Positions 1 through 54,868 of a stretch of DNA of 54,868 bases are shown piece after piece. Each line of letters opens with the position of its first letter. Within the stretch, counting starts at the first letter, position 1. Source of the DNA: a virus. Its lineage: Duplodnaviria; Caudoviricetes. The stretch lies in the IMG/VR virus record IMGVR_UViG_3300003324_000142, positions 1 through 54,868 of that record; one strand, 5' to 3'. The notes under the pieces were generated by a model. The model did not search any database and was not told the DNA's origin. It was given only the letters and a program-made list of their open reading frames with translations. Both the position numbers and the translations under genes were made by a program.

Positions 1-2
1 AG

Positions 3-395
3 GCGGTTCGCTACGCCCGCCGTCAAGACGCAGAGGCCGTCCATGCCGAGGACGAGGATGCTTGGCGCGTCGAGCCATTTGGCACGAACGATGCGCCGGT
101 AGAGAGGTTGGTGGAGGCTGCGAAGCGCGTTCTTGTGCTCGCTCGCAACGAGGGGGTGGCGACCGGAAGCAACGGGCAGGTGTTTTGGGGCCAAGCGATC
201 CGCGACTTGGAAGCCGCCCTAACCACCGCACCAACCGCGCCTGTGGTGCCGGATCGGGAGGCGATTGCGCGGGTCATTTGCCCCGCCGCATTCACAATCG
301 GCTCAAAGAACCGAGCGCACTGGCGGGAATATGCGCTCAGACGGGCCGACGCCATCCTCTCCCTGATCGCCGCCCGTCCCGGAGACACCGCATGA
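3..395 (+). CDS. C-terminal part of a hypothetical protein that begins at 54648 and crosses the window ends
   Basis: Frame open from base 3 (AVRYARRQDAEAVHAEDEDAW...) to TGA 395, with an ATGA overlap into the next gene. Reads as a continuation of the unterminated ORF 54648..54868. Confidence 0.7.
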   Translation, partial: AVRYARRQDAEAVHAEDEDAWRVEPFGTNDAPVERLVEAAKRVLVLARNEGVATGSNGQVFWGQAIRDLEAALTTAPTAPVVPDREAIARVICPAAFTIGSKNRAHWREYALRRADAILSLIAARPGDTA

Positions 396-877
396 CCCCC
401 ACGGACACGAATATCGTCATCGACACAACCCGTCCAACGCTGATCTGGTGCGTCTATGAACACCAGTGCGTCCTTGAGCCCGAAAAGCCGCCCGAGACGA
501 TCCTTGTTGGCGCGTGCCGGCTAACCGACTGCTACAAGTTGATCGACGGCAAGACGAACAGCGAATGGGGGCGGATATACGCTAACGGCGGGGCAGTGCT
601 GGTCCGGATCATCCAGTTGCACGACGATGCGCTCACAGCCAAACGGGCCGCGATTGCGCACATCAAAACGCTGCCGCACCCGCCGCGGTGCAACCTGCGC
701 GGCGTCAGTATGCGCGGCGCCAAGCGGCCCATCATCTGCGATCAGAACGGGCAGGAATACGCGACGCAGGGCGAAGCGGCCGAAGCGCTCGGCATCTCGC
801 AGTCGGGCATCAGCCGGCACATGGCGGGCGAATTGGCGCACGTCCAGGGGCACACATTTCATTACAGGGCGGTGTGA
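392..877 (+). CDS. GIY-YIG-like/NUMOD1-type HTH DNA-binding protein
   Basis: ATG 392 after GGAG. The C-terminal RPIICDQNGQEYATQGEAAEALGISQSGISRHM resembles a NUMOD1/HTH domain. The N-terminal WCVYEH...LVG resembles a degenerate GIY-YIG. Confidence 0.55.
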   Translation: MTPTDTNIVIDTTRPTLIWCVYEHQCVLEPEKPPETILVGACRLTDCYKLIDGKTNSEWGRIYANGGAVLVRIIQLHDDALTAKRAAIAHIKTLPHPPRCNLRGVSMRGAKRPIICDQNGQEYATQGEAAEALGISQSGISRHMAGELAHVQGHTFHYRAV

Positions 878-878
878 T

Positions 879-1136
879 ATGGTCATATTTAAATACGAAT
901 TCGAAACGGATGCAATCAACGCTCCGAACGGTAAAGTGCTGCTTGTCAGCCAACGACAGGACGGGGTGACACTGCCGACCATCTGGATCGAACATAGCAG
1001 CGCAGCATCACGGACCGAGATGTTGTATTTCCTTCGTGGGACGGGTGAGACAATACATCCGGATAGCAATGCCGAACACGTCGGATCAGCAGTATGCGGA
1101 CCGTTCGTCTGGCACGTCTATCGAAGGGCGGTATAA
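879..1136 (+). CDS. hypothetical phage protein
   Basis: ATG 879, tightly packed. Ends HVGSAVCGPFVWHVY, a motif typical of small phage proteins. Confidence 0.65.
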   Translation: MVIFKYEFETDAINAPNGKVLLVSQRQDGVTLPTIWIEHSSAASRTEMLYFLRGTGETIHPDSNAEHVGSAVCGPFVWHVYRRAV

Positions 1137-1300
1137 TGCGCACATACAGAATCCGAATGGAATATAATCGCTGGTACGTCCGTATCTACGCTGATACAAC
1201 AACCGGTGACTGCATCGACCGACACGGCCCATACGATACGCTCGAAGCAGCGGAACAAGTGGGCCGCGACACCGGACTGAACAACGGAGACGAGGGATGA
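1136..1300 (+). CDS. hypothetical protein
   Basis: TAATG coupling upstream and ATGA coupling downstream. Confidence 0.55.
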   Translation: MRTYRIRMEYNRWYVRIYADTTTGDCIDRHGPYDTLEAAEQVGRDTGLNNGDEG

Positions 1301-1584
1301 TTATCGCAGCACTTGCCATGATCGCGACAACGGATCGCGATCGTGCGTGTTTCATGCTTGCCGACGTGGCCGAATCGGTTATCGAAGCCCATGAAGCAAA
1401 TGTTCCGATTCAACAGGCAATGTCTATTGTCGATGGTCTGGTGGATGCGCCCCCGCTCGCTAACATCGCTCGAAATCTCATCATCAAAATCTACCGAACT
1501 GAACCGACGGGCGAACCTGTCGATCGAGTGCAAACGATCAACGAGTTGGCCGCAAATTGTATGAAGGCAGATTATGATGAGTGA
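1297..1584 (+). CDS. hypothetical protein
   Basis: Coupled ORF in a co-directional run. Confidence 0.55.
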   Translation: MIIAALAMIATTDRDRACFMLADVAESVIEAHEANVPIQQAMSIVDGLVDAPPLANIARNLIIKIYRTEPTGEPVDRVQTINELAANCMKADYDE

Positions 1585-1825
1585 GGAACGCGACACCATC
1601 AACGCACTCGGCGCGCAGTTGCTCGGTCTGATGGGACCGAAGGAACGCAGCGTGACGTTGCATCCCGGCAGCGCCGACACACCCAACGGCAGCATCAGCG
1701 CCACGGTGAACAACGGCATCGTCAGCCACACGTCCGAAGCGGTCGGCTTGTACGATGCGCTCCACATGGCCCGCCGTGAGGTGGAGATACAGACGGGCCG
1801 ACTGTTGAAGGGAGACGCAAGTTGA
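1574..1825 (+). CDS. hypothetical protein
   Basis: AAGG RBS, overlaps its neighbours. Confidence 0.6.
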   Translation: MMSEERDTINALGAQLLGLMGPKERSVTLHPGSADTPNGSISATVNNGIVSHTSEAVGLYDALHMARREVEIQTGRLLKGDAS

Positions 1826-2019
1826 CCATTGGACGCAGCATGTCGATCGATATTGTTAACCGTCACAACAACGAAAGTTGCACCTTGCGATTGAATATAT
1901 ACAATGACGACGGTATGATTACGGACATCATCGAAGGGCCGATGCGCTTCATCATTACTTACGCGATGAAGCACGTTTCTCCCGATACCAAACTGGAATT
2001 ACGAAAGGTGCGAAAATGA
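1822..2019 (+). CDS. hypothetical protein
   Basis: GGGAG RBS and TTGA overlap. Confidence 0.5.
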   Translation: MTIGRSMSIDIVNRHNNESCTLRLNIYNDDGMITDIIEGPMRFIITYAMKHVSPDTKLELRKVRK

Positions 2020-2195
2020 AACGTTATAAGGTCGAGATGACGCACGGTCAGGATCAACGGCTGGTCGAAGCGGACAGCGTGCGGCAAATCGACGACTGGC
2101 TCATCTTTTATCGTCTGCCGCCCCAGGGCGGGCCAGCACTGGAACATTGGCGCGTTCGGATCGAATGCGTCGTGTCAATGGAGACAGTACGATGA
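2016..2195 (+). CDS. hypothetical protein (59 aa, not in ORF track)
   Basis: ATGA overlaps at both ends. Begins MKRYKVEMTHGQDQRLVEADSV. Confidence 0.55.
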   Translation: MKRYKVEMTHGQDQRLVEADSVRQIDDWLIFYRLPPQGGPALEHWRVRIECVVSMETVR

Positions 2196-2857
2196 CGACA
2201 CACATCAGTCTGGACCTCGAAACATGGGGCACACGACCCGGATGCGACATTCGGTCCATCGGTGCGACTGTATTCTTCCCCGGTAGTAACATCGGTGACG
2301 GTGTACCGGACGGCACAATTGACGGAATCGAACAGGCGTTCTACATCGCGTGCGACAATCCATGCAAGTATCCGCACGGCAGCGACGAATACCCCGACCT
2401 CATTCGAAAATACCCCCTCCACCGCGACCCCCGCACCGTCCAATGGTGGTCCGAACAGTCCGACGAAGGACAGGCGGCTTTCACGGACCCTGTGGACTTG
2501 CGTGAGGCGTTGGAACGGTTCAGTGAATGGCTATACAGGGTCAACGATAACAACGCATTGGACGAACGGCTACGCATCTGGTCCCACGGCTCACATTTCG
2601 ATCCGCCGATCCTCGCCGCAGCATATGAAGCGATCGGTCTGCCCGTCCCGTGGCACTATCGAGCCCCGCGCGACACTCGGACGCTGTTCGATGCGGCCGG
2701 CATCGACGATCACAGCATGTGGCTCAAGCAGCACCCCGGCCCGCTCGGTGTGCCGCATCATGCGCTCGACGACGCCATTTGTCAGGCACGGGCCGTGTGT
2801 GCCGCTTGGAGCCGATTGCGGGTGGTCGGGAACCGTGCTACGGGTGACACGGTTTAA
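2192..2857 (+). CDS. DEDDh 3'-5' exonuclease (Rv2179c/exonuclease VIII-like)
   Basis: HISLDLET, WSHGSHFDPPIL, RDTRT and HHALDDA motifs. GGAG RBS. Confidence 0.85.
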   Translation: MTTHISLDLETWGTRPGCDIRSIGATVFFPGSNIGDGVPDGTIDGIEQAFYIACDNPCKYPHGSDEYPDLIRKYPLHRDPRTVQWWSEQSDEGQAAFTDPVDLREALERFSEWLYRVNDNNALDERLRIWSHGSHFDPPILAAAYEAIGLPVPWHYRAPRDTRTLFDAAGIDDHSMWLKQHPGPLGVPHHALDDAICQARAVCAAWSRLRVVGNRATGDTV

Positions 2858-2876
2858 CCCTGTCAGGAGCCATCCC

Positions 2877-3101
2877 ATGAACAAATCCGCGCTCAAGGCG
2901 CTCGCCGATGGGCCAGTGGTCCAGGTGCTGCCGGAAAGCACCGCGCAGCCGATGATCGACAGCGGCCACGTCCGCCGCGCCACGATCGATCCGATGCCCA
3001 AGAGCGGCATTCCGGTCAGCATCACGGCCAAGGGCCGCGGCGCGCTCGCGGGTCCGGGTGGCCCGACGCCTCCCCCGCCGCCGCCCCCGCCCAAGGACTG
3101 A
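2877..3101 (+). CDS. small protein with a poly-proline C-terminus
   Basis: AGGAG RBS before ATG 2877. Ends GPGGPTPPPPPPPPKD. Confidence 0.65.
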   Translation: MNKSALKALADGPVVQVLPESTAQPMIDSGHVRRATIDPMPKSGIPVSITAKGRGALAGPGGPTPPPPPPPPKD

Positions 3102-3104
3102 GCG

Positions 3105-3545
3105 GTGCAAATCCACGTCTGGTACGGCGTGGCGCTTGCGGCCATCACCTTTGTCTCTTGGAGGCTTGGTGGTGGCCGTTTCGCATGGGGCAAATTATTC
3201 TGTCACGATCCCGCAGACGACCGCATCTATCTGTGCCTGATCCTATGGTACAATTGGCTTTGCACCAACGCAGCCGCACTGACCCAAGCGTCCTATTACC
3301 CGTTCCTGACGATGTTCGTGATCGACGGCGCGACATGGGGTCTCATCGTCGGCACACTGCAAAGCGACCGCGCGCGGATCGTGGGATACACCAGTCTTGC
3401 GGTGCTGACATACGACATAACGCTCGCAGCCGGCGTGTCGTCGCTCGGGGTGAGCCCTGCGCTTGATTGGCTCCGTATGTTCGGCTACTTCCAGATGCTG
3501 CTCATCCTGCTCCCGGAGAAGCGAGTATGCCCAATCCGGCTCTAG
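3105..3545 (+). CDS. multi-pass membrane protein
   Basis: About 4-5 hydrophobic segments. AAGGA RBS and GTG start. Confidence 0.65.
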   Translation: MQIHVWYGVALAAITFVSWRLGGGRFAWGKLFCHDPADDRIYLCLILWYNWLCTNAAALTQASYYPFLTMFVIDGATWGLIVGTLQSDRARIVGYTSLAVLTYDITLAAGVSSLGVSPALDWLRMFGYFQMLLILLPEKRVCPIRL

Positions 3546-4039
3546 TAGTCCCTGCGGTCAGCACTTTCCCGCTGTCATTCGACGGCAACCCGTGGACCTT
3601 CGGGAGCGCTTTGTTCGCCCTGACCGTCGTGTCGTCGGTATCGCTCGCAACGATGGGCCAATTGTGGGCCGAAGCGCGCGTATTCGGCTATCGGTTCAAT
3701 GCTCCGCATGGTGCCGCACGGACGATTCTGTTCCTGCTGATGCTGTCGTTTTTCATGCGGTCCGCTCCGGACGTGCTTTTCCTGCTGCTATGGGGCGGCG
3801 TCGGACCGCATACCATCGCCATTGTGCTGATCACGAAACGGTGGTTCGACGCGATCAGCGTGATCCCCTTTCTCGGCTCGGCACTCATTCTCATCCGAGC
3901 CCGACCGCCCATCGTGTTCCAATTGACCCGACAACCGCTTCCGGTTGACCTGTGGCCCACATGGCTTATGGTGCGGAAGAACGTGGGGATTATCGGCTTG
4001 GCAATGCTGATAGCAACGGGGGTTACACTTGCGCGATGA
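3527..4039 (+). CDS. multi-pass membrane protein
   Basis: About 4 hydrophobic segments. GGAG RBS before ATG 3527. Confidence 0.7.
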   Translation: MPNPALVVPAVSTFPLSFDGNPWTFGSALFALTVVSSVSLATMGQLWAEARVFGYRFNAPHGAARTILFLLMLSFFMRSAPDVLFLLLWGGVGPHTIAIVLITKRWFDAISVIPFLGSALILIRARPPIVFQLTRQPLPVDLWPTWLMVRKNVGIIGLAMLIATGVTLAR

Positions 4040-4380
4040 CCGTAAAACCGGCCGTTGTTGTCGCGCCGTCATTTGGACCGGCCGTGGTCGTCATTGCCGG
4101 TCAGCCGATTCCGGTCATGGCGGCAGGGCTCGCGGTCGCCGGATTGATCCTCGCGCGACTGGTCGCACCACCCCCTAAAGTCCCGATGACCCGATCGAAG
4201 GCTTGGGCGCTCACCGGCTTGCTAACCGTGGTGTTGCTTGGCGGGGTCATCACAATGCAACCAACCGCGGGCACGGGCGTTGCGCTCGGTGTCGGACTCG
4301 GATATTCGGGGATGCTCGCAATCGAGTTTCTCGGCAGCCGAGTGACCGCCATGTTGAAGGCACTCACCGAAGGGAAGTAG
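4036..4380 (+). CDS. membrane protein, holin-like (about 3 TM)
   Basis: Hydrophobic helices, charged C-terminus, ATGA coupling. Confidence 0.6.
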   Translation: MTVKPAVVVAPSFGPAVVVIAGQPIPVMAAGLAVAGLILARLVAPPPKVPMTRSKAWALTGLLTVVLLGGVITMQPTAGTGVALGVGLGYSGMLAIEFLGSRVTAMLKALTEGK

Positions 4381-6705
4381 TCAGGTGCTATACCCCTGCG
4401 CCGCCGCATACCCAGAGACATCGCCCCGCTCGCCCCAATGGTACAGGGTGGCGCGTGCGTTGGGCTCGTCGGGGTTCTCCGCGAAATAGCCTTGGAGCGC
4501 TCGCCCGCTGTCCACGTAGCCCATCGATTCGAGGATGCCGGCGATGATGTGCGGGCTGACCTGACCGCGCGTGACGGACTGTTTCTTGAGCCGCTGCATC
4601 ACAGCGACGCTGCTGATCCATCCGCCGACGAAGCCAGGCAATTGCTGCTCGACCGCTTCGCTGATGGCACGCTCGATCGGGCTGCGTGAGAGGTTGACAG
4701 CTTCCGCGGTGCTGGTCGTCTCGGGTGCGCGCATCGGGATCGCGCCGCGCTCGATCGGATAGCTGAGCAACCAGTCGGCGACGATCGCCTTGCCGTCGCC
4801 GCGCATCCATTCGAACAACGGCTTGAAATACTCGTCGTTCATACCGCGTTCGATCAGGTCGGATGCGGTTTGGATTGGGCTGTAGAATATGGCGTAGCGA
4901 CGACCGTTCTTCTTCGCCGGGATCGCGTCTTTATAATTTGTGAAGAATCCCCAACACGCAGGGTTGTCCTCCATGTCCTGATCGTGACCTTTGCCCTGTA
5001 TCTCGATCGTTTCGCGGGTCAAAAGCGGCTTCAATACCTCGACCAGATGCAGGCGTTCGTCGACCTTGATTTCGTCGGCCAGAATGAACACCTTGTTGCG
5101 CATCCACGCGTTGAATTTGCCGCCGCCGTCCGCCAGTTCCTGTGCGTTGGGGAAATGGACGTAAGGGGCGCCGACAGCGTGCGTCATGGCGATTTCGATC
5201 ATCGTCTTGCCGGCACCTTCGGCCGACTGGATCACCGGCGCCCATGGTATCTTGTAGCCCGGATACTGGACGATGTGCGCCATCCATTGATGCAGAATGC
5301 GCTGGTCGTTGGTGTCCGGGATCAGCCGCGCCAGGTGGTTCAGGAACGGGCTCGCGTCGCCTTCGATCCGCTGGACCTGTGGTGGCGCGTACATGTTGAC
5401 CCCGGACCGACCAAGCGCGTCCTTCACTATCGCCCCTTGGGGCTGCTGCGGCAGGAAACGGATGTGGTCGACCTTGGGGATGGTCCACAGCGTCGAGCGG
5501 AGCGCCGCCTTCCAGGCTTCGTCGGTTTTCTTGCCGTCGCTGGTGATGATGAACTGCTTGCCACCATAGGCACCGTTGAACGTCGTCGCGTTGTGGAACC
5601 GCCCGTCCGGTGCGAGAATTTTACCCATTTTCACGATGAAGGCACACCCGGCGAAATACTGCTCGCATTCCAAATGCGTCAGATATTCACCGCTGCAATC
5701 GAGCGGCGGCGGTGATGCCACGGACGGCATGGGCGGCACGGTGTCACCCTGCGCCGCCGCGGGCGCTGGCACCTGTTGCCCGCCGAACGACAGCGCCGCT
5801 TGGAGCGCAGGTACCTTGCGGGTCAGATAAGACCAGCCGACCTCTGTGTCGCGCAGCGAATGCCACTGCTTGTGATTCTCACCCCGGTCGTTGGCGTCGT
5901 AACGCTCGCACCATTTGGACCACATGGCGAACAGCGATTCGCAGTCCGTCAGCGACCATCCGGCTTGCTTGACGCCGCTGGTGACGGCGATCCATTCGCC
6001 GCGGTCCAGATCGTTCGGGTCGATCAGGTCAAGCGCCCGCTGGACCCATTCGATCGATGGCGCGGCCATGTCGGGCGTGCCGAGCGGATGCCGGGTGCCG
6101 TTGCCGCCGTCGATTACGTTGACGTGTGCGAGTGCTGTTTCGAGCGCTTCGACGGTGTAGGGCTGACCGAATGCGCCGAGCGCATGGCATGTCACCAGAT
6201 ACGGTTCGCCCTTGCGGTGATAGAAGCCGGGGCATCGCATCACGCGCGTTGCGTCGATGATGTTGTCCGCGTCGTACAACTGGCGCAATTTGCGCTGGAT
6301 CAGGGTGAACCGATCGTTGCCGGTGTAGGGTTGCGTCACCCAATAGACATGATATTTGCCGGGGCTCGACTGGACGGCGAACGACGGGACGGGTTGTAAT
6401 GCTGCGGCCCGCTCGTAATTCTGCTGCGCTGACACGTTGTCCAGATCGGCGTAATTGGCGCGCAGTGCAGACACGTTATCCAGCTTGCGGCCCGCACCGT
6501 CCATCATCGCCGGGGTGACGAAGATGCCGTAGCCGCGTTCATTCATCGCGGTCAGCCATTGCCACAGGTTCGGCAGGGTGCCGCGCTGCGGATGGCCGGG
6601 GTCGCTCTTGTCCGTGTCGTGGAGCGCGCGCCAGTCCATCACCGCTGTATTCGGGTCGCCGGCAATCGCTGAGACGTAGGCCCATGCGTAATCGTAGGGG
6701 GTCAT
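4381..6705 (-). CDS. primase-helicase (RepB'-type AEP primase + PriCT-2 + SF3/D5-like helicase)
   Basis: YADLD and SSPGKYHVYW primase motifs, EWIAV...WSKW PriCT-2, Walker A SAEGAGKT, Walker B ILADE. Confidence 0.88.
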   Translation of the reverse strand: MTPYDYAWAYVSAIAGDPNTAVMDWRALHDTDKSDPGHPQRGTLPNLWQWLTAMNERGYGIFVTPAMMDGAGRKLDNVSALRANYADLDNVSAQQNYERAAALQPVPSFAVQSSPGKYHVYWVTQPYTGNDRFTLIQRKLRQLYDADNIIDATRVMRCPGFYHRKGEPYLVTCHALGAFGQPYTVEALETALAHVNVIDGGNGTRHPLGTPDMAAPSIEWVQRALDLIDPNDLDRGEWIAVTSGVKQAGWSLTDCESLFAMWSKWCERYDANDRGENHKQWHSLRDTEVGWSYLTRKVPALQAALSFGGQQVPAPAAAQGDTVPPMPSVASPPPLDCSGEYLTHLECEQYFAGCAFIVKMGKILAPDGRFHNATTFNGAYGGKQFIITSDGKKTDEAWKAALRSTLWTIPKVDHIRFLPQQPQGAIVKDALGRSGVNMYAPPQVQRIEGDASPFLNHLARLIPDTNDQRILHQWMAHIVQYPGYKIPWAPVIQSAEGAGKTMIEIAMTHAVGAPYVHFPNAQELADGGGKFNAWMRNKVFILADEIKVDERLHLVEVLKPLLTRETIEIQGKGHDQDMEDNPACWGFFTNYKDAIPAKKNGRRYAIFYSPIQTASDLIERGMNDEYFKPLFEWMRGDGKAIVADWLLSYPIERGAIPMRAPETTSTAEAVNLSRSPIERAISEAVEQQLPGFVGGWISSVAVMQRLKKQSVTRGQVSPHIIAGILESMGYVDSGRALQGYFAENPDEPNARATLYHWGERGDVSGYAAAQGYST

Positions 6706-6878
6706 GCCGTCTCCCCCCGAACCCATGCGTCAACCTGCTCGACGGCCCATCGACGCGGTGACGTGCCTGGGATCGCGCGGACGGGGAAGCGCCCGTCGTT
6801 CAACATGTTGTAGAGCGTTCGGCGGCTTACCCCTATATATTCGGCAAGCGCTTTGACGCATAAGGTTTGGGCTGTCAT
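6702..6878 (-). CDS. AlpA/excisionase-like HTH DNA-binding protein
   Basis: LAEYIGVSRRTLYNMLNDGRFP...RRWAVEQVDAW. Confidence 0.8.
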   Translation of the reverse strand: MTAQTLCVKALAEYIGVSRRTLYNMLNDGRFPVRAIPGTSPRRWAVEQVDAWVRGETA

Positions 6879-6879
6879 T

Positions 6880-6970
6880 ACCCTGTGGTAAGCGGTTCGG
6901 GTCGTTCGGGTCAAGCATCTTTTTGCACATTTCTGCATTGCGTGTCGCTTGGGGTGGTGATAAGCCGCGG
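6880..6970. promoter_or_regulatory. divergent promoter region, probably leaderless transcripts
   Basis: Minus-strand CTTGACC near 6915 and plus-strand TTGCGT near 6938, each about 35 nt before an ATG lacking an RBS. Confidence 0.45.
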
Positions 6971-6971
6971 C

Positions 6972-7169
6972 ATGGATATGACCCCGACCGAACGCATCGA
7001 GCGTTACACCGCAGCACGACGAGCCGCAGGGATGCCCGCAGTCCGCATGGACCATGTGGCTGATCGCTACATCGTTTACGGCAGTCAACGTAGCTACAGC
7101 GCTACAGAAGTTGACAACGCCATACACGGTATGCAATTAGCGGTGCAACATAAAGGAGACGACAGATGA
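6972..7169 (+). CDS. hypothetical protein
   Basis: First gene of a divergent unit. ATGA coupling to the next gene. Confidence 0.55.
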   Translation: MDMTPTERIERYTAARRAAGMPAVRMDHVADRYIVYGSQRSYSATEVDNAIHGMQLAVQHKGDDR

Positions 7170-7852
7170 CGAAAACCACATGGGGTGAACCGATCAAAAC
7201 CAACGGTGTGAAGCCGGCGTGGTTGCGTGATGACGACGTTTGGCAGTGGTCAATCAGCCACACTGATCATTTCATCGACGCCAATTTTACCGCCAGTAAA
7301 TACGACGCTGCCGATCAGTATCGTTTCATCGCTCGGGTTCGTCTGCCCGCCGATCATCCCGCCTATATCATCCTCGCAGCCGGCGAACCGCTATGGGACG
7401 GACGGACCGGGTGGATGCCGTGGCATGGTGGCGAGCGTGCGCCGGATGATTGGGACGGTGGACACCAGATGGCCCGCAACGGAGACGTCGATAAATATGT
7501 CGAATGGCGGCACCCGTGGCGTGGTGGAGTCGGTACAACAGAGTTCGACATCATCGCCTATCGTCCGACGCAGCAGGCTTCGACCGGTTCGGTTCCGAAT
7601 GCTGTCTCAACGCAATGGTACGATCCCGGTGAGTATCCCTATGCTCACACCCGAGACGACGCGATCAAACTGCTCACTGATGCGGGTTACAAGATCGAGC
7701 CGCCCGATCCGTTGGCACCGGCGCGTGAGGCGTTGGCTCAGGCCATGGAAGCAGTCGGCAACCCGTACTCGGCCAACATTTATCGTAGCAAAGGCAACGA
7801 AGTGGTCGTCCAAGCCATCGCCGACCGCTTCACGCTCAAGGCAGACACCTGA
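7166..7852 (+). CDS. hypothetical protein
   Basis: AAGGAG RBS. Contains WHGGERAP...DIIAYR, a motif common in phage proteins. Confidence 0.75.
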   Translation: MTKTTWGEPIKTNGVKPAWLRDDDVWQWSISHTDHFIDANFTASKYDAADQYRFIARVRLPADHPAYIILAAGEPLWDGRTGWMPWHGGERAPDDWDGGHQMARNGDVDKYVEWRHPWRGGVGTTEFDIIAYRPTQQASTGSVPNAVSTQWYDPGEYPYAHTRDDAIKLLTDAGYKIEPPDPLAPAREALAQAMEAVGNPYSANIYRSKGNEVVVQAIADRFTLKADT

Positions 7853-7924
7853 GCGGTGTGGGACTACAGCAAGGGTGCGGGTGCGAAAGCACAAGGACGA
7901 CACAACAGAAAAGGTGGTTATATT

Positions 7925-8092
7925 ATGAACCGCGACTATTTCACCCGACCGATCCAGGGCGGTGGGCGTGACGCCCATTACTACGGCAACAGCGGACCAT
8001 TGCAGCCGATGGACCAACCGGCGTCACGCAGCCGCCTGATGGTCGCTGCACTGCTGTTCGCAGCGGTCGTCGTGCTGTGGGTGGTGATATGA
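7925..8092 (+). CDS. small protein with a C-terminal TM helix
   Basis: AAGGTGG RBS and hydrophobic C-terminus. Confidence 0.55.
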   Translation: MNRDYFTRPIQGGGRDAHYYGNSGPLQPMDQPASRSRLMVAALLFAAVVVLWVVI

Positions 8093-8385
8093 CCTACGCC
8101 GCAATGGGCAAGCAAGTTCTGCTGGATGGCACGCATTACGCCGACGCGCGTGATCCGGTCGTCGCGCAGCAGATCGTCGAAGCGCTGCGACTGCGTGAGG
8201 ATTTGGTGGCATGGAACGACGTATCGCCGATGCATCCGGATCAGGTCGTCGAAATCACACCGATTGCGGCTGACGCACCGCGGCGTGTTCGAGGCATGGT
8301 GTGCCAAGTGACGCAGCAGCAGGATGAATACGCTTGCACTTGCGGTCGACGGTGGGACGTGGCGGATGGCCCTGAGCACCCCTGA
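8089..8385 (+). CDS. hypothetical protein (C-terminal Cys motif)
   Basis: ATGA coupling. CQV...CTCGRRWD. Confidence 0.6.
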   Translation: MTYAAMGKQVLLDGTHYADARDPVVAQQIVEALRLREDLVAWNDVSPMHPDQVVEITPIAADAPRRVRGMVCQVTQQQDEYACTCGRRWDVADGPEHP

Positions 8386-8989
8386 CCTATTCCGATGGGG
8401 CACGCGGGTCGAGCGCGAGCGACGCATCAGGGTGAGGCTGTGCGTCGCCACCTACGCCTATGAGATCGCCGACGCGCCAATCCTGTCCGATGCTGCCTAT
8501 GACAACCTTGCGCGACAATCGGACCCCGCCGTCTGCACGGGCCATCTAGACGACTGGTGGCGCGCGATGTTCAGCCCGCACACCGGTCTGTGGATACACG
8601 CGCATCCGGACCTTGCCGGCGTCGAGCGGTCATGGCGACGATTGGCCCACCCGGCGCCTTGGCACGATAGCCCGTTGGCGCGGTGGTTGCTCGCATCGCT
8701 GCGGGCCGAACCTGCGGCTGGTCGACTGGTGAGGATTGAGAACCCGCATAACCGCGGCACGATACAGGTGATCACCTATGACGACGATCCGCGCGCACAA
8801 CGGCTCCAGGCGCTCCGTGATGAGGCGGGTGATGCGCTCATGCGATGGGGCTCGCGTGATGCGGTTGAAGCGTATCTGGACAGCCCGCAGGTCGACGACC
8901 TGATCAGACGCCAGCTAGATACACCTGACGCATCGCAGCCGGCATATCTGCAACAGCCGGATGGCCGGCGACGATCAGTTTGGGGATGA
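8366..8989 (+). CDS. protein with a LigA domain Ia-like N-terminus
   Basis: LCVATYAYEIADAPILSDAAYDNL resembles the N-terminal helical domain of NAD-dependent ligase. Start uncertain. Confidence 0.55.
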   Translation: MALSTPDLFRWGTRVERERRIRVRLCVATYAYEIADAPILSDAAYDNLARQSDPAVCTGHLDDWWRAMFSPHTGLWIHAHPDLAGVERSWRRLAHPAPWHDSPLARWLLASLRAEPAAGRLVRIENPHNRGTIQVITYDDDPRAQRLQALRDEAGDALMRWGSRDAVEAYLDSPQVDDLIRRQLDTPDASQPAYLQQPDGRRRSVWG

Positions 8990-9200
8990 TGACCGGATCG
9001 CACATTTCGACGGCGCGCTCGGCTATTGCAGCGCGCATCTTGTCGAGGGAGCCGAAGTGATAGAGACACCCGGCATGGCTCATCCCGAGAACCTTGCCAA
9101 TCCGGCGCGCGCTGACCGAGGCCGGATCGTCGCGCCATAGGTCCAGACCGGCCTGGATGATCGCCTCGCGCTTCTGCGCGCCTGCCATATAACCGCTCAT
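8904..9200 (-). CDS. TetR-like HTH regulator
   Basis: REAIIQAGLDLW...SARRIGKVLGMSHAGCLYHFGS. Confidence 0.75.
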   Translation of the reverse strand: MSGYMAGAQKREAIIQAGLDLWRDDPASVSARRIGKVLGMSHAGCLYHFGSLDKMRAAIAERAVEMCDPVIIPKLIVAGHPAVADMPAAMRQVYLAGV

Positions 9201-9616
9201 CGACCGCTCCGAGCAAGCGTTTGATAATAGAACGCATGAAGGAAACCGATCGGAGCACGCCCGTTGTGACGATGGAGCCAAAGCGCTCGACCAGACCGTC
9301 CGTTGCCATCCGTGAATGGGTGCAGTGTCTCATAATCGATGTGTTGCTGCCACACGTCATCGATCGTCAAAATGCTCTCCAGATCGGTTCGGATGGTTGG
9401 CCCGCTCGGTGGGGCGATATGGTTGCCGACGCGAACCCCCGGAACGTCAACCCGATCGCGTAGGACGGCATCCGGTTGGAGGACAGAGACAAGCGCAACG
9501 AGCGTGTCGATTGTCACGGGTTTCGACAGGAAAACTCGATGCGCGCGGATATGGTCGGGATGCGTATAGTCGATCCCTTCGATCCGGTTTGATTCCTTGA
9601 CGAACTGCTCTAACAT
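9197..9616 (-). CDS. fic: Fic-domain protein
   Basis: Canonical HPFTDGNGRSGR motif and an N-terminal SNRIEG inhibitory-type motif. Confidence 0.9.
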   Translation of the reverse strand: MLEQFVKESNRIEGIDYTHPDHIRAHRVFLSKPVTIDTLVALVSVLQPDAVLRDRVDVPGVRVGNHIAPPSGPTIRTDLESILTIDDVWQQHIDYETLHPFTDGNGRSGRALWLHRHNGRAPIGFLHAFYYQTLARSGR

Positions 9617-9633
9617 AGGTCATTCCTCGCCGA

Positions 9634-10044
9634 TTACCGACCGGGTGTCAAGTTGAACGCCTCGACATAGGCGCGCACCTGGTCCGGATGGGTCACGAAG
9701 CCGCCGAGCCCGCCGACCGACAGGACCAGATCGATGAAGCGCTTTTGCGCCTGCGCACGCTTGTCGCCGGGTGTCATGTGCCAGCCCGCGCGCTTCGTCT
9801 CGAACACCCCGAACGCTGCGATGGTGCGACCTACATGGTGCGGTTGGATCACGATGGGCACCGGAGCCACAATGTCTGCGCTCTTAAATCGTTCGTTTTG
9901 CTGCTTGGATTCATTCATCAGACCGTAGCGAATGAACCGCCCTGTCTCATCGGTACACGCGCCCACATTGTTCCGCATGGGCAATGCACCAATACGAGCC
10001 AATTCGAGCCGGGTGTGCTGTTGGACTGCTGTTTCAGTTTGCAT
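9634..10044 (-). CDS. VRR-NUC-like nuclease/resolvase
   Basis: RNNVGA...RYGL...SADIV...ETKR...Q.RFIDLV...GG.GGF. Confidence 0.8.
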   Translation of the reverse strand: MQTETAVQQHTRLELARIGALPMRNNVGACTDETGRFIRYGLMNESKQQNERFKSADIVAPVPIVIQPHHVGRTIAAFGVFETKRAGWHMTPGDKRAQAQKRFIDLVLSVGGLGGFVTHPDQVRAYVEAFNLTPGR

Positions 10045-10522
10045 TCCATCGCTCCAATTGTGTTGCGTAACCGATCATCAGGGGATGTTTCGGATGACCG
10101 TCCGCACAGACACCGAGACAATAGGCCGGTTTGTTCATTGCTGCCAACGAATCGACAATAAACTGATACCTTTTACGGAGATGCGTCGGCAGTTTTGCAG
10201 ATGCGCCCCATGCGACCATAACAATGTCTGATCGCATCATGGCGTCAATCGTATAAAGGTTATTCAATTCACCGATCGGATCGGATACTGACCGCAATTC
10301 ATTGACATCTGTCGCTCTGTAAGCGAATAGATTCACCACGATAAACTCCGACCATTGGAAACCTTTGGCGAACCCTTTGATCTTTCTGATCGTGGCATCG
10401 TCGATTTCAGCATCCGCCGTTGAAGGGTTGACCATGATGACACAGGCTTTGAAACCGTGACGCTGAACCGAACGGCGCAATTCGTAGCGATAACGACCGC
10501 ATTCTGATATTATAGCGCTCAT
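10034..10522 (-). CDS. DUF1643 family protein
   Basis: SECGRYRYEL, MVNPSTADAEIDDATIRK, NLFAYRAT, AWG, PKHPL. Confidence 0.85.
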   Translation of the reverse strand: MSAIISECGRYRYELRRSVQRHGFKACVIMVNPSTADAEIDDATIRKIKGFAKGFQWSEFIVVNLFAYRATDVNELRSVSDPIGELNNLYTIDAMMRSDIVMVAWGASAKLPTHLRKRYQFIVDSLAAMNKPAYCLGVCADGHPKHPLMIGYATQLERWNAN

Positions 10523-10974
10523 CGTAACCACTCCGGTTCAACATAATAAGGTACGTCGTCTGGATCATCTTCATACACATCCGGCGCACGATCCAGACCG
10601 ACTTGCACCCTGATCCATTGCAACTCTCGGTTCACGGTCGCCGGCAACACCTGGACGTGCTGGACGCATAGCGTATTGCACGGGCGGTCCGGAAAGCAGC
10701 AATGGTCCACCTGCGTCGTCGGGTCCGATATATCGAGCCCGTGAATGTATCGCGCGGCCCAACGATGCGCGAGCCACATCTTCCCCTCGAACCAGAAATA
10801 GCCGTACTCAGCCGTCTTGCCTTGCGCGCTGGTGGTCGCCGCAGTCCACACGACGCACCCGGTCAACGGATCGAAGCGGCACTTGCTGCGAAACCGATCG
10901 AGTGCGGACCGGGTGGACCGGGTGGACCGGAAGCGACCGTCTGACTGCCTGGTGAGGATGGTGCCGTGCATCAA
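10519..10974 (-). CDS. HNH endonuclease
   Basis: GCVVWT...YGYF...AHRWA...VDHCC...CVQHV...N. Confidence 0.75.
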   Translation of the reverse strand: MMHGTILTRQSDGRFRSTRSTRSALDRFRSKCRFDPLTGCVVWTAATTSAQGKTAEYGYFWFEGKMWLAHRWAARYIHGLDISDPTTQVDHCCFPDRPCNTLCVQHVQVLPATVNRELQWIRVQVGLDRAPDVYEDDPDDVPYYVEPEWLR

Positions 10975-11747
10975 TGTGCCACGAACGCGACGTTTTTATC
11001 ACCCGACCAGCACGCACCGCACGTCGCGCAAGCGAGCGTTGCACCAGTCTGTTCCGGGCACACGAACGCATCGGGTGGGCAATCATTGGCCCGATCGATG
11101 CTGACGGTGCAGTCGGTCGGTGCGTCGCCATCGGACCAACGAATGCGGAAGCGATCGGGATACAGTGCTTTGGTCGTCACCAGCGCATCGCCGATTGCTG
11201 ATTGAGGATTGCGAGCCGTATAGCCCCACACGGCAAGTCGCGGATAGAGCGCCATCATGGTCCGCCAGAATCGAACATACTCGACGCTGTAGAAATCGCC
11301 GAGCGCGTGCAGTCGGATCAGGATACCTTCGCGACCTCGAACCGCCAGCAGCCGGCGAATATCGGCTTCGATCGCTTCACATAGAGCGGCGTGATCCGTG
11401 TGGTCGACCCGGCGCGCGAACGGCATCGCATTGCCGTAACATGTGGACCAATGGCGGCATCGGGACGGGCAGGTTGCGCGTTCCTCAAGCGACAGGCTGT
11501 AAATCCAGTAGCCGCGGAACCGACCCTTGCGCACGTCACGGCCGATCTTGATGTTGTTGTGACCCGACACCAGCACCGATCCTTCGACCGGCTTGACCTG
11601 ATTGGGGAACCGCGTCCCGGTCGCACCGTCAGGCATCGGTGCGACGCTCGACGGTTTCGCGTGCCGACCGGGTTGCTTGACCCATCGGGTCAATGTTTCA
11701 CCGGCTCGGGCGGGTCGCATGTTTGCTAGTGGTTTCATCGTCGTCAT
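10971..11747 (-). CDS. GP88-like Cys-rich protein
   Basis: TCPSRCRHWSTCYG, RLHALGDFYS, WGYT, CPEQTG...CATCGACW. Confidence 0.65.
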   Translation of the reverse strand: MTTMKPLANMRPARAGETLTRWVKQPGRHAKPSSVAPMPDGATGTRFPNQVKPVEGSVLVSGHNNIKIGRDVRKGRFRGYWIYSLSLEERATCPSRCRHWSTCYGNAMPFARRVDHTDHAALCEAIEADIRRLLAVRGREGILIRLHALGDFYSVEYVRFWRTMMALYPRLAVWGYTARNPQSAIGDALVTTKALYPDRFRIRWSDGDAPTDCTVSIDRANDCPPDAFVCPEQTGATLACATCGACWSGDKNVAFVAH

Positions 11748-11749
11748 CC

Positions 11750-12004
11750 TCAGTACATAAATTCATACGGCAGCGACACATTATGAGGCGCATAATCGAA
11801 CATCGGTGCAACGACGCGCGGCGGATACCCCCAACCCTTTGCAGTCACCCGATACCGACAGTCCGGGTGTTGCCGCGCGTGCGTCAGAAACCCGGCGACC
11901 ATAGCGGCGATGAGCGGCGCGGGCAGTCGCTTTCCCGCACTGTCACGAACGGGAATATTCGTCACCGATGCAGCGGATAGATCGACGGGGCGCACGTCAG
12001 TCAT
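11750..12004 (-). CDS. hypothetical protein
   Basis: ATGA coupling within the operon. Confidence 0.55.
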   Translation of the reverse strand: MTDVRPVDLSAASVTNIPVRDSAGKRLPAPLIAAMVAGFLTHARQHPDCRYRVTAKGWGYPPRVVAPMFDYAPHNVSLPYEFMY

Positions 12005-12402
12005 GGTAATAACTCGTCAGGCACATTGAAAAATCCCTGGCCGCCTCTGAACGGTATAGGTTCAATTGCTTCGATATTCCCAAGCAGCCAACCATAACGA
12101 CCGTGATCGTACACGCCGTAGCGACGTTCTGTTTCTGTGACCAAGAAACTGAGAATTTCTGTCGGCTGAACGTCTATCAATTCACATCTTGCAATAACTG
12201 CACCAAACGGCAACGCTTGACCGATTTGCGGATCATATTGAAGGCAATCGGTGGTGAATCGCTTCTGATCTGTTGCCCAACGCTTAGCCGCATGGATCAA
12301 CAACGGTCCGCGATATTTCGTCGACCAACCCCGCGTTTCGATTTTTTTCAGACCTAATGGGATCGCCGATGCCCACGGCTGCCACAGCGACACCGCTCTC
12401 AT
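12001..12402 (-). CDS. ASCH domain protein
   Basis: SLWQPWA...GLKKIETRGWSTKYRGPLLIHA...G.QGFF. Confidence 0.88.
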   Translation of the reverse strand: MRAVSLWQPWASAIPLGLKKIETRGWSTKYRGPLLIHAAKRWATDQKRFTTDCLQYDPQIGQALPFGAVIARCELIDVQPTEILSFLVTETERRYGVYDHGRYGWLLGNIEAIEPIPFRGGQGFFNVPDELLP

Positions 12403-14966
12403 CCGAACCACCCCCGCACCTGCGCATCCAGCGCTTCCATATCACCGCGGGGCAGTGCCAACGCCTGCTGCGTCGTCATGCCGGTGGTGAGGAAGAAGCG
12501 CTTATGCACGCTGCGCTCACTGTCGCCGCCGTGCATACGAATGCCTGCCCACTGATCGATCGTGTCGCGCAACCGAGCCTGCATCTGAATACGCTCCATC
12601 TGGCGATTGGCGGCACCACGGCCCGCAATCTCGCCAGCGGCCCGCGCGACCCGCTCGGCCACGTCGCCAGGCGCTTCAAGCTGCATCGCCGCGCGCATTT
12701 GAGCAGCAACCTCACGATCGAGCAAGATCAGATCACCGTCCACCTGCTGCAACGTCCGCGCGCCACCCTGCGGCACAGGCGGTTCGGCGCCGCAATAGGG
12801 GCAAGCGGTCAATACGCGCTCATAGGGACGGCCGCACTCGCGGCACGCCGTCAGCGGTATCTCATCGGGGTCGGGTGCGGCCTTGGCTTTCTTGTCGCGC
12901 CGGTCGAGCGTCCAGTTGTGCGGCTTGTCCGGGAAGCCGTGGCGTTTCCAGTTCGACACCAGATCGATGATCGTGCCGTGCGTCTTGCCGGCCAACACCC
13001 GGAGCGCGCGGCCGAACATTTGCAGGTATTTGTTGAGCGATGCGGTCGGGCGGGCCATGATGACGACCTCGCACGCCGGCACGTCGAATCCTTCGTCGAA
13101 CAGATCGACGTTGACCAGCACCCGCAGCCGTCCATCACGGAACCTGCGGATCATCTCGCGTCGAACGCCGCTATCGGTCTTGGCGCTCACCGACGCGGCC
13201 GGAACACCTGCTTCATTGAACCGGTTGGCGATGTCGTTCGCTGTCTCGACATCGGTAGCGAAACAGATTGCCCGTTTGCCGTGGACCCATTTGAGATATT
13301 CGGTCACGGCGTCGCTGACGATGTGGCTACGCTTGGACGCCTCGCGCATCTTGTTCGGGCTGTAGTCGCCCTTCGCCGTGATCGCATCGTCGTCGATCGC
13401 GAAATCGTTCTGCGGAATGATGATGTCGTAATCGGACAGTGCATTCAGGTTGATCAATTCGCGCATCGTCGGACCGATGCACATCGCATCGAACACACCA
13501 TCCGCGTGGCGCCCAAGCCCCTTGCCGTCCGCACGGAACGGACAGGCGGTCACGCCGAGCCCTGCGGCGTTGGTGAACAGCCGGATTGCTTTACCCCATA
13601 TGTTGGGTTCAGGTTGATCTATGACATGGTGACAGTTGTGAACTACTATTCCGTTGGCGATATAGGTGTGATATTCATCGACTTCAAAATTGTAAACAAA
13701 ACTTCGTCGGTCTGTTCCAAAATCTGTCGGTTTGTAAATCTCAATACAGTCCACCCGTTGCATCGCAAAAAGGTGTCCTTTTTCGTATCCTGTATCTGAC
13801 GCACGCGCGCGCCGTGCGAAGCACCATCCGCTTCCACAGCTATTTTCAACAAGGGATGAGCCATATCCGGCTTGTAAGAACGGGGATAACCGGTATCCCT
13901 CGTCATTTTCGTCTTGATGACATGTTGATGTACAAACCCGATCGGTTCCAACAGCAGAATCAACATTTTTTCTGCTTTTGGTGGTTCCTTTCCGTTGCCA
14001 CCCTGCCGTATAGGTTTGTGATTTTGAGATAATAAAGTGTTCCGCATCTTTATTCGTGAAGCGTCTGATTTCATCGGATTGTTTCGCTTCATTCGATCCG
14101 ACGCATATTTGTGATTGGTTTTTGACATAGTTTCCGATGAAATTCTCCTGCGGTATGTATTTGAGCAGGACGTGCTGCAATACGCCCGACCGGTTTCTCG
14201 ATAGAGTCTCACTCGCCCGTAATACGGAAATGTCGCAGGAGAACCGCATACGATACACGTTGCTTCGATCGACATATAAACAGTCCTCTGGTTTCAAATC
14301 CCCCGCCGAAACCCACCCTCGGGCGGTCCAAAACGGATGGTTCGGTGTGCATACCACATGGTGCGTTCCAACAGCAATACGCACCATGTGTTTCGGCGAT
14401 GGGTTCTTATAAAGACGACCGACGCTGCCGATAACAAACCGATTCTCTTTTTCGTCCCAAGCAGTTACCTCGTCCCCCGTATTCATGGTTTCAATCGGGC
14501 GTAATCCGGTCGGTGTGGAAATCATTGTGCCGGCGGGAAAACATTCATCCTGCGTCCATCGATCGACCTGTGCGGCCCATTGCTTCAATTCGGCCGCTCG
14601 GGACACGATGGTCTGCACCGAACCAACGCTGCATCGCGCATCGGGATTGACGAACGATTTGCCGCCAAATTCAGCCCGGTGTTCCTGGACGATGCCGGCG
14701 ATGGTGGACTTGCTGCCGATGATGCGATGCTTGATCCCGCGACGCGCGACGTGCAACGACATCTGGCCGACCAACTCATTGCGATGGGCCATCACGACCT
14801 CATTGAGCCCGTTCTGATGCCCGTCGAGAATAATGTCGGTGGTGATGATCGACTTGCCGCCACCGGTCGGCAGCACGCCAAGCACATTGCTGTGCCCCGC
14901 GGACCATTCGGCGTAGATGTCCTGTTTGAGCGTAGCCTGGTCGGGTCGCAGGATGATGGGGGTCAT
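12399..14966 (-). CDS. SF2 DEAH-box helicase containing an intein
   Basis: LRPDQ, PTGGGKS, DE|CHH interrupted by an intein, TACP, EGFDVP, QMFGRALR, C-terminal Zn finger. Confidence 0.92.
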   Translation of the reverse strand: MTPIILRPDQATLKQDIYAEWSAGHSNVLGVLPTGGGKSIITTDIILDGHQNGLNEVVMAHRNELVGQMSLHVARRGIKHRIIGSKSTIAGIVQEHRAEFGGKSFVNPDARCSVGSVQTIVSRAAELKQWAAQVDRWTQDECFPAGTMISTPTGLRPIETMNTGDEVTAWDEKENRFVIGSVGRLYKNPSPKHMVRIAVGTHHVVCTPNHPFWTARGWVSAGDLKPEDCLYVDRSNVYRMRFSCDISVLRASETLSRNRSGVLQHVLLKYIPQENFIGNYVKNQSQICVGSNEAKQSDEIRRFTNKDAEHFIISKSQTYTAGWQRKGTTKSRKNVDSAVGTDRVCTSTCHQDENDEGYRLSPFLQAGYGSSLVENSCGSGWCFARRARASDTGYEKGHLFAMQRVDCIEIYKPTDFGTDRRSFVYNFEVDEYHTYIANGIVVHNCHHVIDQPEPNIWGKAIRLFTNAAGLGVTACPFRADGKGLGRHADGVFDAMCIGPTMRELINLNALSDYDIIIPQNDFAIDDDAITAKGDYSPNKMREASKRSHIVSDAVTEYLKWVHGKRAICFATDVETANDIANRFNEAGVPAASVSAKTDSGVRREMIRRFRDGRLRVLVNVDLFDEGFDVPACEVVIMARPTASLNKYLQMFGRALRVLAGKTHGTIIDLVSNWKRHGFPDKPHNWTLDRRDKKAKAAPDPDEIPLTACRECGRPYERVLTACPYCGAEPPVPQGGARTLQQVDGDLILLDREVAAQMRAAMQLEAPGDVAERVARAAGEIAGRGAANRQMERIQMQARLRDTIDQWAGIRMHGGDSERSVHKRFFLTTGMTTQQALALPRGDMEALDAQVRGWFG
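13635..14543 (-). mobile_element. intein (303 aa) in the helicase DEAH motif
   Basis: N-terminal CFPAGTMI, block B CTPNHPF, C-terminal VYNFEVDEYHTYIANGIVVHN followed by a +1 Cys. Lower GC than the host gene. Confidence 0.92.
13646..14275 (-). CDS. DUF559/Vsr-like endonuclease nested out of frame within the intein
   Basis: GAGGA RBS. Zn motif CIVC...YCSTSC. PD...IAVEADGASH...DTKKD.FL...GWTVLRFTN. Confidence 0.8.
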   Translation of the reverse strand: MSIEATCIVCGSPATFPYYGRVRLYRETGRAYCSTSCSNTYRRRISSETMSKTNHKYASDRMKRNNPMKSDASRIKMRNTLLSQNHKPIRQGGNGKEPPKAEKMLILLLEPIGFVHQHVIKTKMTRDTGYPRSYKPDMAHPLLKIAVEADGASHGARVRQIQDTKKDTFLRCNGWTVLRFTNRQILEQTDEVLFTILKSMNITPISPTE

Positions 14967-16111
14967 TTGCCCATCACCGCTTCCACGAATCCCGTTGCCG
15001 TTTCAGCGTCGAGGCCGTTTCCGTAGGCGCGCAGTCGTCCCACTCGGGCGGGAGCCGCATCAGCCAACGGGAATGTGCCGGGTTCAACCGGCCGCCACCT
15101 TGGCCCGTCTGGATCGTTGCATAGCACCCATTCGCATCGATTCGTGCTGGCCCTGTCGGCCACACCTGCCGACCGAGCAAGCCGTTGATCGGCACATTCG
15201 GGCAAGCTGGGCCATCCTTGTGATCGCGGGTGGTCGGAGTCGACCACCCGCTCAACATCGCCGCTCCCGGCAACCGATCCGTTCCCTGCGATGGCCCACC
15301 CTTCGGGCCGTCCTGCTGGCATGGCGTGGGCCAACCCGCCAATTGGGCCACCATCGCAATATCCGTGAGCGACACGCCCATCGATTGCGCGCCCCGAGCC
15401 ATGCTCTCCCGCTTGCGCTCCAAAAACCACTCCGGTGTTCCGCTCGCCGGCTGTGCCACCGGCGTCGGCCAACCGCTCACCGACGAAATAGAGCCGTTGC
15501 CGGATATGGTCGCCGTCATGGTCGCCAAGCGATGCGCCAGCCCATGTGGCAAAATCACGTAATTCTTCGGTGAGAGCGGGATCGGGACTGCATAGAATGG
15601 CCCGCTGTAACCACTCGTCTGCTTGCGATCCTTGCCAGGTACGCGCCACTGAGACGCCCGCAGCGCACAGATCGACCGCCCCGAAGGCGTAACCCTCTGC
15701 TTCCATGTCCAGCGATACAAGATCGAGCCAACCGAGGCCGTCCTTGCTCGCAACCTGCTCTCCAAGGACTGCTGTAGGGCGGCACTCGCGGATGAGATGG
15801 TGCCAGTGCGGCCATAGGTGCCGCTCATCAGACACCCCAGCGCCTCGACCTGCCGCGCTGAAAGGTTGGCACGGGCAACTCCCAGTCCATACGGGTCTGT
15901 CGTCGGACCAACCGGCGCGTCTGAGTGCATGGGACCAAATTCCTATACCTGCGAAGAAATGACACTGCGTGAATCCACGCAAATCGGCGGGTCGAACGTC
16001 ACGGATGTCGCGTTGATCGACGATACCGGGTGCAATGTGACCCGCACCGATCAGATTGATCAACCAACGCGCGGCATACGGATCGCACTCATTGTAGTAG
16101 GCAAGGTTCAC
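14963..16111 (-). CDS. C5 cytosine DNA methyltransferase, alpha polypeptide
   Basis: FFAGIG, GSCPCQPFS, GEQV, HIRQRLY, RLRAYGNG. GTGA overlap with the upstream gene. Confidence 0.9.
   Translation of the reverse strand: MNLAYYNECDPYAARWLINLIGAGHIAPGIVDQRDIRDVRPADLRGFTQCHFFAGIGIWSHALRRAGWSDDRPVWTGSCPCQPFSAAGRGAGVSDERHLWPHWHHLIRECRPTAVLGEQVASKDGLGWLDLVSLDMEAEGYAFGAVDLCAAGVSVARTWQGSQADEWLQRAILCSPDPALTEELRDFATWAGASLGDHDGDHIRQRLYFVGERLADAGGTAGERNTGVVFGAQAGEHGSGRAIDGRVAHGYCDGGPIGGLAHAMPAGRPEGWAIAGNGSVAGSGDVERVVDSDHPRSQGWPSLPECADQRLARSAGVADRASTNRCEWVLCNDPDGPRWRPVEPGTFPLADAAPARVGRLRAYGNGLDAETATGFVEAVMGK
14974..15828 (-). CDS. alternative-frame MTase beta polypeptide (motif IX-bearing)
   Basis: Long ORF entirely inside the MTase gene in another frame. 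GGGGTG RBS before ATG 15828. Repeated GW(P/S)TP and RLNPAHSRWLMRLPPEWD. Confidence 0.65.
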   Translation of the reverse strand: MSGTYGRTGTISSASAALQQSLESRLRARTASVGSILYRWTWKQRVTPSGRSICALRASQWRVPGKDRKQTSGYSGPFYAVPIPLSPKNYVILPHGLAHRLATMTATISGNGSISSVSGWPTPVAQPASGTPEWFLERKRESMARGAQSMGVSLTDIAMVAQLAGWPTPCQQDGPKGGPSQGTDRLPGAAMLSGWSTPTTRDHKDGPACPNVPINGLLGRQVWPTGPARIDANGCYATIQTGQGGGRLNPAHSRWLMRLPPEWDDCAPTETASTLKRQRDSWKR

Positions 16112-16518
16112 AGCCGCACCATCACCACGATCTGCCACACACCCTCAGCAGCCGGTCCGACCAGATCGGCACCCGGCGACGGATTGTGAACCACGGCGCC
16201 ACCACGGCACACCACGACATGATTGACCCCGCCCGCCGTCGAACCGAACAGCAGATACGGCACGGTCGGGTTCATCTGGCGCATGTGGTCCAACACAGCC
16301 GACAGCGCCTCGGAACCGTCGAGCGCGCTGATATATGGCACGAGCCCGTCCCGTTCGGACCACTCGCGCAACCGGCTCACCGCGACCTCTGGTGTCGGGT
16401 TGTCCTTGTTGAAATGCGGCACGTCGTCGCGGTCGAGCAACGTCGCGACACAGGCACGCAGGCAATCGCCGTAGCTGTACGGCGGATTGTGCGGGACGGT
16501 GCAGTAGTGAGGGGTCAT
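16108..16518 (-). CDS. putative papain-fold (C39-like) peptidase
   Basis: GDCLRACVATLL, NHVVV and VHNP give a Cys/His/Asn arrangement. Confidence 0.5.
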   Translation of the reverse strand: MTPHYCTVPHNPPYSYGDCLRACVATLLDRDDVPHFNKDNPTPEVAVSRLREWSERDGLVPYISALDGSEALSAVLDHMRQMNPTVPYLLFGSTAGGVNHVVVCRGGAVVHNPSPGADLVGPAAEGVWQIVVMVRL

Positions 16519-16784
16519 AGTTCGACCGTTCCCTCAATGTGATCGGAATAAGCCAACCAATCGGACGCTTGTTCAGTCACATGAGCCTCCCACCATTCAT
16601 CGCGTTTGCTGATTCGTTCGTACATCGCCTCCGATATTTCTTTACCGGCTGTACCGTCACGTTTACACCAATAAAGGGCGTCAACGCCACCATCGTCATC
16701 GGTTGAATAGCCGTCCCCGCGCGTAAACCAAACATCGGCAATCAGCGGCAAACCACCCATGACTGTGACAGGTGCGCGAGGCAT
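16515..16784 (-). CDS. hypothetical protein
   Basis: TAATG/ATGA coupling. Confidence 0.6.
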   Translation of the reverse strand: MPRAPVTVMGGLPLIADVWFTRGDGYSTDDDGGVDALYWCKRDGTAGKEISEAMYERISKRDEWWEAHVTEQASDWLAYSDHIEGTVEL

Positions 16785-17377
16785 TACAGCCACCCCGGCA
16801 ACGCAGCCGGTGCGCGCGTTACATCGTCGTTCAGGGTCATCATCGTAACGGCGCACCATCCGTCGTCGTTGAGATCGCGCATCAGCACGGGCCGGGTGTC
16901 CGCGGCGATCATGCGCTCGAACACCACCACACCGGACGGGCTGGTCCGAGCGAGCAATTCAATATCGTCGGCGATCCAGATCATCGTTCCGGACGGCTCC
17001 TGCACCGGTTGTCGCAGCGGTTCGATGATCCGTTCGTGCCAATCGTCGTAAGCGGTCGGGTGATCGGACCACACGCCGATATTCTCGGACACATCGAACC
17101 CGAGCGTCGTCCGAGCCGTGGTGTATTTCAACACCGGGTTCGGCGTGATGTCGAGGACACTGTTATATTTGGCTTCCTCGCGGCATTGGTTCGCCAGGGC
17201 TTCCGGCACGTTGATGTGATAGGCGCCCTCGAACGATTCGACCCGCTCGATCACCATCAGCTTGCGGTTTGAGGCGACGACGCGCCCATTGTCCAACCGC
17301 AGCGTGTTGAAGATCGGATCATCGGCCCGCCCGAGTAACAGGGACAATCGGGCGATGGTGTCACAGGAGATTTTCAT
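16784..17377 (-). CDS. hypothetical protein (possibly sliding-clamp-like)
   Basis: Clean ORF. Weak resemblance (VVASNRKLMV) to phage beta-clamp-like proteins. Confidence 0.55.
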   Translation of the reverse strand: MKISCDTIARLSLLLGRADDPIFNTLRLDNGRVVASNRKLMVIERVESFEGAYHINVPEALANQCREEAKYNSVLDITPNPVLKYTTARTTLGFDVSENIGVWSDHPTAYDDWHERIIEPLRQPVQEPSGTMIWIADDIELLARTSPSGVVVFERMIAADTRPVLMRDLNDDGWCAVTMMTLNDDVTRAPAALPGWL

Positions 17378-17482
17378 GGGGTGAGGGGCTCCGACCGATC
17401 AGGTTTCCACCGTGTTAGTTTTCGCTTGCGCCAGCGTCAAGAGCGTTCTATCACGATCCGGCGTAACGATGGAGACACGACG

Positions 17483-18478
17483 ATGAAATTGACCCTGATG
17501 ATCGAAGGAAGCGCCGCGACGATCGCTGCGGTGTTGCAATCGCTGCCGAGCGATGCCGGAACCGGGACCGCGATCGAAAATGTGATGGTGATGACTGGCG
17601 ACGGTGAAAAAGCGGCACACAACCTTCAACCGGGTGACACGGTGATGAGCGCCGGCCAGCAGCGCGGCGCGGTGGGAAACGGCGACACGACCACTGGCGC
17701 GGCATCCCAACCAGCCGCCACTGCACCGATGCCTGGTGCGTCCTCCCCGGCACCCGCGCATCAGACGGGTGACGATACGCAGGGTGCGGCCGAGCCGTCT
17801 AACGGTGCTGCATCCGATGATGTCGATGCAACCGGCCTGCCATGGGACGAGCGCATCCACAGCAGCACCAAGGGCGTCAACGAAGATGGATCGTGGAAGA
17901 AGCGCCGCGGCGGTCCGAAGGGAGCCGAACTGGCCGCGATCGAAGCGGAACTGCGTGGCGCCGCACCTGCGGACCCTACGCCCCCGGCAGCGCAGTCCGA
18001 CCAGCCGACCCATTCCGACACCCAACCCGCTGCGGTGGCCCCGACGCCTGCGCCGTCTGCCGTGCCGCCTATGCCCGCCGCTGCACCCACGGCGTCTGGA
18101 CCGGTCGCTGCCACTCCTGCGAGTAACCCGGTCCCCATGCCGACCGCGATGCCGATGCAGCCGACCGGCATGACCGTGACGCCTGCCGCACCGATGCCGA
18201 CCGCGCAACCGGTCCAGCAGCAGGCACAGCCGATGCCCATGCCGACCCCGGCGCCCGCACCAGTCGAGCAGCAGCCCGCAGCAGCGCCGGCAATGGGCTT
18301 CACCGAGTTCATGGGTCAACTCGGACCGAAGATGGCCGGCGACAATCCGAGCATCACGACCGAATATGTCACGCGGATCAGTGCCGAAATGGGCATCAAT
18401 TCGCTGACGGATATGGCGACCGATCCGGCGCGCATCGGCCAGGCGATCGGTCTGATGCAGCGCGACGGCGTGTGGTAA
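17483..18478 (+). CDS. Pro/Ala-rich replication-module protein
   Basis: GGAG RBS. DATGLPWDERIHSSTK motif typical of the gene upstream of DUF2800 exonucleases. Confidence 0.75.
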   Translation: MKLTLMIEGSAATIAAVLQSLPSDAGTGTAIENVMVMTGDGEKAAHNLQPGDTVMSAGQQRGAVGNGDTTTGAASQPAATAPMPGASSPAPAHQTGDDTQGAAEPSNGAASDDVDATGLPWDERIHSSTKGVNEDGSWKKRRGGPKGAELAAIEAELRGAAPADPTPPAAQSDQPTHSDTQPAAVAPTPAPSAVPPMPAAAPTASGPVAATPASNPVPMPTAMPMQPTGMTVTPAAPMPTAQPVQQQAQPMPMPTPAPAPVEQQPAAAPAMGFTEFMGQLGPKMAGDNPSITTEYVTRISAEMGINSLTDMATDPARIGQAIGLMQRDGVW

Positions 18479-18525
18479 TGTAACGAGCGGACCGAGTGCG
18501 ACGGTCCGCTGACGGAGACAACAGG

Positions 18526-19599
18526 ATGACCCTTGCCATCACCGCCACAGAATTGCCGCGGGTCATGCGCTGCATCGGCAGTCGCAACATGCCGGCGATG
18601 CTGCCGCCCGATTACGATCACGAAAAGCGAGATGAGGGCAATTGCGCCGATTGGCTCGCCGAACAGTGGTTCAACGGGCTCGCAGCCGATGTCGGCACAA
18701 AGGCGCCGAACGGCTATGTCGTGACGAGCGACATGGTGGAACACGTCAAGTCCTATCTCGAAGCGCTCGACTGCGGCGAGATGCAGGTCGAAACGACGTT
18801 CAGCGGTCCCGGTGGTGTGTGGGAAATCCGGGGTCGTGCGGACCATATCAAGCTGGCCGGCACGACCCTCACGATCGACGATCTGAAATACGGGTTCCGC
18901 ATCGTCGAGCCTGACGCCAACTGGACGCTGCTGGCGCACGCGATCGGCTATTGCATCCGGCACCAGGTCGCGCCGGATCGTATCGTCCTACGCATCCACC
19001 AGCCGCGCCCGTATCATAGCGACGGTCCGTTGCGTGAATGGTCATGCTCCTATGAGCAGTTGATGGGCTACTACCACCAGATCAACGACCGGCTCACCAA
19101 TCCGACCGACGAATTGACGACCGGGCTCGACTGGTGCGCCAAATGTCACGCGCTAGCCGGTTGTCCTGCGGCGCGCCGTGCCAGCATGAACGCGATCGAC
19201 GCCAGCATGATCGCGTTCAGCGAAGAATTGCCGAACGACGTGCTGGCGTTCGAACTGGAAACGCTCGAACAAGCGACCGGAATGATCAAGGCGCGTCAGG
19301 ACGCGGTGAGTGAACTGATGACGCACCGGATCAAATCGGGTCAGGTGATCGACGGTTACGCGCTGGAAACGCGCTACGGTCACACCAAATGGAAAACCGG
19401 CTACACGGGACGGATGTTGTCCGCACTGACCGGTGTTGATCTGACAGCCGATGGCGCGGTGACACCGGCAGAAGCAAAACGACGCGGCGTTACACCGGAA
19501 GCGTTGACAGCGATCACCGAACGTCCGATGATCGGCTCGAAACTCAAACGCATCGACCCGGATCGAGCGGCGCGCAAGATGTTTGGAGATCGGGCATGA
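18526..19599 (+). CDS. Cas4-like PD-(D/E)XK exonuclease (DUF2800-like)
   Basis: GRADHI...IDDLKYG, IHQPR, WCAKC...CPA. Confidence 0.8.
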   Translation: MTLAITATELPRVMRCIGSRNMPAMLPPDYDHEKRDEGNCADWLAEQWFNGLAADVGTKAPNGYVVTSDMVEHVKSYLEALDCGEMQVETTFSGPGGVWEIRGRADHIKLAGTTLTIDDLKYGFRIVEPDANWTLLAHAIGYCIRHQVAPDRIVLRIHQPRPYHSDGPLREWSCSYEQLMGYYHQINDRLTNPTDELTTGLDWCAKCHALAGCPAARRASMNAIDASMIAFSEELPNDVLAFELETLEQATGMIKARQDAVSELMTHRIKSGQVIDGYALETRYGHTKWKTGYTGRMLSALTGVDLTADGAVTPAEAKRRGVTPEALTAITERPMIGSKLKRIDPDRAARKMFGDRA

Positions 19600-19748
19600 A
19601 TTGGCTCCAACTCGCCGCGACGATCGGTGGTGTCGCGCTCGGTATCGGTATTATCGAACTGCGACGACAATGGTATTACAGGCGATACCAGCGTGATTTT
19701 GAACGTCACATTCAACAACTCAACAACGGAGACAACGACAATGCGTAA
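19596..19748 (+). CDS. small membrane protein (not in ORF track)
   Basis: ATGA overlap. Begins MNWLQLAATIGGVALGIGII. Confidence 0.4.
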   Translation: MNWLQLAATIGGVALGIGIIELRRQWYYRRYQRDFERHIQQLNNGDNDNA

Positions 19749-20706
19749 CCTACTCACCACGACGATGCTGACGGCTTATGCTGCTGGCGGCGACAACGGG
19801 ACGGAAATCACGACGCCGGTTGGCCGGATCGTGTGGGGTCACCCGTGCAAGCCTCGGGACAAGACGGACCAGCAGAACAACAAGATTCTGGATGCGAACG
19901 GTCAGCCGGTCCAGGAGGTTGCTTTCGGTCTGGCGATCCCCACGGCCGAATTTCAGCAGTACGTCTGGTCAGCGATGGCGGCTGAGATCGCGAAGGGCTA
20001 TCCCAACGGCGCACCCGGCAATTTCAGCTACAAGATGACGCAGGAACACGAGATCGATCGCAACGGCAAGCCATACGGCGAGCGCGAGGGATACGCCGGC
20101 TGTGTGGTCCTCGCCATCGCCACCACGCTCCAAGCGCCCAACGTGTTCAAGCTGGAAAACGGCGGCTATCGGCAGATGCAGCCCAACGAGATCAAGACGG
20201 GCGATTTCGTTCGCTGCGGCATCAATTTCAAGGTCAACGTCCCGACCAACCGCAGCCACACGCCGTCGATCTACGTCAACCCGCTGGCGATCGAGTTCAT
20301 CGGCTACGGCACCGAAATCAGCAGCGGGTTCCAGGCCGATCCGAACGCGCTGTTCGGCGGACAGCAGGTGGCCTTGCCGGCCGGCGCGAGCGCAACGCCG
20401 GTTGGTGGCGCCGCCCCGGCACAGATGCCCGGTATGGGCATGGGTGGCGGACAGCCGCAGCAGGGGATGCCGGGAAACGCTCAGGCCGGGATGCCCATTG
20501 CATCGCCGCAGGGTGCCCCGGCCCAACAGATGATGCCTGCCCAATCACCGGCTGCGGCCAGTGCCCCCAATGGGATGCAGCAGATGCCGCCGCCCGCGAC
20601 GGGGTTCGCTGAGGGACAGCCCCAGCAGGGGATGCCGGGAAACGCGCCGCAGCCCGCAATGCAGCCGCAGCCCGGACCCGGTGGAATGCCGCAGATGCCG
20701 CGGTAA
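19741..20706 (+). CDS. ssDNA-binding protein (DUF2815/gp2.5-like) with a Q/P/G/M-rich tail
   Basis: TPVGRIVWG, EGYAGC, IKTGDFVR, SIYVNP...EF.GYG. Lies between the exonuclease and the polymerase. Confidence 0.75.
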   Translation: MRNLLTTTMLTAYAAGGDNGTEITTPVGRIVWGHPCKPRDKTDQQNNKILDANGQPVQEVAFGLAIPTAEFQQYVWSAMAAEIAKGYPNGAPGNFSYKMTQEHEIDRNGKPYGEREGYAGCVVLAIATTLQAPNVFKLENGGYRQMQPNEIKTGDFVRCGINFKVNVPTNRSHTPSIYVNPLAIEFIGYGTEISSGFQADPNALFGGQQVALPAGASATPVGGAAPAQMPGMGMGGGQPQQGMPGNAQAGMPIASPQGAPAQQMMPAQSPAAASAPNGMQQMPPPATGFAEGQPQQGMPGNAPQPAMQPQPGPGGMPQMPR

Positions 20707-20713
20707 CACCGTG

Positions 20714-20862
20714 CCAGTGGTGCGGATCGGTTCGTGGGCAGGCTTGCCGATGGTCCGATCCGCGCGCCTGTCCTGAGATCGGGGATATTATCCCTTACTG
20801 AAATCGCGCGCCGTGGGAATTGGGCGCTGCCCACGCACAGGTTGCACGGCGCGCGATACTGG
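20714..20862 (+). ncRNA. putative structured RNA/DNA element
   Basis: Nested inverted repeats, including a perfect 13-bp stem 20803-15/20845-57. Confidence 0.4.
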
Positions 20863-20870
20863 AACAAGAA

Positions 20871-21449
20871 ATGCTACCTTTGCGTCGATGCAATACATGT
20901 GACTCTGACAAACCACTGGATGAATTTTACAACAATAAGTCGCGCAAAGACGGCAAATACACCAAATGTAAGGACTGTCAGAAGTCTTATCAAAGAAATC
21001 GTTACAAGCACGACCCCGAAGTAAGAAAGCAACACGCCGATTACGACAGGAAGCGCAGAACGCACGATCCGAAATTTGTCGAAGCGGTTCGACGGCGGTC
21101 TAGAAAATTTTACGGCTCTGTCAAAGGTCGCGCAAAAACCTTGTTTTCGGCTGCGTGCAGGCGTGATCCCGACGCAACAATAACTCTTGAATTTGTAGAA
21201 AATCGAATCGCAGAAGGGTTTTGCGAAGTTACAAAAATACCGTTCGATTTATCCAACGGCTATCAAATTCTCACAGGGTCTAAAAATAACCCTTTCGCGC
21301 CTTCACTCGATCGAAAGAACCCAAAAGTTGGTTACACTCCCGAAAACGTAAGAGTTGTGATTTGGCAATTCAACTGGATGAAAGGCGAACTGTCCGATAT
21401 TGAATTGAAATATTTTTGCCAAACGATTCTGAAAGCCCTAGAGCAATGA
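20871..21449 (+). CDS. His-Me finger (HNH-like) homing endonuclease
   Basis: CNTC...KPLDEFY...CKDC, CEVTKIPF...PSLDRKNP.VGYT.ENV...N.MK. Low GC. Confidence 0.75.
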   Translation: MLPLRRCNTCDSDKPLDEFYNNKSRKDGKYTKCKDCQKSYQRNRYKHDPEVRKQHADYDRKRRTHDPKFVEAVRRRSRKFYGSVKGRAKTLFSAACRRDPDATITLEFVENRIAEGFCEVTKIPFDLSNGYQILTGSKNNPFAPSLDRKNPKVGYTPENVRVVIWQFNWMKGELSDIELKYFCQTILKALEQ

Positions 21450-22930
21450 TCACTCTCGACAATGCGCAAGTATACGATGTCGAATGTTTCAGCAATCTGT
21501 TCATGTTGACCGCGATGTCGCTGAACCGGGACGATTGCAACGTTTGGGAGATCAGCGACTATCGGAACGACGCAGCCCAATTGATTCAGTGGTTCAATTG
21601 GTTGCAGCAGACGCAGACGCCGATGATCAGCTACAACGGCGAGCATTACGACTACCCGATGATACACATGCTGATGATGTCGGCGGGCCGAGCGTCCAAT
21701 GCGGACCTCTACGCCAAGTCGCAGGCGATCATCGGCAGCAACGATCGGTTCGGACACACGATCTGGCCGCGGGATCGCTTCGCGCCGCAGATCGACTTGC
21801 TCAAATTGCACCATTTCGACAACCAGGCCAAGCGCCAGTCGTTGAAAGGATTGCAGTTCAACATGCGCTCGCCGTCCGTGGTGGACGCGCCGATCCCGTT
21901 CGATCAACCGGTCCGAGCGGATCAGGTCGACACGGTGTTGCACTACAACAAGCACGACGTTCTCGAAACGAAGCGATTCGCCGGCTATAGCGCCGACGCG
22001 ATCAAATTCCGGCTCGGGCTCGTCGATCAGTTCGGTGTCGAATGCCTCTCGTGGAACGACACCAAGATCGGCGAGAAGATGCTCGAACAGCGTCTTGGCG
22101 ATGACGTGTGCTACGATCGGTCCAGCGGGCGCAAAGAGCGCCGTCAGACCATCCGGGACCGCATTGCCCTGCGCGACATCATCTTCCCGTACGTCCAGTT
22201 CCAGCACCCTGAATTTCAGCGCATCCACCAGTTCATGCTCAACCAGGTGTTGACGCCTGACGACATTGAAACCAGCGCCGTCGCTGATTTTGGGGGTGGT
22301 CGCAAAGCACAAGTGAGCGCCATCCGGACCAAGGGCGTGTTCACCGACCTCCACGCTGATGTCGGCGGACTCCGCTTCCATTTCGGCACTGGTGGCGTCC
22401 ATGCGTCCGTCGAGGCGCAACGGTTCATCGCGACTGACGAATGGTTGATCCGCGACATCGACGTGGCGGCGCTGTATCCGAGCCTCGCGATCGTCAACCG
22501 GCTCGCCCCGGCTCACCTTGGCGAAGCGTTCGTCGCCGAATACGCGAAAATCCCGGCCGAGCGGAAGCAGCACGCCAAGGGCACCTACATGAACGCCGCG
22601 CTCAAGCTGGCGGCGAACGGCGCGTGGGGAAAGTCCAACAGCATGTACAGCGTGTTCTACGATCCGCAGTACGCCATGACGATTCCGATTAACGGACAGT
22701 TACTTATCTGCATGTTGGTCGAATGGCTGTTGACGGTGCCGACTATATCACTCGTGCAATGCAATACGGATGGCGTCACGTATCGCATTCATCGCGACTA
22801 TCTGGCAGCGGCTCAAGCCATCGAGCGGCAATGGCAGGATTATACAGGGTTGACCCTTGAGGACGCATTCTACAGTCGGATGTGGATTCGGGATGTGAAC
22901 AATTATTTAGCGGAGTATATTGATGACTGA
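21446..22930 (+). CDS. family B DNA polymerase, N-terminal polypeptide (exonuclease + palm)
   Basis: YDVEC, YNGEHYD, DIDVAALYPS, KLAANGAWGK, QCNTDG. Ends RDVNNYLAEYIDD. Confidence 0.88.
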   Translation: MITLDNAQVYDVECFSNLFMLTAMSLNRDDCNVWEISDYRNDAAQLIQWFNWLQQTQTPMISYNGEHYDYPMIHMLMMSAGRASNADLYAKSQAIIGSNDRFGHTIWPRDRFAPQIDLLKLHHFDNQAKRQSLKGLQFNMRSPSVVDAPIPFDQPVRADQVDTVLHYNKHDVLETKRFAGYSADAIKFRLGLVDQFGVECLSWNDTKIGEKMLEQRLGDDVCYDRSSGRKERRQTIRDRIALRDIIFPYVQFQHPEFQRIHQFMLNQVLTPDDIETSAVADFGGGRKAQVSAIRTKGVFTDLHADVGGLRFHFGTGGVHASVEAQRFIATDEWLIRDIDVAALYPSLAIVNRLAPAHLGEAFVAEYAKIPAERKQHAKGTYMNAALKLAANGAWGKSNSMYSVFYDPQYAMTIPINGQLLICMLVEWLLTVPTISLVQCNTDGVTYRIHRDYLAAAQAIERQWQDYTGLTLEDAFYSRMWIRDVNNYLAEYIDD

Positions 22931-23495
22931 ATGTATGGTTTGCGGTGCTGAAATCGTCAGCAAAATACGAAAAGTCACCTGCTCGCAAGAGTGTTACGGA
23001 ATCTATGATAAAACACGAAAAGCTGCGTATAGAAACGCAAATAAAGAGAAATTGAGGTTATATAATAAACAATACAGAAAGAAAAATTTAGAAAAATGCA
23101 GAGCGAGTAGTTTACGCAGCCGTGATAAGTTTATGGCATCAATCGAACATCGTCCTGACAAAAGAATCGATCTTTTGATGCGGAGTTGTCGTCTAAGCGC
23201 TAAAAGGAAGAATATCGCATTTGAATTATCTTCCGCTGTCATAATGACGTTGATAAAATCTCAAAATGAGCAATGTGCGCTGACCGGGATCAGTTTTGAT
23301 TGGGGTTTTGGCGGCGAACATCGCGCCAATCCTTTTGCCCCATCGATAGATCGAAAAGATAGCAGAAAAGGTTACACATACGACAACATTCAGATCGTCT
23401 GTTATATTGTAAACTTGGGTAAAAATGAATACCCGATTGAATTATATGATCGGGTGTGTCGCGCCAGAGTAGGAATTTTAAATGGGGAAACTTAA
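22920..23495 (+). CDS. His-Me finger (HNH-like) homing endonuclease inserted in the polymerase gene
   Basis: CMVC...TCSQEC, CALTGISF...PSIDRKDS.KGYT.DNI...N.GK. Very low GC. Confidence 0.8.
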   Translation: MMTECMVCGAEIVSKIRKVTCSQECYGIYDKTRKAAYRNANKEKLRLYNKQYRKKNLEKCRASSLRSRDKFMASIEHRPDKRIDLLMRSCRLSAKRKNIAFELSSAVIMTLIKSQNEQCALTGISFDWGFGGEHRANPFAPSIDRKDSRKGYTYDNIQIVCYIVNLGKNEYPIELYDRVCRARVGILNGET

Positions 23496-24057
23496 ACAGA
23501 AAGGTGTATATCATTTTCCTGACCCGCTCGATTACGCCGCGAGTATCAGCACCATGTCACCACCGGGCTGGCATCGGGATTGGTCGGCGACTGTAGTTCA
23601 AGAATCTGCTGTCGCCGCTATGGTTCACAATGTGCCGCCTGAGACGTTTGTCCACGCTTGCACCAACCCATACGCATTCTGTCTCCGCGCCAAAGTGGAC
23701 CGGTCGAGCCGCCTGTATCTCGGGGATCGCGAGATGCAACGCACCACCCGCTACTATGTCGCTCGTCAAGGGTCCGAACTGATCAAAATCAGTCCACCGG
23801 CTGCTGGCGGTGTGATCGGACAATGGAAGCGAGCGAACGGTGTGACCAAGGCCGAATACGACCGCGTGATGACCGAAACCGGTGGTGCATGGGACGAGCG
23901 GGTCTGCACGAAGAACCAATCCAAATACACCGAACGACGTACCGCATTTCAGGCAGGTTATGCCATCGCCGAATGCAACGACGCTGCGTCGTTCCGGTTT
24001 GACAACCTGAATTACGATTGGTACATCGGTGAAGCACGAAAACTGATCATAGGATGA
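23482..24057 (+). CDS. family B DNA polymerase, C-terminal polypeptide (thumb region)
   Basis: Begins MGKLKQKGVY, the expected continuation after NNY. Ends LNYDWYIGEARKL. Own AGGA RBS. Confidence 0.8.
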   Translation: MGKLKQKGVYHFPDPLDYAASISTMSPPGWHRDWSATVVQESAVAAMVHNVPPETFVHACTNPYAFCLRAKVDRSSRLYLGDREMQRTTRYYVARQGSELIKISPPAAGGVIGQWKRANGVTKAEYDRVMTETGGAWDERVCTKNQSKYTERRTAFQAGYAIAECNDAASFRFDNLNYDWYIGEARKLIIG

Positions 24058-24239
24058 CCACAATGATCAACTGGACCAAATGCGCCTACTGCCGCGATGC
24101 CCCGATCGACGAAGCGATCCGACCGTATTGCTCGGTGCGGTGCATCACGGCGTCGGTTCGCTACAGAATAGTCGCGTGGTGCTTGATTGCGATCGGGCTT
24201 GCAGTATTCTGGTCGACGCTTCTGACGCTGATTATTTAG
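24054..24239 (+). CDS. small membrane protein with a Cys motif
   Basis: ATGA coupling, CAYC...YCSVRC, C-terminal TM helix. Confidence 0.5.
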   Translation: MTTMINWTKCAYCRDAPIDEAIRPYCSVRCITASVRYRIVAWCLIAIGLAVFWSTLLTLII

Positions 24240-24573
24240 CGTCCGGTCGAGCCGCATTGACCATATCCTCGCATGTCTGCACGATCTGCACGGTGTCGGC
24301 GGTCCGCCCGTTGGCCTTCTCGATCTGGCCGTCCTGAGCGACATACGCCGCAGCCCACGGAGCGATGATCGCCGCCTCGATCGCATCGGTCAGCGGTTTC
24401 CCGATCCAGGCGCTCGTATCGGTATTCGCGGGCACCGGCGTCGCAGCGACACCCTTGGTCCAATCGGACGGGATCAGCTTACTGCACGCGGCAGGCGGGG
24501 TCGTTATAATGGGCCGGCGATCCGCACACGCTGCGCACGACAGTAGCGCGCACATCAGCAGCAGTCTTGGCAT
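24232..24573 (-). CDS. o-spanin (lipoprotein)
   Basis: Lipobox-type signal LLSCAAC. AAGGA RBS. Overlaps the 3' end of the i-spanin gene. Confidence 0.7.
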   Translation of the reverse strand: MPRLLLMCALLSCAACADRRPIITTPPAACSKLIPSDWTKGVAATPVPANTDTSAWIGKPLTDAIEAAIIAPWAAAYVAQDGQIEKANGRTADTVQIVQTCEDMVNAARPDAK

Positions 24574-24844
24574 CGTTTATTCCTTTCGTCGCTTCCTCGA
24601 CAGACTGATCGATTGCATCTTCGGTTGCAACTCGATTCTCAAGCGTTCCGATAGCGGCATTGGCGGCGTTGGATACGGCTTCGCTGCTGCGGGACGTTTG
24701 TTCAATCTGAGCCTCCTTGTCCGGATCGGAACGGGTGCAGCGCCCAAGCAGGAATGCTGCACCGATGACGAACGCGACAATGAGCCCGCCGATCAGCCAG
24801 CGAGCCCCTGTGACGCCGAAACGAGCGGCAAGCCATGTCATCAT
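24479..24844 (-). CDS. i-spanin
   Basis: N-terminal TM, helical periplasmic region, C-terminal Cys pair. Follows the holin. Confidence 0.7.
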   Translation of the reverse strand: MMTWLAARFGVTGARWLIGGLIVAFVIGAAFLLGRCTRSDPDKEAQIEQTSRSSEAVSNAANAAIGTLENRVATEDAIDQSVEEATKGINDAKTAADVRATVVRSVCGSPAHYNDPACRVQ

Positions 24845-25242
24845 TGCGATATCTCCGCTGCTTTGTCCTGTGCTGCGTCTGCCACCTGTTGCGCTGCATC
24901 CTGACGGCTCACCTCGGCTTCGAGCCCATCCTTGCCACCCCGGAACTTGAATTGCCCTCCCACGACGCCGAGAACGGCCATGGCGGCGATCACGAACGCA
25001 TTCGTCAGGGCGTAGACGTAGCTGTTCTGTGCGATGGCCCCGATCTGAGTAGAGAGCAGCCCGACGCAGGCCCGCGCAATCTCGATCGAGCCATCGCCGG
25101 TCATCTGCTTGGCGCTGACCGCGGTTGCACAGAAATCCTTGCTGGCGAGGATGTTCGTATACCGCACCGACATGTAGGACATGAAGATGCCGAGCGCGGT
25201 GATGATCGATAGCGCGGCGTAGAAGGGGCGGCGGTTGGTCAT
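24841..25242 (-). CDS. putative holin
   Basis: 2-3 TM segments, located between the endolysin and spanins. Confidence 0.55.
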   Translation of the reverse strand: MTNRRPFYAALSIITALGIFMSYMSVRYTNILASKDFCATAVSAKQMTGDGSIEIARACVGLLSTQIGAIAQNSYVYALTNAFVIAAMAVLGVVGGQFKFRGGKDGLEAEVSRQDAAQQVADAAQDKAAEISQ

Positions 25243-25790
25243 GCCGCCATGATCCGCGCGAGCCACCCGTAGAGGAAGGTTTCGTTCGCCGCCCTCCCCT
25301 CCGCCAGAGACAGGTAGCGTTCGCCCTGCTCGGCATTGAGGAGCGCGAGCAGCCGCCGTTCGCCCTCCGCCGCGCGCTTGGCGAGATATGCCGTCAGCGC
25401 CGCGCGTGTGGCCGGACCAGCCTGCCCGTCAACGATCAGGTCGGCATAGTCGGTGCCATTGCGGTTGAGGCCATTCAACGCCCGTTGCAGGAACGTCGCG
25501 GCGACCTTCGGTCCCATGTTCACGCCGGTATCGATAAGCTCGCGCGCAACCGGCATGGAGATAGCGCCAATGGCCGTGAAGCCCGGCGCGTCGGCGTAGC
25601 GGCGGCGATACACCTCGATCGCGAAGGACCGGGGCATAGAGCGGATTGGGCCGTCGTAACCGTTCTGACGCGCGGTCGATATCGTTATGCCGAAGTTCGT
25701 CTCGCCGCCCGCATCGCGACTGTCGTTGACATAGCCGCCCTCGTTCGGGAGCACGACCTGTTCGATGATGTCGTCAATCGTCATCGTCAT
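25239..25790 (-). CDS. endolysin (GH108 + PG-binding domain)
   Basis: EGGYVND..D.GGETNFGIT, DTGVNMGP, LQRALN, DG..GPAT, FLYGW. Confidence 0.92.
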   Translation of the reverse strand: MTMTIDDIIEQVVLPNEGGYVNDSRDAGGETNFGITISTARQNGYDGPIRSMPRSFAIEVYRRRYADAPGFTAIGAISMPVARELIDTGVNMGPKVAATFLQRALNGLNRNGTDYADLIVDGQAGPATRAALTAYLAKRAAEGERRLLALLNAEQGERYLSLAEGRAANETFLYGWLARIMAA

Positions 25791-25919
25791 CCCCCATCAC
25801 CAGCCGCTTCGCGCTCGCCGCCGCCAAGGCCTCCGAAGCCCGAGGCAATCTTGATCGCCTCTTCGCTGAGATCGCTCGCCATCACCGCCGCCTCTGCGCT
25901 TGGTTGCGGAGATCAGACA

Positions 25920-26639
25920 TCAGATCGAGATGCCGAGATCGGCGTACAGGCCCTGTGCCGCCTGATAGGCTTGGTTGCGTTCGTCGGCGCTGAGAACCGC
26001 ATCCCAGGTCATCAGGCACGCCAGATCAAAGTTACCGATGTACGTGCCGCTGGCCCCACCGCCGCCGATCAGCATCGATCCCACGCCGACCGTTCGATCC
26101 AGCGCGTCCGCGTTCGCGTCCGTGTCAGCGCGGCCCGTCGTCATGTCATAGACGCCCGATCCGACCGCTCCCACTGTGCCGATGAGGCACCGCCACGGGA
26201 GAGGTGCGGTGGAGAAACCCGAGGGCGTCATCTGCGATTGGATCGAGGGGCCACCATAGGCACCCGCCATTTGAATGTTGTTTGAGGTAGCCGTCACAAC
26301 CAGCCGCGCTCCGAACCCGCCGCCGAGATTGTCGAGGATGGTGCAGGCGTCACCCGTAGTATGAAGCCGGACAAGCGCCAGCACGGTCATTTCCGCCGTG
26401 TCGGTCTGGCCCGTGTCGAAATACGCATTTCCGCCGTCGATCTCCGCGTAGGTGTCGTGAAACACCGGGGAGCCGATCACGTCGAGGGTCGCACCGCCAT
26501 GACGGCGATTGGCGCAACTTCGTGCCACATCCTGCCCAAAGAACCACGCGTTGGTGCAGTTCGCCGGTCGAGCCGGGCTGTAATAGAGATCTGGAACGAC
26601 CGAGAGGTCTGGTGTCGGTACGAGAAGTTTTCGTCCCAC
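25920..26639 (-). CDS. tail-associated beta-sandwich (ConA/LamG-like) protein
   Basis: GAGGG RBS. Beta-rich, ends WDAVLSADE, typical of LamG-like folds. Follows the fibre gene. Confidence 0.55.
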   Translation of the reverse strand: MGRKLLVPTPDLSVVPDLYYSPARPANCTNAWFFGQDVARSCANRRHGGATLDVIGSPVFHDTYAEIDGGNAYFDTGQTDTAEMTVLALVRLHTTGDACTILDNLGGGFGARLVVTATSNNIQMAGAYGGPSIQSQMTPSGFSTAPLPWRCLIGTVGAVGSGVYDMTTGRADTDANADALDRTVGVGSMLIGGGGASGTYIGNFDLACLMTWDAVLSADERNQAYQAAQGLYADLGISI

Positions 26640-26653
26640 GTTCTAGCCCTCCC

Positions 26654-28951
26654 TCAGGCCAAGTCGGTGATTGAATAAGAGCCCAGCAGCGTTGCGTCCG
26701 TGCCGGTGTACGGCTCGGAGTAGATGCGCGCGGTCCAGCTTCCATCGACGGCAACATCGATCAGCACGTATGCGTCCGATTTACCCGGGAACGAACTTGC
26801 GACCCCGTTCCACATGAGGGGGTCGTAGGTGTCGGGCGGCGGCAGATCAGCCGCATCAAGTGCCAGCCCCGATGAGCGGATCAATGGAATGTTCAGCTTG
26901 CCGGTGCCACCCTCCTGCGCATCCACCCAGCCGCCGTCGTCGACCCCGCAATAGTGAATATCGCCATCGATCAGAGTCAGCGGCGGAAGCCCGGCGGTTC
27001 CGGAAATGAAGTTCGCCAGTTCGTGGATGTCGGGATAGCCGCCCCAATTCTCGAACCGCTCGGTCGAGATAATGAACACGTAGTCGAGGCCTGCCGTCCC
27101 CGCCTGGGTAAGCCGCTCCTCCAACCACGCCATCTGGGCCGCCCCAAGCATCGTCTTGTTCGGATCGGTGGCCTTGCGATAGCTCGTGCAATCGAGCAGC
27201 ATGAACCGTACGCTGCCGATGTTGATCTCTTGAGCGAGACCGCCATCATCGAATGCGAGAGGGTAGAACGGGAACGTCTCTTTCGCCGCGCGCTGACTGT
27301 TGCCGAGGACGATGGGCCATGTGGTGCCGTCAAATGTGCTGACATCCTTCGACGGAGGACCGCTATCGTGGTTGTCGAACATGTAGGCCATCGGAACGGT
27401 CTTGAGCATCTCGGCAACGACCGCGCCCGAGCGCCAATCTCTAACATTCGCGGCGCGCTGCAACCGAATGTCGTCGGTATCAATATTGCTGTAATCGATA
27501 TCGCCGATGTGGAAAAACAGCAGCGGGCTGGCCGCCGCTATCGATGCGAACGCCGGATAATCGGTCTTGTCCTCGCGCGGATTGCAGCAGCCTACCGCAA
27601 TCGTAAATGCGGCTGGCGCACTAGCCGCCGGGAAGGTGCGCAGCGAGCGCGCATCGCCAGCGACGCCATCCACCACTAACCTGTAGTAATAAGGCGTATC
27701 CGGCCGCAGGTCTTCTGCCGCGATCTTGACCGAACGATAATCGGCATTGGCGGACTTTGCCGTCCGATACGGCCGAACCGGCGGCGAGATGTACGTGCGA
27801 TCGGTGAACGCCTCGTCCGTGGCAACCTCAAGCTCCGTGACGCCTTCGCCAGCCGACTGAATGTCGGCCGCGACAATGAACGACTTGTCGGTCACTGCAC
27901 CAGAAATGACTCCCGTCGCCATCGCGTTCGCGTCCGAGCCGGGCGTGTCGAAGATCGATCCCTCGACGACAGCGAAGTCGTTCGTGACCTGATACAGGAT
28001 GAAGCCCTGATCGGTTTCGATCGAGACTTGGTAATCATCGCTCTCGGGTAGGGTCTCTTGCAGCACCTTCGTCTGAGCCGCGAGGCTGTTCGGGTTGCTC
28101 AGGACTGTGAATGCGATTGAAGGCGTCGTGACCGATGACGAATAGCTGACGGTCTCGCCAATACCCGGATCGACATAGTTGACGCTGCCGGGGCCGCCCG
28201 ATGCCAGATAGAGCAGGTTCCCACCGCCCGCGACCCGCTTGTAGAACACGCGGTCTCCGGTCCGCAGGTAGATATTGGAAGCACTGTAATCGACCGTGTT
28301 GACGCCAGCCGCATCGGCGGTGAAATCGTGCTCCTCTCTCAGAACGTCATCGGCACCGACGATCTGGATTTTGCCGGGGCCAGCAGCGGTAAGGCGAACG
28401 CTGACTTGTTTGAGGAAGCCCTGAGTTACAACCGCTAGCGTGCTTCCGAACGCAACAGTGGTGGCGGTTCCGTAGTTGCTATCGGCTCCATCGGTGTCGC
28501 CGATGACGGTCTCGGCAAGTCCGCTAGCGTACGGCCCTACCCCTGTGTTGAGATAGGCGCTTTTGAACGTGTTCTTTGCCTCGTTCGCAAATGCCGCCGC
28601 CTCGTCCACCAATGGCTGCACGACCGATGACACCCCTTGGTAGAAACCTTCCGCGATCCGAGGAGCCCCATCCACATATTCGTAAACCCCATTGGCGGGG
28701 TCATCCGAGGCGCCGTTGTTGTTGTTGACGTAGACGAGCTTCCCTTGATTGGCTTCGTCGGCGTAGAAAGCATCACGCGCGGCGGTGTCAGCGACGATCG
28801 TAATATTAGCCGCAGCAGCGGCTTGAGCAATGATCGCGGCAGCATACAATTCAGCGAAAGCCGAAATCACCCCATCGCGATCGGGTTCATAATCCTGCGA
28901 CGGCGGACTACCGTAAAGCGCCGTCCGAAGAATATCAATCGCGCTCATCAA
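26654..28951 (-). CDS. tail fibre/spike with a C-terminal PhoD-like metallophosphoesterase
   Basis: Fn3-like LRPDTPYYYRL, then GCC, HIGDIDY, FDNHD, LLDC.SYR, MLG..Q..WL, GDIH. Confidence 0.75.
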   Translation of the reverse strand: MMSAIDILRTALYGSPPSQDYEPDRDGVISAFAELYAAAIIAQAAAAANITIVADTAARDAFYADEANQGKLVYVNNNNGASDDPANGVYEYVDGAPRIAEGFYQGVSSVVQPLVDEAAAFANEAKNTFKSAYLNTGVGPYASGLAETVIGDTDGADSNYGTATTVAFGSTLAVVTQGFLKQVSVRLTAAGPGKIQIVGADDVLREEHDFTADAAGVNTVDYSASNIYLRTGDRVFYKRVAGGGNLLYLASGGPGSVNYVDPGIGETVSYSSSVTTPSIAFTVLSNPNSLAAQTKVLQETLPESDDYQVSIETDQGFILYQVTNDFAVVEGSIFDTPGSDANAMATGVISGAVTDKSFIVAADIQSAGEGVTELEVATDEAFTDRTYISPPVRPYRTAKSANADYRSVKIAAEDLRPDTPYYYRLVVDGVAGDARSLRTFPAASAPAAFTIAVGCCNPREDKTDYPAFASIAAASPLLFFHIGDIDYSNIDTDDIRLQRAANVRDWRSGAVVAEMLKTVPMAYMFDNHDSGPPSKDVSTFDGTTWPIVLGNSQRAAKETFPFYPLAFDDGGLAQEINIGSVRFMLLDCTSYRKATDPNKTMLGAAQMAWLEERLTQAGTAGLDYVFIISTERFENWGGYPDIHELANFISGTAGLPPLTLIDGDIHYCGVDDGGWVDAQEGGTGKLNIPLIRSSGLALDAADLPPPDTYDPLMWNGVASSFPGKSDAYVLIDVAVDGSWTARIYSEPYTGTDATLLGSYSITDLA

Positions 28952-31564
28952 TCAAACTCCCGGTTCGGTCATCTTAGCGTTGTGCGACAGAACGCCAGCG
29001 CTGATATATGTATGAGCATCGGACACGGTAATTTTTGCCACGCGCGCAACCCCATCCTCTTGCCCCATAGTATCCATTCGGACCCAACCGTCAATCCAGA
29101 ACCGGTGCGCCGCCGTGGTCCGGGGATAACCCTCGGCTCGATAGACGATCTCGTCGTCATGGAACGAAATGGCTTCGACCTGATAGGCGCCCCACCGCAT
29201 CGTGATTTCGTGCTGCGTCCACACCCAATCACCGACCCGAACGTCTGCTGCGGGCTTGGTCAATCCTGGCCCGCTGCGATCGTAATTCGCCATCAAGATC
29301 GGCGTGTCATCGGTCGGACATTGCCCGCCCGGAATGCCGCCGCCACCGCCGCCACCCGATCCGGTCGTGGGGACGCTGAAATAGCCGACGTAATGCCGCC
29401 CCGGATGGGCCGGCCCGACATGTGCGTCGTTGTCATCTTCATATAGGTTATACGTCACCGCACCACCGAGACGATCAGGATCGTCGTAGCCGATCGATCG
29501 GGTATCGCCAGCAGCAAGACCGGTCGCGATTGACGCCCCTGTGACGGACACGTCAGGATGTTCATCGGCATAACGACGTGTGTGATCATCGATTGTCAGA
29601 GTGCCGTCCGATCCGATGGTGACGACCTGAACACCGGCCGCAACCTCGACGATCCAACTATTATAAATCGCTTGCGCCGCACTGCCCTCGACAGCATTGA
29701 CCAGATAAGGCGGATCGTACCAATTGGATGGGGTGCCGCCGCTCGATACAGACCGCCAACGGACCAATTGCGGGACACTTTTATCGACTGACCCGCTGTA
29801 GGCGAACAGCTTGTCCATATCGACGTTCATTCGCGACCATCGGTCCGTTGCATCATCATTCCATTCGGACTGCGCGATGTATTGAAATTCGTATCGCACA
29901 TCCTCGCGAAAGGGCGTGTCGAACCGTGCTTCGATGCGATTGTTGTTGTATTCGATGACAACACCGGTTGGTAGCGACGGCGTAAATTCACTTTCAGTCG
30001 TTGCCGAATTGGGTTTCGGTTTTTCTTCACCCGGCAACAAGTTGAACCGATTTTCGTCCATCGGGACCATGCCGAGGGAACAGAAAAAACCACTTTCGTC
30101 TACCTCAACAGGGGTTACGATTTCATAATCGCCGGCAAAGGTGTTGTCGTAGTTGATGTTGACGATGCGCTCCTGCATCGCACGCAATCCCCGCAGACCA
30201 ACGGTCGGGGCAATCTTCTGGATCGGCTGCGACCGCATTCCGATGGATTTGGCGAGCCGCATTGCTTGGTTGTGGTTGTAGCACGTTGGGATGTCGACGG
30301 TCAGGAATGTATTGCCCTGTCCCGGATCATAATAGTTCGGATTGTACCAAGGCGCCGAAGGTTGCAGCGTGAAATTCGCATTGTGGTCGATATAGCGAAC
30401 GATCACACCCTGCGTTTCGCTTTCGCCATTTTGCGCTTCGACCGACTCCATCGTGATGATGTCACGGTTCGCTGACAAAACCAACGTCGGTGTTTCATAG
30501 TATCCGACACGCAACCATGTCTTGCCATCGTCGTTGAACACCAACTGACCATCACACGCCGTCATAATCTGTGTTTCGATGCTTGCCCGATCAACATTGT
30601 CCTGTGCTGCAATTGCGCACTCGTAGCGCGGTTGCATCGATTCGATGCCGGTGATGTTCTGATCGCAAATGTCGGCTTGCTCAGCGACGCGATCCCAATC
30701 GATATCGCTTTCAGGCTTTTTGCGACCGTAAGGATGCGTCCGCCACCATGCCCATATCAATTCATTGTTGCGGGACGGTTTGTATGTCGTGCGATCACCT
30801 AACACTTGATCTGGATCACGCGGATCGTACATGTTGGACCAGTCGGCAAGCAAAGCGACGTTCGGCTCACCGAGCCCGAGCGTTCCCCGCCAGCGATAGA
30901 CCTTGTACCGATCTTCGATCTTGATCGCCGCGCCGCGGATCACGCTGTATGTCGTGCCGACAAGCATGTGGGAAAGCGTGTCCCATTTTGTCGGAAACGC
31001 TGCCGCCAATTCGGATGCGCCAGTCGGGATCGGATTGGACTCGCTGTAGGTATGCGTCCAAACCTTGAAATAGCGTTTACCTTCGTCGGTGAATGCGGCG
31101 GTGGTCACATCGTTTCCGCTCAACGTCACCGGAATCGTATCGAGATAGACTTGCGGTGCGCCGGTCATAATGCTGTCGCAATGAACCACCAGATACCACA
31201 GGTTGCCGGCGCTATCGAACTCAGCGAACAGCACACCGCCGCCTTGCAACACCAGACCCGCATTGATCCAGCGGATTGGTTCTTCCTGTCGGACGTTGAT
31301 TTTTGCGGCGGTGATGTCTGACTTGGGTTTGAACAGCGCGCTGCTGATCAGGGAACCGGTGAGCGTGATTGCGACGGACCCTATGGCGATGATGAGGGAC
31401 GTTGCGGCTGCGGCGCTAATGCCGAGGGTGCCGGCTAAGGCAGCGCCGAGCCCCGGCGCGTAAATATTCAACGCCACGATCGCGCCGATCTCGACCACCG
31501 CCAGCAGAATTTTGCCAACCTTGCCGTAGCCATTCACCGGCCGATTGATCAGTCGTGCGCGCAT
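28952..31564 (-). CDS. tail tip/central fibre protein with a C-terminal Hint domain
   Basis: Position after the NlpC-like gene. YDPRD...N..L motif typical of tail tip proteins. C-terminal C...TAAHRF...HTYISAGVLSHN. Confidence 0.8.
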   Translation of the reverse strand: MRARLINRPVNGYGKVGKILLAVVEIGAIVALNIYAPGLGAALAGTLGISAAAATSLIIAIGSVAITLTGSLISSALFKPKSDITAAKINVRQEEPIRWINAGLVLQGGGVLFAEFDSAGNLWYLVVHCDSIMTGAPQVYLDTIPVTLSGNDVTTAAFTDEGKRYFKVWTHTYSESNPIPTGASELAAAFPTKWDTLSHMLVGTTYSVIRGAAIKIEDRYKVYRWRGTLGLGEPNVALLADWSNMYDPRDPDQVLGDRTTYKPSRNNELIWAWWRTHPYGRKKPESDIDWDRVAEQADICDQNITGIESMQPRYECAIAAQDNVDRASIETQIMTACDGQLVFNDDGKTWLRVGYYETPTLVLSANRDIITMESVEAQNGESETQGVIVRYIDHNANFTLQPSAPWYNPNYYDPGQGNTFLTVDIPTCYNHNQAMRLAKSIGMRSQPIQKIAPTVGLRGLRAMQERIVNINYDNTFAGDYEIVTPVEVDESGFFCSLGMVPMDENRFNLLPGEEKPKPNSATTESEFTPSLPTGVVIEYNNNRIEARFDTPFREDVRYEFQYIAQSEWNDDATDRWSRMNVDMDKLFAYSGSVDKSVPQLVRWRSVSSGGTPSNWYDPPYLVNAVEGSAAQAIYNSWIVEVAAGVQVVTIGSDGTLTIDDHTRRYADEHPDVSVTGASIATGLAAGDTRSIGYDDPDRLGGAVTYNLYEDDNDAHVGPAHPGRHYVGYFSVPTTGSGGGGGGGIPGGQCPTDDTPILMANYDRSGPGLTKPAADVRVGDWVWTQHEITMRWGAYQVEAISFHDDEIVYRAEGYPRTTAAHRFWIDGWVRMDTMGQEDGVARVAKITVSDAHTYISAGVLSHNAKMTEPGV

Positions 31565-31938
31565 CACACCTTCCAGGCTGCGGTGGGAGTGACAAACCGC
31601 TTGTTCAACTCGACGACACCCCGCTCAAGCCGTAGCGCAAACATGTCGCCGGTGCAAAGCGCGCCGATCCCCTGAATGACGACCACATCGCCCCGCTGCG
31701 GCTCACCTGACGCCCTTGGCGCGCCTGTCAGGTCGATCAGCCCCTCTGCACCGCCGTTCGCGTCCATATGAGCCTGTGCGCCAGATTCGGTGTCATAGGT
31801 GCCCCGGAACTGAACCGCCACGTCGCGATAGCCCGCCTGTGCCAGATAATCGCCGATGGACAGCAGGCAATCCGACGACCCCCATACATGCCCACCCCGC
31901 CGCCATACGCGCAGCGTCTGTTCGACCAGATCGGTCAT
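31564..31938 (-). CDS. tail assembly protein, NlpC/P60-like
   Basis: WGSSDCLL...FRGTY...RGDVV. Confidence 0.7.
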   Translation of the reverse strand: MTDLVEQTLRVWRRGGHVWGSSDCLLSIGDYLAQAGYRDVAVQFRGTYDTESGAQAHMDANGGAEGLIDLTGAPRASGEPQRGDVVVIQGIGALCTGDMFALRLERGVVELNKRFVTPTAAWKV

Positions 31939-32600
31939 GGGACTTGGTAGGTCCGGTTGGCGAGCGCAGCGACGTATTCGCAGCCTTTATCGACTTGATC
32001 GGTCACGCCCATCTGCCGCGCGTATTCACGCTGCGTGGTGTCGTTGTAGGTTCGGTTTGGTGTGTTCGCACGCCCAAAATTGGCGTCTTTGGCAGCGATC
32101 GTCACCTTGTAGGATTTGACCAGAACACCGTTGGGGTCGACTGTCATACCTTCCGAGAATTTCGGGCTGCGCATCACCAATTGTTTGAAAAACCTGATCG
32201 GTATCGATGGTCGCAGACCTTCACCGTCTTTGAATATCACAAGAAAACACGTCAACGACCGCCCTGCAACGCGCCACTGATCCGCTTTCAGCGCTCGATA
32301 TAATTCACCGCTCGATTCGCCTGGTATGTCAGGGATCGTCATACTGAATTGGTATGAGGGACTTGAACCGTCACGACCATCTTGCAAACGTGGCGTCACA
32401 TGGATGTCTTGATTAGCGTCGTTGATCGTACCGAGCCATTCCTGACCGTCTGCGGTGAATAGACGACCCTTGCCTTGCCACATGCGCGTCGGGTAGCCGT
32501 CGAAATCATAAAACCACAACCGTCGACAGATCACGCGAATATCCGAAAGGACAGCCGCATCACCGAGATATTCCTCAAGCAGATCGTCGAATGGGCTCAT
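31935..32600 (-). CDS. minor tail protein
   Basis: Synteny. RMWQGKG...GQEWLG motif. Confidence 0.7.
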   Translation of the reverse strand: MSPFDDLLEEYLGDAAVLSDIRVICRRLWFYDFDGYPTRMWQGKGRLFTADGQEWLGTINDANQDIHVTPRLQDGRDGSSPSYQFSMTIPDIPGESSGELYRALKADQWRVAGRSLTCFLVIFKDGEGLRPSIPIRFFKQLVMRSPKFSEGMTVDPNGVLVKSYKVTIAAKDANFGRANTPNRTYNDTTQREYARQMGVTDQVDKGCEYVAALANRTYQVP

Positions 32601-33256
32601 ACGATCGACTCGGAAAAAATGATTTTGCCGGGTTGGATCGCACCGACATTTTCAGCATCGTAAGTCGTTCGCACGTCTGCGATATTGCTGATCGTCCCGG
32701 TGAAAAACGGGCGATAATAGGCAGGGTCGCCGATTTCGATGTTCTTACGCAACGGCGGCTTGACAACCATTGTTGCAATTTGCGTGTCGTCGTCGAATGA
32801 AACCTCATCGATTTTGTATGTCGTACCGCTATGACCAATGACATGACCGGGACGTGCGACATCGCCGTATCCCGTCATGTTGACCTTGATCGTCGTCTCG
32901 CCTTCCTGAGCCGTAGCGGAATAGAACGCGGTGACATCGCCAGCCCACGGCACATCACCGGCCCAAAGTACGCCGCCGTCCCATGCGACCGGTCGGGATC
33001 GCGCGCTCAAAACCTGTGGGGTCGGCGCCAATCGGACGCGGAAGATTTCACCGTTGCCCTTCGACATCAGCCAACTCGACAGCGGAAATTCCCATTCGCG
33101 TACCTGTAACGCGATCTGCAATTCCAACACGGATCGCCCACCCGGTTCGGGTGAAATGATCCGCACAGCGCCGGCCGTATAGCCGCCCTCAACAGCGGCA
33201 CCCGGTACATGAAACAACTGCTTACTGACCGGCACGGTGGGAAAATTATAGATCAT
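32597..33256 (-). CDS. distal tail protein-like
   Basis: Directly after the tape measure gene. PPLR motif. Confidence 0.65.
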   Translation of the reverse strand: MIYNFPTVPVSKQLFHVPGAAVEGGYTAGAVRIISPEPGGRSVLELQIALQVREWEFPLSSWLMSKGNGEIFRVRLAPTPQVLSARSRPVAWDGGVLWAGDVPWAGDVTAFYSATAQEGETTIKVNMTGYGDVARPGHVIGHSGTTYKIDEVSFDDDTQIATMVVKPPLRKNIEIGDPAYYRPFFTGTISNIADVRTTYDAENVGAIQPGKIIFSESIV

Positions 33257-35781
33257 CAGACGACAGCCCCGCTCGTTTGATATTCGGCAATAATGCCGGG
33301 GATCGAGCGACGCAAATCATCCTTCGTCTGTTCCGCGGACTGACGGATCGATTGCGCCACATCGACGCTGCTGATCGCCCCGCTGATCGCGAACGTCTGG
33401 TTGATGCTGATCACCGGTGCCGGCATCGAACCAGCCCCGCCGTGAACCTGGACGCCAAGCGAGCCGTCGCGACCACGCTTGAGCGGCATGATCGCTTCCG
33501 GTCCCGCTTCGCCCATCAGACCGGTCCCCTTGGCGAATTTAAACAGCGTCGGCGTGGTCACAATGTCACGACCGTCGAACACATTGCCCTTGGCGTTCGC
33601 AGTCGGTTTGCCGCCGAACAAGCCGGCAACCGCCTTAATGAAGCCGCCTGCGCCGATGCCGTTCTTGCCGCCGTCGATCGCCGAATCGATCGCCAGATCG
33701 GTCAACTTGTCGATGACCTTGTTCAGCACGTTGAGGACGCTGTTGCCGAATGCGTTGAAAAATCCTTTGCCCTGTTCGAGCCCGTTCCGCAGATCGGACA
33801 CGAAGCCCTTCACACCGCTGCGAACGAAATCGAGCGCGTCCTTCATCTGCCGAACCGCTTCGGTGATGTGGTTGGTGCGAATTTCGCCTTCGGCAAGCGC
33901 ATGTGCCATCTGCTGCAATTGCGCGATCTGTTCCGGTGTAGCATTGATGAGGCGGGACAATTGGTCGCCGTACCACATTGTCTCATATTTGTAGCGCGAC
34001 ATCTCGTCGGCGGTCATGCCGATTTGGTTCTGCGCGTCTCGCATCGCTACCATCTGCTTTGCAAAATCGTCGCCGATCGACTTGAACGTCTTGGCATCCT
34101 CGAACACCACATCCGCGTGCGCCATTCGAGCCGCCAGATCATCGATAGCACGCGCATATTCCTTGGTGATCGGAATGCCCGCCTGCGTGGCTGCGTTCGT
34201 CAGATCGGTTGCGTGCTTGAGTTTCAGTGCCGCTTCGGTCGCAAGATTCAATCCGGCAGTATCGGCCTGCTTGGACGTGATGTAACGTTCGCCACCCGCA
34301 AGGATGTCGGCGAATTTCTCCGCTGGTGTCTTGGGTGTGCGTGGATGCGCCGTGCGGGTCTTTTTCAGTTTCTCATCGGTCTTGCCGAGCCCGTCCGCAA
34401 TGGACCGCAACTTGTCGCCGAGTTTGCTGGCCTGATCGCTCACCCATGTCACAGCCTTAGTGAAATACTGCCCGTTGATCCCCTTGGCGATTTCATCACT
34501 GGCGATCGCGTTCAAATTGTCTGCCGCGCCAGCGTTAGGATTCGCGAGAGGATGATAGGACATCTTGCCGATCAGGTTCGGATCACCGCCACCGAGCCAT
34601 TTGGGGATGGCGGCATTCAAACGATTGATCTTCTCGATCCCGCTGTTCACCAGGTCCGTCATCGCGCGGTCGACCTGATTGGCGGTTTGGATCACCGCAT
34701 CGCCGATTGCCGCAGGCAACAGACGCCATGTTTTCTTGACTGCGTTGAAGCCGCCGACGAAGAAACCGACGATGTAGTTCATGCCCTTTTCGGCTGCACC
34801 CACGATGTCGACGCCGATTGCCTTGGTCAGATCGTCACGAAACGCTACCGCACCCGCGACAACCGCAAGCAGACCGGCAATCAGAATCGCAGGCAAGCCG
34901 ATCGCCGCCGTCATCGACGCGACGAGCCCCCACATCGCCTTCGTCAGCGTGACGACACCGGACGCGATGGTCGGCAGATTCCACAGGAGCATCGCCGCGC
35001 CGAACGCCGCCACATAGGGTCCAGCAGCCTCAAGAACGTCCGCCATACCGCGTAGAGCCGCCTGGCCCACCTTGACCCAATCGACCATCTGCAACAGCGC
35101 TGCAACGAGCCCGACGATGCCGATGGTGAGCAAGGATGTCGGGCTCAGCAGATTGGCAAACGCAGCGCCGAGATTTTTCAGCCCGCCGCCTGCGAACGCC
35201 GCGGACAATTGCGTTCCCTGCTGCAACGCAATGAGCATCGGCGACATGCCGGCTGCGGCGGTGACGCCGATGTCCTGAAACTGCGCGGCGATGTTCCCCG
35301 GCGTGGCCTGCAAACGATTGATGTTGTCGTTCGCGGCTGCGCCGAGGCGATCGAGCGACGATTTGGCCCCGTTCACCACCTTCGGCAAAGACGCCAGATG
35401 TTGCTGGTAGGCAATGACGTGAGCATCGGCCTGCTGCATTGCACGCCCAAGATTGAACGCTGACCCGCTGAGCCCGGTCATGCCCGATGCCGCAGCCACA
35501 GCCGCACGCTGCACGGTGCCCATTGCCGTGCTGGCATTGAGCGCCGCCTTGGTCGCTCCGTTACTCCCGGTCGCGGCCTGGCTCGCAGCATTGGCGAACG
35601 ACTGAATGCCGGTCGCAGCACCGCTTCCGGACCGGGTGATACCCGCAGCAGCCGTGTTGAACGCCTTGGTCGCATTCTCGGCCCGCTTGGCTGCGGGGAC
35701 CAGTTTGTCGAGCGCCGCTTCGCCCGCCTCAAGCTGCGACGTATCGACGGCAAACCCGAGGCGAGCCAGATCGTTCGACAT
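33256..35781 (-). CDS. tape measure protein
   Basis: Ala-rich helical. AAQFQDIGV...ALQQGTQL. C-terminal ANAKGNVF...MGEAGPEAIMPL. Confidence 0.92.
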   Translation of the reverse strand: MSNDLARLGFAVDTSQLEAGEAALDKLVPAAKRAENATKAFNTAAAGITRSGSGAATGIQSFANAASQAATGSNGATKAALNASTAMGTVQRAAVAAASGMTGLSGSAFNLGRAMQQADAHVIAYQQHLASLPKVVNGAKSSLDRLGAAANDNINRLQATPGNIAAQFQDIGVTAAAGMSPMLIALQQGTQLSAAFAGGGLKNLGAAFANLLSPTSLLTIGIVGLVAALLQMVDWVKVGQAALRGMADVLEAAGPYVAAFGAAMLLWNLPTIASGVVTLTKAMWGLVASMTAAIGLPAILIAGLLAVVAGAVAFRDDLTKAIGVDIVGAAEKGMNYIVGFFVGGFNAVKKTWRLLPAAIGDAVIQTANQVDRAMTDLVNSGIEKINRLNAAIPKWLGGGDPNLIGKMSYHPLANPNAGAADNLNAIASDEIAKGINGQYFTKAVTWVSDQASKLGDKLRSIADGLGKTDEKLKKTRTAHPRTPKTPAEKFADILAGGERYITSKQADTAGLNLATEAALKLKHATDLTNAATQAGIPITKEYARAIDDLAARMAHADVVFEDAKTFKSIGDDFAKQMVAMRDAQNQIGMTADEMSRYKYETMWYGDQLSRLINATPEQIAQLQQMAHALAEGEIRTNHITEAVRQMKDALDFVRSGVKGFVSDLRNGLEQGKGFFNAFGNSVLNVLNKVIDKLTDLAIDSAIDGGKNGIGAGGFIKAVAGLFGGKPTANAKGNVFDGRDIVTTPTLFKFAKGTGLMGEAGPEAIMPLKRGRDGSLGVQVHGGAGSMPAPVISINQTFAISGAISSVDVAQSIRQSAEQTKDDLRRSIPGIIAEYQTSGAVV

Positions 35782-36182
35782 TACGGCTTATCCTCCATCG
35801 CCCGACCGGCTTCGATCTCAACCGTCACGCCCGCGCAATATGCACGGTCCATCGCCGCGAGGATAGCAAATTCCCACGGATAGACAATATCGCCGGTCAA
35901 CTGCGACCAGGCCAGCCATTCGGACGGTGGAATGCGGTTACACACGCTGTCGGCGACACGACTGATCCGCTCGTCGCATTCAAAGTACCATTGCCAGATG
36001 TAATCGCCGGCTTCCGGTATGTCGATGGGCGGTGATGGGTGTCCGAACCGCCCGTTGTATTCACGACGAGTCAGATAGACCTCTTTCCCGTCGTCACCCT
36101 TGACCTTTCGTGTCGCTGTTTCGTACCGCGCGTATGTCGCTATCGCATCGACTAACTCCGACTGGATTTGCTGAAAAAACCC
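35781..36182 (-). CDS. tail assembly chaperone, -1 frameshift extension (gpGT-like)
   Basis: Frame entered through G GGT TTT at 36182-36176. No convincing independent start. Confidence 0.75.
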   Translation of the reverse strand, partial: GFFQQIQSELVDAIATYARYETATRKVKGDDGKEVYLTRREYNGRFGHPSPPIDIPEAGDYIWQWYFECDERISRVADSVCNRIPPSEWLAWSQLTGDIVYPWEFAILAAMDRAYCAGVTVEIEAGRAMEDKP

Positions 36183-36586
36183 TCGTCGTCCTCGAATACC
36201 TCGCCCATCTGGTTGAGGAACCACGGTAGCGCCGTCGTAACCTCGTTGAAATTTTTCTTGTTGAACTCGGGCACCGATCCGTTGAACGACGGCATCTGAT
36301 CTTCGTCGTAGCCTTCGTCACCCTTCTTGCCGGTCGGATTGTACCATTCCCACCCGGTCGTCGCGGTGAATGCCAGATCGCGCCCGTTTTCTTCTTCCTG
36401 TTCCGCGGTCATGGACTTGCCGCGCTTGGTCAGCCGGATCGCATCGTCACGCAACTTGCGCCGGAAGCGCTTGAGCCGTTCATCCTGAATGCTCACCATC
36501 GACACACGGACGCCGAGCGGCATACCAGTGCCGGGATGCTTGATTTCGATCGTCTGTGCGTCGGGTTTGATCGTCGAAAGGTCCAT
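36152..36586 (-). CDS. tail assembly chaperone (gpG-like)
   Basis: Lies between the major tail and tape measure genes. IKHPGTG.PLG. Ends at the slippery site. Confidence 0.8.
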   Translation of the reverse strand: MDLSTIKPDAQTIEIKHPGTGMPLGVRVSMVSIQDERLKRFRRKLRDDAIRLTKRGKSMTAEQEEENGRDLAFTATTGWEWYNPTGKKGDEGYDEDQMPSFNGSVPEFNKKNFNEVTTALPWFLNQMGEVFEDDEGFFSKSSRS

Positions 36587-36588
36587 TG

Positions 36589-36867
36589 TCACAATTCCTT
36601 CCAATGCGGGTTGAGTCGTTTGAATGATCTGTAGCGAGCATGTTTATATTCGTCACTTTCGTTTGTCGCGTTCCGAAAGTCCGTCAAGATGCACGAACGA
36701 TCATGCGAAACAAGGTTTGCATTCGCAGCCGCTTTGTGAAAATATTCGACAAGTTTGTCGTTTACACCATATGCCGCCATCATATTCGCAGCGTAACTGA
36801 ACGGATATATCTCACCCTCGTCATCACTGATCAGATCGATGAGTTCGTTCACAGTCATCTCGGGCAC
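36589..36867 (-). CDS. hypothetical protein (low-GC insertion in the tail operon)
   Basis: GAGGA RBS, GTG start, lower GC. Confidence 0.55.
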   Translation of the reverse strand: MPEMTVNELIDLISDDEGEIYPFSYAANMMAAYGVNDKLVEYFHKAAANANLVSHDRSCILTDFRNATNESDEYKHARYRSFKRLNPHWKEL

Positions 36868-36884
36868 GGTGTCGTCCTCACAAG

Positions 36885-36917
36885 AAAAAGGGTGCCGACA
36901 TCCTGCGCCAGCACCCC
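36885..36917 (-). terminator. intrinsic terminator after the major tail gene
   Basis: GGGTGCTGGC/GTCGGCACCC stem followed by TTTTT on the minus strand. Confidence 0.7.
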
Positions 36918-36943
36918 AAAACTGTCAACCCGGTAAGATCGGA

Positions 36944-37474
36944 TTACGGCGTCGCGTCGACCGGATCGACCGTGATCTGCTTCTGCTGCAATCCGAGCGT
37001 GAACACTTCCAGGTCGAAGTCCTCGTTGCGCCCGTTCGGCTGCGTCGGACCGCTGATCAGGCCGCGGTTGTAGCGGATAGTCGGACTCGAACCAGTGAGA
37101 TCGTTCGGCGCGTCGTTGCCTTCGATCTTGAAGGCGTAGTTCAGGTTCGTGTCGGCGATCGACCGCATGATGACCTGACCGGGATCGTCCGGATCGCGCG
37201 CAACCTCGACGGTCGGCGAACCGGCATCGGTCATGCCCTTGGCCTTCTGGACGACATCATCGTCCCACGTATCGTAGGTGAGGATATTGGTTGACGAACC
37301 CGTTTCGCCGTGACTGCCGACGCCGGCCACCAAAACCCAGGTCAGCGCTTCGAAGCCGCTCTGATCCAACTTGGTCGGCTGCGGGGTGGCACACACGTAG
37401 AATTTCTTCTGCGCGTTGGTATTGAAGAAACCTGCGGCGAGCGAGGCGCCGAGGATGGCCTTGATCTGTTTCAT
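36944..37474 (-). CDS. major tail (tube) protein
   Basis: AGGGG RBS at ATG 37474. GETG...KAKG..DAG...D.GQ motifs. Confidence 0.85.
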   Translation of the reverse strand: MKQIKAILGASLAAGFFNTNAQKKFYVCATPQPTKLDQSGFEALTWVLVAGVGSHGETGSSTNILTYDTWDDDVVQKAKGMTDAGSPTVEVARDPDDPGQVIMRSIADTNLNYAFKIEGNDAPNDLTGSSPTIRYNRGLISGPTQPNGRNEDFDLEVFTLGLQQKQITVDPVDATP

Positions 37475-37532
37475 GTCGGTGCCCCTATATGGATGGACGC
37501 CCACGCCTATCACGGACGCGAGCGGCTTGCAA

Positions 37533-37943
37533 TCACCCTCGATACGACCGGTAGCGAATCGAACAGCCGTAGAGCGTTTCGTCGTCCTGCGGGATCGAAC
37601 CCGTGAAATCGGGCTGCTCGTAGATTTGCACCCCGTCGACCATTCTGCCCTTGGCGAACCACCCTGCGATCGACGCGAGCGTTTCCAGCGGCGCATAGAT
37701 GCCGCCGCCATCCTTGGGCCAATGCAGAACCAGACGAAACAACCCCTGATAATTCTTCTCATCGCCCCAAAAGTCACCCTGACGATTGTTCGGTATCCAG
37801 ACGATTTCGACCCATTTGCCGTCGCTCGGGACATCGAAATTAACATCGATATACGCGACTGGCAACGTAGGCACTGACGACGCCGCTACAGCAGCCGTTA
37901 CACCTTGTTGCAGCGATGCGATGATTAGCGTTTCATCTTCCAT
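37533..37943 (-). CDS. tail terminator protein (DUF4128-like)
   Basis: Synteny. G.FRL..HWPKDGG. Confidence 0.7.
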   Translation of the reverse strand: MEDETLIIASLQQGVTAAVAASSVPTLPVAYIDVNFDVPSDGKWVEIVWIPNNRQGDFWGDEKNYQGLFRLVLHWPKDGGGIYAPLETLASIAGWFAKGRMVDGVQIYEQPDFTGSIPQDDETLYGCSIRYRSYRG

Positions 37944-37944
37944 A

Positions 37945-38394
37945 TCACTTGATCCTTTGACGTAAGGTATCGGTATTGAACGCTACATATCGCGCCCAAT
38001 TTTGCGCGCTGGTTTCCAGAAAACCATCATACAACTCGCGGTAACGAGCGTAATTCGCAGTCCAACCGAAATAGAACGTATCGCCGAATTTCATCTTGAT
38101 CAACGCGGCACTGATCGCTTCGCCGTTGTAGGTGTAACTGTTGATCGCTGCATCAGCGGGTCGCACGCTCGGACCGGATGGAAATCCTTCCAGACTGGCA
38201 CGGGCCGACGCGCGCAGAAAGCCCGTCTTGATACGCATCCGACCGCCTTTCGCAGTCGGCTGTTGCGCATTGTCGACCACATCCTGAATGCTCGACTGCA
38301 TTACAGCAAGCATTCGCTCTTTGCTCTTGCGCACCCAATCTTCAACCGTAGCCGATGGGCTGGTATATGCGCGCTGACGACCGTAATAAGTCAT
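37945..38394 (-). CDS. HK97 gp10-like neck/tail completion protein
   Basis: GGRMRIKTGFLRAS, GWTANYARYRE. Confidence 0.75.
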   Translation of the reverse strand: MTYYGRQRAYTSPSATVEDWVRKSKERMLAVMQSSIQDVVDNAQQPTAKGGRMRIKTGFLRASARASLEGFPSGPSVRPADAAINSYTYNGEAISAALIKMKFGDTFYFGWTANYARYRELYDGFLETSAQNWARYVAFNTDTLRQRIK

Positions 38395-39419
38395 CACGAC
38401 ACTCCGGCGAAAAAGTCGATCTTATAACGGACGTGACAGCGGCACCCGACGATCTCAGCAGCATCAGCACCAAGCGATCCATCGCCGGGGTGCATCATCT
38501 TTGACCCCTCAGGCGTCGTGAACGCCTCGTTGAGCCCCACAGTTTGCCCATCCATTTCACGATGGGTCTGCCGGACGCGATTGTCGCCCGCCGTCTCCCA
38601 CACCTTCTCGGCCGCGCTGTCGGGCAGCGCGCTTTGCGCCAACGCCTGCTGCGTCGCCTCGAACTCAGACCGGTTGAGCGCAGCGAGTGCTTCGGTCCGT
38701 CCGATCCCTTCGCCGCGGAACCGCAGGGCGCTCGACCGATACTGGTTGACCAACTTGTCCACCGTTTCGAGCGGCAGGGGTTTGCCGGCGTCGATCGCGG
38801 CCCGCACTGTCTTATCGAAGCGCTTGTCACGCAGACCCAATTCGAAATACGATTCGTCCAGTGACAACAGCTTCGCACGGGCCGATGCGGCCCATCCTTC
38901 CTCACGCGAGCCAAGGCCCACGACGCCACCCTCACGCTGTCTGGTTTGCGGGTTGAACCGCCCTACGATGTCGAGCGCCACATTGTTCGGATTCCGGCCC
39001 TCCTGCATCCCACGGACCATCGTGTCGCGCACCGTCTGGCGAATGTCGTCCTCAATCCCGGTGACGAGTGCTGCGGATCGCTCGGACAGCCATTTCTCGG
39101 TGCGCTCATCACGAATGTCGAACCGCAGCGGTGATTTCATGCCGCTCAGCCCGGTCGTATATTTGGGAAAGGTCGCCATCATCATAAGCCCGCCCTGCTG
39201 AAACGCATTGGTCAGCGCAAGGGTCATCGGGTTGAATGCCGGTGGCGTATATCCGAGCGCGTCGAACGCCGCCTGCACGTCGTTACGTTTAATCGCGTCG
39301 ACCACTTGCGCGAGGATCGCATTGTCCACCACATCCTGCACGGCATCCAAAAACGCGCGCCGGATCGCCGGCGCCATCTGTGCCAACAGTGCTTCGAATT
39401 GTTCGATCAGCGTCGACAT
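38394..39419 (-). CDS. head morphogenesis protein (Mu gpF/SPP1 gp7-like)
   Basis: IGRTE, KVWETAGDNRVRQTH, HPGD...GCRC. Confidence 0.85.
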   Translation of the reverse strand: MSTLIEQFEALLAQMAPAIRRAFLDAVQDVVDNAILAQVVDAIKRNDVQAAFDALGYTPPAFNPMTLALTNAFQQGGLMMMATFPKYTTGLSGMKSPLRFDIRDERTEKWLSERSAALVTGIEDDIRQTVRDTMVRGMQEGRNPNNVALDIVGRFNPQTRQREGGVVGLGSREEGWAASARAKLLSLDESYFELGLRDKRFDKTVRAAIDAGKPLPLETVDKLVNQYRSSALRFRGEGIGRTEALAALNRSEFEATQQALAQSALPDSAAEKVWETAGDNRVRQTHREMDGQTVGLNEAFTTPEGSKMMHPGDGSLGADAAEIVGCRCHVRYKIDFFAGVS

Positions 39420-39763
39420 ATCACCGTCCACACGACAGGGGTACCGGCTGCGGGTCGCGGCATGATTTCGATAATCTTATGCGACACCCCGTCGATTTTG
39501 ATCGAACCGGTCATGTCGGGTGTCACTCCGTCGTTCGGCATCGTGATTTGCTTGTCGGACTGCACGATGTTGGTGCCGTCGACATATTTGGTCGACACCG
39601 GCCGTGCAACCGCATTGATCGGATGGGGCACCGGGACCGATGGCGTCGGTCGATCCGGGGTGCCACCGGGTTGCTTTTCCAGCGCGACGTACACCACGCT
39701 ACCCTGCTGAAATTCGCCGATCACATCGGACGCGATCTGCCGCATGTCGTCATAAATGCTCAT
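39407..39763 (-). CDS. head-closure/head-tail joining protein
   Basis: Synteny. Begins YDDMRQIASDVIGEF.QG. Confidence 0.7.
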   Translation of the reverse strand: MSIYDDMRQIASDVIGEFQQGSVVYVALEKQPGGTPDRPTPSVPVPHPINAVARPVSTKYVDGTNIVQSDKQITMPNDGVTPDMTGSIKIDGVSHKIIEIMPRPAAGTPVVWTVICRR

Positions 39764-39768
39764 AGGAC

Positions 39769-39797
39769 TTGACCACCCTGAAAGTAACGGTTAAACC
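39769..39797 (+). promoter_or_regulatory. promoter of the antisense-oriented gene
   Basis: TTGACC-N17-TAAACC. Confidence 0.5.
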
Positions 39798-39835
39798 ACA
39801 TCGGTCAATACGACGCAACCCAACGGAGAATCGAA

Positions 39836-40246
39836 ATGAAGCGACTGAACACTCTGACCGCCACGGCGCTCTGCACCGGTTATGCCAGCGCCGATGCACC
39901 CAAGGTGGCGACCGGCACGAAGGCGCCGACGACGACCGATGCGTTCGCAATCACCCCGCCGCCGTCGAACAACCGCGGCAGCACGTCGCCGCTGAGGCCC
40001 AAGTTCGAAGGGCTCGATGTCGGCCAGGCCTTCGGGGTGACCGATCGCACCAAGAAGCAGATTCAGGGCACCGTCAGCAACATGAACCGCAAGTTCAAGT
40101 CGGTTGCGACCGACGCCGAAGGCAACGAAAGCACGCTGCCCGGTCATCGGCATTTCAAGGTGTTCGATGTCGACGCCAACTACGCCAAGACGCTCAAGGG
40201 CACTCCGCTCGACGGCGCCAAGACCCTCGTGTTCCGCGACGCCTGA
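39836..40246 (+). CDS. probable DNA-binding protein oriented against the virion operon
   Basis: GGAG RBS, own promoter and terminator. KFEGLDVGQAF...LVFR resembles small phage winged-helix proteins. Confidence 0.7.
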   Translation: MKRLNTLTATALCTGYASADAPKVATGTKAPTTTDAFAITPPPSNNRGSTSPLRPKFEGLDVGQAFGVTDRTKKQIQGTVSNMNRKFKSVATDAEGNESTLPGHRHFKVFDVDANYAKTLKGTPLDGAKTLVFRDA

Positions 40247-40267
40247 CCCCCCTCTCGGCGACGCGGG

Positions 40268-40300
40268 AAGGGCTGCACTGGCAACGGTGCAGCCCTTTTT
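40268..40300 (+). terminator. intrinsic terminator
   Basis: AAGGGCTGCACTG-GCAA-CGGTGCAGCCCTTTTT. Confidence 0.8.
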
Positions 40301-40791
40301 CATGCCCGCACCACCTGACCCATCATCCCCGACCCGGCGCCATCCCACCACAGCAGCGACGCGATGATCTGACCGACGATCGGCAACTGGACTTGTGCAT
40401 CTGCCGCACCGCCCATGCCGGCATATTGCACGCTGATCGCGCCGTCGATCGAAACGCGGCTGTATTTGTTCGGCGTGAAGTCGGTCGTCAGCGATCCTGG
40501 TGACTGCAACTGCCTCAACGCAACCTCGTAGGTCGCATTCTCGATCTGCACCGGTACGGTCACACTCGATACGGCGTAACCCTCGCGATCAATGACGCCT
40601 TGCCGCGGCCAGTCCCGATCCTGCGTGTGAACCGTCTTGAGCCCCGGCCACCGCATCGCATAGAGCCCGTCGAGCCACTCGGACGCGACCAGACGGGCGG
40701 CGGTGATGTCACCGTCGTCATAGGCGCTGACATCGCGCCCACGGGCCGTGTGGTAGTCGGTGAACCCCTGATTGGTGCCGTAGCTGTCCAT
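40300..40791 (-). CDS. head-tail adaptor (DnaT-like)
   Basis: YGT...YHTARG, ASEWLD, Q.RDWPR, VPVQIENATYE.A. Confidence 0.75.
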   Translation of the reverse strand: MDSYGTNQGFTDYHTARGRDVSAYDDGDITAARLVASEWLDGLYAMRWPGLKTVHTQDRDWPRQGVIDREGYAVSSVTVPVQIENATYEVALRQLQSPGSLTTDFTPNKYSRVSIDGAISVQYAGMGGAADAQVQLPIVGQIIASLLWWDGAGSGMMGQVVRA

Positions 40792-40807
40792 CACGCTTGC
40801 TCCCAAG

Positions 40808-40835
40808 AAAAAGGGCGACCCTTTCGAGCCGCCCC
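40808..40835 (-). terminator. intrinsic terminator after the capsid/accessory genes
   Basis: GGGCGGCTC-GAAA-GGGTCGCCC-TTTTT on the minus strand. Confidence 0.75.
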
Positions 40836-40861
40836 ATCCGTATCATGCCCTGGCGCGCGTG

Positions 40862-41329
40862 TCAGCGCGGCAACGCCTTGATCGCATCGTTCGCGGCCTT
40901 CTGGCTCGAATAGCCGTCCTCGTCGATGCCCTCGACGCCCTTGATCTTCTGACCCATGCCATCGACGATGAAGAATTTCTTCCCCTCGGGCATGACGAGC
41001 CGACTGTTGGGCGACGCGGTAGTCGGAACGACGGCGCCGGTGTTCGGATCGGTCGGCAGCGGCGCGACCGTCTTGCCGCCGCTGTAATCCGGCGTACCGG
41101 GCGTCGCGATGCGGGCTGCATCGTTGATGGTGACGCCGCCACGCGACTTTTCGGCCGTTTCCTTGCCGCTGTACTTGGTGTACTGCCGCTCGGCGCTCGG
41201 CTTCTCCTGGTCGGCGTCGAAATCGGCCTGATTGACCCGGACGGGGCCATCCTTGCCGCTGACCAGGACCACACCGGTCGTTTCGGACATGAAGCCGCTG
41301 ATGACGGCCAAAGCGAGAATCGTTTTCAT
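40862..41329 (-). CDS. virion accessory protein downstream of the capsid gene
   Basis: AGGAGA RBS before ATG 41329. GPVRVNQADFD motif. Confidence 0.7.
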   Translation of the reverse strand: MKTILALAVISGFMSETTGVVLVSGKDGPVRVNQADFDADQEKPSAERQYTKYSGKETAEKSRGGVTINDAARIATPGTPDYSGGKTVAPLPTDPNTGAVVPTTASPNSRLVMPEGKKFFIVDGMGQKIKGVEGIDEDGYSSQKAANDAIKALPR

Positions 41330-41385
41330 CTTGTATCTCCTGCTTGGTGGGGTGCCGGTGAAGCACCCCACCACTGCGACGAATA

Positions 41386-42597
41386 CTACCCCATGAGCAA
41401 ACCGATATGCTCAGGTTTCACCGCCTTCTGGCCCCACGCGAGGCCGATTTCGCCCCGAATCTTGTGGTAGCCCTTGTAGATGGCGATGTCGAACGTGATA
41501 CCCGACCGCGGATCGGTGATCAGCCGGCGATCCGAAGCAGCGTCGCCGCCGTCCGGAATGGCGGGCGGACGAAGCGCGACAGCCATCGCGTTCGCGCTGA
41601 ACCCGACGTTGGCATAGTAGTCGTTCGCCAGCGTGATCGCCGTCGCCTGCGCCGGGATCGCGACGCGAAGGCCCGGTTCGGCGATGGTGAACGTGCCGCC
41701 GTTCGACGTGTCGGCATCACCCGAAACGACCACGTACTTGTTGGTGTCGCCCGCAAAGGTGACGACATCACCCGCCAGGATCGTACCCGTGCCTGCCGCC
41801 GCCAGCGTGATCGTGGTGGTGCCCTTGGCATAGCCGGTCGCATCGGTGGTCGCACCCGCGCCGGTGCCGGCATCGTGCGTCACCGCCTGCGCGGTTTCCT
41901 TGATCGACATCCCGTAGAGGTTGAGCAATTCACCGTCGCGGAGGGTCATCTGCGTACCCGCCTCGTTGACCTTGGTGAGATTGCCGAGCGTGATCAGCTT
42001 GGCCGATGCGGTCGAGTTGAGGATCATCGACCGACCGGTCTTGGGCGCACCGTTGTCGTCGAGAATCTTCTTGATCTGCGCGAGATCGGTCAGATCGCCC
42101 GAGCCGAACGGCGTGGTCCCCGGCGTACCGTAGGCGCGCGATGCGCCGCGGGTCGCTTCGGCCGCGATGTCGGTTTCGATTTCATTGGCGAGCGTCCGGA
42201 ACGCCTCAGCGATCCACATGCCCTGGACGGACAGGAAGCCGACGCCACCAGTGTTGAGCGCGCGCTGTTCCTCGCCGGTGATGCCGAACGAGACGGTGCG
42301 CGCCTTGGTGATCGCCATCTGACCCACCGCGACGGTCCGGTCGGGCGGCTCGGGAATGGTCATCGACGGCACGATGTCCTGCGCCTCGACGCCTTCGGCG
42401 ATCGGATAGCTGACCGACTGACCCTTGGCGGCGCGTTCGACACCCGGCGCACGCATCACGGACGGGATGAAGCCCATCTGCTCGCGCGACACGGTGTCCA
42501 TCGCGGCGAAAAGGTCCGGAAGGATCGCGGTAAGAGTGTTGTCGAAGCCCATGATGGGCGCGGACTGGCTGATCGCCAGCAGCATCATCTTTCGCAT
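41386..42597 (-). CDS. major capsid protein (P22 coat-like family with insertion domain)
   Basis: NTLT..LP......D.VSRE..GFIP.V, I.AGDVVTFAGD, WG.KAVKPEH. Follows the scaffold gene. Confidence 0.88.
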   Translation of the reverse strand: MRKMMLLAISQSAPIMGFDNTLTAILPDLFAAMDTVSREQMGFIPSVMRAPGVERAAKGQSVSYPIAEGVEAQDIVPSMTIPEPPDRTVAVGQMAITKARTVSFGITGEEQRALNTGGVGFLSVQGMWIAEAFRTLANEIETDIAAEATRGASRAYGTPGTTPFGSGDLTDLAQIKKILDDNGAPKTGRSMILNSTASAKLITLGNLTKVNEAGTQMTLRDGELLNLYGMSIKETAQAVTHDAGTGAGATTDATGYAKGTTTITLAAAGTGTILAGDVVTFAGDTNKYVVVSGDADTSNGGTFTIAEPGLRVAIPAQATAITLANDYYANVGFSANAMAVALRPPAIPDGGDAASDRRLITDPRSGITFDIAIYKGYHKIRGEIGLAWGQKAVKPEHIGLLMG

Positions 42598-42635
42598 GGT
42601 CTGCCCCATGTTGAATGTGAAGGTGAAGCGTGCGT

Positions 42636-42683
42636 TCGGTCATCCAACCGACCCGCAACCTGCGCCCCCGATCATCCAACCGG
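42636..42683 (-). promoter_or_regulatory. two GGA-loop hairpins in the capsid 5' UTR
   Basis: CCGGT-TGGATG-ATCGG and TCGGT-TGGATG-ACCGA on the minus strand. Confidence 0.55.
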
Positions 42684-42699
42684 CTGACTGCGATCTTTG

Positions 42700-42728
42700 G
42701 TGTAATGCTGCTGTGGGGTGGGTGTCAA
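42700..42728 (-). promoter_or_regulatory. capsid gene promoter
   Basis: TTGACA at 42728-42723, a -10-like element about 17 nt downstream, and a 13-bp hairpin (42744-42780) upstream. Confidence 0.5.
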
Positions 42729-42807
42729 GTCACCCCCATACAACACGGCCCGGTGGGACGACGAATACCACCGGGCCGTGGAGATCAACCCGTGCGGGCG
42801 ATCTAAC

Positions 42808-43635
42808 TCAATCGACGATCTGGATTTCGCCCTTGCCCATCGACGCCGCAGCTTCGGCCTGCTGCGCAGGGCTCAGGCTGTCGAACTCGGACCGCTTCAT
42901 CACCCGCCCGTTGCCGCGACCGCCACCGCCGCCCTGACCGCCCGTACCGTTCGTGTCGGGCGCCTTGAGGATCATGTCACGATGTGCGTAAGCACCGACG
43001 ATGATTTCCATCGCTTCGTCGGCATCGGCAACCTCGCCGGCCCGCTTCTTCGAATAGATCGGATTGCCGTTGCTGTCCTGCGGCACGATCTTGCCGTCCT
43101 CGACCTTGAAATGGTCGCCGAACGTCTTTTGCGCGATGTCGGCGGGCAGGATCAGTTGCTCGTTGACGAATTTGCTGTCGCGGAACGCCTGGCTGATCAG
43201 CATGTTATCCGCACGCTGTGCCGCGGCGTCGCGCTCAGCAGTGGCGTCGGCGATCTGCTTTTCGTACTGCGTCCGCATCTCGTTGCGGACTTCATCGACC
43301 TTGCCGGCGTCGATCAGTTTCTTGTCGTCGATCTTACCGACTGTATCGAGCGCTTCACGCGCCTTGTCGGGATCGAGCCCGTCGAACTTGGCGAGTTTCG
43401 TTTCCGCCGCCTCGGCCCGCTCGCGATGCCGCTTGCTCTCGTTGGTGAGCCGCGCGACGGTGCCGCTCTCGACCGACATCTCGCCGCCGTCGATCGCCAG
43501 CACCGGGTTGCCCTTGTCGTCGACGACGATGTGGCCGTCGTCATCCTTCTTCCAACCCATGCCGTCGAACCCGGCAACGATCGCCGTTCCGATCGATGCA
43601 AGCAAAAGCCCCTTGATCCGCATCCGCATTCTCAT
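42808..43635 (-). CDS. capsid scaffolding protein (DUF6651-like)
   Basis: DG.IVVD.KGNPV, coiled coil, KKLIDAGKVDEV, FG.HFKVEDGK, Gly-rich end. Start may be 43629. Confidence 0.8.
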   Translation of the reverse strand: MRMRMRIKGLLLASIGTAIVAGFDGMGWKKDDDGHIVVDDKGNPVLAIDGGEMSVESGTVARLTNESKRHRERAEAAETKLAKFDGLDPDKAREALDTVGKIDDKKLIDAGKVDEVRNEMRTQYEKQIADATAERDAAAQRADNMLISQAFRDSKFVNEQLILPADIAQKTFGDHFKVEDGKIVPQDSNGNPIYSKKRAGEVADADEAMEIIVGAYAHRDMILKAPDTNGTGGQGGGGGRGNGRVMKRSEFDSLSPAQQAEAAASMGKGEIQIVD

Positions 43636-43641
43636 TCTCCG

Positions 43642-45141
43642 TCAGGTCGTCATGTCCGGTGGTGTGTTACCACGCGGTAATTCGCCTAGCAAGCGCTCAC
43701 GTTCGCGTTCGGCGGTGAAATCGCTCGAATACACGCCGCGACGCTTCTTTTCTTCCCACAGCGTTTCCTGGCTGATGTCGCCGCGGTCGCGATCGGCGTC
43801 GAGCGACGACAGATCGTCCGCCTCCATCCAGTCGTCGAAATCGACGAACACATGGACCACCGATTCATACGGCACGTTCATCCAGCGTGCGGTCAGGTTG
43901 AGCGCGTTTTCAAGCGCATCCTTGAGCCCATAGGCCCACGCCTTTACGGCGCTCTTGGCCTTGCCGGCTGCGACCGCCGCCGTGATGACGGTGATGTTGC
44001 CCGACTGCGCCGTCAGCGGCTGACGCCCCAATTCGCGAAGCTGCTGGATTGTCGACGCCACGTCATCGGCGAGGAATTTAAGGTTCTCGGATGACGGCTC
44101 GACCCACTCGAACGACCCGACCTTGCCGCTCGCGTCCATGCTGGACCACAGCATCCGCGCCGGTCCGATCTGGACGCGCTTATCGGGTTTGCCGTCCTGT
44201 CCGACCGGTGGATTGATGCCGTTCGCCGCCAGCATGGGATACGCACTCATCGTCTTGATGAACTTGAGCCCGCTTTCCTGCTGATACAATTCGATCTGTA
44301 GGTCGACCGCATCCTTGAGCGCCGGCTTGAACGTCCAGTTGCGCCCGTCACGTCGACCGGTGATGAACGGGATTAGCGGGATCACATCGATGCCAAGCGT
44401 GCCGCCATCGATCCGTGCGTACTGCGTCTTGCCGTCCGGTCCGGTCGTTTCGGTTTTCTCGTACAGCGTCCACGTCACCCCTGCGTCGGTGCGTTTGTAT
44501 TCGCGCACCCGATCCGGACTGCCCGGTTCGAAAATGCGGATGAACGTCAGAACCTCACTGCCGCCGATCATCTTGGATCGCACGTCGAGTACGTTGCGCC
44601 CGATCACATGCGACCAGTACGGGCGTACCTTCTCGCGCTTGGCGTCGGCGATGCTGCGGACGGCGGGATTTTTCTTATCGAAATCGACCATGATCCAGTC
44701 GATCGCGCTGTTGATGCCGTTGAAAAACGTCGTCGCGGCGAAACTGGTCAGGTTGTTGCCGCTACCATCCACGTCCCACGAAAACTCGGTGATCTGCTCG
44801 GGCGCGTCGATTACCTGCACCGGGTATTCGAACGGCTTGCTGGTCAGCCCTTCCACGATGTCGTTATAGACGTTCGTGACCTTGGTGCATTGGAGTCGAT
44901 ACTGATATTCGCGATCGGTTTCGTCGGGGAATTTCGGCAGATACGTCGTACCGGCCAACCGGAGCGCGTCGATACCGCCGATCACCGTGTCCGTCTTGTC
45001 CCAATAGGGCAGCATTGCCGCACTGTCGCGCGACCGCTTGGTGATGGTGTCCACGCTAAACATTTCGACCACCGGATCGAGTGGTCGACTGGCATAGCCG
45101 GTGATGGCGGTGGTGTGCAGCAAGGTCGTGAGATGGGTCAT
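43642..45141 (-). CDS. portal protein (DUF4055-like)
   Basis: YLPKFPDE....Y..RL, DVDGSGNNL, RPYW. Follows terL. Confidence 0.85.
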   Translation of the reverse strand: MTHLTTLLHTTAITGYASRPLDPVVEMFSVDTITKRSRDSAAMLPYWDKTDTVIGGIDALRLAGTTYLPKFPDETDREYQYRLQCTKVTNVYNDIVEGLTSKPFEYPVQVIDAPEQITEFSWDVDGSGNNLTSFAATTFFNGINSAIDWIMVDFDKKNPAVRSIADAKREKVRPYWSHVIGRNVLDVRSKMIGGSEVLTFIRIFEPGSPDRVREYKRTDAGVTWTLYEKTETTGPDGKTQYARIDGGTLGIDVIPLIPFITGRRDGRNWTFKPALKDAVDLQIELYQQESGLKFIKTMSAYPMLAANGINPPVGQDGKPDKRVQIGPARMLWSSMDASGKVGSFEWVEPSSENLKFLADDVASTIQQLRELGRQPLTAQSGNITVITAAVAAGKAKSAVKAWAYGLKDALENALNLTARWMNVPYESVVHVFVDFDDWMEADDLSSLDADRDRGDISQETLWEEKKRRGVYSSDFTAERERERLLGELPRGNTPPDMTT

Positions 45142-46862
45142 TATCCGCCGTATCCTCCGATGCTCAACGTCGCGCCGCCTGCCGGCACCGGGAACATCGC
45201 TTGCACAAGCGCGTCCGCCAAATTCGGACTTTTAGCACCGTTCGGCGATTTGTCCACGAGCATCTTGAGGGTCGCCGCGCTCGCCTTACGGGTCGGTTGG
45301 GCCAACTCGGTCATCAACTTGTCGCGCACCACCACCGGAATGCTGCTGTCGATACTGATCAACTCGTCCGGTGGATAATACAGACCCTCATTGACGCACC
45401 GCCACGTCTTGTAGAACCGGGTCCGCACAGACCACCATGCCTGCGCCTTGAAATTATGGAAAAAGTCACGATTGGTCGGGCTCTCGCGGTCGTCCGGGAT
45501 GACATGCGCGTAAGGCTCGATCACCGCGGCGCCCGCGTTCCACGGCACCATTTCGAACTCATCGCGCCCGATGCTGCCCGCTTCCAGCAGCCGGTTGTAT
45601 TCCGCCTTGACCGCCGCACCGACGCCCACGCAATCGTACTGGACGGCGATACCGCGCCGGCCACCCTCGCGCAGCCCTGCCAGCATCCGGCGCGTCGTCT
45701 CGCCTGGGTCGCGCTCGCCCCATTCCTCGGCAGCGCGAATGATGACCCCTTGCCGCTGGACGAGTGCGTTGCGGTCGCCGCCCTCGTCGGCCACGTCGAG
45801 CCCTGCACCCCATTGACCGGGCTCGGCTGCGGCCAGTCCGGGGATGTGCAGGTGGGCGTCAAGCGCTGCGGCGATCCATTCCGCGCTGATGACGGTGTTC
45901 TCCACCGCGGCGCTGTAGTTGCGATCGACCTCCTGCGCGAAGATGTGCTGTAGCCCCTCGCGTTCCGCCTTGGCCTTGCGCGCGTCGTACCATTCCTGTG
46001 TCTTTTCCGGGTGGTCGCGCCAATCGAAAATGAACACCCGTGTCACGCCGCGCGGGATAGATGCACCCGGCTCCCACACCACCCCTTCCATTCGTCGCCG
46101 ATGAAAAATGTTGCCGGTGCCGTTGACCGACGACATGTCGATCCGGACATCGGTGTTGTCGCCAAGCGATGCCTCGATCGTCTCGGGTCGTTCGATGTGG
46201 GCGGCTTCGTCGACGAAATACCGGCTCTTACGACCACCACGTCCGATATTAGCACCCGCCTCACCGGTAACGCTCGCACCATTGGACGTGTTGATCACCT
46301 TGAGAAACGCATCCTTGGTGACGGGTCGAAATTCACGCGGCAGTCGGCTTATGAGCAACCGTATTTTCTCGAAAATGCTGTCCGTGTCGCCGAGTTTGTC
46401 GACCAGCGCTTCTTTACGTGATCCCCACCCTGTCGCGTCGTTCTCAAGGAAAGTCAGCGCCCACACGCTGTATGCTGCACCGATCCATGTAGCGCCGATG
46501 TCGCGGCATTTTTCGACCAGACCGCTTTCACCCTCGGCCCGCAGCGCTTCAAGATATTCGATGAATAACCGCTGCTTATCGAACAGGACGAACGGCATCC
46601 ATTTTTGCGTCTGCTTGCGCGGGTTGTACGTCTCGCACCAATGCGTGATGAACTCGACCGGATGTGTCGTGTAATATGCACGCGCTTCGGCGAGCAATGA
46701 CGGATCGGACCGTATCCGTTCGAGCATTTGAACCCGCCACGCATAGACCCCCTTGTAATCAGGAGGCCATTGGTCGTGCGTGAGCGGTCGCGGACGCCAC
46801 GGTGCGATCGTCGCGGCTGGTGCGCGTGGGACGAATAGGTCGGGGCTAGACGGCAGGGTCAC
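45141..46862 (-). CDS. terL: terminase large subunit
   Basis: EKCRDIGATW, GRGGR, FVDEAAH, GLDVADEGGD, KSPNLADAL. GTGA overlap at 46862. Confidence 0.92.
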   Translation of the reverse strand: MTLPSSPDLFVPRAPAATIAPWRPRPLTHDQWPPDYKGVYAWRVQMLERIRSDPSLLAEARAYYTTHPVEFITHWCETYNPRKQTQKWMPFVLFDKQRLFIEYLEALRAEGESGLVEKCRDIGATWIGAAYSVWALTFLENDATGWGSRKEALVDKLGDTDSIFEKIRLLISRLPREFRPVTKDAFLKVINTSNGASVTGEAGANIGRGGRKSRYFVDEAAHIERPETIEASLGDNTDVRIDMSSVNGTGNIFHRRRMEGVVWEPGASIPRGVTRVFIFDWRDHPEKTQEWYDARKAKAEREGLQHIFAQEVDRNYSAAVENTVISAEWIAAALDAHLHIPGLAAAEPGQWGAGLDVADEGGDRNALVQRQGVIIRAAEEWGERDPGETTRRMLAGLREGGRRGIAVQYDCVGVGAAVKAEYNRLLEAGSIGRDEFEMVPWNAGAAVIEPYAHVIPDDRESPTNRDFFHNFKAQAWWSVRTRFYKTWRCVNEGLYYPPDELISIDSSIPVVVRDKLMTELAQPTRKASAATLKMLVDKSPNGAKSPNLADALVQAMFPVPAGGATLSIGGYGG

Positions 46863-47278
46863 AGCGACATGCAGTCGACGCCACATCCGCTGCAAATGTC
46901 GCGACGTGCGGCGATGCGTACCGCTTGCTCCGCTGTCGCACCTGCGTCAAGCGCGCCGTATGCGACAGCGCTGCCCGATCCGGCTGCTGCTGGTGCACCA
47001 CATTCGTACCAACGACCGAATTTATCGTATGATCGAACCGACCCATCCGGTCGCAACACCAGAAATTCGCACCCGTCATCGCGCGGATCGAACGGGTCGG
47101 TCGTACCGCTGTCGTACCATCGGACGAAGGCTTCAAGCAAGTACGGTGTTCCGGTTACGGCGGCGATCGAACCATCTGTCGCACGTGCGATTTTACACAT
47201 CTCACCATGCAGCAATCCGTTACCAGTGACAGCCCGGTCCGCTGCCATGCTCTTGCCATCCGTCGCTATCGTCGTCAC
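46859..47278 (-). CDS. Ntn-hydrolase (HslV/proteasome beta-like) peptidase
   Basis: Begins (M)TTIA.DG..MAAD, CKI, AAGSGS..AYGAL, A..RDICSG. GGGGA RBS. Confidence 0.8.
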   Translation of the reverse strand: MTTIATDGKSMAADRAVTGNGLLHGEMCKIARATDGSIAAVTGTPYLLEAFVRWYDSGTTDPFDPRDDGCEFLVLRPDGSVRSYDKFGRWYECGAPAAAGSGSAVAYGALDAGATAEQAVRIAARRDICSGCGVDCMSL

Positions 47279-47282
47279 TGCG

Positions 47283-47912
47283 TCAATCCCCCAACATGTC
47301 CGCGTATCGTTGGCCCGCCTCGGCGGCGGTGAGCGCGGGGCCCATACGGGCCGCTGCGACCTTCTCTTGATCGGCGCGCCATACCGGGTTGTCCGCATCC
47401 CACAGACCCATGAACCGACCGAGCCGATCGATGCCGGCGATCTTGTCGTGCAGTTGAATCTTGAATTTACGCTTGTGCGACCGGCTCATCGGATCGCCGA
47501 CCTCCTCCACGTCGATCGACTTGATCGCCGCCAGTTGCTCAGGCGTACAGCGGGCCAGGTCGAACACCGGCGTCCCGTCCGCGTCGACCTCCATGTAATC
47601 GCCCATGCTGCTGAACGCGATCGCCATGCACTCCCGAATCATCCGTTGCGCCGTCAACTCGCGCGCCGCGGCCAACTCGGTTACTCGCTCCGTGATCGCC
47701 GCCGTCACCATCGGCTTGTCGAGCATCCCTCGCGACCGGTCGCTGATGACGGCCGGGACGGGCCGGCTGAGCGCCAGACTGATCCGCTCGCCGGTCCGGT
47801 CGGCATCCTGTTCGAACCACTGGACCGTGGCGTCGACGAATGCACGCTCCGCAGGCGTCAATTGCCGATATGCCGATGCGAACGACGTGTGACGGGTGAC
47901 AGCCATGTCCAT
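47283..47912 (-). CDS. terS: terminase small subunit
   Basis: LTPAERAFVD, ML.KP.V..AI.ER, KIQLHDK...ID.LGR.MG. Upstream of terL. Start uncertain. Confidence 0.75.
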   Translation of the reverse strand: MDMAVTRHTSFASAYRQLTPAERAFVDATVQWFEQDADRTGERISLALSRPVPAVISDRSRGMLDKPMVTAAITERVTELAAARELTAQRMIRECMAIAFSSMGDYMEVDADGTPVFDLARCTPEQLAAIKSIDVEEVGDPMSRSHKRKFKIQLHDKIAGIDRLGRFMGLWDADNPVWRADQEKVAAARMGPALTAAEAGQRYADMLGD

Positions 47913-47962
47913 GCGGACGGGATATTGGACGATCGGGGGTGGCGTCAAGCGCGGTTGTGCGC

Positions 47963-48166
47963 TCACGCCATGACGTAACGCTTGCCTGCGCCTTTGCAAT
48001 TGACGCACGGCAACGTGCCGGGTGGCGGGTTCCACGGTGCATATTTGGACCAGTCGCCGTCACCACCGCATTCCCAACAGTCGGTGACCCCTACGCCTCC
48101 ACCGATGTCCTGAACCGGTTGGTTCAATTGTGCGTAGCCGCGCAGGGTGGTGACGTAGAGGGTCAT
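47963..48166 (-). CDS. small Zn-finger protein (DnaJ-like CxxCxGxG)
   Basis: CWECGGDG...CVNCKGAG. ATGA coupling. Confidence 0.65.
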   Translation of the reverse strand: MTLYVTTLRGYAQLNQPVQDIGGGVGVTDCWECGGDGDWSKYAPWNPPPGTLPCVNCKGAGKRYVMA

Positions 48167-48675
48167 TCTTCGTCTGTCACGCGGCATTGATCCACGGCGA
48201 TCCGGTGCAGCGTTCTGTCGCCTTTGGTCAGCACGTCGAGCAATGCGCGTTTCTCGGCGAGATACAACGTCGCGAAACCCGGATCGTATTGCACGATGGT
48301 CCGTGTGTTCGAAATCAGGTCGGCCAGTTTGATCGTTTGTGCGTCGGGTTGGGTCAGCCCGAGCCGTTGACATTCCATCGATTTGCGCTTGGCTCGATTA
48401 CCCATCTCTGGTGATGTGAAAATATCGGTCAGATCGAATACCAGTTTGCCTACACTGAACCCGAAATTAGCACAGATGTCATCGTGCGTCGCGTCGGTAT
48501 CCTCCACCGTGTCGTGCAGGACGGCAGCGGCCAGCATCTCATCCGTGTGCGGGACGCTGTTTACGATCGTCATCACTTCGATGCAGTGCGCAACGTACGG
48601 TTCGTTGGTGTATTTGCGGCGCTGGCCGGCATGGGTTTTGGCTGCGAAAATGATGGCTTCATCGACCATGCTCAT
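48163..48675 (-). CDS. HD-domain phosphohydrolase (MESH1/SpoT hydrolase-like)
   Basis: H.GQ.RK...EPY..H, AAVLHDTVEDT, IKLAD.ISN. AGGGAG RBS. Confidence 0.85.
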   Translation of the reverse strand: MSMVDEAIIFAAKTHAGQRRKYTNEPYVAHCIEVMTIVNSVPHTDEMLAAAVLHDTVEDTDATHDDICANFGFSVGKLVFDLTDIFTSPEMGNRAKRKSMECQRLGLTQPDAQTIKLADLISNTRTIVQYDPGFATLYLAEKRALLDVLTKGDRTLHRIAVDQCRVTDEE

Positions 48676-48921
48676 CGGATGTCTCCCTTGTGTCGCTCGC
48701 ATCCATAGTGCGGATGTTACCGGGTGGTCAAGTTTGATCCGTGGAAAATAGCGCAAAAAATTTTCCGGGTGGTTGGTTTTTGATTTTTGCGGATTTGAAC
48801 AAATTGACGAGCGACCCATCCCACCCAGCCGCAAGGGGGTAGGGGGATCGTTCGCGCCAACGGTCCGCGTGTGACGAGCGATCCGGGCGCCCCAAGCTGA
48901 GCGAGGCTCGAACATCGGGTA

Positions 48922-48949
48922 CGGTGTGATAAGACGCATTATGTTAAAT
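48922..48949 (+). other. dif-like XerC/XerD recombination site
   Basis: CGGTGTGATAA-GACGCA-TTATGTTAAAT, an 11-6-11 layout with a canonical XerD arm. Confidence 0.75.
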
Positions 48950-49029
48950 ACTGACCGTTTGGTAAGTGCGGTATGGTTGAGCGGTCGATTGGACCGCTCA
49001 ACGGCGCCAGTGATCCAGGCGAACGATTA

Positions 49030-49322
49030 TGAACGTATGTTGTATTGGATCGTTCGGGTCGGTCGATTGTGAACGTATGTTGTATAATCGAGTTATTCAG
49101 AAACCCATACAACGCCGCATTAGGACGCAGAAATGCAATGTTGTATTAACTGTATTATATAGTGTATGTTATGCTGAATAATGAAATGTATCCCATAATT
49201 AGGGTAGGGGTTTGAGCGTGTTTGTGCCGGATTTACGGATTATAAACCGATACAACATCACAATGACCCATTTGATACAACATACGATAGTAATCGCTCG
49301 CCCCGCTCGTTTCATGTTGTAT
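49030..49322. repeat. AT-rich array of ATGTTGTAT motifs (origin- or pac-like)
   Basis: Forward copies at 49037, 49077, 49138, 49314. Inverted copies at 49250, 49275. Near-copy at 49107. Confidence 0.7.
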
Positions 49323-49336
49323 AGATTTATAATCGC

Positions 49337-49364
49337 TTGACACCCGCCCCAGGCGCGCTAATGT
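49337..49364 (+). promoter_or_regulatory. early promoter
   Basis: TTGACA...GCTAATGT upstream of the first early gene. Confidence 0.6.
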
Positions 49365-49397
49365 AGCATAATCAACCAACGACACGGAGTAACTGAC

Positions 49398-49601
49398 ATG
49401 TTGACCGAACGAGCCGCACTGAACAAAGACACCACCACCGGCAAAGCCGATATGCAGCATCGGCATTTTGCCACGATCGCAACGATCCTGCGCAACATGG
49501 GCGCCGATCGTGAGACGGTGGAGCGTTGGGCCGATGAGTTGGTTCCGACCAATCCGCGCTTTGATCGGCGCCGTTTCATCCGTGCCGCGCTTGCGGAGTA
49601 A
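49398..49601 (+). CDS. hypothetical early protein
   Basis: GGAG RBS. RHF..IA...TNPRFDRRRF.RA. Confidence 0.7.
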   Translation: MLTERAALNKDTTTGKADMQHRHFATIATILRNMGADRETVERWADELVPTNPRFDRRRFIRAALAE

Positions 49602-49606
49602 CCGAG

Positions 49607-49852
49607 ATGAAACTTGGCACGAAGAACCACCGCAGCGTAGGTAAGCGCGTTCAAATTCCGGCATATACCGATTTGTGGATGCGCGGCGCGCGTTTCGGCA
49701 CAGTCGAACGATTCATCGCCGGTTCCCGCGGCTATCTTGATCCACATGATCCGCGCGCCGCCGATATTTTCGTCATTCGCATGGATCATCCGGCGGCGCG
49801 CAAATTAGTCCGCGTGATCGCCGACGATTGCACGTTCATCGAGAAAGCATGA
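49607..49852 (+). CDS. hypothetical early protein (SH3-like)
   Basis: GGAG RBS. VGKRVQIP..TDLWMRGARFGTV. Confidence 0.7.
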   Translation: MKLGTKNHRSVGKRVQIPAYTDLWMRGARFGTVERFIAGSRGYLDPHDPRAADIFVIRMDHPAARKLVRVIADDCTFIEKA

Positions 49853-50142
49853 CCATGCGCCACACACTCATCACAGCCGCCACGCTCGCCCTGACCGCCA
49901 GCACCATCGCCACCGTCGCCCACATGGAGCAAGCGGCCCCGCGGCCCGAGCCCGTCCGATGGTCCCTTGAGCGCGACACGGCAGCGCTGGAGCGTATCAC
50001 CGTCGCCACGGGCCTCACGCTGTCCGACTGTGCCGCCGCGGCCCAACGGCTCGCCCTGACCGCCAGCACCGACACAATCGACGCAGACGCCGGGAGCACG
50101 ATCAACATCCTATGCGTGCCTGAGATGGAGCCCCGGCCATGA
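49849..50142 (+). CDS. hypothetical protein with a signal-peptide-like N-terminus
   Basis: ATGA coupling. MTMRHTLITAATLALTAS. Confidence 0.55.
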   Translation: MTMRHTLITAATLALTASTIATVAHMEQAAPRPEPVRWSLERDTAALERITVATGLTLSDCAAAAQRLALTASTDTIDADAGSTINILCVPEMEPRP

Positions 50143-50333
50143 GTGAGACAATAACCATTCGCATCAACGTTGACCGGTACGCGCTGAACAATCGGCTGGG
50201 CAACGTCCAGACCGTATCGCTGGAACATGCAATAACCGAATTGCTGAACGGCGCGTTTGGTCCGGAGCACGATCCGCACAGCGGCGAGATCATCGAGCCC
50301 GCTGTCGAGGCAACATTTGAATTTATCAGTTGA
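50139..50333 (+). CDS. hypothetical protein
   Basis: GGAG RBS and ATGA coupling. Confidence 0.55.
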   Translation: MSETITIRINVDRYALNNRLGNVQTVSLEHAITELLNGAFGPEHDPHSGEIIEPAVEATFEFIS

Positions 50334-50478
50334 CGCAACGCAATGAGCCGCGCGAAGCACCTGGAAAGCATGGTGTCTGAGGGATGGCGCGCCCGCGATG
50401 GCCGATTGATCCACAGCGATGGACGGCCCGAATATTACAATTCGTTCACGTCCTACGGGATGGAATACGCAACATGGC

Positions 50479-50507
50479 TTGACACAACGCTACAGCGTCA
50501 CTACATA
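50479..50507 (+). promoter_or_regulatory. early promoter
   Basis: TTGACA-N17-TACATA. Confidence 0.65.
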
Positions 50508-50522
50508 TAAACACACGCTGAT

Positions 50523-50563
50523 ACGGAGCCCTCTAGGCGGCTCTACATACGGAGTAACCGACA
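50523..50563 (+). repeat. 41-bp leader repeat, copy 1
   Basis: ACGGAGCCCTCTAGGCGGCTCTACATACGGAGTAACCGACA. Confidence 0.9.
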
Positions 50564-50923
50564 ATGACTAACATCTATACCCGCTTTGACCGCGCCACGT
50601 CCGACATCACCGCCATTGCCTTGCTACGGAACGGCAAGCCGGTTGGTCGCATCGTTATCAAATACGGCGCAGCGGCAACAGCCTACGTTCAGATTTGGGG
50701 CGCCCCGATGGCGACCGCTCGCGCTACCGGTGGCGGATATGATAAGGCAACCGCCGCTGTCATGTCTGCGGTGGAGCGCATGACCGACCGTCCCAACAAG
50801 CGCGACACCGTTGCCACCGCGGCATTCGATGCGATTCGCGCCGTAGCGTCCGAATGGGACGGTGGCACGCGCTACACATCGGCGTTGGTGGCTGCCGGCT
50901 TCATGCTGGCTTTGGTAGTCTGA
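50564..50923 (+). CDS. hypothetical early protein
   Basis: Follows the leader repeat. A.GGGYDK motif. Confidence 0.7.
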   Translation: MTNIYTRFDRATSDITAIALLRNGKPVGRIVIKYGAAATAYVQIWGAPMATARATGGGYDKATAAVMSAVERMTDRPNKRDTVATAAFDAIRAVASEWDGGTRYTSALVAAGFMLALVV

Positions 50924-50947
50924 CACATACAGCACGGAGTAACTGAG

Positions 50948-51283
50948 ATGACACAGATGCCGATGGATTTTTACGAAGCTCGCGATGCTATCCAGTCCGG
51001 ATGCGCCAGCTATCCGATGTGCCGCGATCCGCAAGCCGAGATGACGCCGGATCAACGTCGCAAATATCGCGGCGATAATTTCATGACGCCGGAACGGATC
51101 ACGATGCGCCGCGTCGGTCCGTTCATCGTGGAAGTTTCCACCGGAACATTTCTCAGCGATCGAATGATCGGGCTGACTGTGTTTCGCATCGGCGGTGACG
51201 CCAATAACGATTATGAATTGTGCCAGTGCGTTCACAGCATTGACGAGATGCAAGCGCATCTTGATACATTGGCGGCGCTGTAA
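50948..51283 (+). CDS. hypothetical early protein
   Basis: GGAGTAACTGA RBS unit. NFMTP...VEVSTG.F. Confidence 0.7.
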   Translation: MTQMPMDFYEARDAIQSGCASYPMCRDPQAEMTPDQRRKYRGDNFMTPERITMRRVGPFIVEVSTGTFLSDRMIGLTVFRIGGDANNDYELCQCVHSIDEMQAHLDTLAAL

Positions 51284-51324
51284 CTCGCCTGGCGCATGTC
51301 GCCAATGAGACAGGAGTAACCGAG

Positions 51325-51567
51325 ATGATCACCCCCGCCACAATCGCTCGCACGGCCCAAGCGTGCCACCACACCCAAAAGAGCCTCGCAACGCTGGCGC
51401 GCCATAAGCTGCGCGGCACGTATCACGAGGATGCGGCATTGCACCTGCTCGACCGCAACATGCGCGACGCCTGCAAACGCCTTGGCATCCGCGCCACATA
51501 CGATACGCGCCGCCGCGCTGCGCGACTGGTGCTATCGGCCTGGATGGAACAGGTCGCCATCGCTTGA
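51325..51567 (+). CDS. hypothetical early protein
   Basis: AGGAGTAACCGA RBS unit. Confidence 0.6.
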   Translation: MITPATIARTAQACHHTQKSLATLARHKLRGTYHEDAALHLLDRNMRDACKRLGIRATYDTRRRAARLVLSAWMEQVAIA

Positions 51568-51592
51568 CACGGACCGCATGGGCCGATACATA
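51564..51592 (+). promoter_or_regulatory. early promoter
   Basis: TTGACA-N17-TACATA. Confidence 0.65.
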
Positions 51593-51609
51593 AGACATGC
51601 AACACAGCA

Positions 51610-51650
51610 ACGGAGCCCTCTAGGCGGCTCTACATACGGAGTAACCGACA
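51610..51650 (+). repeat. 41-bp leader repeat, copy 2
   Basis: Identical to 50523-50563. Confidence 0.9.
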
Positions 51651-51889
51651 TGACGACTTGGACCGTAGAACACACCGACACGTTCGCCGGTGAGGCGAAT
51701 TATTCTTGGGTTAACCGCCAGTGTTTCGACATGCCGGACGACGCAACACAGCGCCAGATTGTCCGTAAGGCGAAGGAATTGATTGGCGAAACCGGATCGC
51801 CGACGCGCACGGAGTATTACAACGGCGATACGTATGAATTGCGCTATCCCGGCCGTTGCGTCGTTACGTTTATCGTCGCCAATTACTGA
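51650..51889 (+). CDS. hypothetical early protein
   Basis: E.TDTF.GEANYSWV.R motif. Follows the repeat. Confidence 0.7.
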   Translation: MTTWTVEHTDTFAGEANYSWVNRQCFDMPDDATQRQIVRKAKELIGETGSPTRTEYYNGDTYELRYPGRCVVTFIVANY

Positions 51890-51898
51890 AACACAGAG

Positions 51899-51939
51899 AC
51901 GGAGCCCTCTAGGCGGCTCTACATACGGAGTAACCGACA
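51899..51939 (+). repeat. 41-bp leader repeat, copy 3
   Basis: Identical to 50523-50563. Confidence 0.9.
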
Positions 51940-52268
51940 TGACACGAGCATACAAACCGCGCCGCGCTTCGAAGCGTTGGACGAACGACGCGCCCGCTTG
52001 GGTGCTCGATTGTTTCGATCATCCGCAATTCGCTGATCGCTACACCGTTATTTTCGGCGGCGATTTGATCGAAGGCAACGGAACCTTTCGCAACACATGG
52101 CTTCACTATCTCAGCACGTCCGAAAACGGCGGCGTTAGCGGCATTGGCGAATTTGAAGCGCATACCGCCGCCGCGTATCGCTATCGCAACAAAAATCGCC
52201 GGATCGCATGGCGCGATTTGCCCGAACCGGTCAAAGCGATGGCGACTCGATTCGCCACGGAGGATTGA
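51939..52268 (+). CDS. hypothetical early protein
   Basis: DRYTV...RI.W.DLPE.V motif. Follows the repeat. Confidence 0.7.
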   Translation: MTRAYKPRRASKRWTNDAPAWVLDCFDHPQFADRYTVIFGGDLIEGNGTFRNTWLHYLSTSENGGVSGIGEFEAHTAAAYRYRNKNRRIAWRDLPEPVKAMATRFATED

Positions 52269-52272
52269 GCCA

Positions 52273-52539
52273 ATGACACGCATCACACACAAGCAAATTG
52301 AGCAAGCCGTCGCACGGTACAACGCCGCGCGCGGTCTGACATATCCCGCTATCGGGTATCTTCAATATGCCGACATCCGCGGCGACGGGGGCAACCGGCG
52401 CGGGCTTTATGTCGGTATCAATGCGCAAGGCGGCGTCGGCACGTCCTACGTGCCCCGCCTGGGCCGCACGATGCGCGAGACACTGGCGAATATCGAAGCC
52501 GCATGTGCGCTGACGATGGCGCCGAGCGCGCCAGAGTGA
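52273..52539 (+). CDS. hypothetical early protein
   Basis: GGAGG RBS before ATG 52273. Confidence 0.6.
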   Translation: MTRITHKQIEQAVARYNAARGLTYPAIGYLQYADIRGDGGNRRGLYVGINAQGGVGTSYVPRLGRTMRETLANIEAACALTMAPSAPE

Positions 52540-52754
52540 CGAATGATCCATTGGACCAATTGGAGTTAAAGAGATGACATACCCCACAATCGACGCTCGC
52601 GCAGCCTGGGCGGGAAACCGCAACGAATGCGGCCGGCTCTATCGACAATGGCGCGATTGTTTCGCCGGATCGTTCGCGGCATTGCGCCGCTATTACGGTT
52701 GGACACGCCCCGCAATGGTTCAAGCGTTGCGCATCGGCCAAACCGTCTAACACA

Positions 52755-52825
52755 GCCGAAACGGCGCATTCGGTGAGATGCGCCGTCCGCACATGGTGCC
52801 GCATGTGCGCTGACGACGGCAGGCA
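52755..52825 (+). ncRNA. type II hammerhead ribozyme 1
   Basis: GCC-GAAA-CGGCGCAT/ATGCGCCG-TC-CGCACATG/CATGTGCG-CTGACGA-C-GGC. Loop TGCC can pair with 3' GGCA. Confidence 0.85.
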
Positions 52826-52841
52826 ATTTAGGTGTGATACG

Positions 52842-53006
52842 ATGAACGGACGTTACAAAACATTCGGCGAAGCCGCTAAGGTTCAATCACGCGAATTACA
52901 GAAACGCGGCGTTTTCAAAGCGCCGATTTGTGTCGGCGACGATGGCCTATATTACGTCCGATGCGAGCAACACGGCACAACCGGATCAAGCATTTACAAC
53001 GCATAG
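52842..53006 (+). CDS. small hypothetical protein between the ribozymes
   Basis: AGGTG RBS, 54 aa. Confidence 0.55.
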   Translation: MNGRYKTFGEAAKVQSRELQKRGVFKAPICVGDDGLYYVRCEQHGTTGSSIYNA

Positions 53007-53090
53007 CCGAAACCGCTCGCCAGAGCGACCTATGTGTCGCCTGGCACGGTCGCACCGGGTATCCCGTTCGGTGCCTGACGATGGCAGGGA
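53006..53090 (+). ncRNA. type II hammerhead ribozyme 2
   Basis: GCC-GAAA-CCG...CGG-TC-GCACCGGG/TTCGGTGC-CTGACGA-T-GGC. Loop TCCC can pair with 3' GGGA. Confidence 0.8.
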
Positions 53091-53096
53091 ATAGAT

Positions 53097-53480
53097 ATGC
53101 TGACGCTTATTCGCGGCTTGCCTGGATCGGGTAAATCGACGCTCGCGCGATCGATGGCCGATCATGTGCATATCGAAGCGGATATGTATTTCACGGTGCC
53201 TCGCACTGGCGAATATCGGTTTGATCCGGATCGCTTGAGCAATGCGCATAATTGGTGCCAGTGGCGCACTCGTCGCGCTTTGGCTGAAGGTTCTCGCGTT
53301 GTCGTCAGCAACACATTCACGCGCGCTTGGGAGATGCGGCCCTATTTCGACATGTGCGCCAATGTGCGCGTTATCGAATGCAAGGGCCATTGGCCGAATG
53401 TGCACGGTGTCCCCGCCGATGCCATCGCCCGCATGGCAGAACGCTGGGAACCGGTCGAATTGGTGGATTATCTCGCATGA
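53097..53480 (+). CDS. P-loop kinase (AAA_33/polynucleotide-kinase-like)
   Basis: LIRGLPGSGKSTLA, EADMYF, AH.WCQ, VVVSNTF, NVHGVP. Confidence 0.85.
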   Translation: MLTLIRGLPGSGKSTLARSMADHVHIEADMYFTVPRTGEYRFDPDRLSNAHNWCQWRTRRALAEGSRVVVSNTFTRAWEMRPYFDMCANVRVIECKGHWPNVHGVPADAIARMAERWEPVELVDYLA

Positions 53481-53619
53481 CACGAATGCAAGCCGAGCAT
53501 CGCGCCGCACGGCTCAACGCGCGTCACCCCGGCACGTCCTACGCGGCCGCGCATATCAGCGCCACATGGTGCGTCGAGACGCACAGGGGCGGATGTGTGA
53601 CAGAGCGGCGATTTGAGCC

Positions 53620-53994
53620 ATGAGCGTGCCCGGATCGCCCGTCAGGGGCGGAATAAACCCGCACGGCCCCACAGGGGCGGAGCGATGCCACGCGACCGGC
53701 CGGCACGACTGGTCCAATTGGGGACCGTGGCGCCCGTTGCAGCCGGCTTGGCCGTGGATAGTGAGCGAGCCGTTGCCCAAACCGCCGTTGCCCCTAACGA
53801 TCCAAGCCAATCGGCACCGCCAGTGCGTCGACTGTGGCGCTGTGGAACGCGAGACGCACGACGGCAAGCGGCAGGTGATACATGACCCGTCCGGTGTGGA
53901 TCGATACATGCAGCCACGCGGCCAGGGGCGAAGCGATGCAACAGGCACCGGCACACGCCCACACAGATACATTGCTACAGCGAATCGTGTATAA
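53620..53994 (+). CDS. hypothetical protein
   Basis: ATGA-coupled ORF with C...HDW...CVDC. Confidence 0.45.
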   Translation: MSVPGSPVRGGINPHGPTGAERCHATGRHDWSNWGPWRPLQPAWPWIVSEPLPKPPLPLTIQANRHRQCVDCGAVERETHDGKRQVIHDPSGVDRYMQPRGQGRSDATGTGTRPHRYIATANRV

Positions 53995-54119
53995 CGACTA
54001 CACCGTTAACACAGGAGCGAAGCAATGACTAAGATAACCGCAGCCGAATGGCTGGACAAACAGACCGCCGAAGCGAAGGAACCGCTGTCGACGATCGCCG
54101 CTTAGGGCTGCGAACCTAA

Positions 54120-54153
54120 CTCGCCGCGGCTTTTGTCACGGCGGGTCTTTTTT
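54120..54153 (+). terminator. intrinsic terminator
   Basis: CTCGCCGCGGC-TTTT-GTCACGGCGGG followed by a T-run. Confidence 0.6.
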
Positions 54154-54223
54154 ATGTTGCATGATACGCCGCACCGGTCCATACGACTTACATGTTGGTC
54201 AGCATTGATCAGGGAGACGACGA

Positions 54224-54661
54224 ATGACCCAAGAGACCGTGAGCCAGCGGGCGAGAGATCGTGAGAAGGCATACAATCGCGCCATGATCCTCGAAGCGGA
54301 CGCAACCGGCGCCACCACGCCAGGATATGCGCGCCGAGCAGCGTTGCGTGCCATGGAGGCGTGGGAGCGCTCCATCCTCTCCGAACACTCGGATGGCGTT
54401 GTTACCTGCCCGATCTGCGGTGATGATAATTCACCGTGTAAGGTGTGCAACGGCCATGGGTTCCTGACAACGGAGGAAGCTGCCGGTTGGCTACTTGCGC
54501 AGCGGGATGTCTCCGAACACGACAGCCGTGTGAAGGAGCTGGAGGCACTTTTAGCCGAGTGCTGCACAATCCTTAAAGCAGCGGCGCGACCCGGCGAACG
54601 TCCGAGTCTCTTAGTCCGGGTTGAAGCCGCCCTCAACGGAGGCTCCGATGCAGGAGAGTGA
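54224..54661 (+). CDS. hypothetical protein with a Zn finger
   Basis: AGGGAG RBS. CPICG...CKVCNGHG. Confidence 0.7.
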   Translation: MTQETVSQRARDREKAYNRAMILEADATGATTPGYARRAALRAMEAWERSILSEHSDGVVTCPICGDDNSPCKVCNGHGFLTTEEAAGWLLAQRDVSEHDSRVKELEALLAECCTILKAAARPGERPSLLVRVEAALNGGSDAGE

Positions 54662-54868
54662 TATTGTAGACGAATTGTTGGCGTTATCTCGATCTGATGC
54701 GCCAGCGAAAACGCGCTCCCTTGCTCGTGCCGCGAAGAGTGAAATCACCCGCCTCCGCGCCCTCACGAACGATGCGAACGGATGGATCGTCGCCAATGCT
54801 GACGGAACACTCTGGCGGCGTTGGGATGCTGGCGGTCCCGAGTGGACAAGTCAGCGTACAGAGGCGGC
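54648..54868 (+). CDS. N-terminal part of a hypothetical protein continuing at position 3
   Basis: GGAGG RBS before ATG 54648. No stop before the window end. Confidence 0.7.
   Translation, partial: MQESDIVDELLALSRSDAPAKTRSLARAAKSEITRLRALTNDANGWIVANADGTLWRRWDAGGPEWTSQRTEA

Follow-up and report, generated by a model that had tools for sequence, protein, structure and literature searches.

Phages of the Rigallicvirus group appear to carry a portable N-terminal pre-sequence directly before the mature N-terminus of abundant self-assembling proteins, a leader that would act in assembly and then be cut off by an endopeptidase after an aromatic residue, restoring the N-terminus of leaderless orthologues; we give this reading as a whole a probability of about 0.5. 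The window, i.e. the entire stretch of DNA analysed (54,868 nucleotides, 54.9 kb), is a complete phage genome with kinship to Rhizobium phage P106B. Six proteins encoded between positions 37427 and 45141, portal, scaffold, major capsid protein (MCP), head-module accessory protein, DUF7303 protein and tail tube, start with a leader of 11–21 aa that has no acidic residues and ends in Gly plus Phe/Tyr (Table 1), and all six N-termini named in the original prediction were re-read identically from the sequence. The same module is found on the same families in P106B, RHph_X2_24 and about 20 IMG/VR contigs. Sequence comparison shows that the leader is genuinely encoded and translated in one frame with the protein, that purifying selection conserves it, that lineages acquire or lose it whole, and that an aromatic residue marks its boundary.

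Table 1. Leaders and a peptidase gene in the window
Feature	Leader (aa)	Leader sequence	Next residues	Position	Strand	Start; gene	Upstream of start	Family and other remarks
Portal	16	MTHLTTLLHTTAITGY	AS	45094..45141	-	ATG 45141; 43642-45141	ATG overlaps terL stop; GGAGG 12 nt upstream	PHROG portal profile starts at residue 31
Scaffold (DUF6651)	21	MRMRIKGLLLASIGTAIVAGF	DG	43567..43629	-	ATG 43629; 42808-43629	GGAG 7 nt upstream	PHROG 784 alignment begins at residue 29 of longest ORF
MCP	18	MRKMMLLAISQSAPIMGF	DNTL	42544..42597	-	ATG 42597; 41386-42597	weak, GGGG only	PHROG 283 profile position 2 falls on Asp just past GF
Head-module accessory protein	13	MKTILALAVISGF	MSET	41291..41329	-	ATG 41329; 40862-41329	AGGAG 7 nt upstream	no Pfam, PHROG or Atlas family matched
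DUF7303 protein	16	MKRLNTLTATALCTGY	AS	39836..39883	+	ATG 39836; 39836-40246 (opposite strand)	GGAGA 7 nt upstream	weak Pfam match; Atlas structure TM 0.50
Tail tube	16	MKQIKAILGASLAAGF	FN	37427..37474	-	ATG 37474; 36944-37474	AGGGG 7 nt upstream	
Gp2.5-like SSB	13	MRNLLTTTMLTAY	AA	19741..19779	+		GGAGA 8 nt upstream	PHROG 7011
Zn-finger protein (67 aa), possible leader	11	MTLYVTTLRGY		48134..48166	-	ATG 48166	ATG overlaps upstream stop; SD weak	two CxxCxGxG motifs, read from sequence; no family match
HslV-family (proteasome-beta-like) peptidase gene				46859..47278	-	GTG, giving Met-Thr-Thr		phrog_1040, E 1.4e-28; weak Pfam Proteasome and NCBIfam proteasome-beta matches

The leaders might be chance upstream extensions of reading frames in a GC-rich genome, the true starts being downstream ATGs (the Met in IMGF of MCP, that in DGM of the scaffold, Met27 of the portal and that in GFM of the accessory protein). 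An in-frame ATG indeed lies at or near the junction in five window genes, and the PHROG profiles start past the leader. Such an artefact is nevertheless highly improbable and largely refuted. A clear Shine-Dalgarno (SD) motif (GGAG, AGGAG, AGGGG or GGAGG) is present 7–12 nt upstream of five of the six leader ATGs, those of portal, scaffold, accessory protein, DUF7303 protein and tube, with only a weak GGGG in the capsid gene; the downstream in-frame ATGs have no SD motif, with the sole partial exception of a weak GGTGG before portal Met27. GC3 is 0.79 in the leader codons (106 codons) vs 0.81 in the gene bodies, i.e. of coding type. The codons differ among the leaders, and the leader is therefore not a DNA repeat, in line with the claim of similarity at the protein level. 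In P106B, with a GC content of 48%, the annotated portal, gp03, MCP, gp17 and tube all have the leader with stop codons just upstream of its Met, and MCP, gp03 and tube have no internal Met; RHph_X2_24 shows the same pattern. Independent contigs, about 20 in number, carry the leader, and three close pairs of loci (L008/L012, L010/L020 and L021/L024) differ in the last 12 leader codons by 27 synonymous and 16 non-synonymous changes, corresponding to a pN/pS of 0.20 in the leader vs 0.22 in the protein bodies, which shows that the leader is under purifying selection.

A comparison of motif frequency with controls within the window gives a more modest result, which speaks for the artefact as far as it goes. 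With each gene read from its best-SD start, an automatic rule (9–26 aa, no Asp or Glu, a small residue plus Phe/Tyr at the end, and a hydrophobic window) was matched by 9/64 genes vs 16/383 internal start-like codons, an enrichment of only about 4-fold (Fisher p 0.0045). The main support is comparative. Two or three of the nine matching genes resemble ordinary membrane proteins, and the capsid gene is missed by the rule.

Leaderless orthologues start exactly at the junction, and in each of the six families some close relatives bear the leader and others lack it, supporting the claim that the segment is a lineage-specific extension ending at the aromatic residue. The portal has a leader in P106B (MFRKLHLLSSTAF followed by ANNN), X2_24 (MRKHLLASAAY followed by NN), L003, L006, L007, L013 and L037, and lacks it in L008, L011, L017 and L020. 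Sixteen relatives have a scaffold leader that ends in a small residue plus Phe, Tyr or His, 2–9 residues before the conserved W-K-x-D; examples of leaderless scaffolds are MPWKKKDD in L035 and MKLKLDD in L028. In the 81 capsid homologue rows, read by eye, 48 begin with M(A/S)NTL without a leader, much as the original prediction had stated for homologous capsids, and 23 have a short leader whose small-plus-aromatic end lies directly or 2 residues before (A/D)N(T/S)L. The Met directly after GF in the accessory protein also proves to be a family feature: the leader ends in Phe, Tyr or His in L003, L004, L005, L014 and L019, and M-(S/N)-(D/E) follows in the latter four. The likely counterpart in P106B, gp15, matched by position and sequence by eye, has a leaderless start; tblastn of the accessory protein against P106B gave no match. 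DUF7303 homologues have the leader in P106B (gp17, MKTALNLITATAF followed by ANG), X2_24, L003, L007 and L014, and lack it in L013, L019 and L021. Ten of the 12 tubes in one alignment bear leaders, all ten ending in one Phe/Tyr/His column, and both leaderless tubes (L007 and L021) place their Met in this column; as a comparison of sequences, this offers a check of the junction that is independent of the small-plus-aromatic rule. MuF, Ad1, Hc1, the tail terminator, TerL and TerS never bear a leader in the relatives scanned.

A common plan can be read from 49 leaders of MCP, scaffold and tube, drawn from 21 loci and 10–32 aa long (median 20): Met and a basic residue would be followed by a core without acidic residues, in which hydrophobic residues or Thr abound, and by a small residue (Ala, Gly or Val) plus Phe or Tyr, rarely His. 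Lys or Arg occurs within the first six residues of 46/49, and acidic residues make up 5/923. The residue at P2 is Ala in 32, Gly in 7, Val in 7, Ser in 2 and Pro in 1, P1 and P2 being partly fixed by the rule because the nearest small-plus-aromatic pair was taken as the junction; Gly at P2 in 6/7 leaders is peculiar to this phage. Against a removable leader with one fixed plan, the terminal aromatic residue is missing in the MCP of L037 (SFPTAG followed by ANNL), and His takes its place in L005, L006 and L020. Within genomes, the P5–P2 residues of scaffold and tube leaders co-vary (the observed identity is reached by 59/20000 label permutations, n = 10 genomes), as do those of scaffold and MCP leaders (309/20000), these two positive tests not being corrected for the shared ancestry of the genomes; against the removable-leader reading, MCP and tube leader ends do not co-vary (5432/20000).

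These leaders might be true Sec/SRP signal peptides that direct the proteins, or a fraction of them, to the translocon or inner membrane, with signal peptidase I cutting at an A-x-A immediately past the aromatic residue or else immediately in front of that residue. They share with Sec signals a basic n-region, a hydrophobic core, small residues near the end and the absence of acidic residues. A 7-residue hydropathy window of at least 2.0, as in Sec signal peptides, occurs in 37/49, which fits a targeting role equally well. Some relatives have textbook-like leaders, e.g. the tubes of L013 (MKKSIFVAALMGSVFALPVVF followed by ANTN) and L020 (MKKLLLATSFLANLAAF followed by ANSN), and Ala occupies P1' in 25/49, so that many end in (A/G/V)-(F/Y)-A. 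A separate capsid group has a long signal-like start and a linker (7 of the 81 rows, e.g. L039 and L053; prophage examples are L089 and L098). A Sec role is still improbable. The carriers are assembly and DNA-binding proteins, and the cytoplasm is where capsid, portal, scaffold, tube and SSB do their work. P1' is Asp, Phe, Asn, Glu, His, Leu or Pro in 24/49, so about half of the leaders break A-x-A and, were the cut to come after this residue, the −1 rule. Nine of the 49 have fewer than 15 aa, and among the portal, scaffold and DUF7303 leaders some are only 6–11 aa long and include charged residues, which is too short for an h-region (MARIERVAF, MRISRVGF and MSSIAF in L007; MLNISKLPRVF in L006). 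In the window, the leaders of portal, SSB and DUF7303 protein contain much Thr and are only weakly hydrophobic, hydropathy windows peaking at 1.6–1.8 for SSB and DUF7303, and to our knowledge a conserved aromatic residue is no feature of Sec signals.

Less improbable, yet still unlikely, is an N-terminal tag that stays on the protein, either as a site for a chaperone or holdase (of the type of DnaK, trigger factor or SecB) or as a peptide that associates weakly with the membrane, to keep polymerising subunits soluble or localised until assembly. Chaperones of these types prefer basic and hydrophobic, acid-free segments, matching the leader composition given above, and the carriers are abundant polymerising proteins. 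In an AF2 model of the tube, residues 1–16 have a pLDDT below 50 and no secondary structure and the fold begins at strand 24–28, so the leader is predicted not to be folded into the tube domain, as would suit a removable leader and a tag alike. Sequence searches with capsid, tube and portal gave no homologue with a solved structure. Against a retained tag, the tubes of L007 and L021 and the portals of L008, L011, L017 and L020, all close relatives, dispense with the leader, a pattern more readily explained if the mature proteins are identical after cleavage. A sharp small-plus-aromatic boundary placed precisely where the mature protein begins is what one typically sees at a cleavage site, and the lattice would have to make room for a hydrophobic extension of 10–30 aa at the N-arm of the capsid or the N-terminus of the tube. 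In the preferred reading, that of a removable leader, the segment would be synthesised with the protein, act before or during assembly, e.g. by letting a common chaperone or partner hold the subunits, and be removed right after the aromatic residue by an endopeptidase with a chymotrypsin-like P1 preference, leaving the N-terminus of leaderless orthologues. Removal, cut position, protease and purpose are here what we infer.

The closest known analogue is found in staphylococcal phage 80alpha, in its Prp-processed, L27-like leader. One report describes how the host cysteine protease Prp cuts F↓A to remove 13–14 residues from CP and SP, and how the same L27-like motif occurs on phage 80 CP and the phi13 major tail protein (PMC5744158); the leader of 80alpha CP and SP and its removal by Prp are also covered in PMC9405229. 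Both systems have a short N-terminal leader common to non-homologous virion proteins, a cut, predicted here, after an aromatic residue (Phe before a small residue in 80alpha) and large self-assembling carriers, with no phage prohead protease involved. According to the first report, CP cleavage is dispensable and an uncleavable SP is viable (PMC5744158), and by analogy cleavage need therefore not be the point of the leader; the scaffold leader itself is needed, and its authors suggest a common chaperone (PMC5744158), which favours a tag. The motif in that report, MLxx(D/N)LQ(F/L)F↓A(S/H)KK, differs from the basic, hydrophobic/Thr and (A/G/V)(F/Y) plan here, which has no LQ. More families bear the leader here (portal, DUF7303, accessory protein and SSB), and cleavage is proven in 80alpha, as described there, and inferred here. 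Prp (PF04327) is encoded in 0/101 genomes of a Rhizobiales-type order and not in the window, and L27 is short in 4/4 genomes looked at. On these searches Prp is excluded as the leader protease, and the system is, as had been proposed, a different one.

An N-terminal piece is also shared by several head proteins and removed at maturation in the case of prohead-protease propeptides and the T4 capsid-targeting sequence (gp21 substrates), cut at L/I-x-E. The leader motif here is unrelated to this site, a scan of head-module genes revealed no prohead protease, and a prohead does not contain the tail tube, SSB or the DUF7303 protein encoded on the opposite strand. The HslV-like Ntn peptidase of the window might instead cut after the aromatic residue in a chymotryptic, proteasome-like manner. 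It matches phrog_1040 (E 1.4e-28), its Met-Thr-Thr start would expose Thr1, its gene is placed between terS and terL, and the preference for Gly at P2 is confined to this phage. This candidate is very doubtful even so, and as a general leader peptidase it is rejected, being absent from leader-bearing relatives: tblastn found no homologue in the complete P106B genome, in a 25-kb segment of X2_24 covering the structural region (L132) or in leader-bearing loci spanning terS and terL (L003, L005, L008, L011, L012, L013, L016, L017, L020 and L021), and homologues occur only in ten loci in which the capsid gene has no short leader (L032, L036, L040, L051, L058, L084, L085, L101, L110 and L113). Enzymes of the HslV type are, moreover, known as processive degraders and not as site-specific processors. 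The leader peptidase is probably a host enzyme.

The leader system was originally proposed to cover both virion and replication proteins; the leader itself is borne out for the six families of Table 1 encoded between 37427 and 45141, and coverage of replication proteins is weak since the SSB leader is present only in this phage. The SSB leader ATG at 19741 has a good SD motif, and an alternative ATG at 19765 has none. The leader is found in 0/9 relatives (P106B, X2_24 and seven from IMG/VR), whose SSBs begin 2–7 residues before the conserved GRIVWG, and by this comparison it is specific to this phage. The weak case MTYYGRQRAY at 38394 was rejected as a leader, as this stretch belongs to the Neck1 family itself, whose N-terminus is conserved in L014, the closest relative. 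No relatives were found for the tail-tip protein (31564) or the Zn-finger protein (48166), the N-termini of which match the leader pattern by eye.

The window is the entire virus record. Among named phages, it is closest to Rhizobium phage vB_RglS_P106B (P106B; genus Rigallicvirus), with about 67% nucleotide identity across parts of the head module and tblastn matches for 25 of the 64 called genes. Six of its proteins (portal, scaffold, capsid, a head accessory protein, a DUF7303-like protein and the tail tube) begin with a leader, a short segment poor in acidic residues that ends in a small residue followed by Phe or Tyr, rarely His. An Atlas look-up gave DUF7303 as the sole lead for the plus-strand protein and no match for the accessory protein. 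As far as sequences can tell, the leader is a real, conserved feature, and the comparative evidence set out below settles the question of its reality.

Positions of the genes and features discussed (window coordinates unless P106B is named)
Feature	Position	Strand	Assignment
Head and tail-tube genes	36.9-48.0 kb	-	TerS, HslV-family peptidase, TerL, portal, DUF6651 scaffold, P22-type coat protein (phrog_283), 155-aa accessory protein (no family), adaptor Ad1, head closure Hc1, MuF-like protein, Neck1, tail terminator, tail tube (Pfam, PHROG)
DUF7303-like gene	amid the preceding genes	+	
HslV/proteasome-beta-like peptidase	46859-47278	-	phrog_1040, E 1.4e-28; GTG start, Met-Thr-Thr; between terS and terL
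67-aa protein	47963-48166	-	no family match
SSB, leader ATG	19741		
Helicase, 855 aa	12399-14966	-	
DNA polymerase	21416-24057	+	two ORFs, 21416-22930 and 23482-24057
191-aa ORF	22920-23495		between the polymerase ORFs, low GC
P106B gp66	43291-43563 of the P106B record (L002)		

The six leader N-termini of the original prediction were confirmed on re-reading the sequence. A clear Shine-Dalgarno motif is located 7-12 nt before five of the six leader ATGs and a good one before that of SSB; the motif of the capsid is weak (GGGG only). None precedes the in-frame ATGs just 3' of the leader starts, except for a weak GGTGG before Met27 of the portal. The GC contents at the three codon positions are 0.48/0.49/0.79 in the pooled leader codons versus 0.61/0.45/0.81 in the bodies; the leaders thus show the bias at the third position that is typical of coding DNA. 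Residues shared by the leaders are encoded by different codons, so that their likeness is at the protein level, as had been claimed, and a DNA repeat as their source is ruled out.

In P106B, the annotated portal begins with MFRKLHLLSSTAF↓ANNN (↓, end of the leader), gp03 with MKQVINRHLAILLATAF↓NNAGW, the capsid with MRKNLILPSLAAPFILSGAY↓ASANTL, gp17 with MKTALNLITATAF↓ANGA and the tube with MKSYLAILLASAF↓ANSN, and the same five leader proteins occur in another named relative, RHph_X2_24 (X2_24). Stop codons lie just upstream in the leader genes of P106B, of which capsid, gp03 and tube lack a later Met, and long chance extensions of ORFs are unlikely at a GC content of 48%. The pN/pS ratio of the last 12 leader codons is 0.20 (27 synonymous and 16 non-synonymous changes), compared with 0.22 in the bodies, in three close genome pairs to which the estimate is restricted, the full set of 22 pairs being saturated (pS ~0.6) and partly out of register. 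Enrichment in the window itself is modest: an automatic leader rule matches 9/64 genes at the start with the best Shine-Dalgarno motif and 16/383 internal start-like codons (Fisher p 0.0045), while an earlier, stricter rule matched 14/274 start candidates and 7/605 internal ones, one of these seven being the true tube start. That the leaders are artefacts of start-codon annotation is largely ruled out by the placement of the Shine-Dalgarno motifs, the third-position GC, the upstream stops and absent inner Met of P106B, and pN/pS; the probability left to it is minimal.

The capsid comparison comprises 81 rows, namely P106B and 80 loci of IMG/VR (among which P106B recurs once), whose N-termini were classed by eye, since automatic classing misfiled several long-extension and leader cases. 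A short leader ending in a small and an aromatic residue stands beside (A/D)N(T/S)L in 23 rows, and in one further capsid (L037) the leader lacks the aromatic at its end. The capsid starts directly with M(A/S)NTL in 48 rows, has an extension of 37-60 aa with a signal-like start in seven, and is cut by the contig end in two. Among close relatives, each of the other five families (scaffold, portal, tube, accessory protein and DUF7303) includes proteins both with and without a leader. In the tube alignment, the leader ends in one F/Y/H column in 10/10 leader-bearing proteins, and the Met of two leaderless tubes falls in that same column. The Met noticed directly after the aromatic residue of the accessory protein recurs in four of five relatives of that family. 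No leader was seen on MuF, Ad1, Hc1, the tail terminator, TerL or TerS among the relatives examined.

Properties of the leader were tabulated for 49 examples, taken from capsids, scaffolds and tubes at 21 loci. They are 10-32 aa long (median 20; nine below 15 aa), with K or R within the first six residues in 46 and five acidic residues in 923. The residue before the aromatic (P2) is Ala in 32, Gly in 7, Val in 7, Ser in 2 and Pro in 1, a distribution that, like that of the aromatic (P1), is partly due to construction, because the nearest small-aromatic pair was chosen as the junction; the tube column provides an independent check. The residue after the junction (P1') is Ala in 25, Asp in 12 and another in 12. 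A 7-residue Kyte-Doolittle window reaches at least 2.0 in 37/49 and remains below 1.5 in 7/49. The shortest portal, scaffold and DUF7303 leaders have 6-11 aa. AF2 prediction on the tube alignment gave pLDDT below 50 without secondary structure for residues 1-16, a low score that is no proof of disorder, and the fold starts with a strand at 24-28.

The sharp boundary, the leaderless Met at the aromatic column, the free gain and loss, and the lack of a predicted role in the fold together make removal of the leader the simplest explanation. The leader would be a portable pre-sequence, placed exactly at the mature N-terminus of abundant polymerising proteins and removed after the aromatic residue to leave a protein the same as that of leaderless relatives; such cleavage is inferred, and the explanation as a whole is given a probability of about one half. 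The sharp boundary and the gain and loss among close relatives tell against an uncleaved tag for a chaperone or a membrane, which is a less probable alternative. Many leaders of the relatives resemble textbook signal peptides, as a true Sec/SRP signal would. However, half of the leaders would violate the -1 rule if signal peptidase I cut after P1', where Ala stands in 25/49 and one of D, F, N, E, H, L and P in 24/49; a cut before the aromatic would place A, G or S at -1 in 41/49. Moreover, the shortest leaders fall well below the length of a signal peptide, and the established site of action of capsid, portal, scaffold, tube and SSB is the cytoplasm. A Sec/SRP signal is improbable. The leader also departs from that of type IV prepilins (G|F cleavage, Glu at +5, hydrophobic segment after the cut) in that its hydrophobic part lies before GF, Glu is absent from +5 and the relatives have A or V for G; this candidate was rejected on sequence features. 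Apart from the virion proteins, P106B gp66 looks secreted: counted from an internal start, it has a signal peptide whose end, ...STSAAFA↓GD, closely resembles the (T/S)AF↓A seen in the leaders of P106B virion proteins.

The closest known system, alike in outline, is that of Staphylococcus phage 80alpha. According to its description, the host protease Prp takes 13-14 residues off capsid and scaffold by a cut between F and A, the motif also occurs in phage 80 (on CP) and in phi13 (on the major tail protein), cleavage of CP is dispensable but the scaffold leader itself is required, and a common chaperone is discussed (PMC5744158). Another report, which also covers its distribution, gives the motif as MLxx(D/N)LQ(F/L)F↓A(S/H)KK (PMC9405229). 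Leaders of the window and its relatives lack the LQ(F/L)F core and have in common with it only an aromatic followed by a small residue, and removal, proven in 80alpha, is inferred here. A search for Prp (Pfam PF04327) found nothing in the window at E<=1, in four Hyphomicrobiales-type genomes chosen by name, or in a sample of 101 genomes from the order to which one of them, of Phyllobacterium, belongs; it did match in Bacillus subtilis, Thermotoga maritima and Lactococcus lactis, which served as controls. L27 starts as M↓AHKKAGGSS, without the long extension, in 4/4 of the Hyphomicrobiales-type genomes, taken as a proxy for the host of the window. The proposal that the system is distinct from that of 80alpha and Prp therefore holds, with no Prp, a short L27 and a different motif. 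A full-text literature search, supplements aside (where a virion mass spectrometry table could exist), yielded no description of the leader, which appears undescribed so far.

A processing enzyme was sought among the head and neck genes from terS to the tube, whose best families (terminase, portal, scaffold, coat, Ad1, Hc1, MuF, Neck1 and terminator) include no prohead maturation protease in Pfam or PHROG. The sole peptidase of the head module is the HslV-like protein, which might seem placed to cut the leader. By tblastn, its homologues are absent from the leader-bearing relatives, the complete P106B included, and only adjoin ten capsid genes without a short leader in other phages and prophages; this co-occurrence rules it out as a general leader enzyme, and its action on the leaders of the window is hardly credible. 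With Prp found neither in the window nor in the sampled genomes, no prohead protease family in the head module and no HslV-like gene in the leader-bearing relatives, a putative host factor is the default assumption. An NCBIfam scan of nine proteins for a known N-terminal signal model gave nothing relevant, and no homologue of capsid, tube or portal with a solved structure, which might show a mature N-terminus, was found at E<=0.01.

Leader ends look more alike within than between genomes, which is a lead. P2 is Gly in 6/7 leaders of this phage, and the ends are (T/S/A)-A-F in P106B and X2_24 and P-V-(V)-F in three IMG/VR loci (L004, L006 and L013). Label permutation, which ignores shared ancestry, gave 59/20000 for scaffold versus tube (10 genomes) and 309/20000 for scaffold versus capsid (16 genomes); capsid versus tube showed no signal (5432/20000). 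Coverage of replication proteins, as originally predicted, rests on SSB and is weak: a single-protein search of viral contigs found no relatives, a search with an alignment (A2) found nine loci, and the SSBs of P106B, X2_24 and seven relatives from IMG/VR begin 2-7 residues ahead of the conserved GRIVWG, 0/9 with a leader. A clade feature is thus ruled out, and the SSB leader would have been either acquired by this phage alone or produced by chance. Likewise, MTYYGRQRAY is not borne out as a leader and corresponds to the N-terminus of the Neck1 family in L014. The 67-aa protein has the leader-like N-terminus MTLYVTTLRGY and two CxxCxGxG motifs, presumably, by eye, a DnaJ-type zinc-finger pattern.

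It is possible, on a tentative view, that the Rigallicvirus group of alphaproteobacterial siphophages has an undescribed pre-sequence system in which a single shared partner, either an endopeptidase or a chaperone of the host, reads (A/G/V)-(F/Y) on every major polymerising virion protein, and that the pre-sequence can jump to new genes, such as SSB here, and co-evolves in concert within a genome. If so, the 80alpha/Prp principle would have been invented a second time, independently, in hosts without Prp, which would point to a novel cytoplasmic processing enzyme of rhizobia. A processed leader would reveal that rhizobia or their phages have a novel protease or recognition factor, and might offer general control over the moment at which subunits of capsid, scaffold, portal and tube can assemble, a point open even for 80alpha. 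In annotation, these virion proteins would be given wrong mature N-termini, and signal-peptide predictors would call capsid and tail proteins secreted. Two phage-host pairs, both harmless and in culture, make leader processing directly testable: P106B on Rhizobium gallicum and RHph_X2_24 on Sinorhizobium americanum.

A separate group of phrog_283-type capsids has an N-terminal extension of 37-60 aa, with a strongly signal-peptide- or TM-like start and a linker that often ends ...(V/I/A)LG right before ANTL (IMG/VR loci L039, L041, L042, L047, L053, L059 and L077; prophages or MAG contigs L089, L093, L098, L105 and L126). The adjoining scaffold genes are without a leader, and these capsids may be membrane-anchored precursors. 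The helicase of the window matches Hint/intein-splicing domains at about residues 142-444, and the 563-aa helicase of P106B matches only residues 442-854 by tblastn, so an intein insertion is likely. The split DNA polymerase corresponds to a single gene, gp48, in P106B, and the ORF between its two parts has a treble-clef zinc-finger match; the insert may be that of a homing endonuclease.

Follow-up and report, generated by a model that had tools for sequence, protein, structure and literature searches.

Clustered hammerhead ribozymes that flank single genes or short gene blocks in prophages have been described by Perreault et al. (2011, PLoS Comput Biol; PMC3088659). In the parts of that paper that deal with these clusters, the arrangement is taken to imply that long phage transcripts are processed to mRNAs of the length of an operon or of a single gene, a triple arrangement from Agrobacterium is reported to cleave in vivo, and it is pointed out that successive cleavage and ligation could yield spliced or circular products, which were not detected. 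The processing idea is repeated in a review from 2019, whose statements on phages leave the purpose of the hammerheads still to be defined (PMC6765202). The occurrence of all three hammerhead types in phages is reviewed by de la Pena et al. (2020; PMC7761336), and the sections of that review on phages describe no phage circles. Our literature search returned no paper that settles the function of phage hammerheads. An earlier reading of the DNA treated here, which was made from its letters alone and is called the sequence-only reading in the following, had stated that phage hammerheads are known and that their role is unclear; this agrees with the layout published in 2011 (PMC3088659) and with the 2019 review, which in its passages on phages calls the purpose undefined (PMC6765202).

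The window analyzed here is the whole IMG/VR record IMGVR_UViG_3300003324_000142, a stretch of 54,868 bases with a completeness rating of 100%, a G+C content of 59.4% and no end repeats. PHROG matches identify a tailed phage (portal, large terminase, head morphogenesis, tape measure, major tail and tail fibre proteins) with the replication genes primase, helicase and DNA polymerase. The structural genes occupy the minus strand as far as about 47 kb, and a series of small plus-strand ORFs extends from about 50.3 kb to the right end, most of them preceded by a GGAG-type ribosome-binding site. One of the 14 small plus-strand ORFs belongs to a Pfam family (AAA_33, 53097-53480) and three match any PHROG family. 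The closest relatives of the portal protein share 41-44% identity and stem from genomes labelled Hyphomicrobiales, Roseovarius and Nitrosomonadaceae, so that a proteobacterial host may be ventured as a weak guess. Consensus promoters and terminators occur in the small-gene cluster at chance level only, and an Rfam search with all families over 49000-54868 gave nothing above chance for other ribozyme classes at the remaining gene junctions. No DNA match to the locus was found among GenBank phages. The features of the locus, all of them within the small-gene cluster, are as follows.

52498-52520, plus strand: orphan 3' half of an HH1-like hammerhead, 22 of 23 bases identical to 52798-52820
52574-52750, plus strand: upstream 58-aa ORF from the ORF list, stop codon 3 nt before HH1
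52754-52828, plus strand: HH1, type II hammerhead, RF02276 with 43 bits (cut-off 37), descriptor hit
52842-53006, plus strand: 54-aa ORF between the ribozymes, from the ORF list, AGGUG 7 nt before the ATG, putatively coding
53005-53093, plus strand: HH2, type II hammerhead, RF02276 with 23.5 bits (cut-off 37), descriptor hit
53097-53480, plus strand: 127-aa P-loop kinase-like gene, Pfam AAA_33 at 1.4e-11

By sequence and fold, HH1 and HH2 are genuine type II hammerheads. Each copy contains the conserved type II core in the right order, i.e., CUGACGA, GAAA and GUC with an A-U pair closing stem III, the pairs 1.1-2.1, 10.1-11.1 and 15.1-16.1 are standard in both, and in both of them stems I and III are capped by loops while stem II is open. 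The core elements listed in the sequence-only reading (GAAA, a GUC site, CUGACGA with one extra nucleotide and a GCC/GGC stem II) can all be read directly from the two copies, and the same is true for its observation that stems I and III pair in each ribozyme despite differing in sequence. The two ribozymes are alike only in the 3' core, stem II and the tail.

In HH1, stem II is formed by GCC (52755-57) and GGC (52818-20), GAAA occupies 52758-61, stem III spans 52761-52786 and GUC lies at 52785-87, which places the predicted cut after 52787. Stem I pairs 52788-95 with 52802-09 around the loop GUGCCG and is followed by CUGACGA at 52810-16 and one extra C at 52817. The pseudoknot connects UGCC in the loop (52797-800) with GGCA in the tail (52822-25) through four base pairs, with a tail offset of 1. 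Stems I, III and II comprise 8, 10 and 3 bp, respectively, according to our descriptor. The minimum-energy fold is approximately the catalytic fold (z = -2.31); the catalytic secondary structure amounts to -32.6 kcal/mol versus a minimum of -35.7, the pseudoknot being uncounted. No exact copy of an 18-nt piece of the HH1 3' part was found in the viral contigs.

HH2 has the corresponding elements, namely a stem II of GCC (53006-08) and GGC (53083-85), GAAA at 53009-12, GUC at 53049-51 with a predicted cut after 53051, a stem I that pairs 53052-57 with 53069-74, and CUGACGA at 53075-81 followed by one extra U at 53082. Its stem III (53012-53050) is long and interrupted, with 4 + 5 + 5 pairs around an internal loop. 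The pseudoknot links UCCC in the loop (53062-65) with GGGA in the tail (53087-90) and starts 1 nt past stem II. The descriptor counts 9, 4 and 3 bp for stems I, III and II, with G-U pairs included and the 4 bp being those of the outer stem III. A search with the Rfam hammerhead model, as proposed in the sequence-only reading, recovered HH1 above the cut-off of 37 bits (43 bits) and HH2 below it (23.5 bits), the E-value for HH2 being 0.22 in 5.9 kb with all 4227 families and 4.9e-4 with RF02276 alone against the genome. According to the alignment, HH2 falls under the cut-off because its stem III carries a 29-nt insertion and its loop I is longer. The catalytic structure of HH2 has -35.7 kcal/mol versus -37.1 for the minimum-energy structure, again with the pseudoknot uncounted; the latter is a competing fold in which GCCGAA is paired with the 3' strand of stem I, so that cleavage of HH2 may be slow. 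The tail GGGA lies 6 nt before ATG 53097 and is the sole Shine-Dalgarno-like element there. Judged from this position, it is likely that the GGGA of the HH2 pseudoknot doubles as the ribosome-binding site of the next gene, in which case the kinase-like gene may be translated less when the ribozyme is folded. So short a distance from ribozyme to next start is found in a minority of the surveyed phage hammerheads listed.

Our descriptor requires the core and three stems, tolerates as many as two additional bases ahead of stem II and contains no pseudoknot term. On both strands of the window it matches HH1 and HH2 only. Two hundred dinucleotide shuffles yielded a mean of 0.025 descriptor hits, with any hit in 5 of the 200, and compared with these shuffles two same-strand hits 264 nt apart are far beyond chance. 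A genome-wide search for RF02276 gave a match in none of 14 control genomes. The catalytic folds lie 1.4-3.1 kcal/mol above the minimum before the pseudoknot is counted. The 3' parts of HH1 and HH2 are paralogous, with GUGC, CUGACGA, one base, GGCAGG, one base and AAU in common. The single difference between the tails (C versus G) is mirrored in loop I, where a C-G pair in HH1 becomes a G-C pair in HH2; the covariation UGCC:GGCA versus UCCC:GGGA that had been noted before is therefore real and consists of one clean compensatory swap between near-identical tails. Retention of the pseudoknot via a compensatory double change argues for selection on the fold.

Both ribozymes also begin at the ends of the upstream ORFs, as had been claimed: HH1 starts 3 nt past the stop codon of ORF 52574-52750, and HH2 shares its first two bases with the stop codon TAG (53004-06) of ORF 52842-53006. 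The 58-aa ORF 52574-52750 has no match in Pfam, PHROG or NCBIfam. HH1 and HH2 form a clustered, gene-flanking pair on the plus strand of a phage, with cuts predicted 264 nt apart that bracket ORF 52842-53006. The coordinates given for the cuts in the sequence-only reading hold, and the predicted released piece, 52788-53051, is 264 nt long and would carry that ORF.

IMG/VR viral contigs were scanned for the core pattern of HH1 and HH2, and at least 117 other contigs match; as the pattern was taken from HH1 and HH2, these loci describe one subclass only. The descriptor is passed by 58 of the 117 listed contigs with a total of 88 hits, and the 59 that fail may have matched by chance or may contain copies whose stems are bulged. 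Among the matches listed, 13 contigs contain 2-12 hits each, and 22 out of 30 same-strand neighbour spacings are in the range of 231-1069 nt, with seven longer and a single one of 6 nt that represents one site parsed twice. When seven multi-copy loci were re-scanned with Rfam, ten matches above cut-off were obtained in three of them. With an upstream ORF defined as at least 40 open codons, the distance between the end of such an ORF and the ribozyme is -1 to +17 nt in 82 of the 88 listed hits and 36-45 nt in three, and three hits have no such ORF; of 4680 random positions in the same loci, 594 (12.7%) have an ORF end at -1 to +17 nt. A pseudoknot of at least four pairs is present in 43 of the 88 listed hits and starts 0-2 nt past stem II in 41 of these 43, and an extra base after A9 occurs in 49 of the 88. 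By these survey measures HH1 and HH2 are ordinary members of the phage hammerhead class.

From this anatomy, we consider it probable that HH1 and HH2 self-cleave a polycistronic transcript into single-gene messages. The rightward small-gene cluster would be transcribed as one long RNA, in which each ribozyme would fold and cut itself, HH1 after 52787 and HH2 after 53051. Each upstream message would then end in a stem III hairpin with a 2',3'-cyclic phosphate, and each downstream message would begin with a 5'-hydroxyl and a stem I hairpin. The 54-aa ORF would thus be carried by the 264-nt RNA, and the 58-aa ORF and the kinase-like gene would each have a message of their own; the stabilities and translation of these messages could thereby be uncoupled, and translation of the kinase-like gene might be lowered by the HH2 fold via the overlap of pseudoknot and ribosome-binding site. 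RNase E, which is stimulated by a 5'-monophosphate, acts poorly on RNAs that begin with a 5'-OH and a hairpin, and a 3' hairpin together with a blocked 3' end likewise hinders 3' exonucleases and poly(A) polymerase; RNA ends of this kind should therefore protect the fragments from decay. As far as the sequence-only reading had proposed early mRNA processing, the processing part is plausible on the grounds of the anatomy and the published hypothesis, while the word "early" derives from the position in a cluster of small genes. Relatives carrying both ribozymes were found neither among GenBank phages nor in the viral contigs nor at the loci of homologs of the kinase-like gene.

Apart from the two complete ribozymes, the locus contains an incomplete one. 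A copy of 23 nt, located 300 nt upstream within the last 13 codons of ORF 52273-52539, comprises the 3' strand of stem I, CUGACGA, an extra U and GGC. A third full hammerhead at 52498-52520 was ruled out, as there is no GAAA or GUH partner upstream, and Rfam gave no match at this position at E<=10. Three homologs of ORF 52273-52539 (56-78% identity) remain conserved as far as residue A77, just past the start of the orphan copy at codon A76, and then diverge or continue differently, the closest of them extending about 50 residues further. An alignment-based search with these homologs returned one truncated viral locus and nothing in metagenome contigs. The orphan half is probably a deletion scar that joins the gene body to the middle of a third, HH1-like hammerhead, and the deletion perhaps occurred at the short homology GCCGCA common to both partners. 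The destroyed third copy suggests that deletions at short homologies can remove such elements. When 89 distinct ribozyme 3' halves (CUGANGA sites) were probed, orphan halves proved to be rare and were seen beyond the window at one locus only (L103), where the near-identical 3' halves are probably full copies missed by the descriptor. In principle, the orphan half could team up with the 5' half of HH1 to a discontinuous hammerhead, in which stem I would be open and the loop of stem II, 234 nt long, would hold ORF 52574-52750. Such a form is unlikely, as it would use the same cut site, would be devoid of the pseudoknot and would face HH1's own 3' half directly adjacent. The half-hammerhead scar is the one unusual item of the locus, and the overlap of pseudoknot and ribosome-binding site is a testable handle. 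The sequence-only reading had missed the orphan half copy at 52498-52520 as well as the sub-cut-off Rfam score of HH2.

The gene following HH2 encodes a kinase-like protein that matches phrog_2071 at 9e-30 and phrog_505, annotated as "polynucleotide kinase", at 9.5e-7. Its structural model has a pLDDT of 90.8, and the nearest folds are those of O-phosphoseryl-tRNA kinase (PSTK), Pnkp1 and the bacterial, mammalian and T4 polynucleotide kinases, with gluconate and APS kinases reaching fold scores almost as high. No PDB match was found by sequence, and hits in NCBIfam are far under the cut-offs. It is a tempting pairing that a candidate kinase for 5'-OH ends adjoins a ribozyme predicted to make 5'-OH ends. 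Homologs of the kinase-like protein with identities of up to 63% are encoded at 18 viral loci, none of which features a hammerhead, and the five closest of these loci gave no Rfam match at E<=5. With hammerheads missing from all 18 homolog loci, a link between kinase and ribozymes is not conserved. A role of the protein as an RNA 5'-kinase tied to the ribozymes is therefore kept as a lead only.

These findings also bear on the view that HH1 and HH2 are relics without a role, left over from shuffled gene cassettes, with HH2 maybe decaying and cleavage weak or irrelevant. One paralogous copy has clearly been destroyed (52498-52520), HH2 scores under the Rfam cut-off and has a competing fold, the kinase-like homologs do without hammerheads in all 18 loci, and the enclosed orphan ORF has a lower GC3, as is expected for a recent cassette. 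We nevertheless regard this view as unlikely: both cores are intact at all conserved positions, the pseudoknot has been preserved by a compensatory double change, and the precise succession of stop codon, ribozyme and start codon is a layout common to 82 of the 88 other listed cases.

The nature of the enclosed ORF is relevant for a second alternative, according to which the 264-nt piece would be a non-coding small RNA and ORF 52842-53006 would be untranslated. The 54-aa ORF has a GC3 of 0.51, the lowest of 11 compared (10 neighbouring ORFs, 0.62-0.77), and its codon-position signal is the weakest in comparison with the neighbours. A word-based protein search found only the ORF itself, and a search of the viral contigs gave no relative. 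A full HMMER search gave two further hits to long repetitive proteins. One of these matches seven unrelated Pfam families via summed weak stretches only and yields no BLASTP alignment, the other has no Pfam family, and both are rejected as relatives and best read as artefacts of repeats or composition. As judged by these searches, the 54-aa ORF is an orphan without credible relatives, which together with its GC3 speaks for a small non-coding RNA. On the other side, the two Rfam matches are separated by 175 nt (52829-53003), of which the ORF takes up 165, AGGUG precedes its ATG by 7 nt, and it ends exactly at HH2, just as real genes do at other phage hammerheads. The 264-nt piece furthermore shows no excess of structure, being no more stable than its shuffles (z = -0.51), and matches no Rfam family beyond a chance-level hit with E = 3.8. 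A non-coding small RNA is accordingly quite improbable. The ORF may be a recently acquired cassette, and that it goes untranslated is less likely than that.

A third alternative invokes joining of the RNA ends: the 264-nt piece would be closed to a circle, or the flanks would be joined to each other, either by reversal of the hammerhead reaction or by an RtcB-type ligase from the host. Ends with 5'-OH and cyclic phosphate groups are substrates of RtcB-type ligases. The hybrid hammerhead that the sequence-only reading had assembled from the ends of the piece is geometrically correct in sequence and predicted fold. It is complete, with stem I, CUGACGA, GGC and tail contributed by HH1 and with GCC, GAAA and stem III contributed by HH2. 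Minimum-energy and centroid folds of the 264-nt piece are both closed by CGGC:GCCG, and the minimum-energy fold also contains stem I and stem III, with this helix closing over the ORF. On the flanks, the reciprocal hybrid would have the size of an ordinary type II hammerhead. Circular and spliced outcomes were both named as possible by Perreault et al. (2011; PMC3088659), who, in the part of their report concerned with such products, looked for them in their own case and detected none. A hybrid is, however, possible for any two type II hammerheads that have a short stem II in common, and GCC is present at stem II in 6 of 13 neighbouring hammerheads that had not been selected for GCC. The ends would be held by a short helix alone, of 3 bp in the catalytic register and 4 bp in the predicted fold, and each end of the piece is tied up in a separate hairpin. 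The fold is unexceptional among its shuffles (z = -0.51), and of the 62 ORFs compared with PHROGs none received a name as an RNA ligase. The length of 264 nt is divisible by 3, yet stop codons are present in all three frames of the circle, and an endless reading frame on it is ruled out. Formation of circular or spliced products is, in our judgement, very improbable, and the circular mRNA that had been suggested finds no support, as nothing specific to this locus points to a circle: z = -0.51, a common GCC and no ligase named.

Still further from what we would expect is a joint reading in which HH1 and HH2 would be RNA recombination sites, the 264-nt hybrid hammerhead would lead to a circular mini-mRNA with the flanks being spliced, the kinase-like protein would act on 5'-OH ends and choose between ligation and decay, and the orphan half would date back to an earlier cassette exchange; we hold this combination to be very improbable.

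Taking processing into single-gene messages as the preferred reading, the locus is a compact test case with two ribozymes and one tiny gene in about 340 nt. Point mutants in the overlap of the HH2 pseudoknot with the probable ribosome-binding site could separate cleavage, folding and translation. This overlap and the destroyed third copy are two handles without counterpart in most examples. If the processing is true, it supports the notion that phages rely on ribozymes instead of host RNases to define the ends, and perhaps the lifetimes, of their messages.

When compared with described systems, HH1 and HH2 resemble RF02276 (clan CL00010) in the core nucleotides, the open stem II, the capped stems I and III and the pseudoknot tail, and differ from the model in that both have a 3-bp stem II and an extra nucleotide after A9, which appears as an insertion. 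In the treatment of viroids, satellite RNAs and retrozymes given in PMC7761336, a unit a few hundred nucleotides long is bounded by two hammerheads and has ends with a 5'-OH and a cyclic phosphate, as is predicted here, and the units of the viroid or retrozyme type are identical and repeated, arising by rolling-circle or tandem-repeat transcription. In contrast, stems I and III differ between the two ribozymes described here, the unit is unrepeated and it is part of a DNA phage operon; a tandem repeat of the ribozyme-bounded unit was not found in the window, and its two ribozymes are not identical. Discontinuous hammerheads with halves hundreds of nucleotides apart occur in the 3' UTRs of mouse Clec2 genes. 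The orphan half at 52498-52520 could likewise pair with the 5' half of HH1, but unlike in Clec2, this 5' half has the 3' half of HH1 right beside it, which should outcompete the orphan.

The closest likeness is to the clusters of Perreault et al. (2011; PMC3088659). As far as these are characterized in the sections cited, they share with the present locus type II hammerheads on the same strand that are a few hundred nucleotides apart and bracket one small gene, whose identity varies, in a phage genome, a pseudoknot between loop I and the 3' tail, the proposed formation of single-gene mRNAs and the alternative of circles or splicing. Differences from the clusters described there are the other phage and other genes, the long interrupted stem III of HH2, a paralog left as a 3' half, and the coincidence of pseudoknot and ribosome-binding site at HH2. 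The layout as such has been known in phages since 2011, and the locus is a further example of it and no new principle. New here are the orphan half copy, the GGGA of HH2 that doubles as a likely ribosome-binding site, and the 54-aa ORF without relatives that the two ribozymes enclose.

Besides the pair HH1 and HH2 in the window, hammerheads form a dense array in one viral contig matching the hammerhead core pattern:

L042 (IMG/VR contig, length 111,982 nt), locus positions 587-8207: type II hammerhead array, detected with our own descriptor (core and three stems, no pseudoknot term)

The descriptor matched 12 times within 8.5 kb, one site being counted twice owing to a double parse, and with a spacing of 536-1069 nt nearly every gene is followed by one hammerhead. 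Three of these hammerheads exceed the Rfam cut-off. Few of the ribozyme arrays among the matches listed in the survey of viral contigs are as dense as this one. A further locus carries repeated halves:

L103, locus positions about 2967, 3239, 3617 and 4002, plus strand: four hammerhead 3' halves

They are nearly identical (0-2 differences per 23 nt), are spaced by 272-385 nt and coincide with a full descriptor match in only one of the four cases. They represent either a variant hammerhead array overlooked by the descriptor or additional orphan halves that lack a 5' half of their own.

In the window, a repeat of 30 nt was identified by sequence identity:

50525-50554, plus strand: first copy
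51612-51641, plus strand: second copy
51901-51930, plus strand: third copy

The three copies do not differ at any position (chance expectation 0), and each is located a short distance upstream of a start codon. The repeat consists of a small hairpin, GGAGCC...GGCUCU, and then ACAUACGGAG, a ribosome-binding site; an Rfam search returned no match for it. It may constitute a second type of intergenic punctuation, for example a processing or stabilising hairpin. Repeat copies and hammerheads share one gene cluster. The stretch between HH1 and HH2 (52829-53004), taken as ORF 52842-53006 and averaged over the three codon positions, has a G+C content of about 50% versus 59.4% for the genome, in line with its recent acquisition as a cassette.

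Elsewhere in the window, the DNA polymerase is spread over two ORFs:

20820-21449: HNH/endonuclease VII-like ORF, directly upstream of the polymerase
21416-22930, plus strand: DNA polymerase, front of the PHROG profile
22920-23495: HNH/endonuclease VII-like ORF between the polymerase ORFs
23482-24057, plus strand: DNA polymerase, back of the same profile

Region 21416-24057 thus looks like a polymerase split by homing-endonuclease insertion; no intron family reached the Rfam cut-off there.

Homologs of the kinase-like gene downstream of HH2 have tRNA genes as neighbors in three large viral contigs:

L016, L017 and L018, locus positions 3591-3758: two tRNA genes, at most about 230 nt after the kinase-like homolog

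This neighborhood agrees with the resemblance of the fold to tRNA and polynucleotide kinases, though as a hint only.
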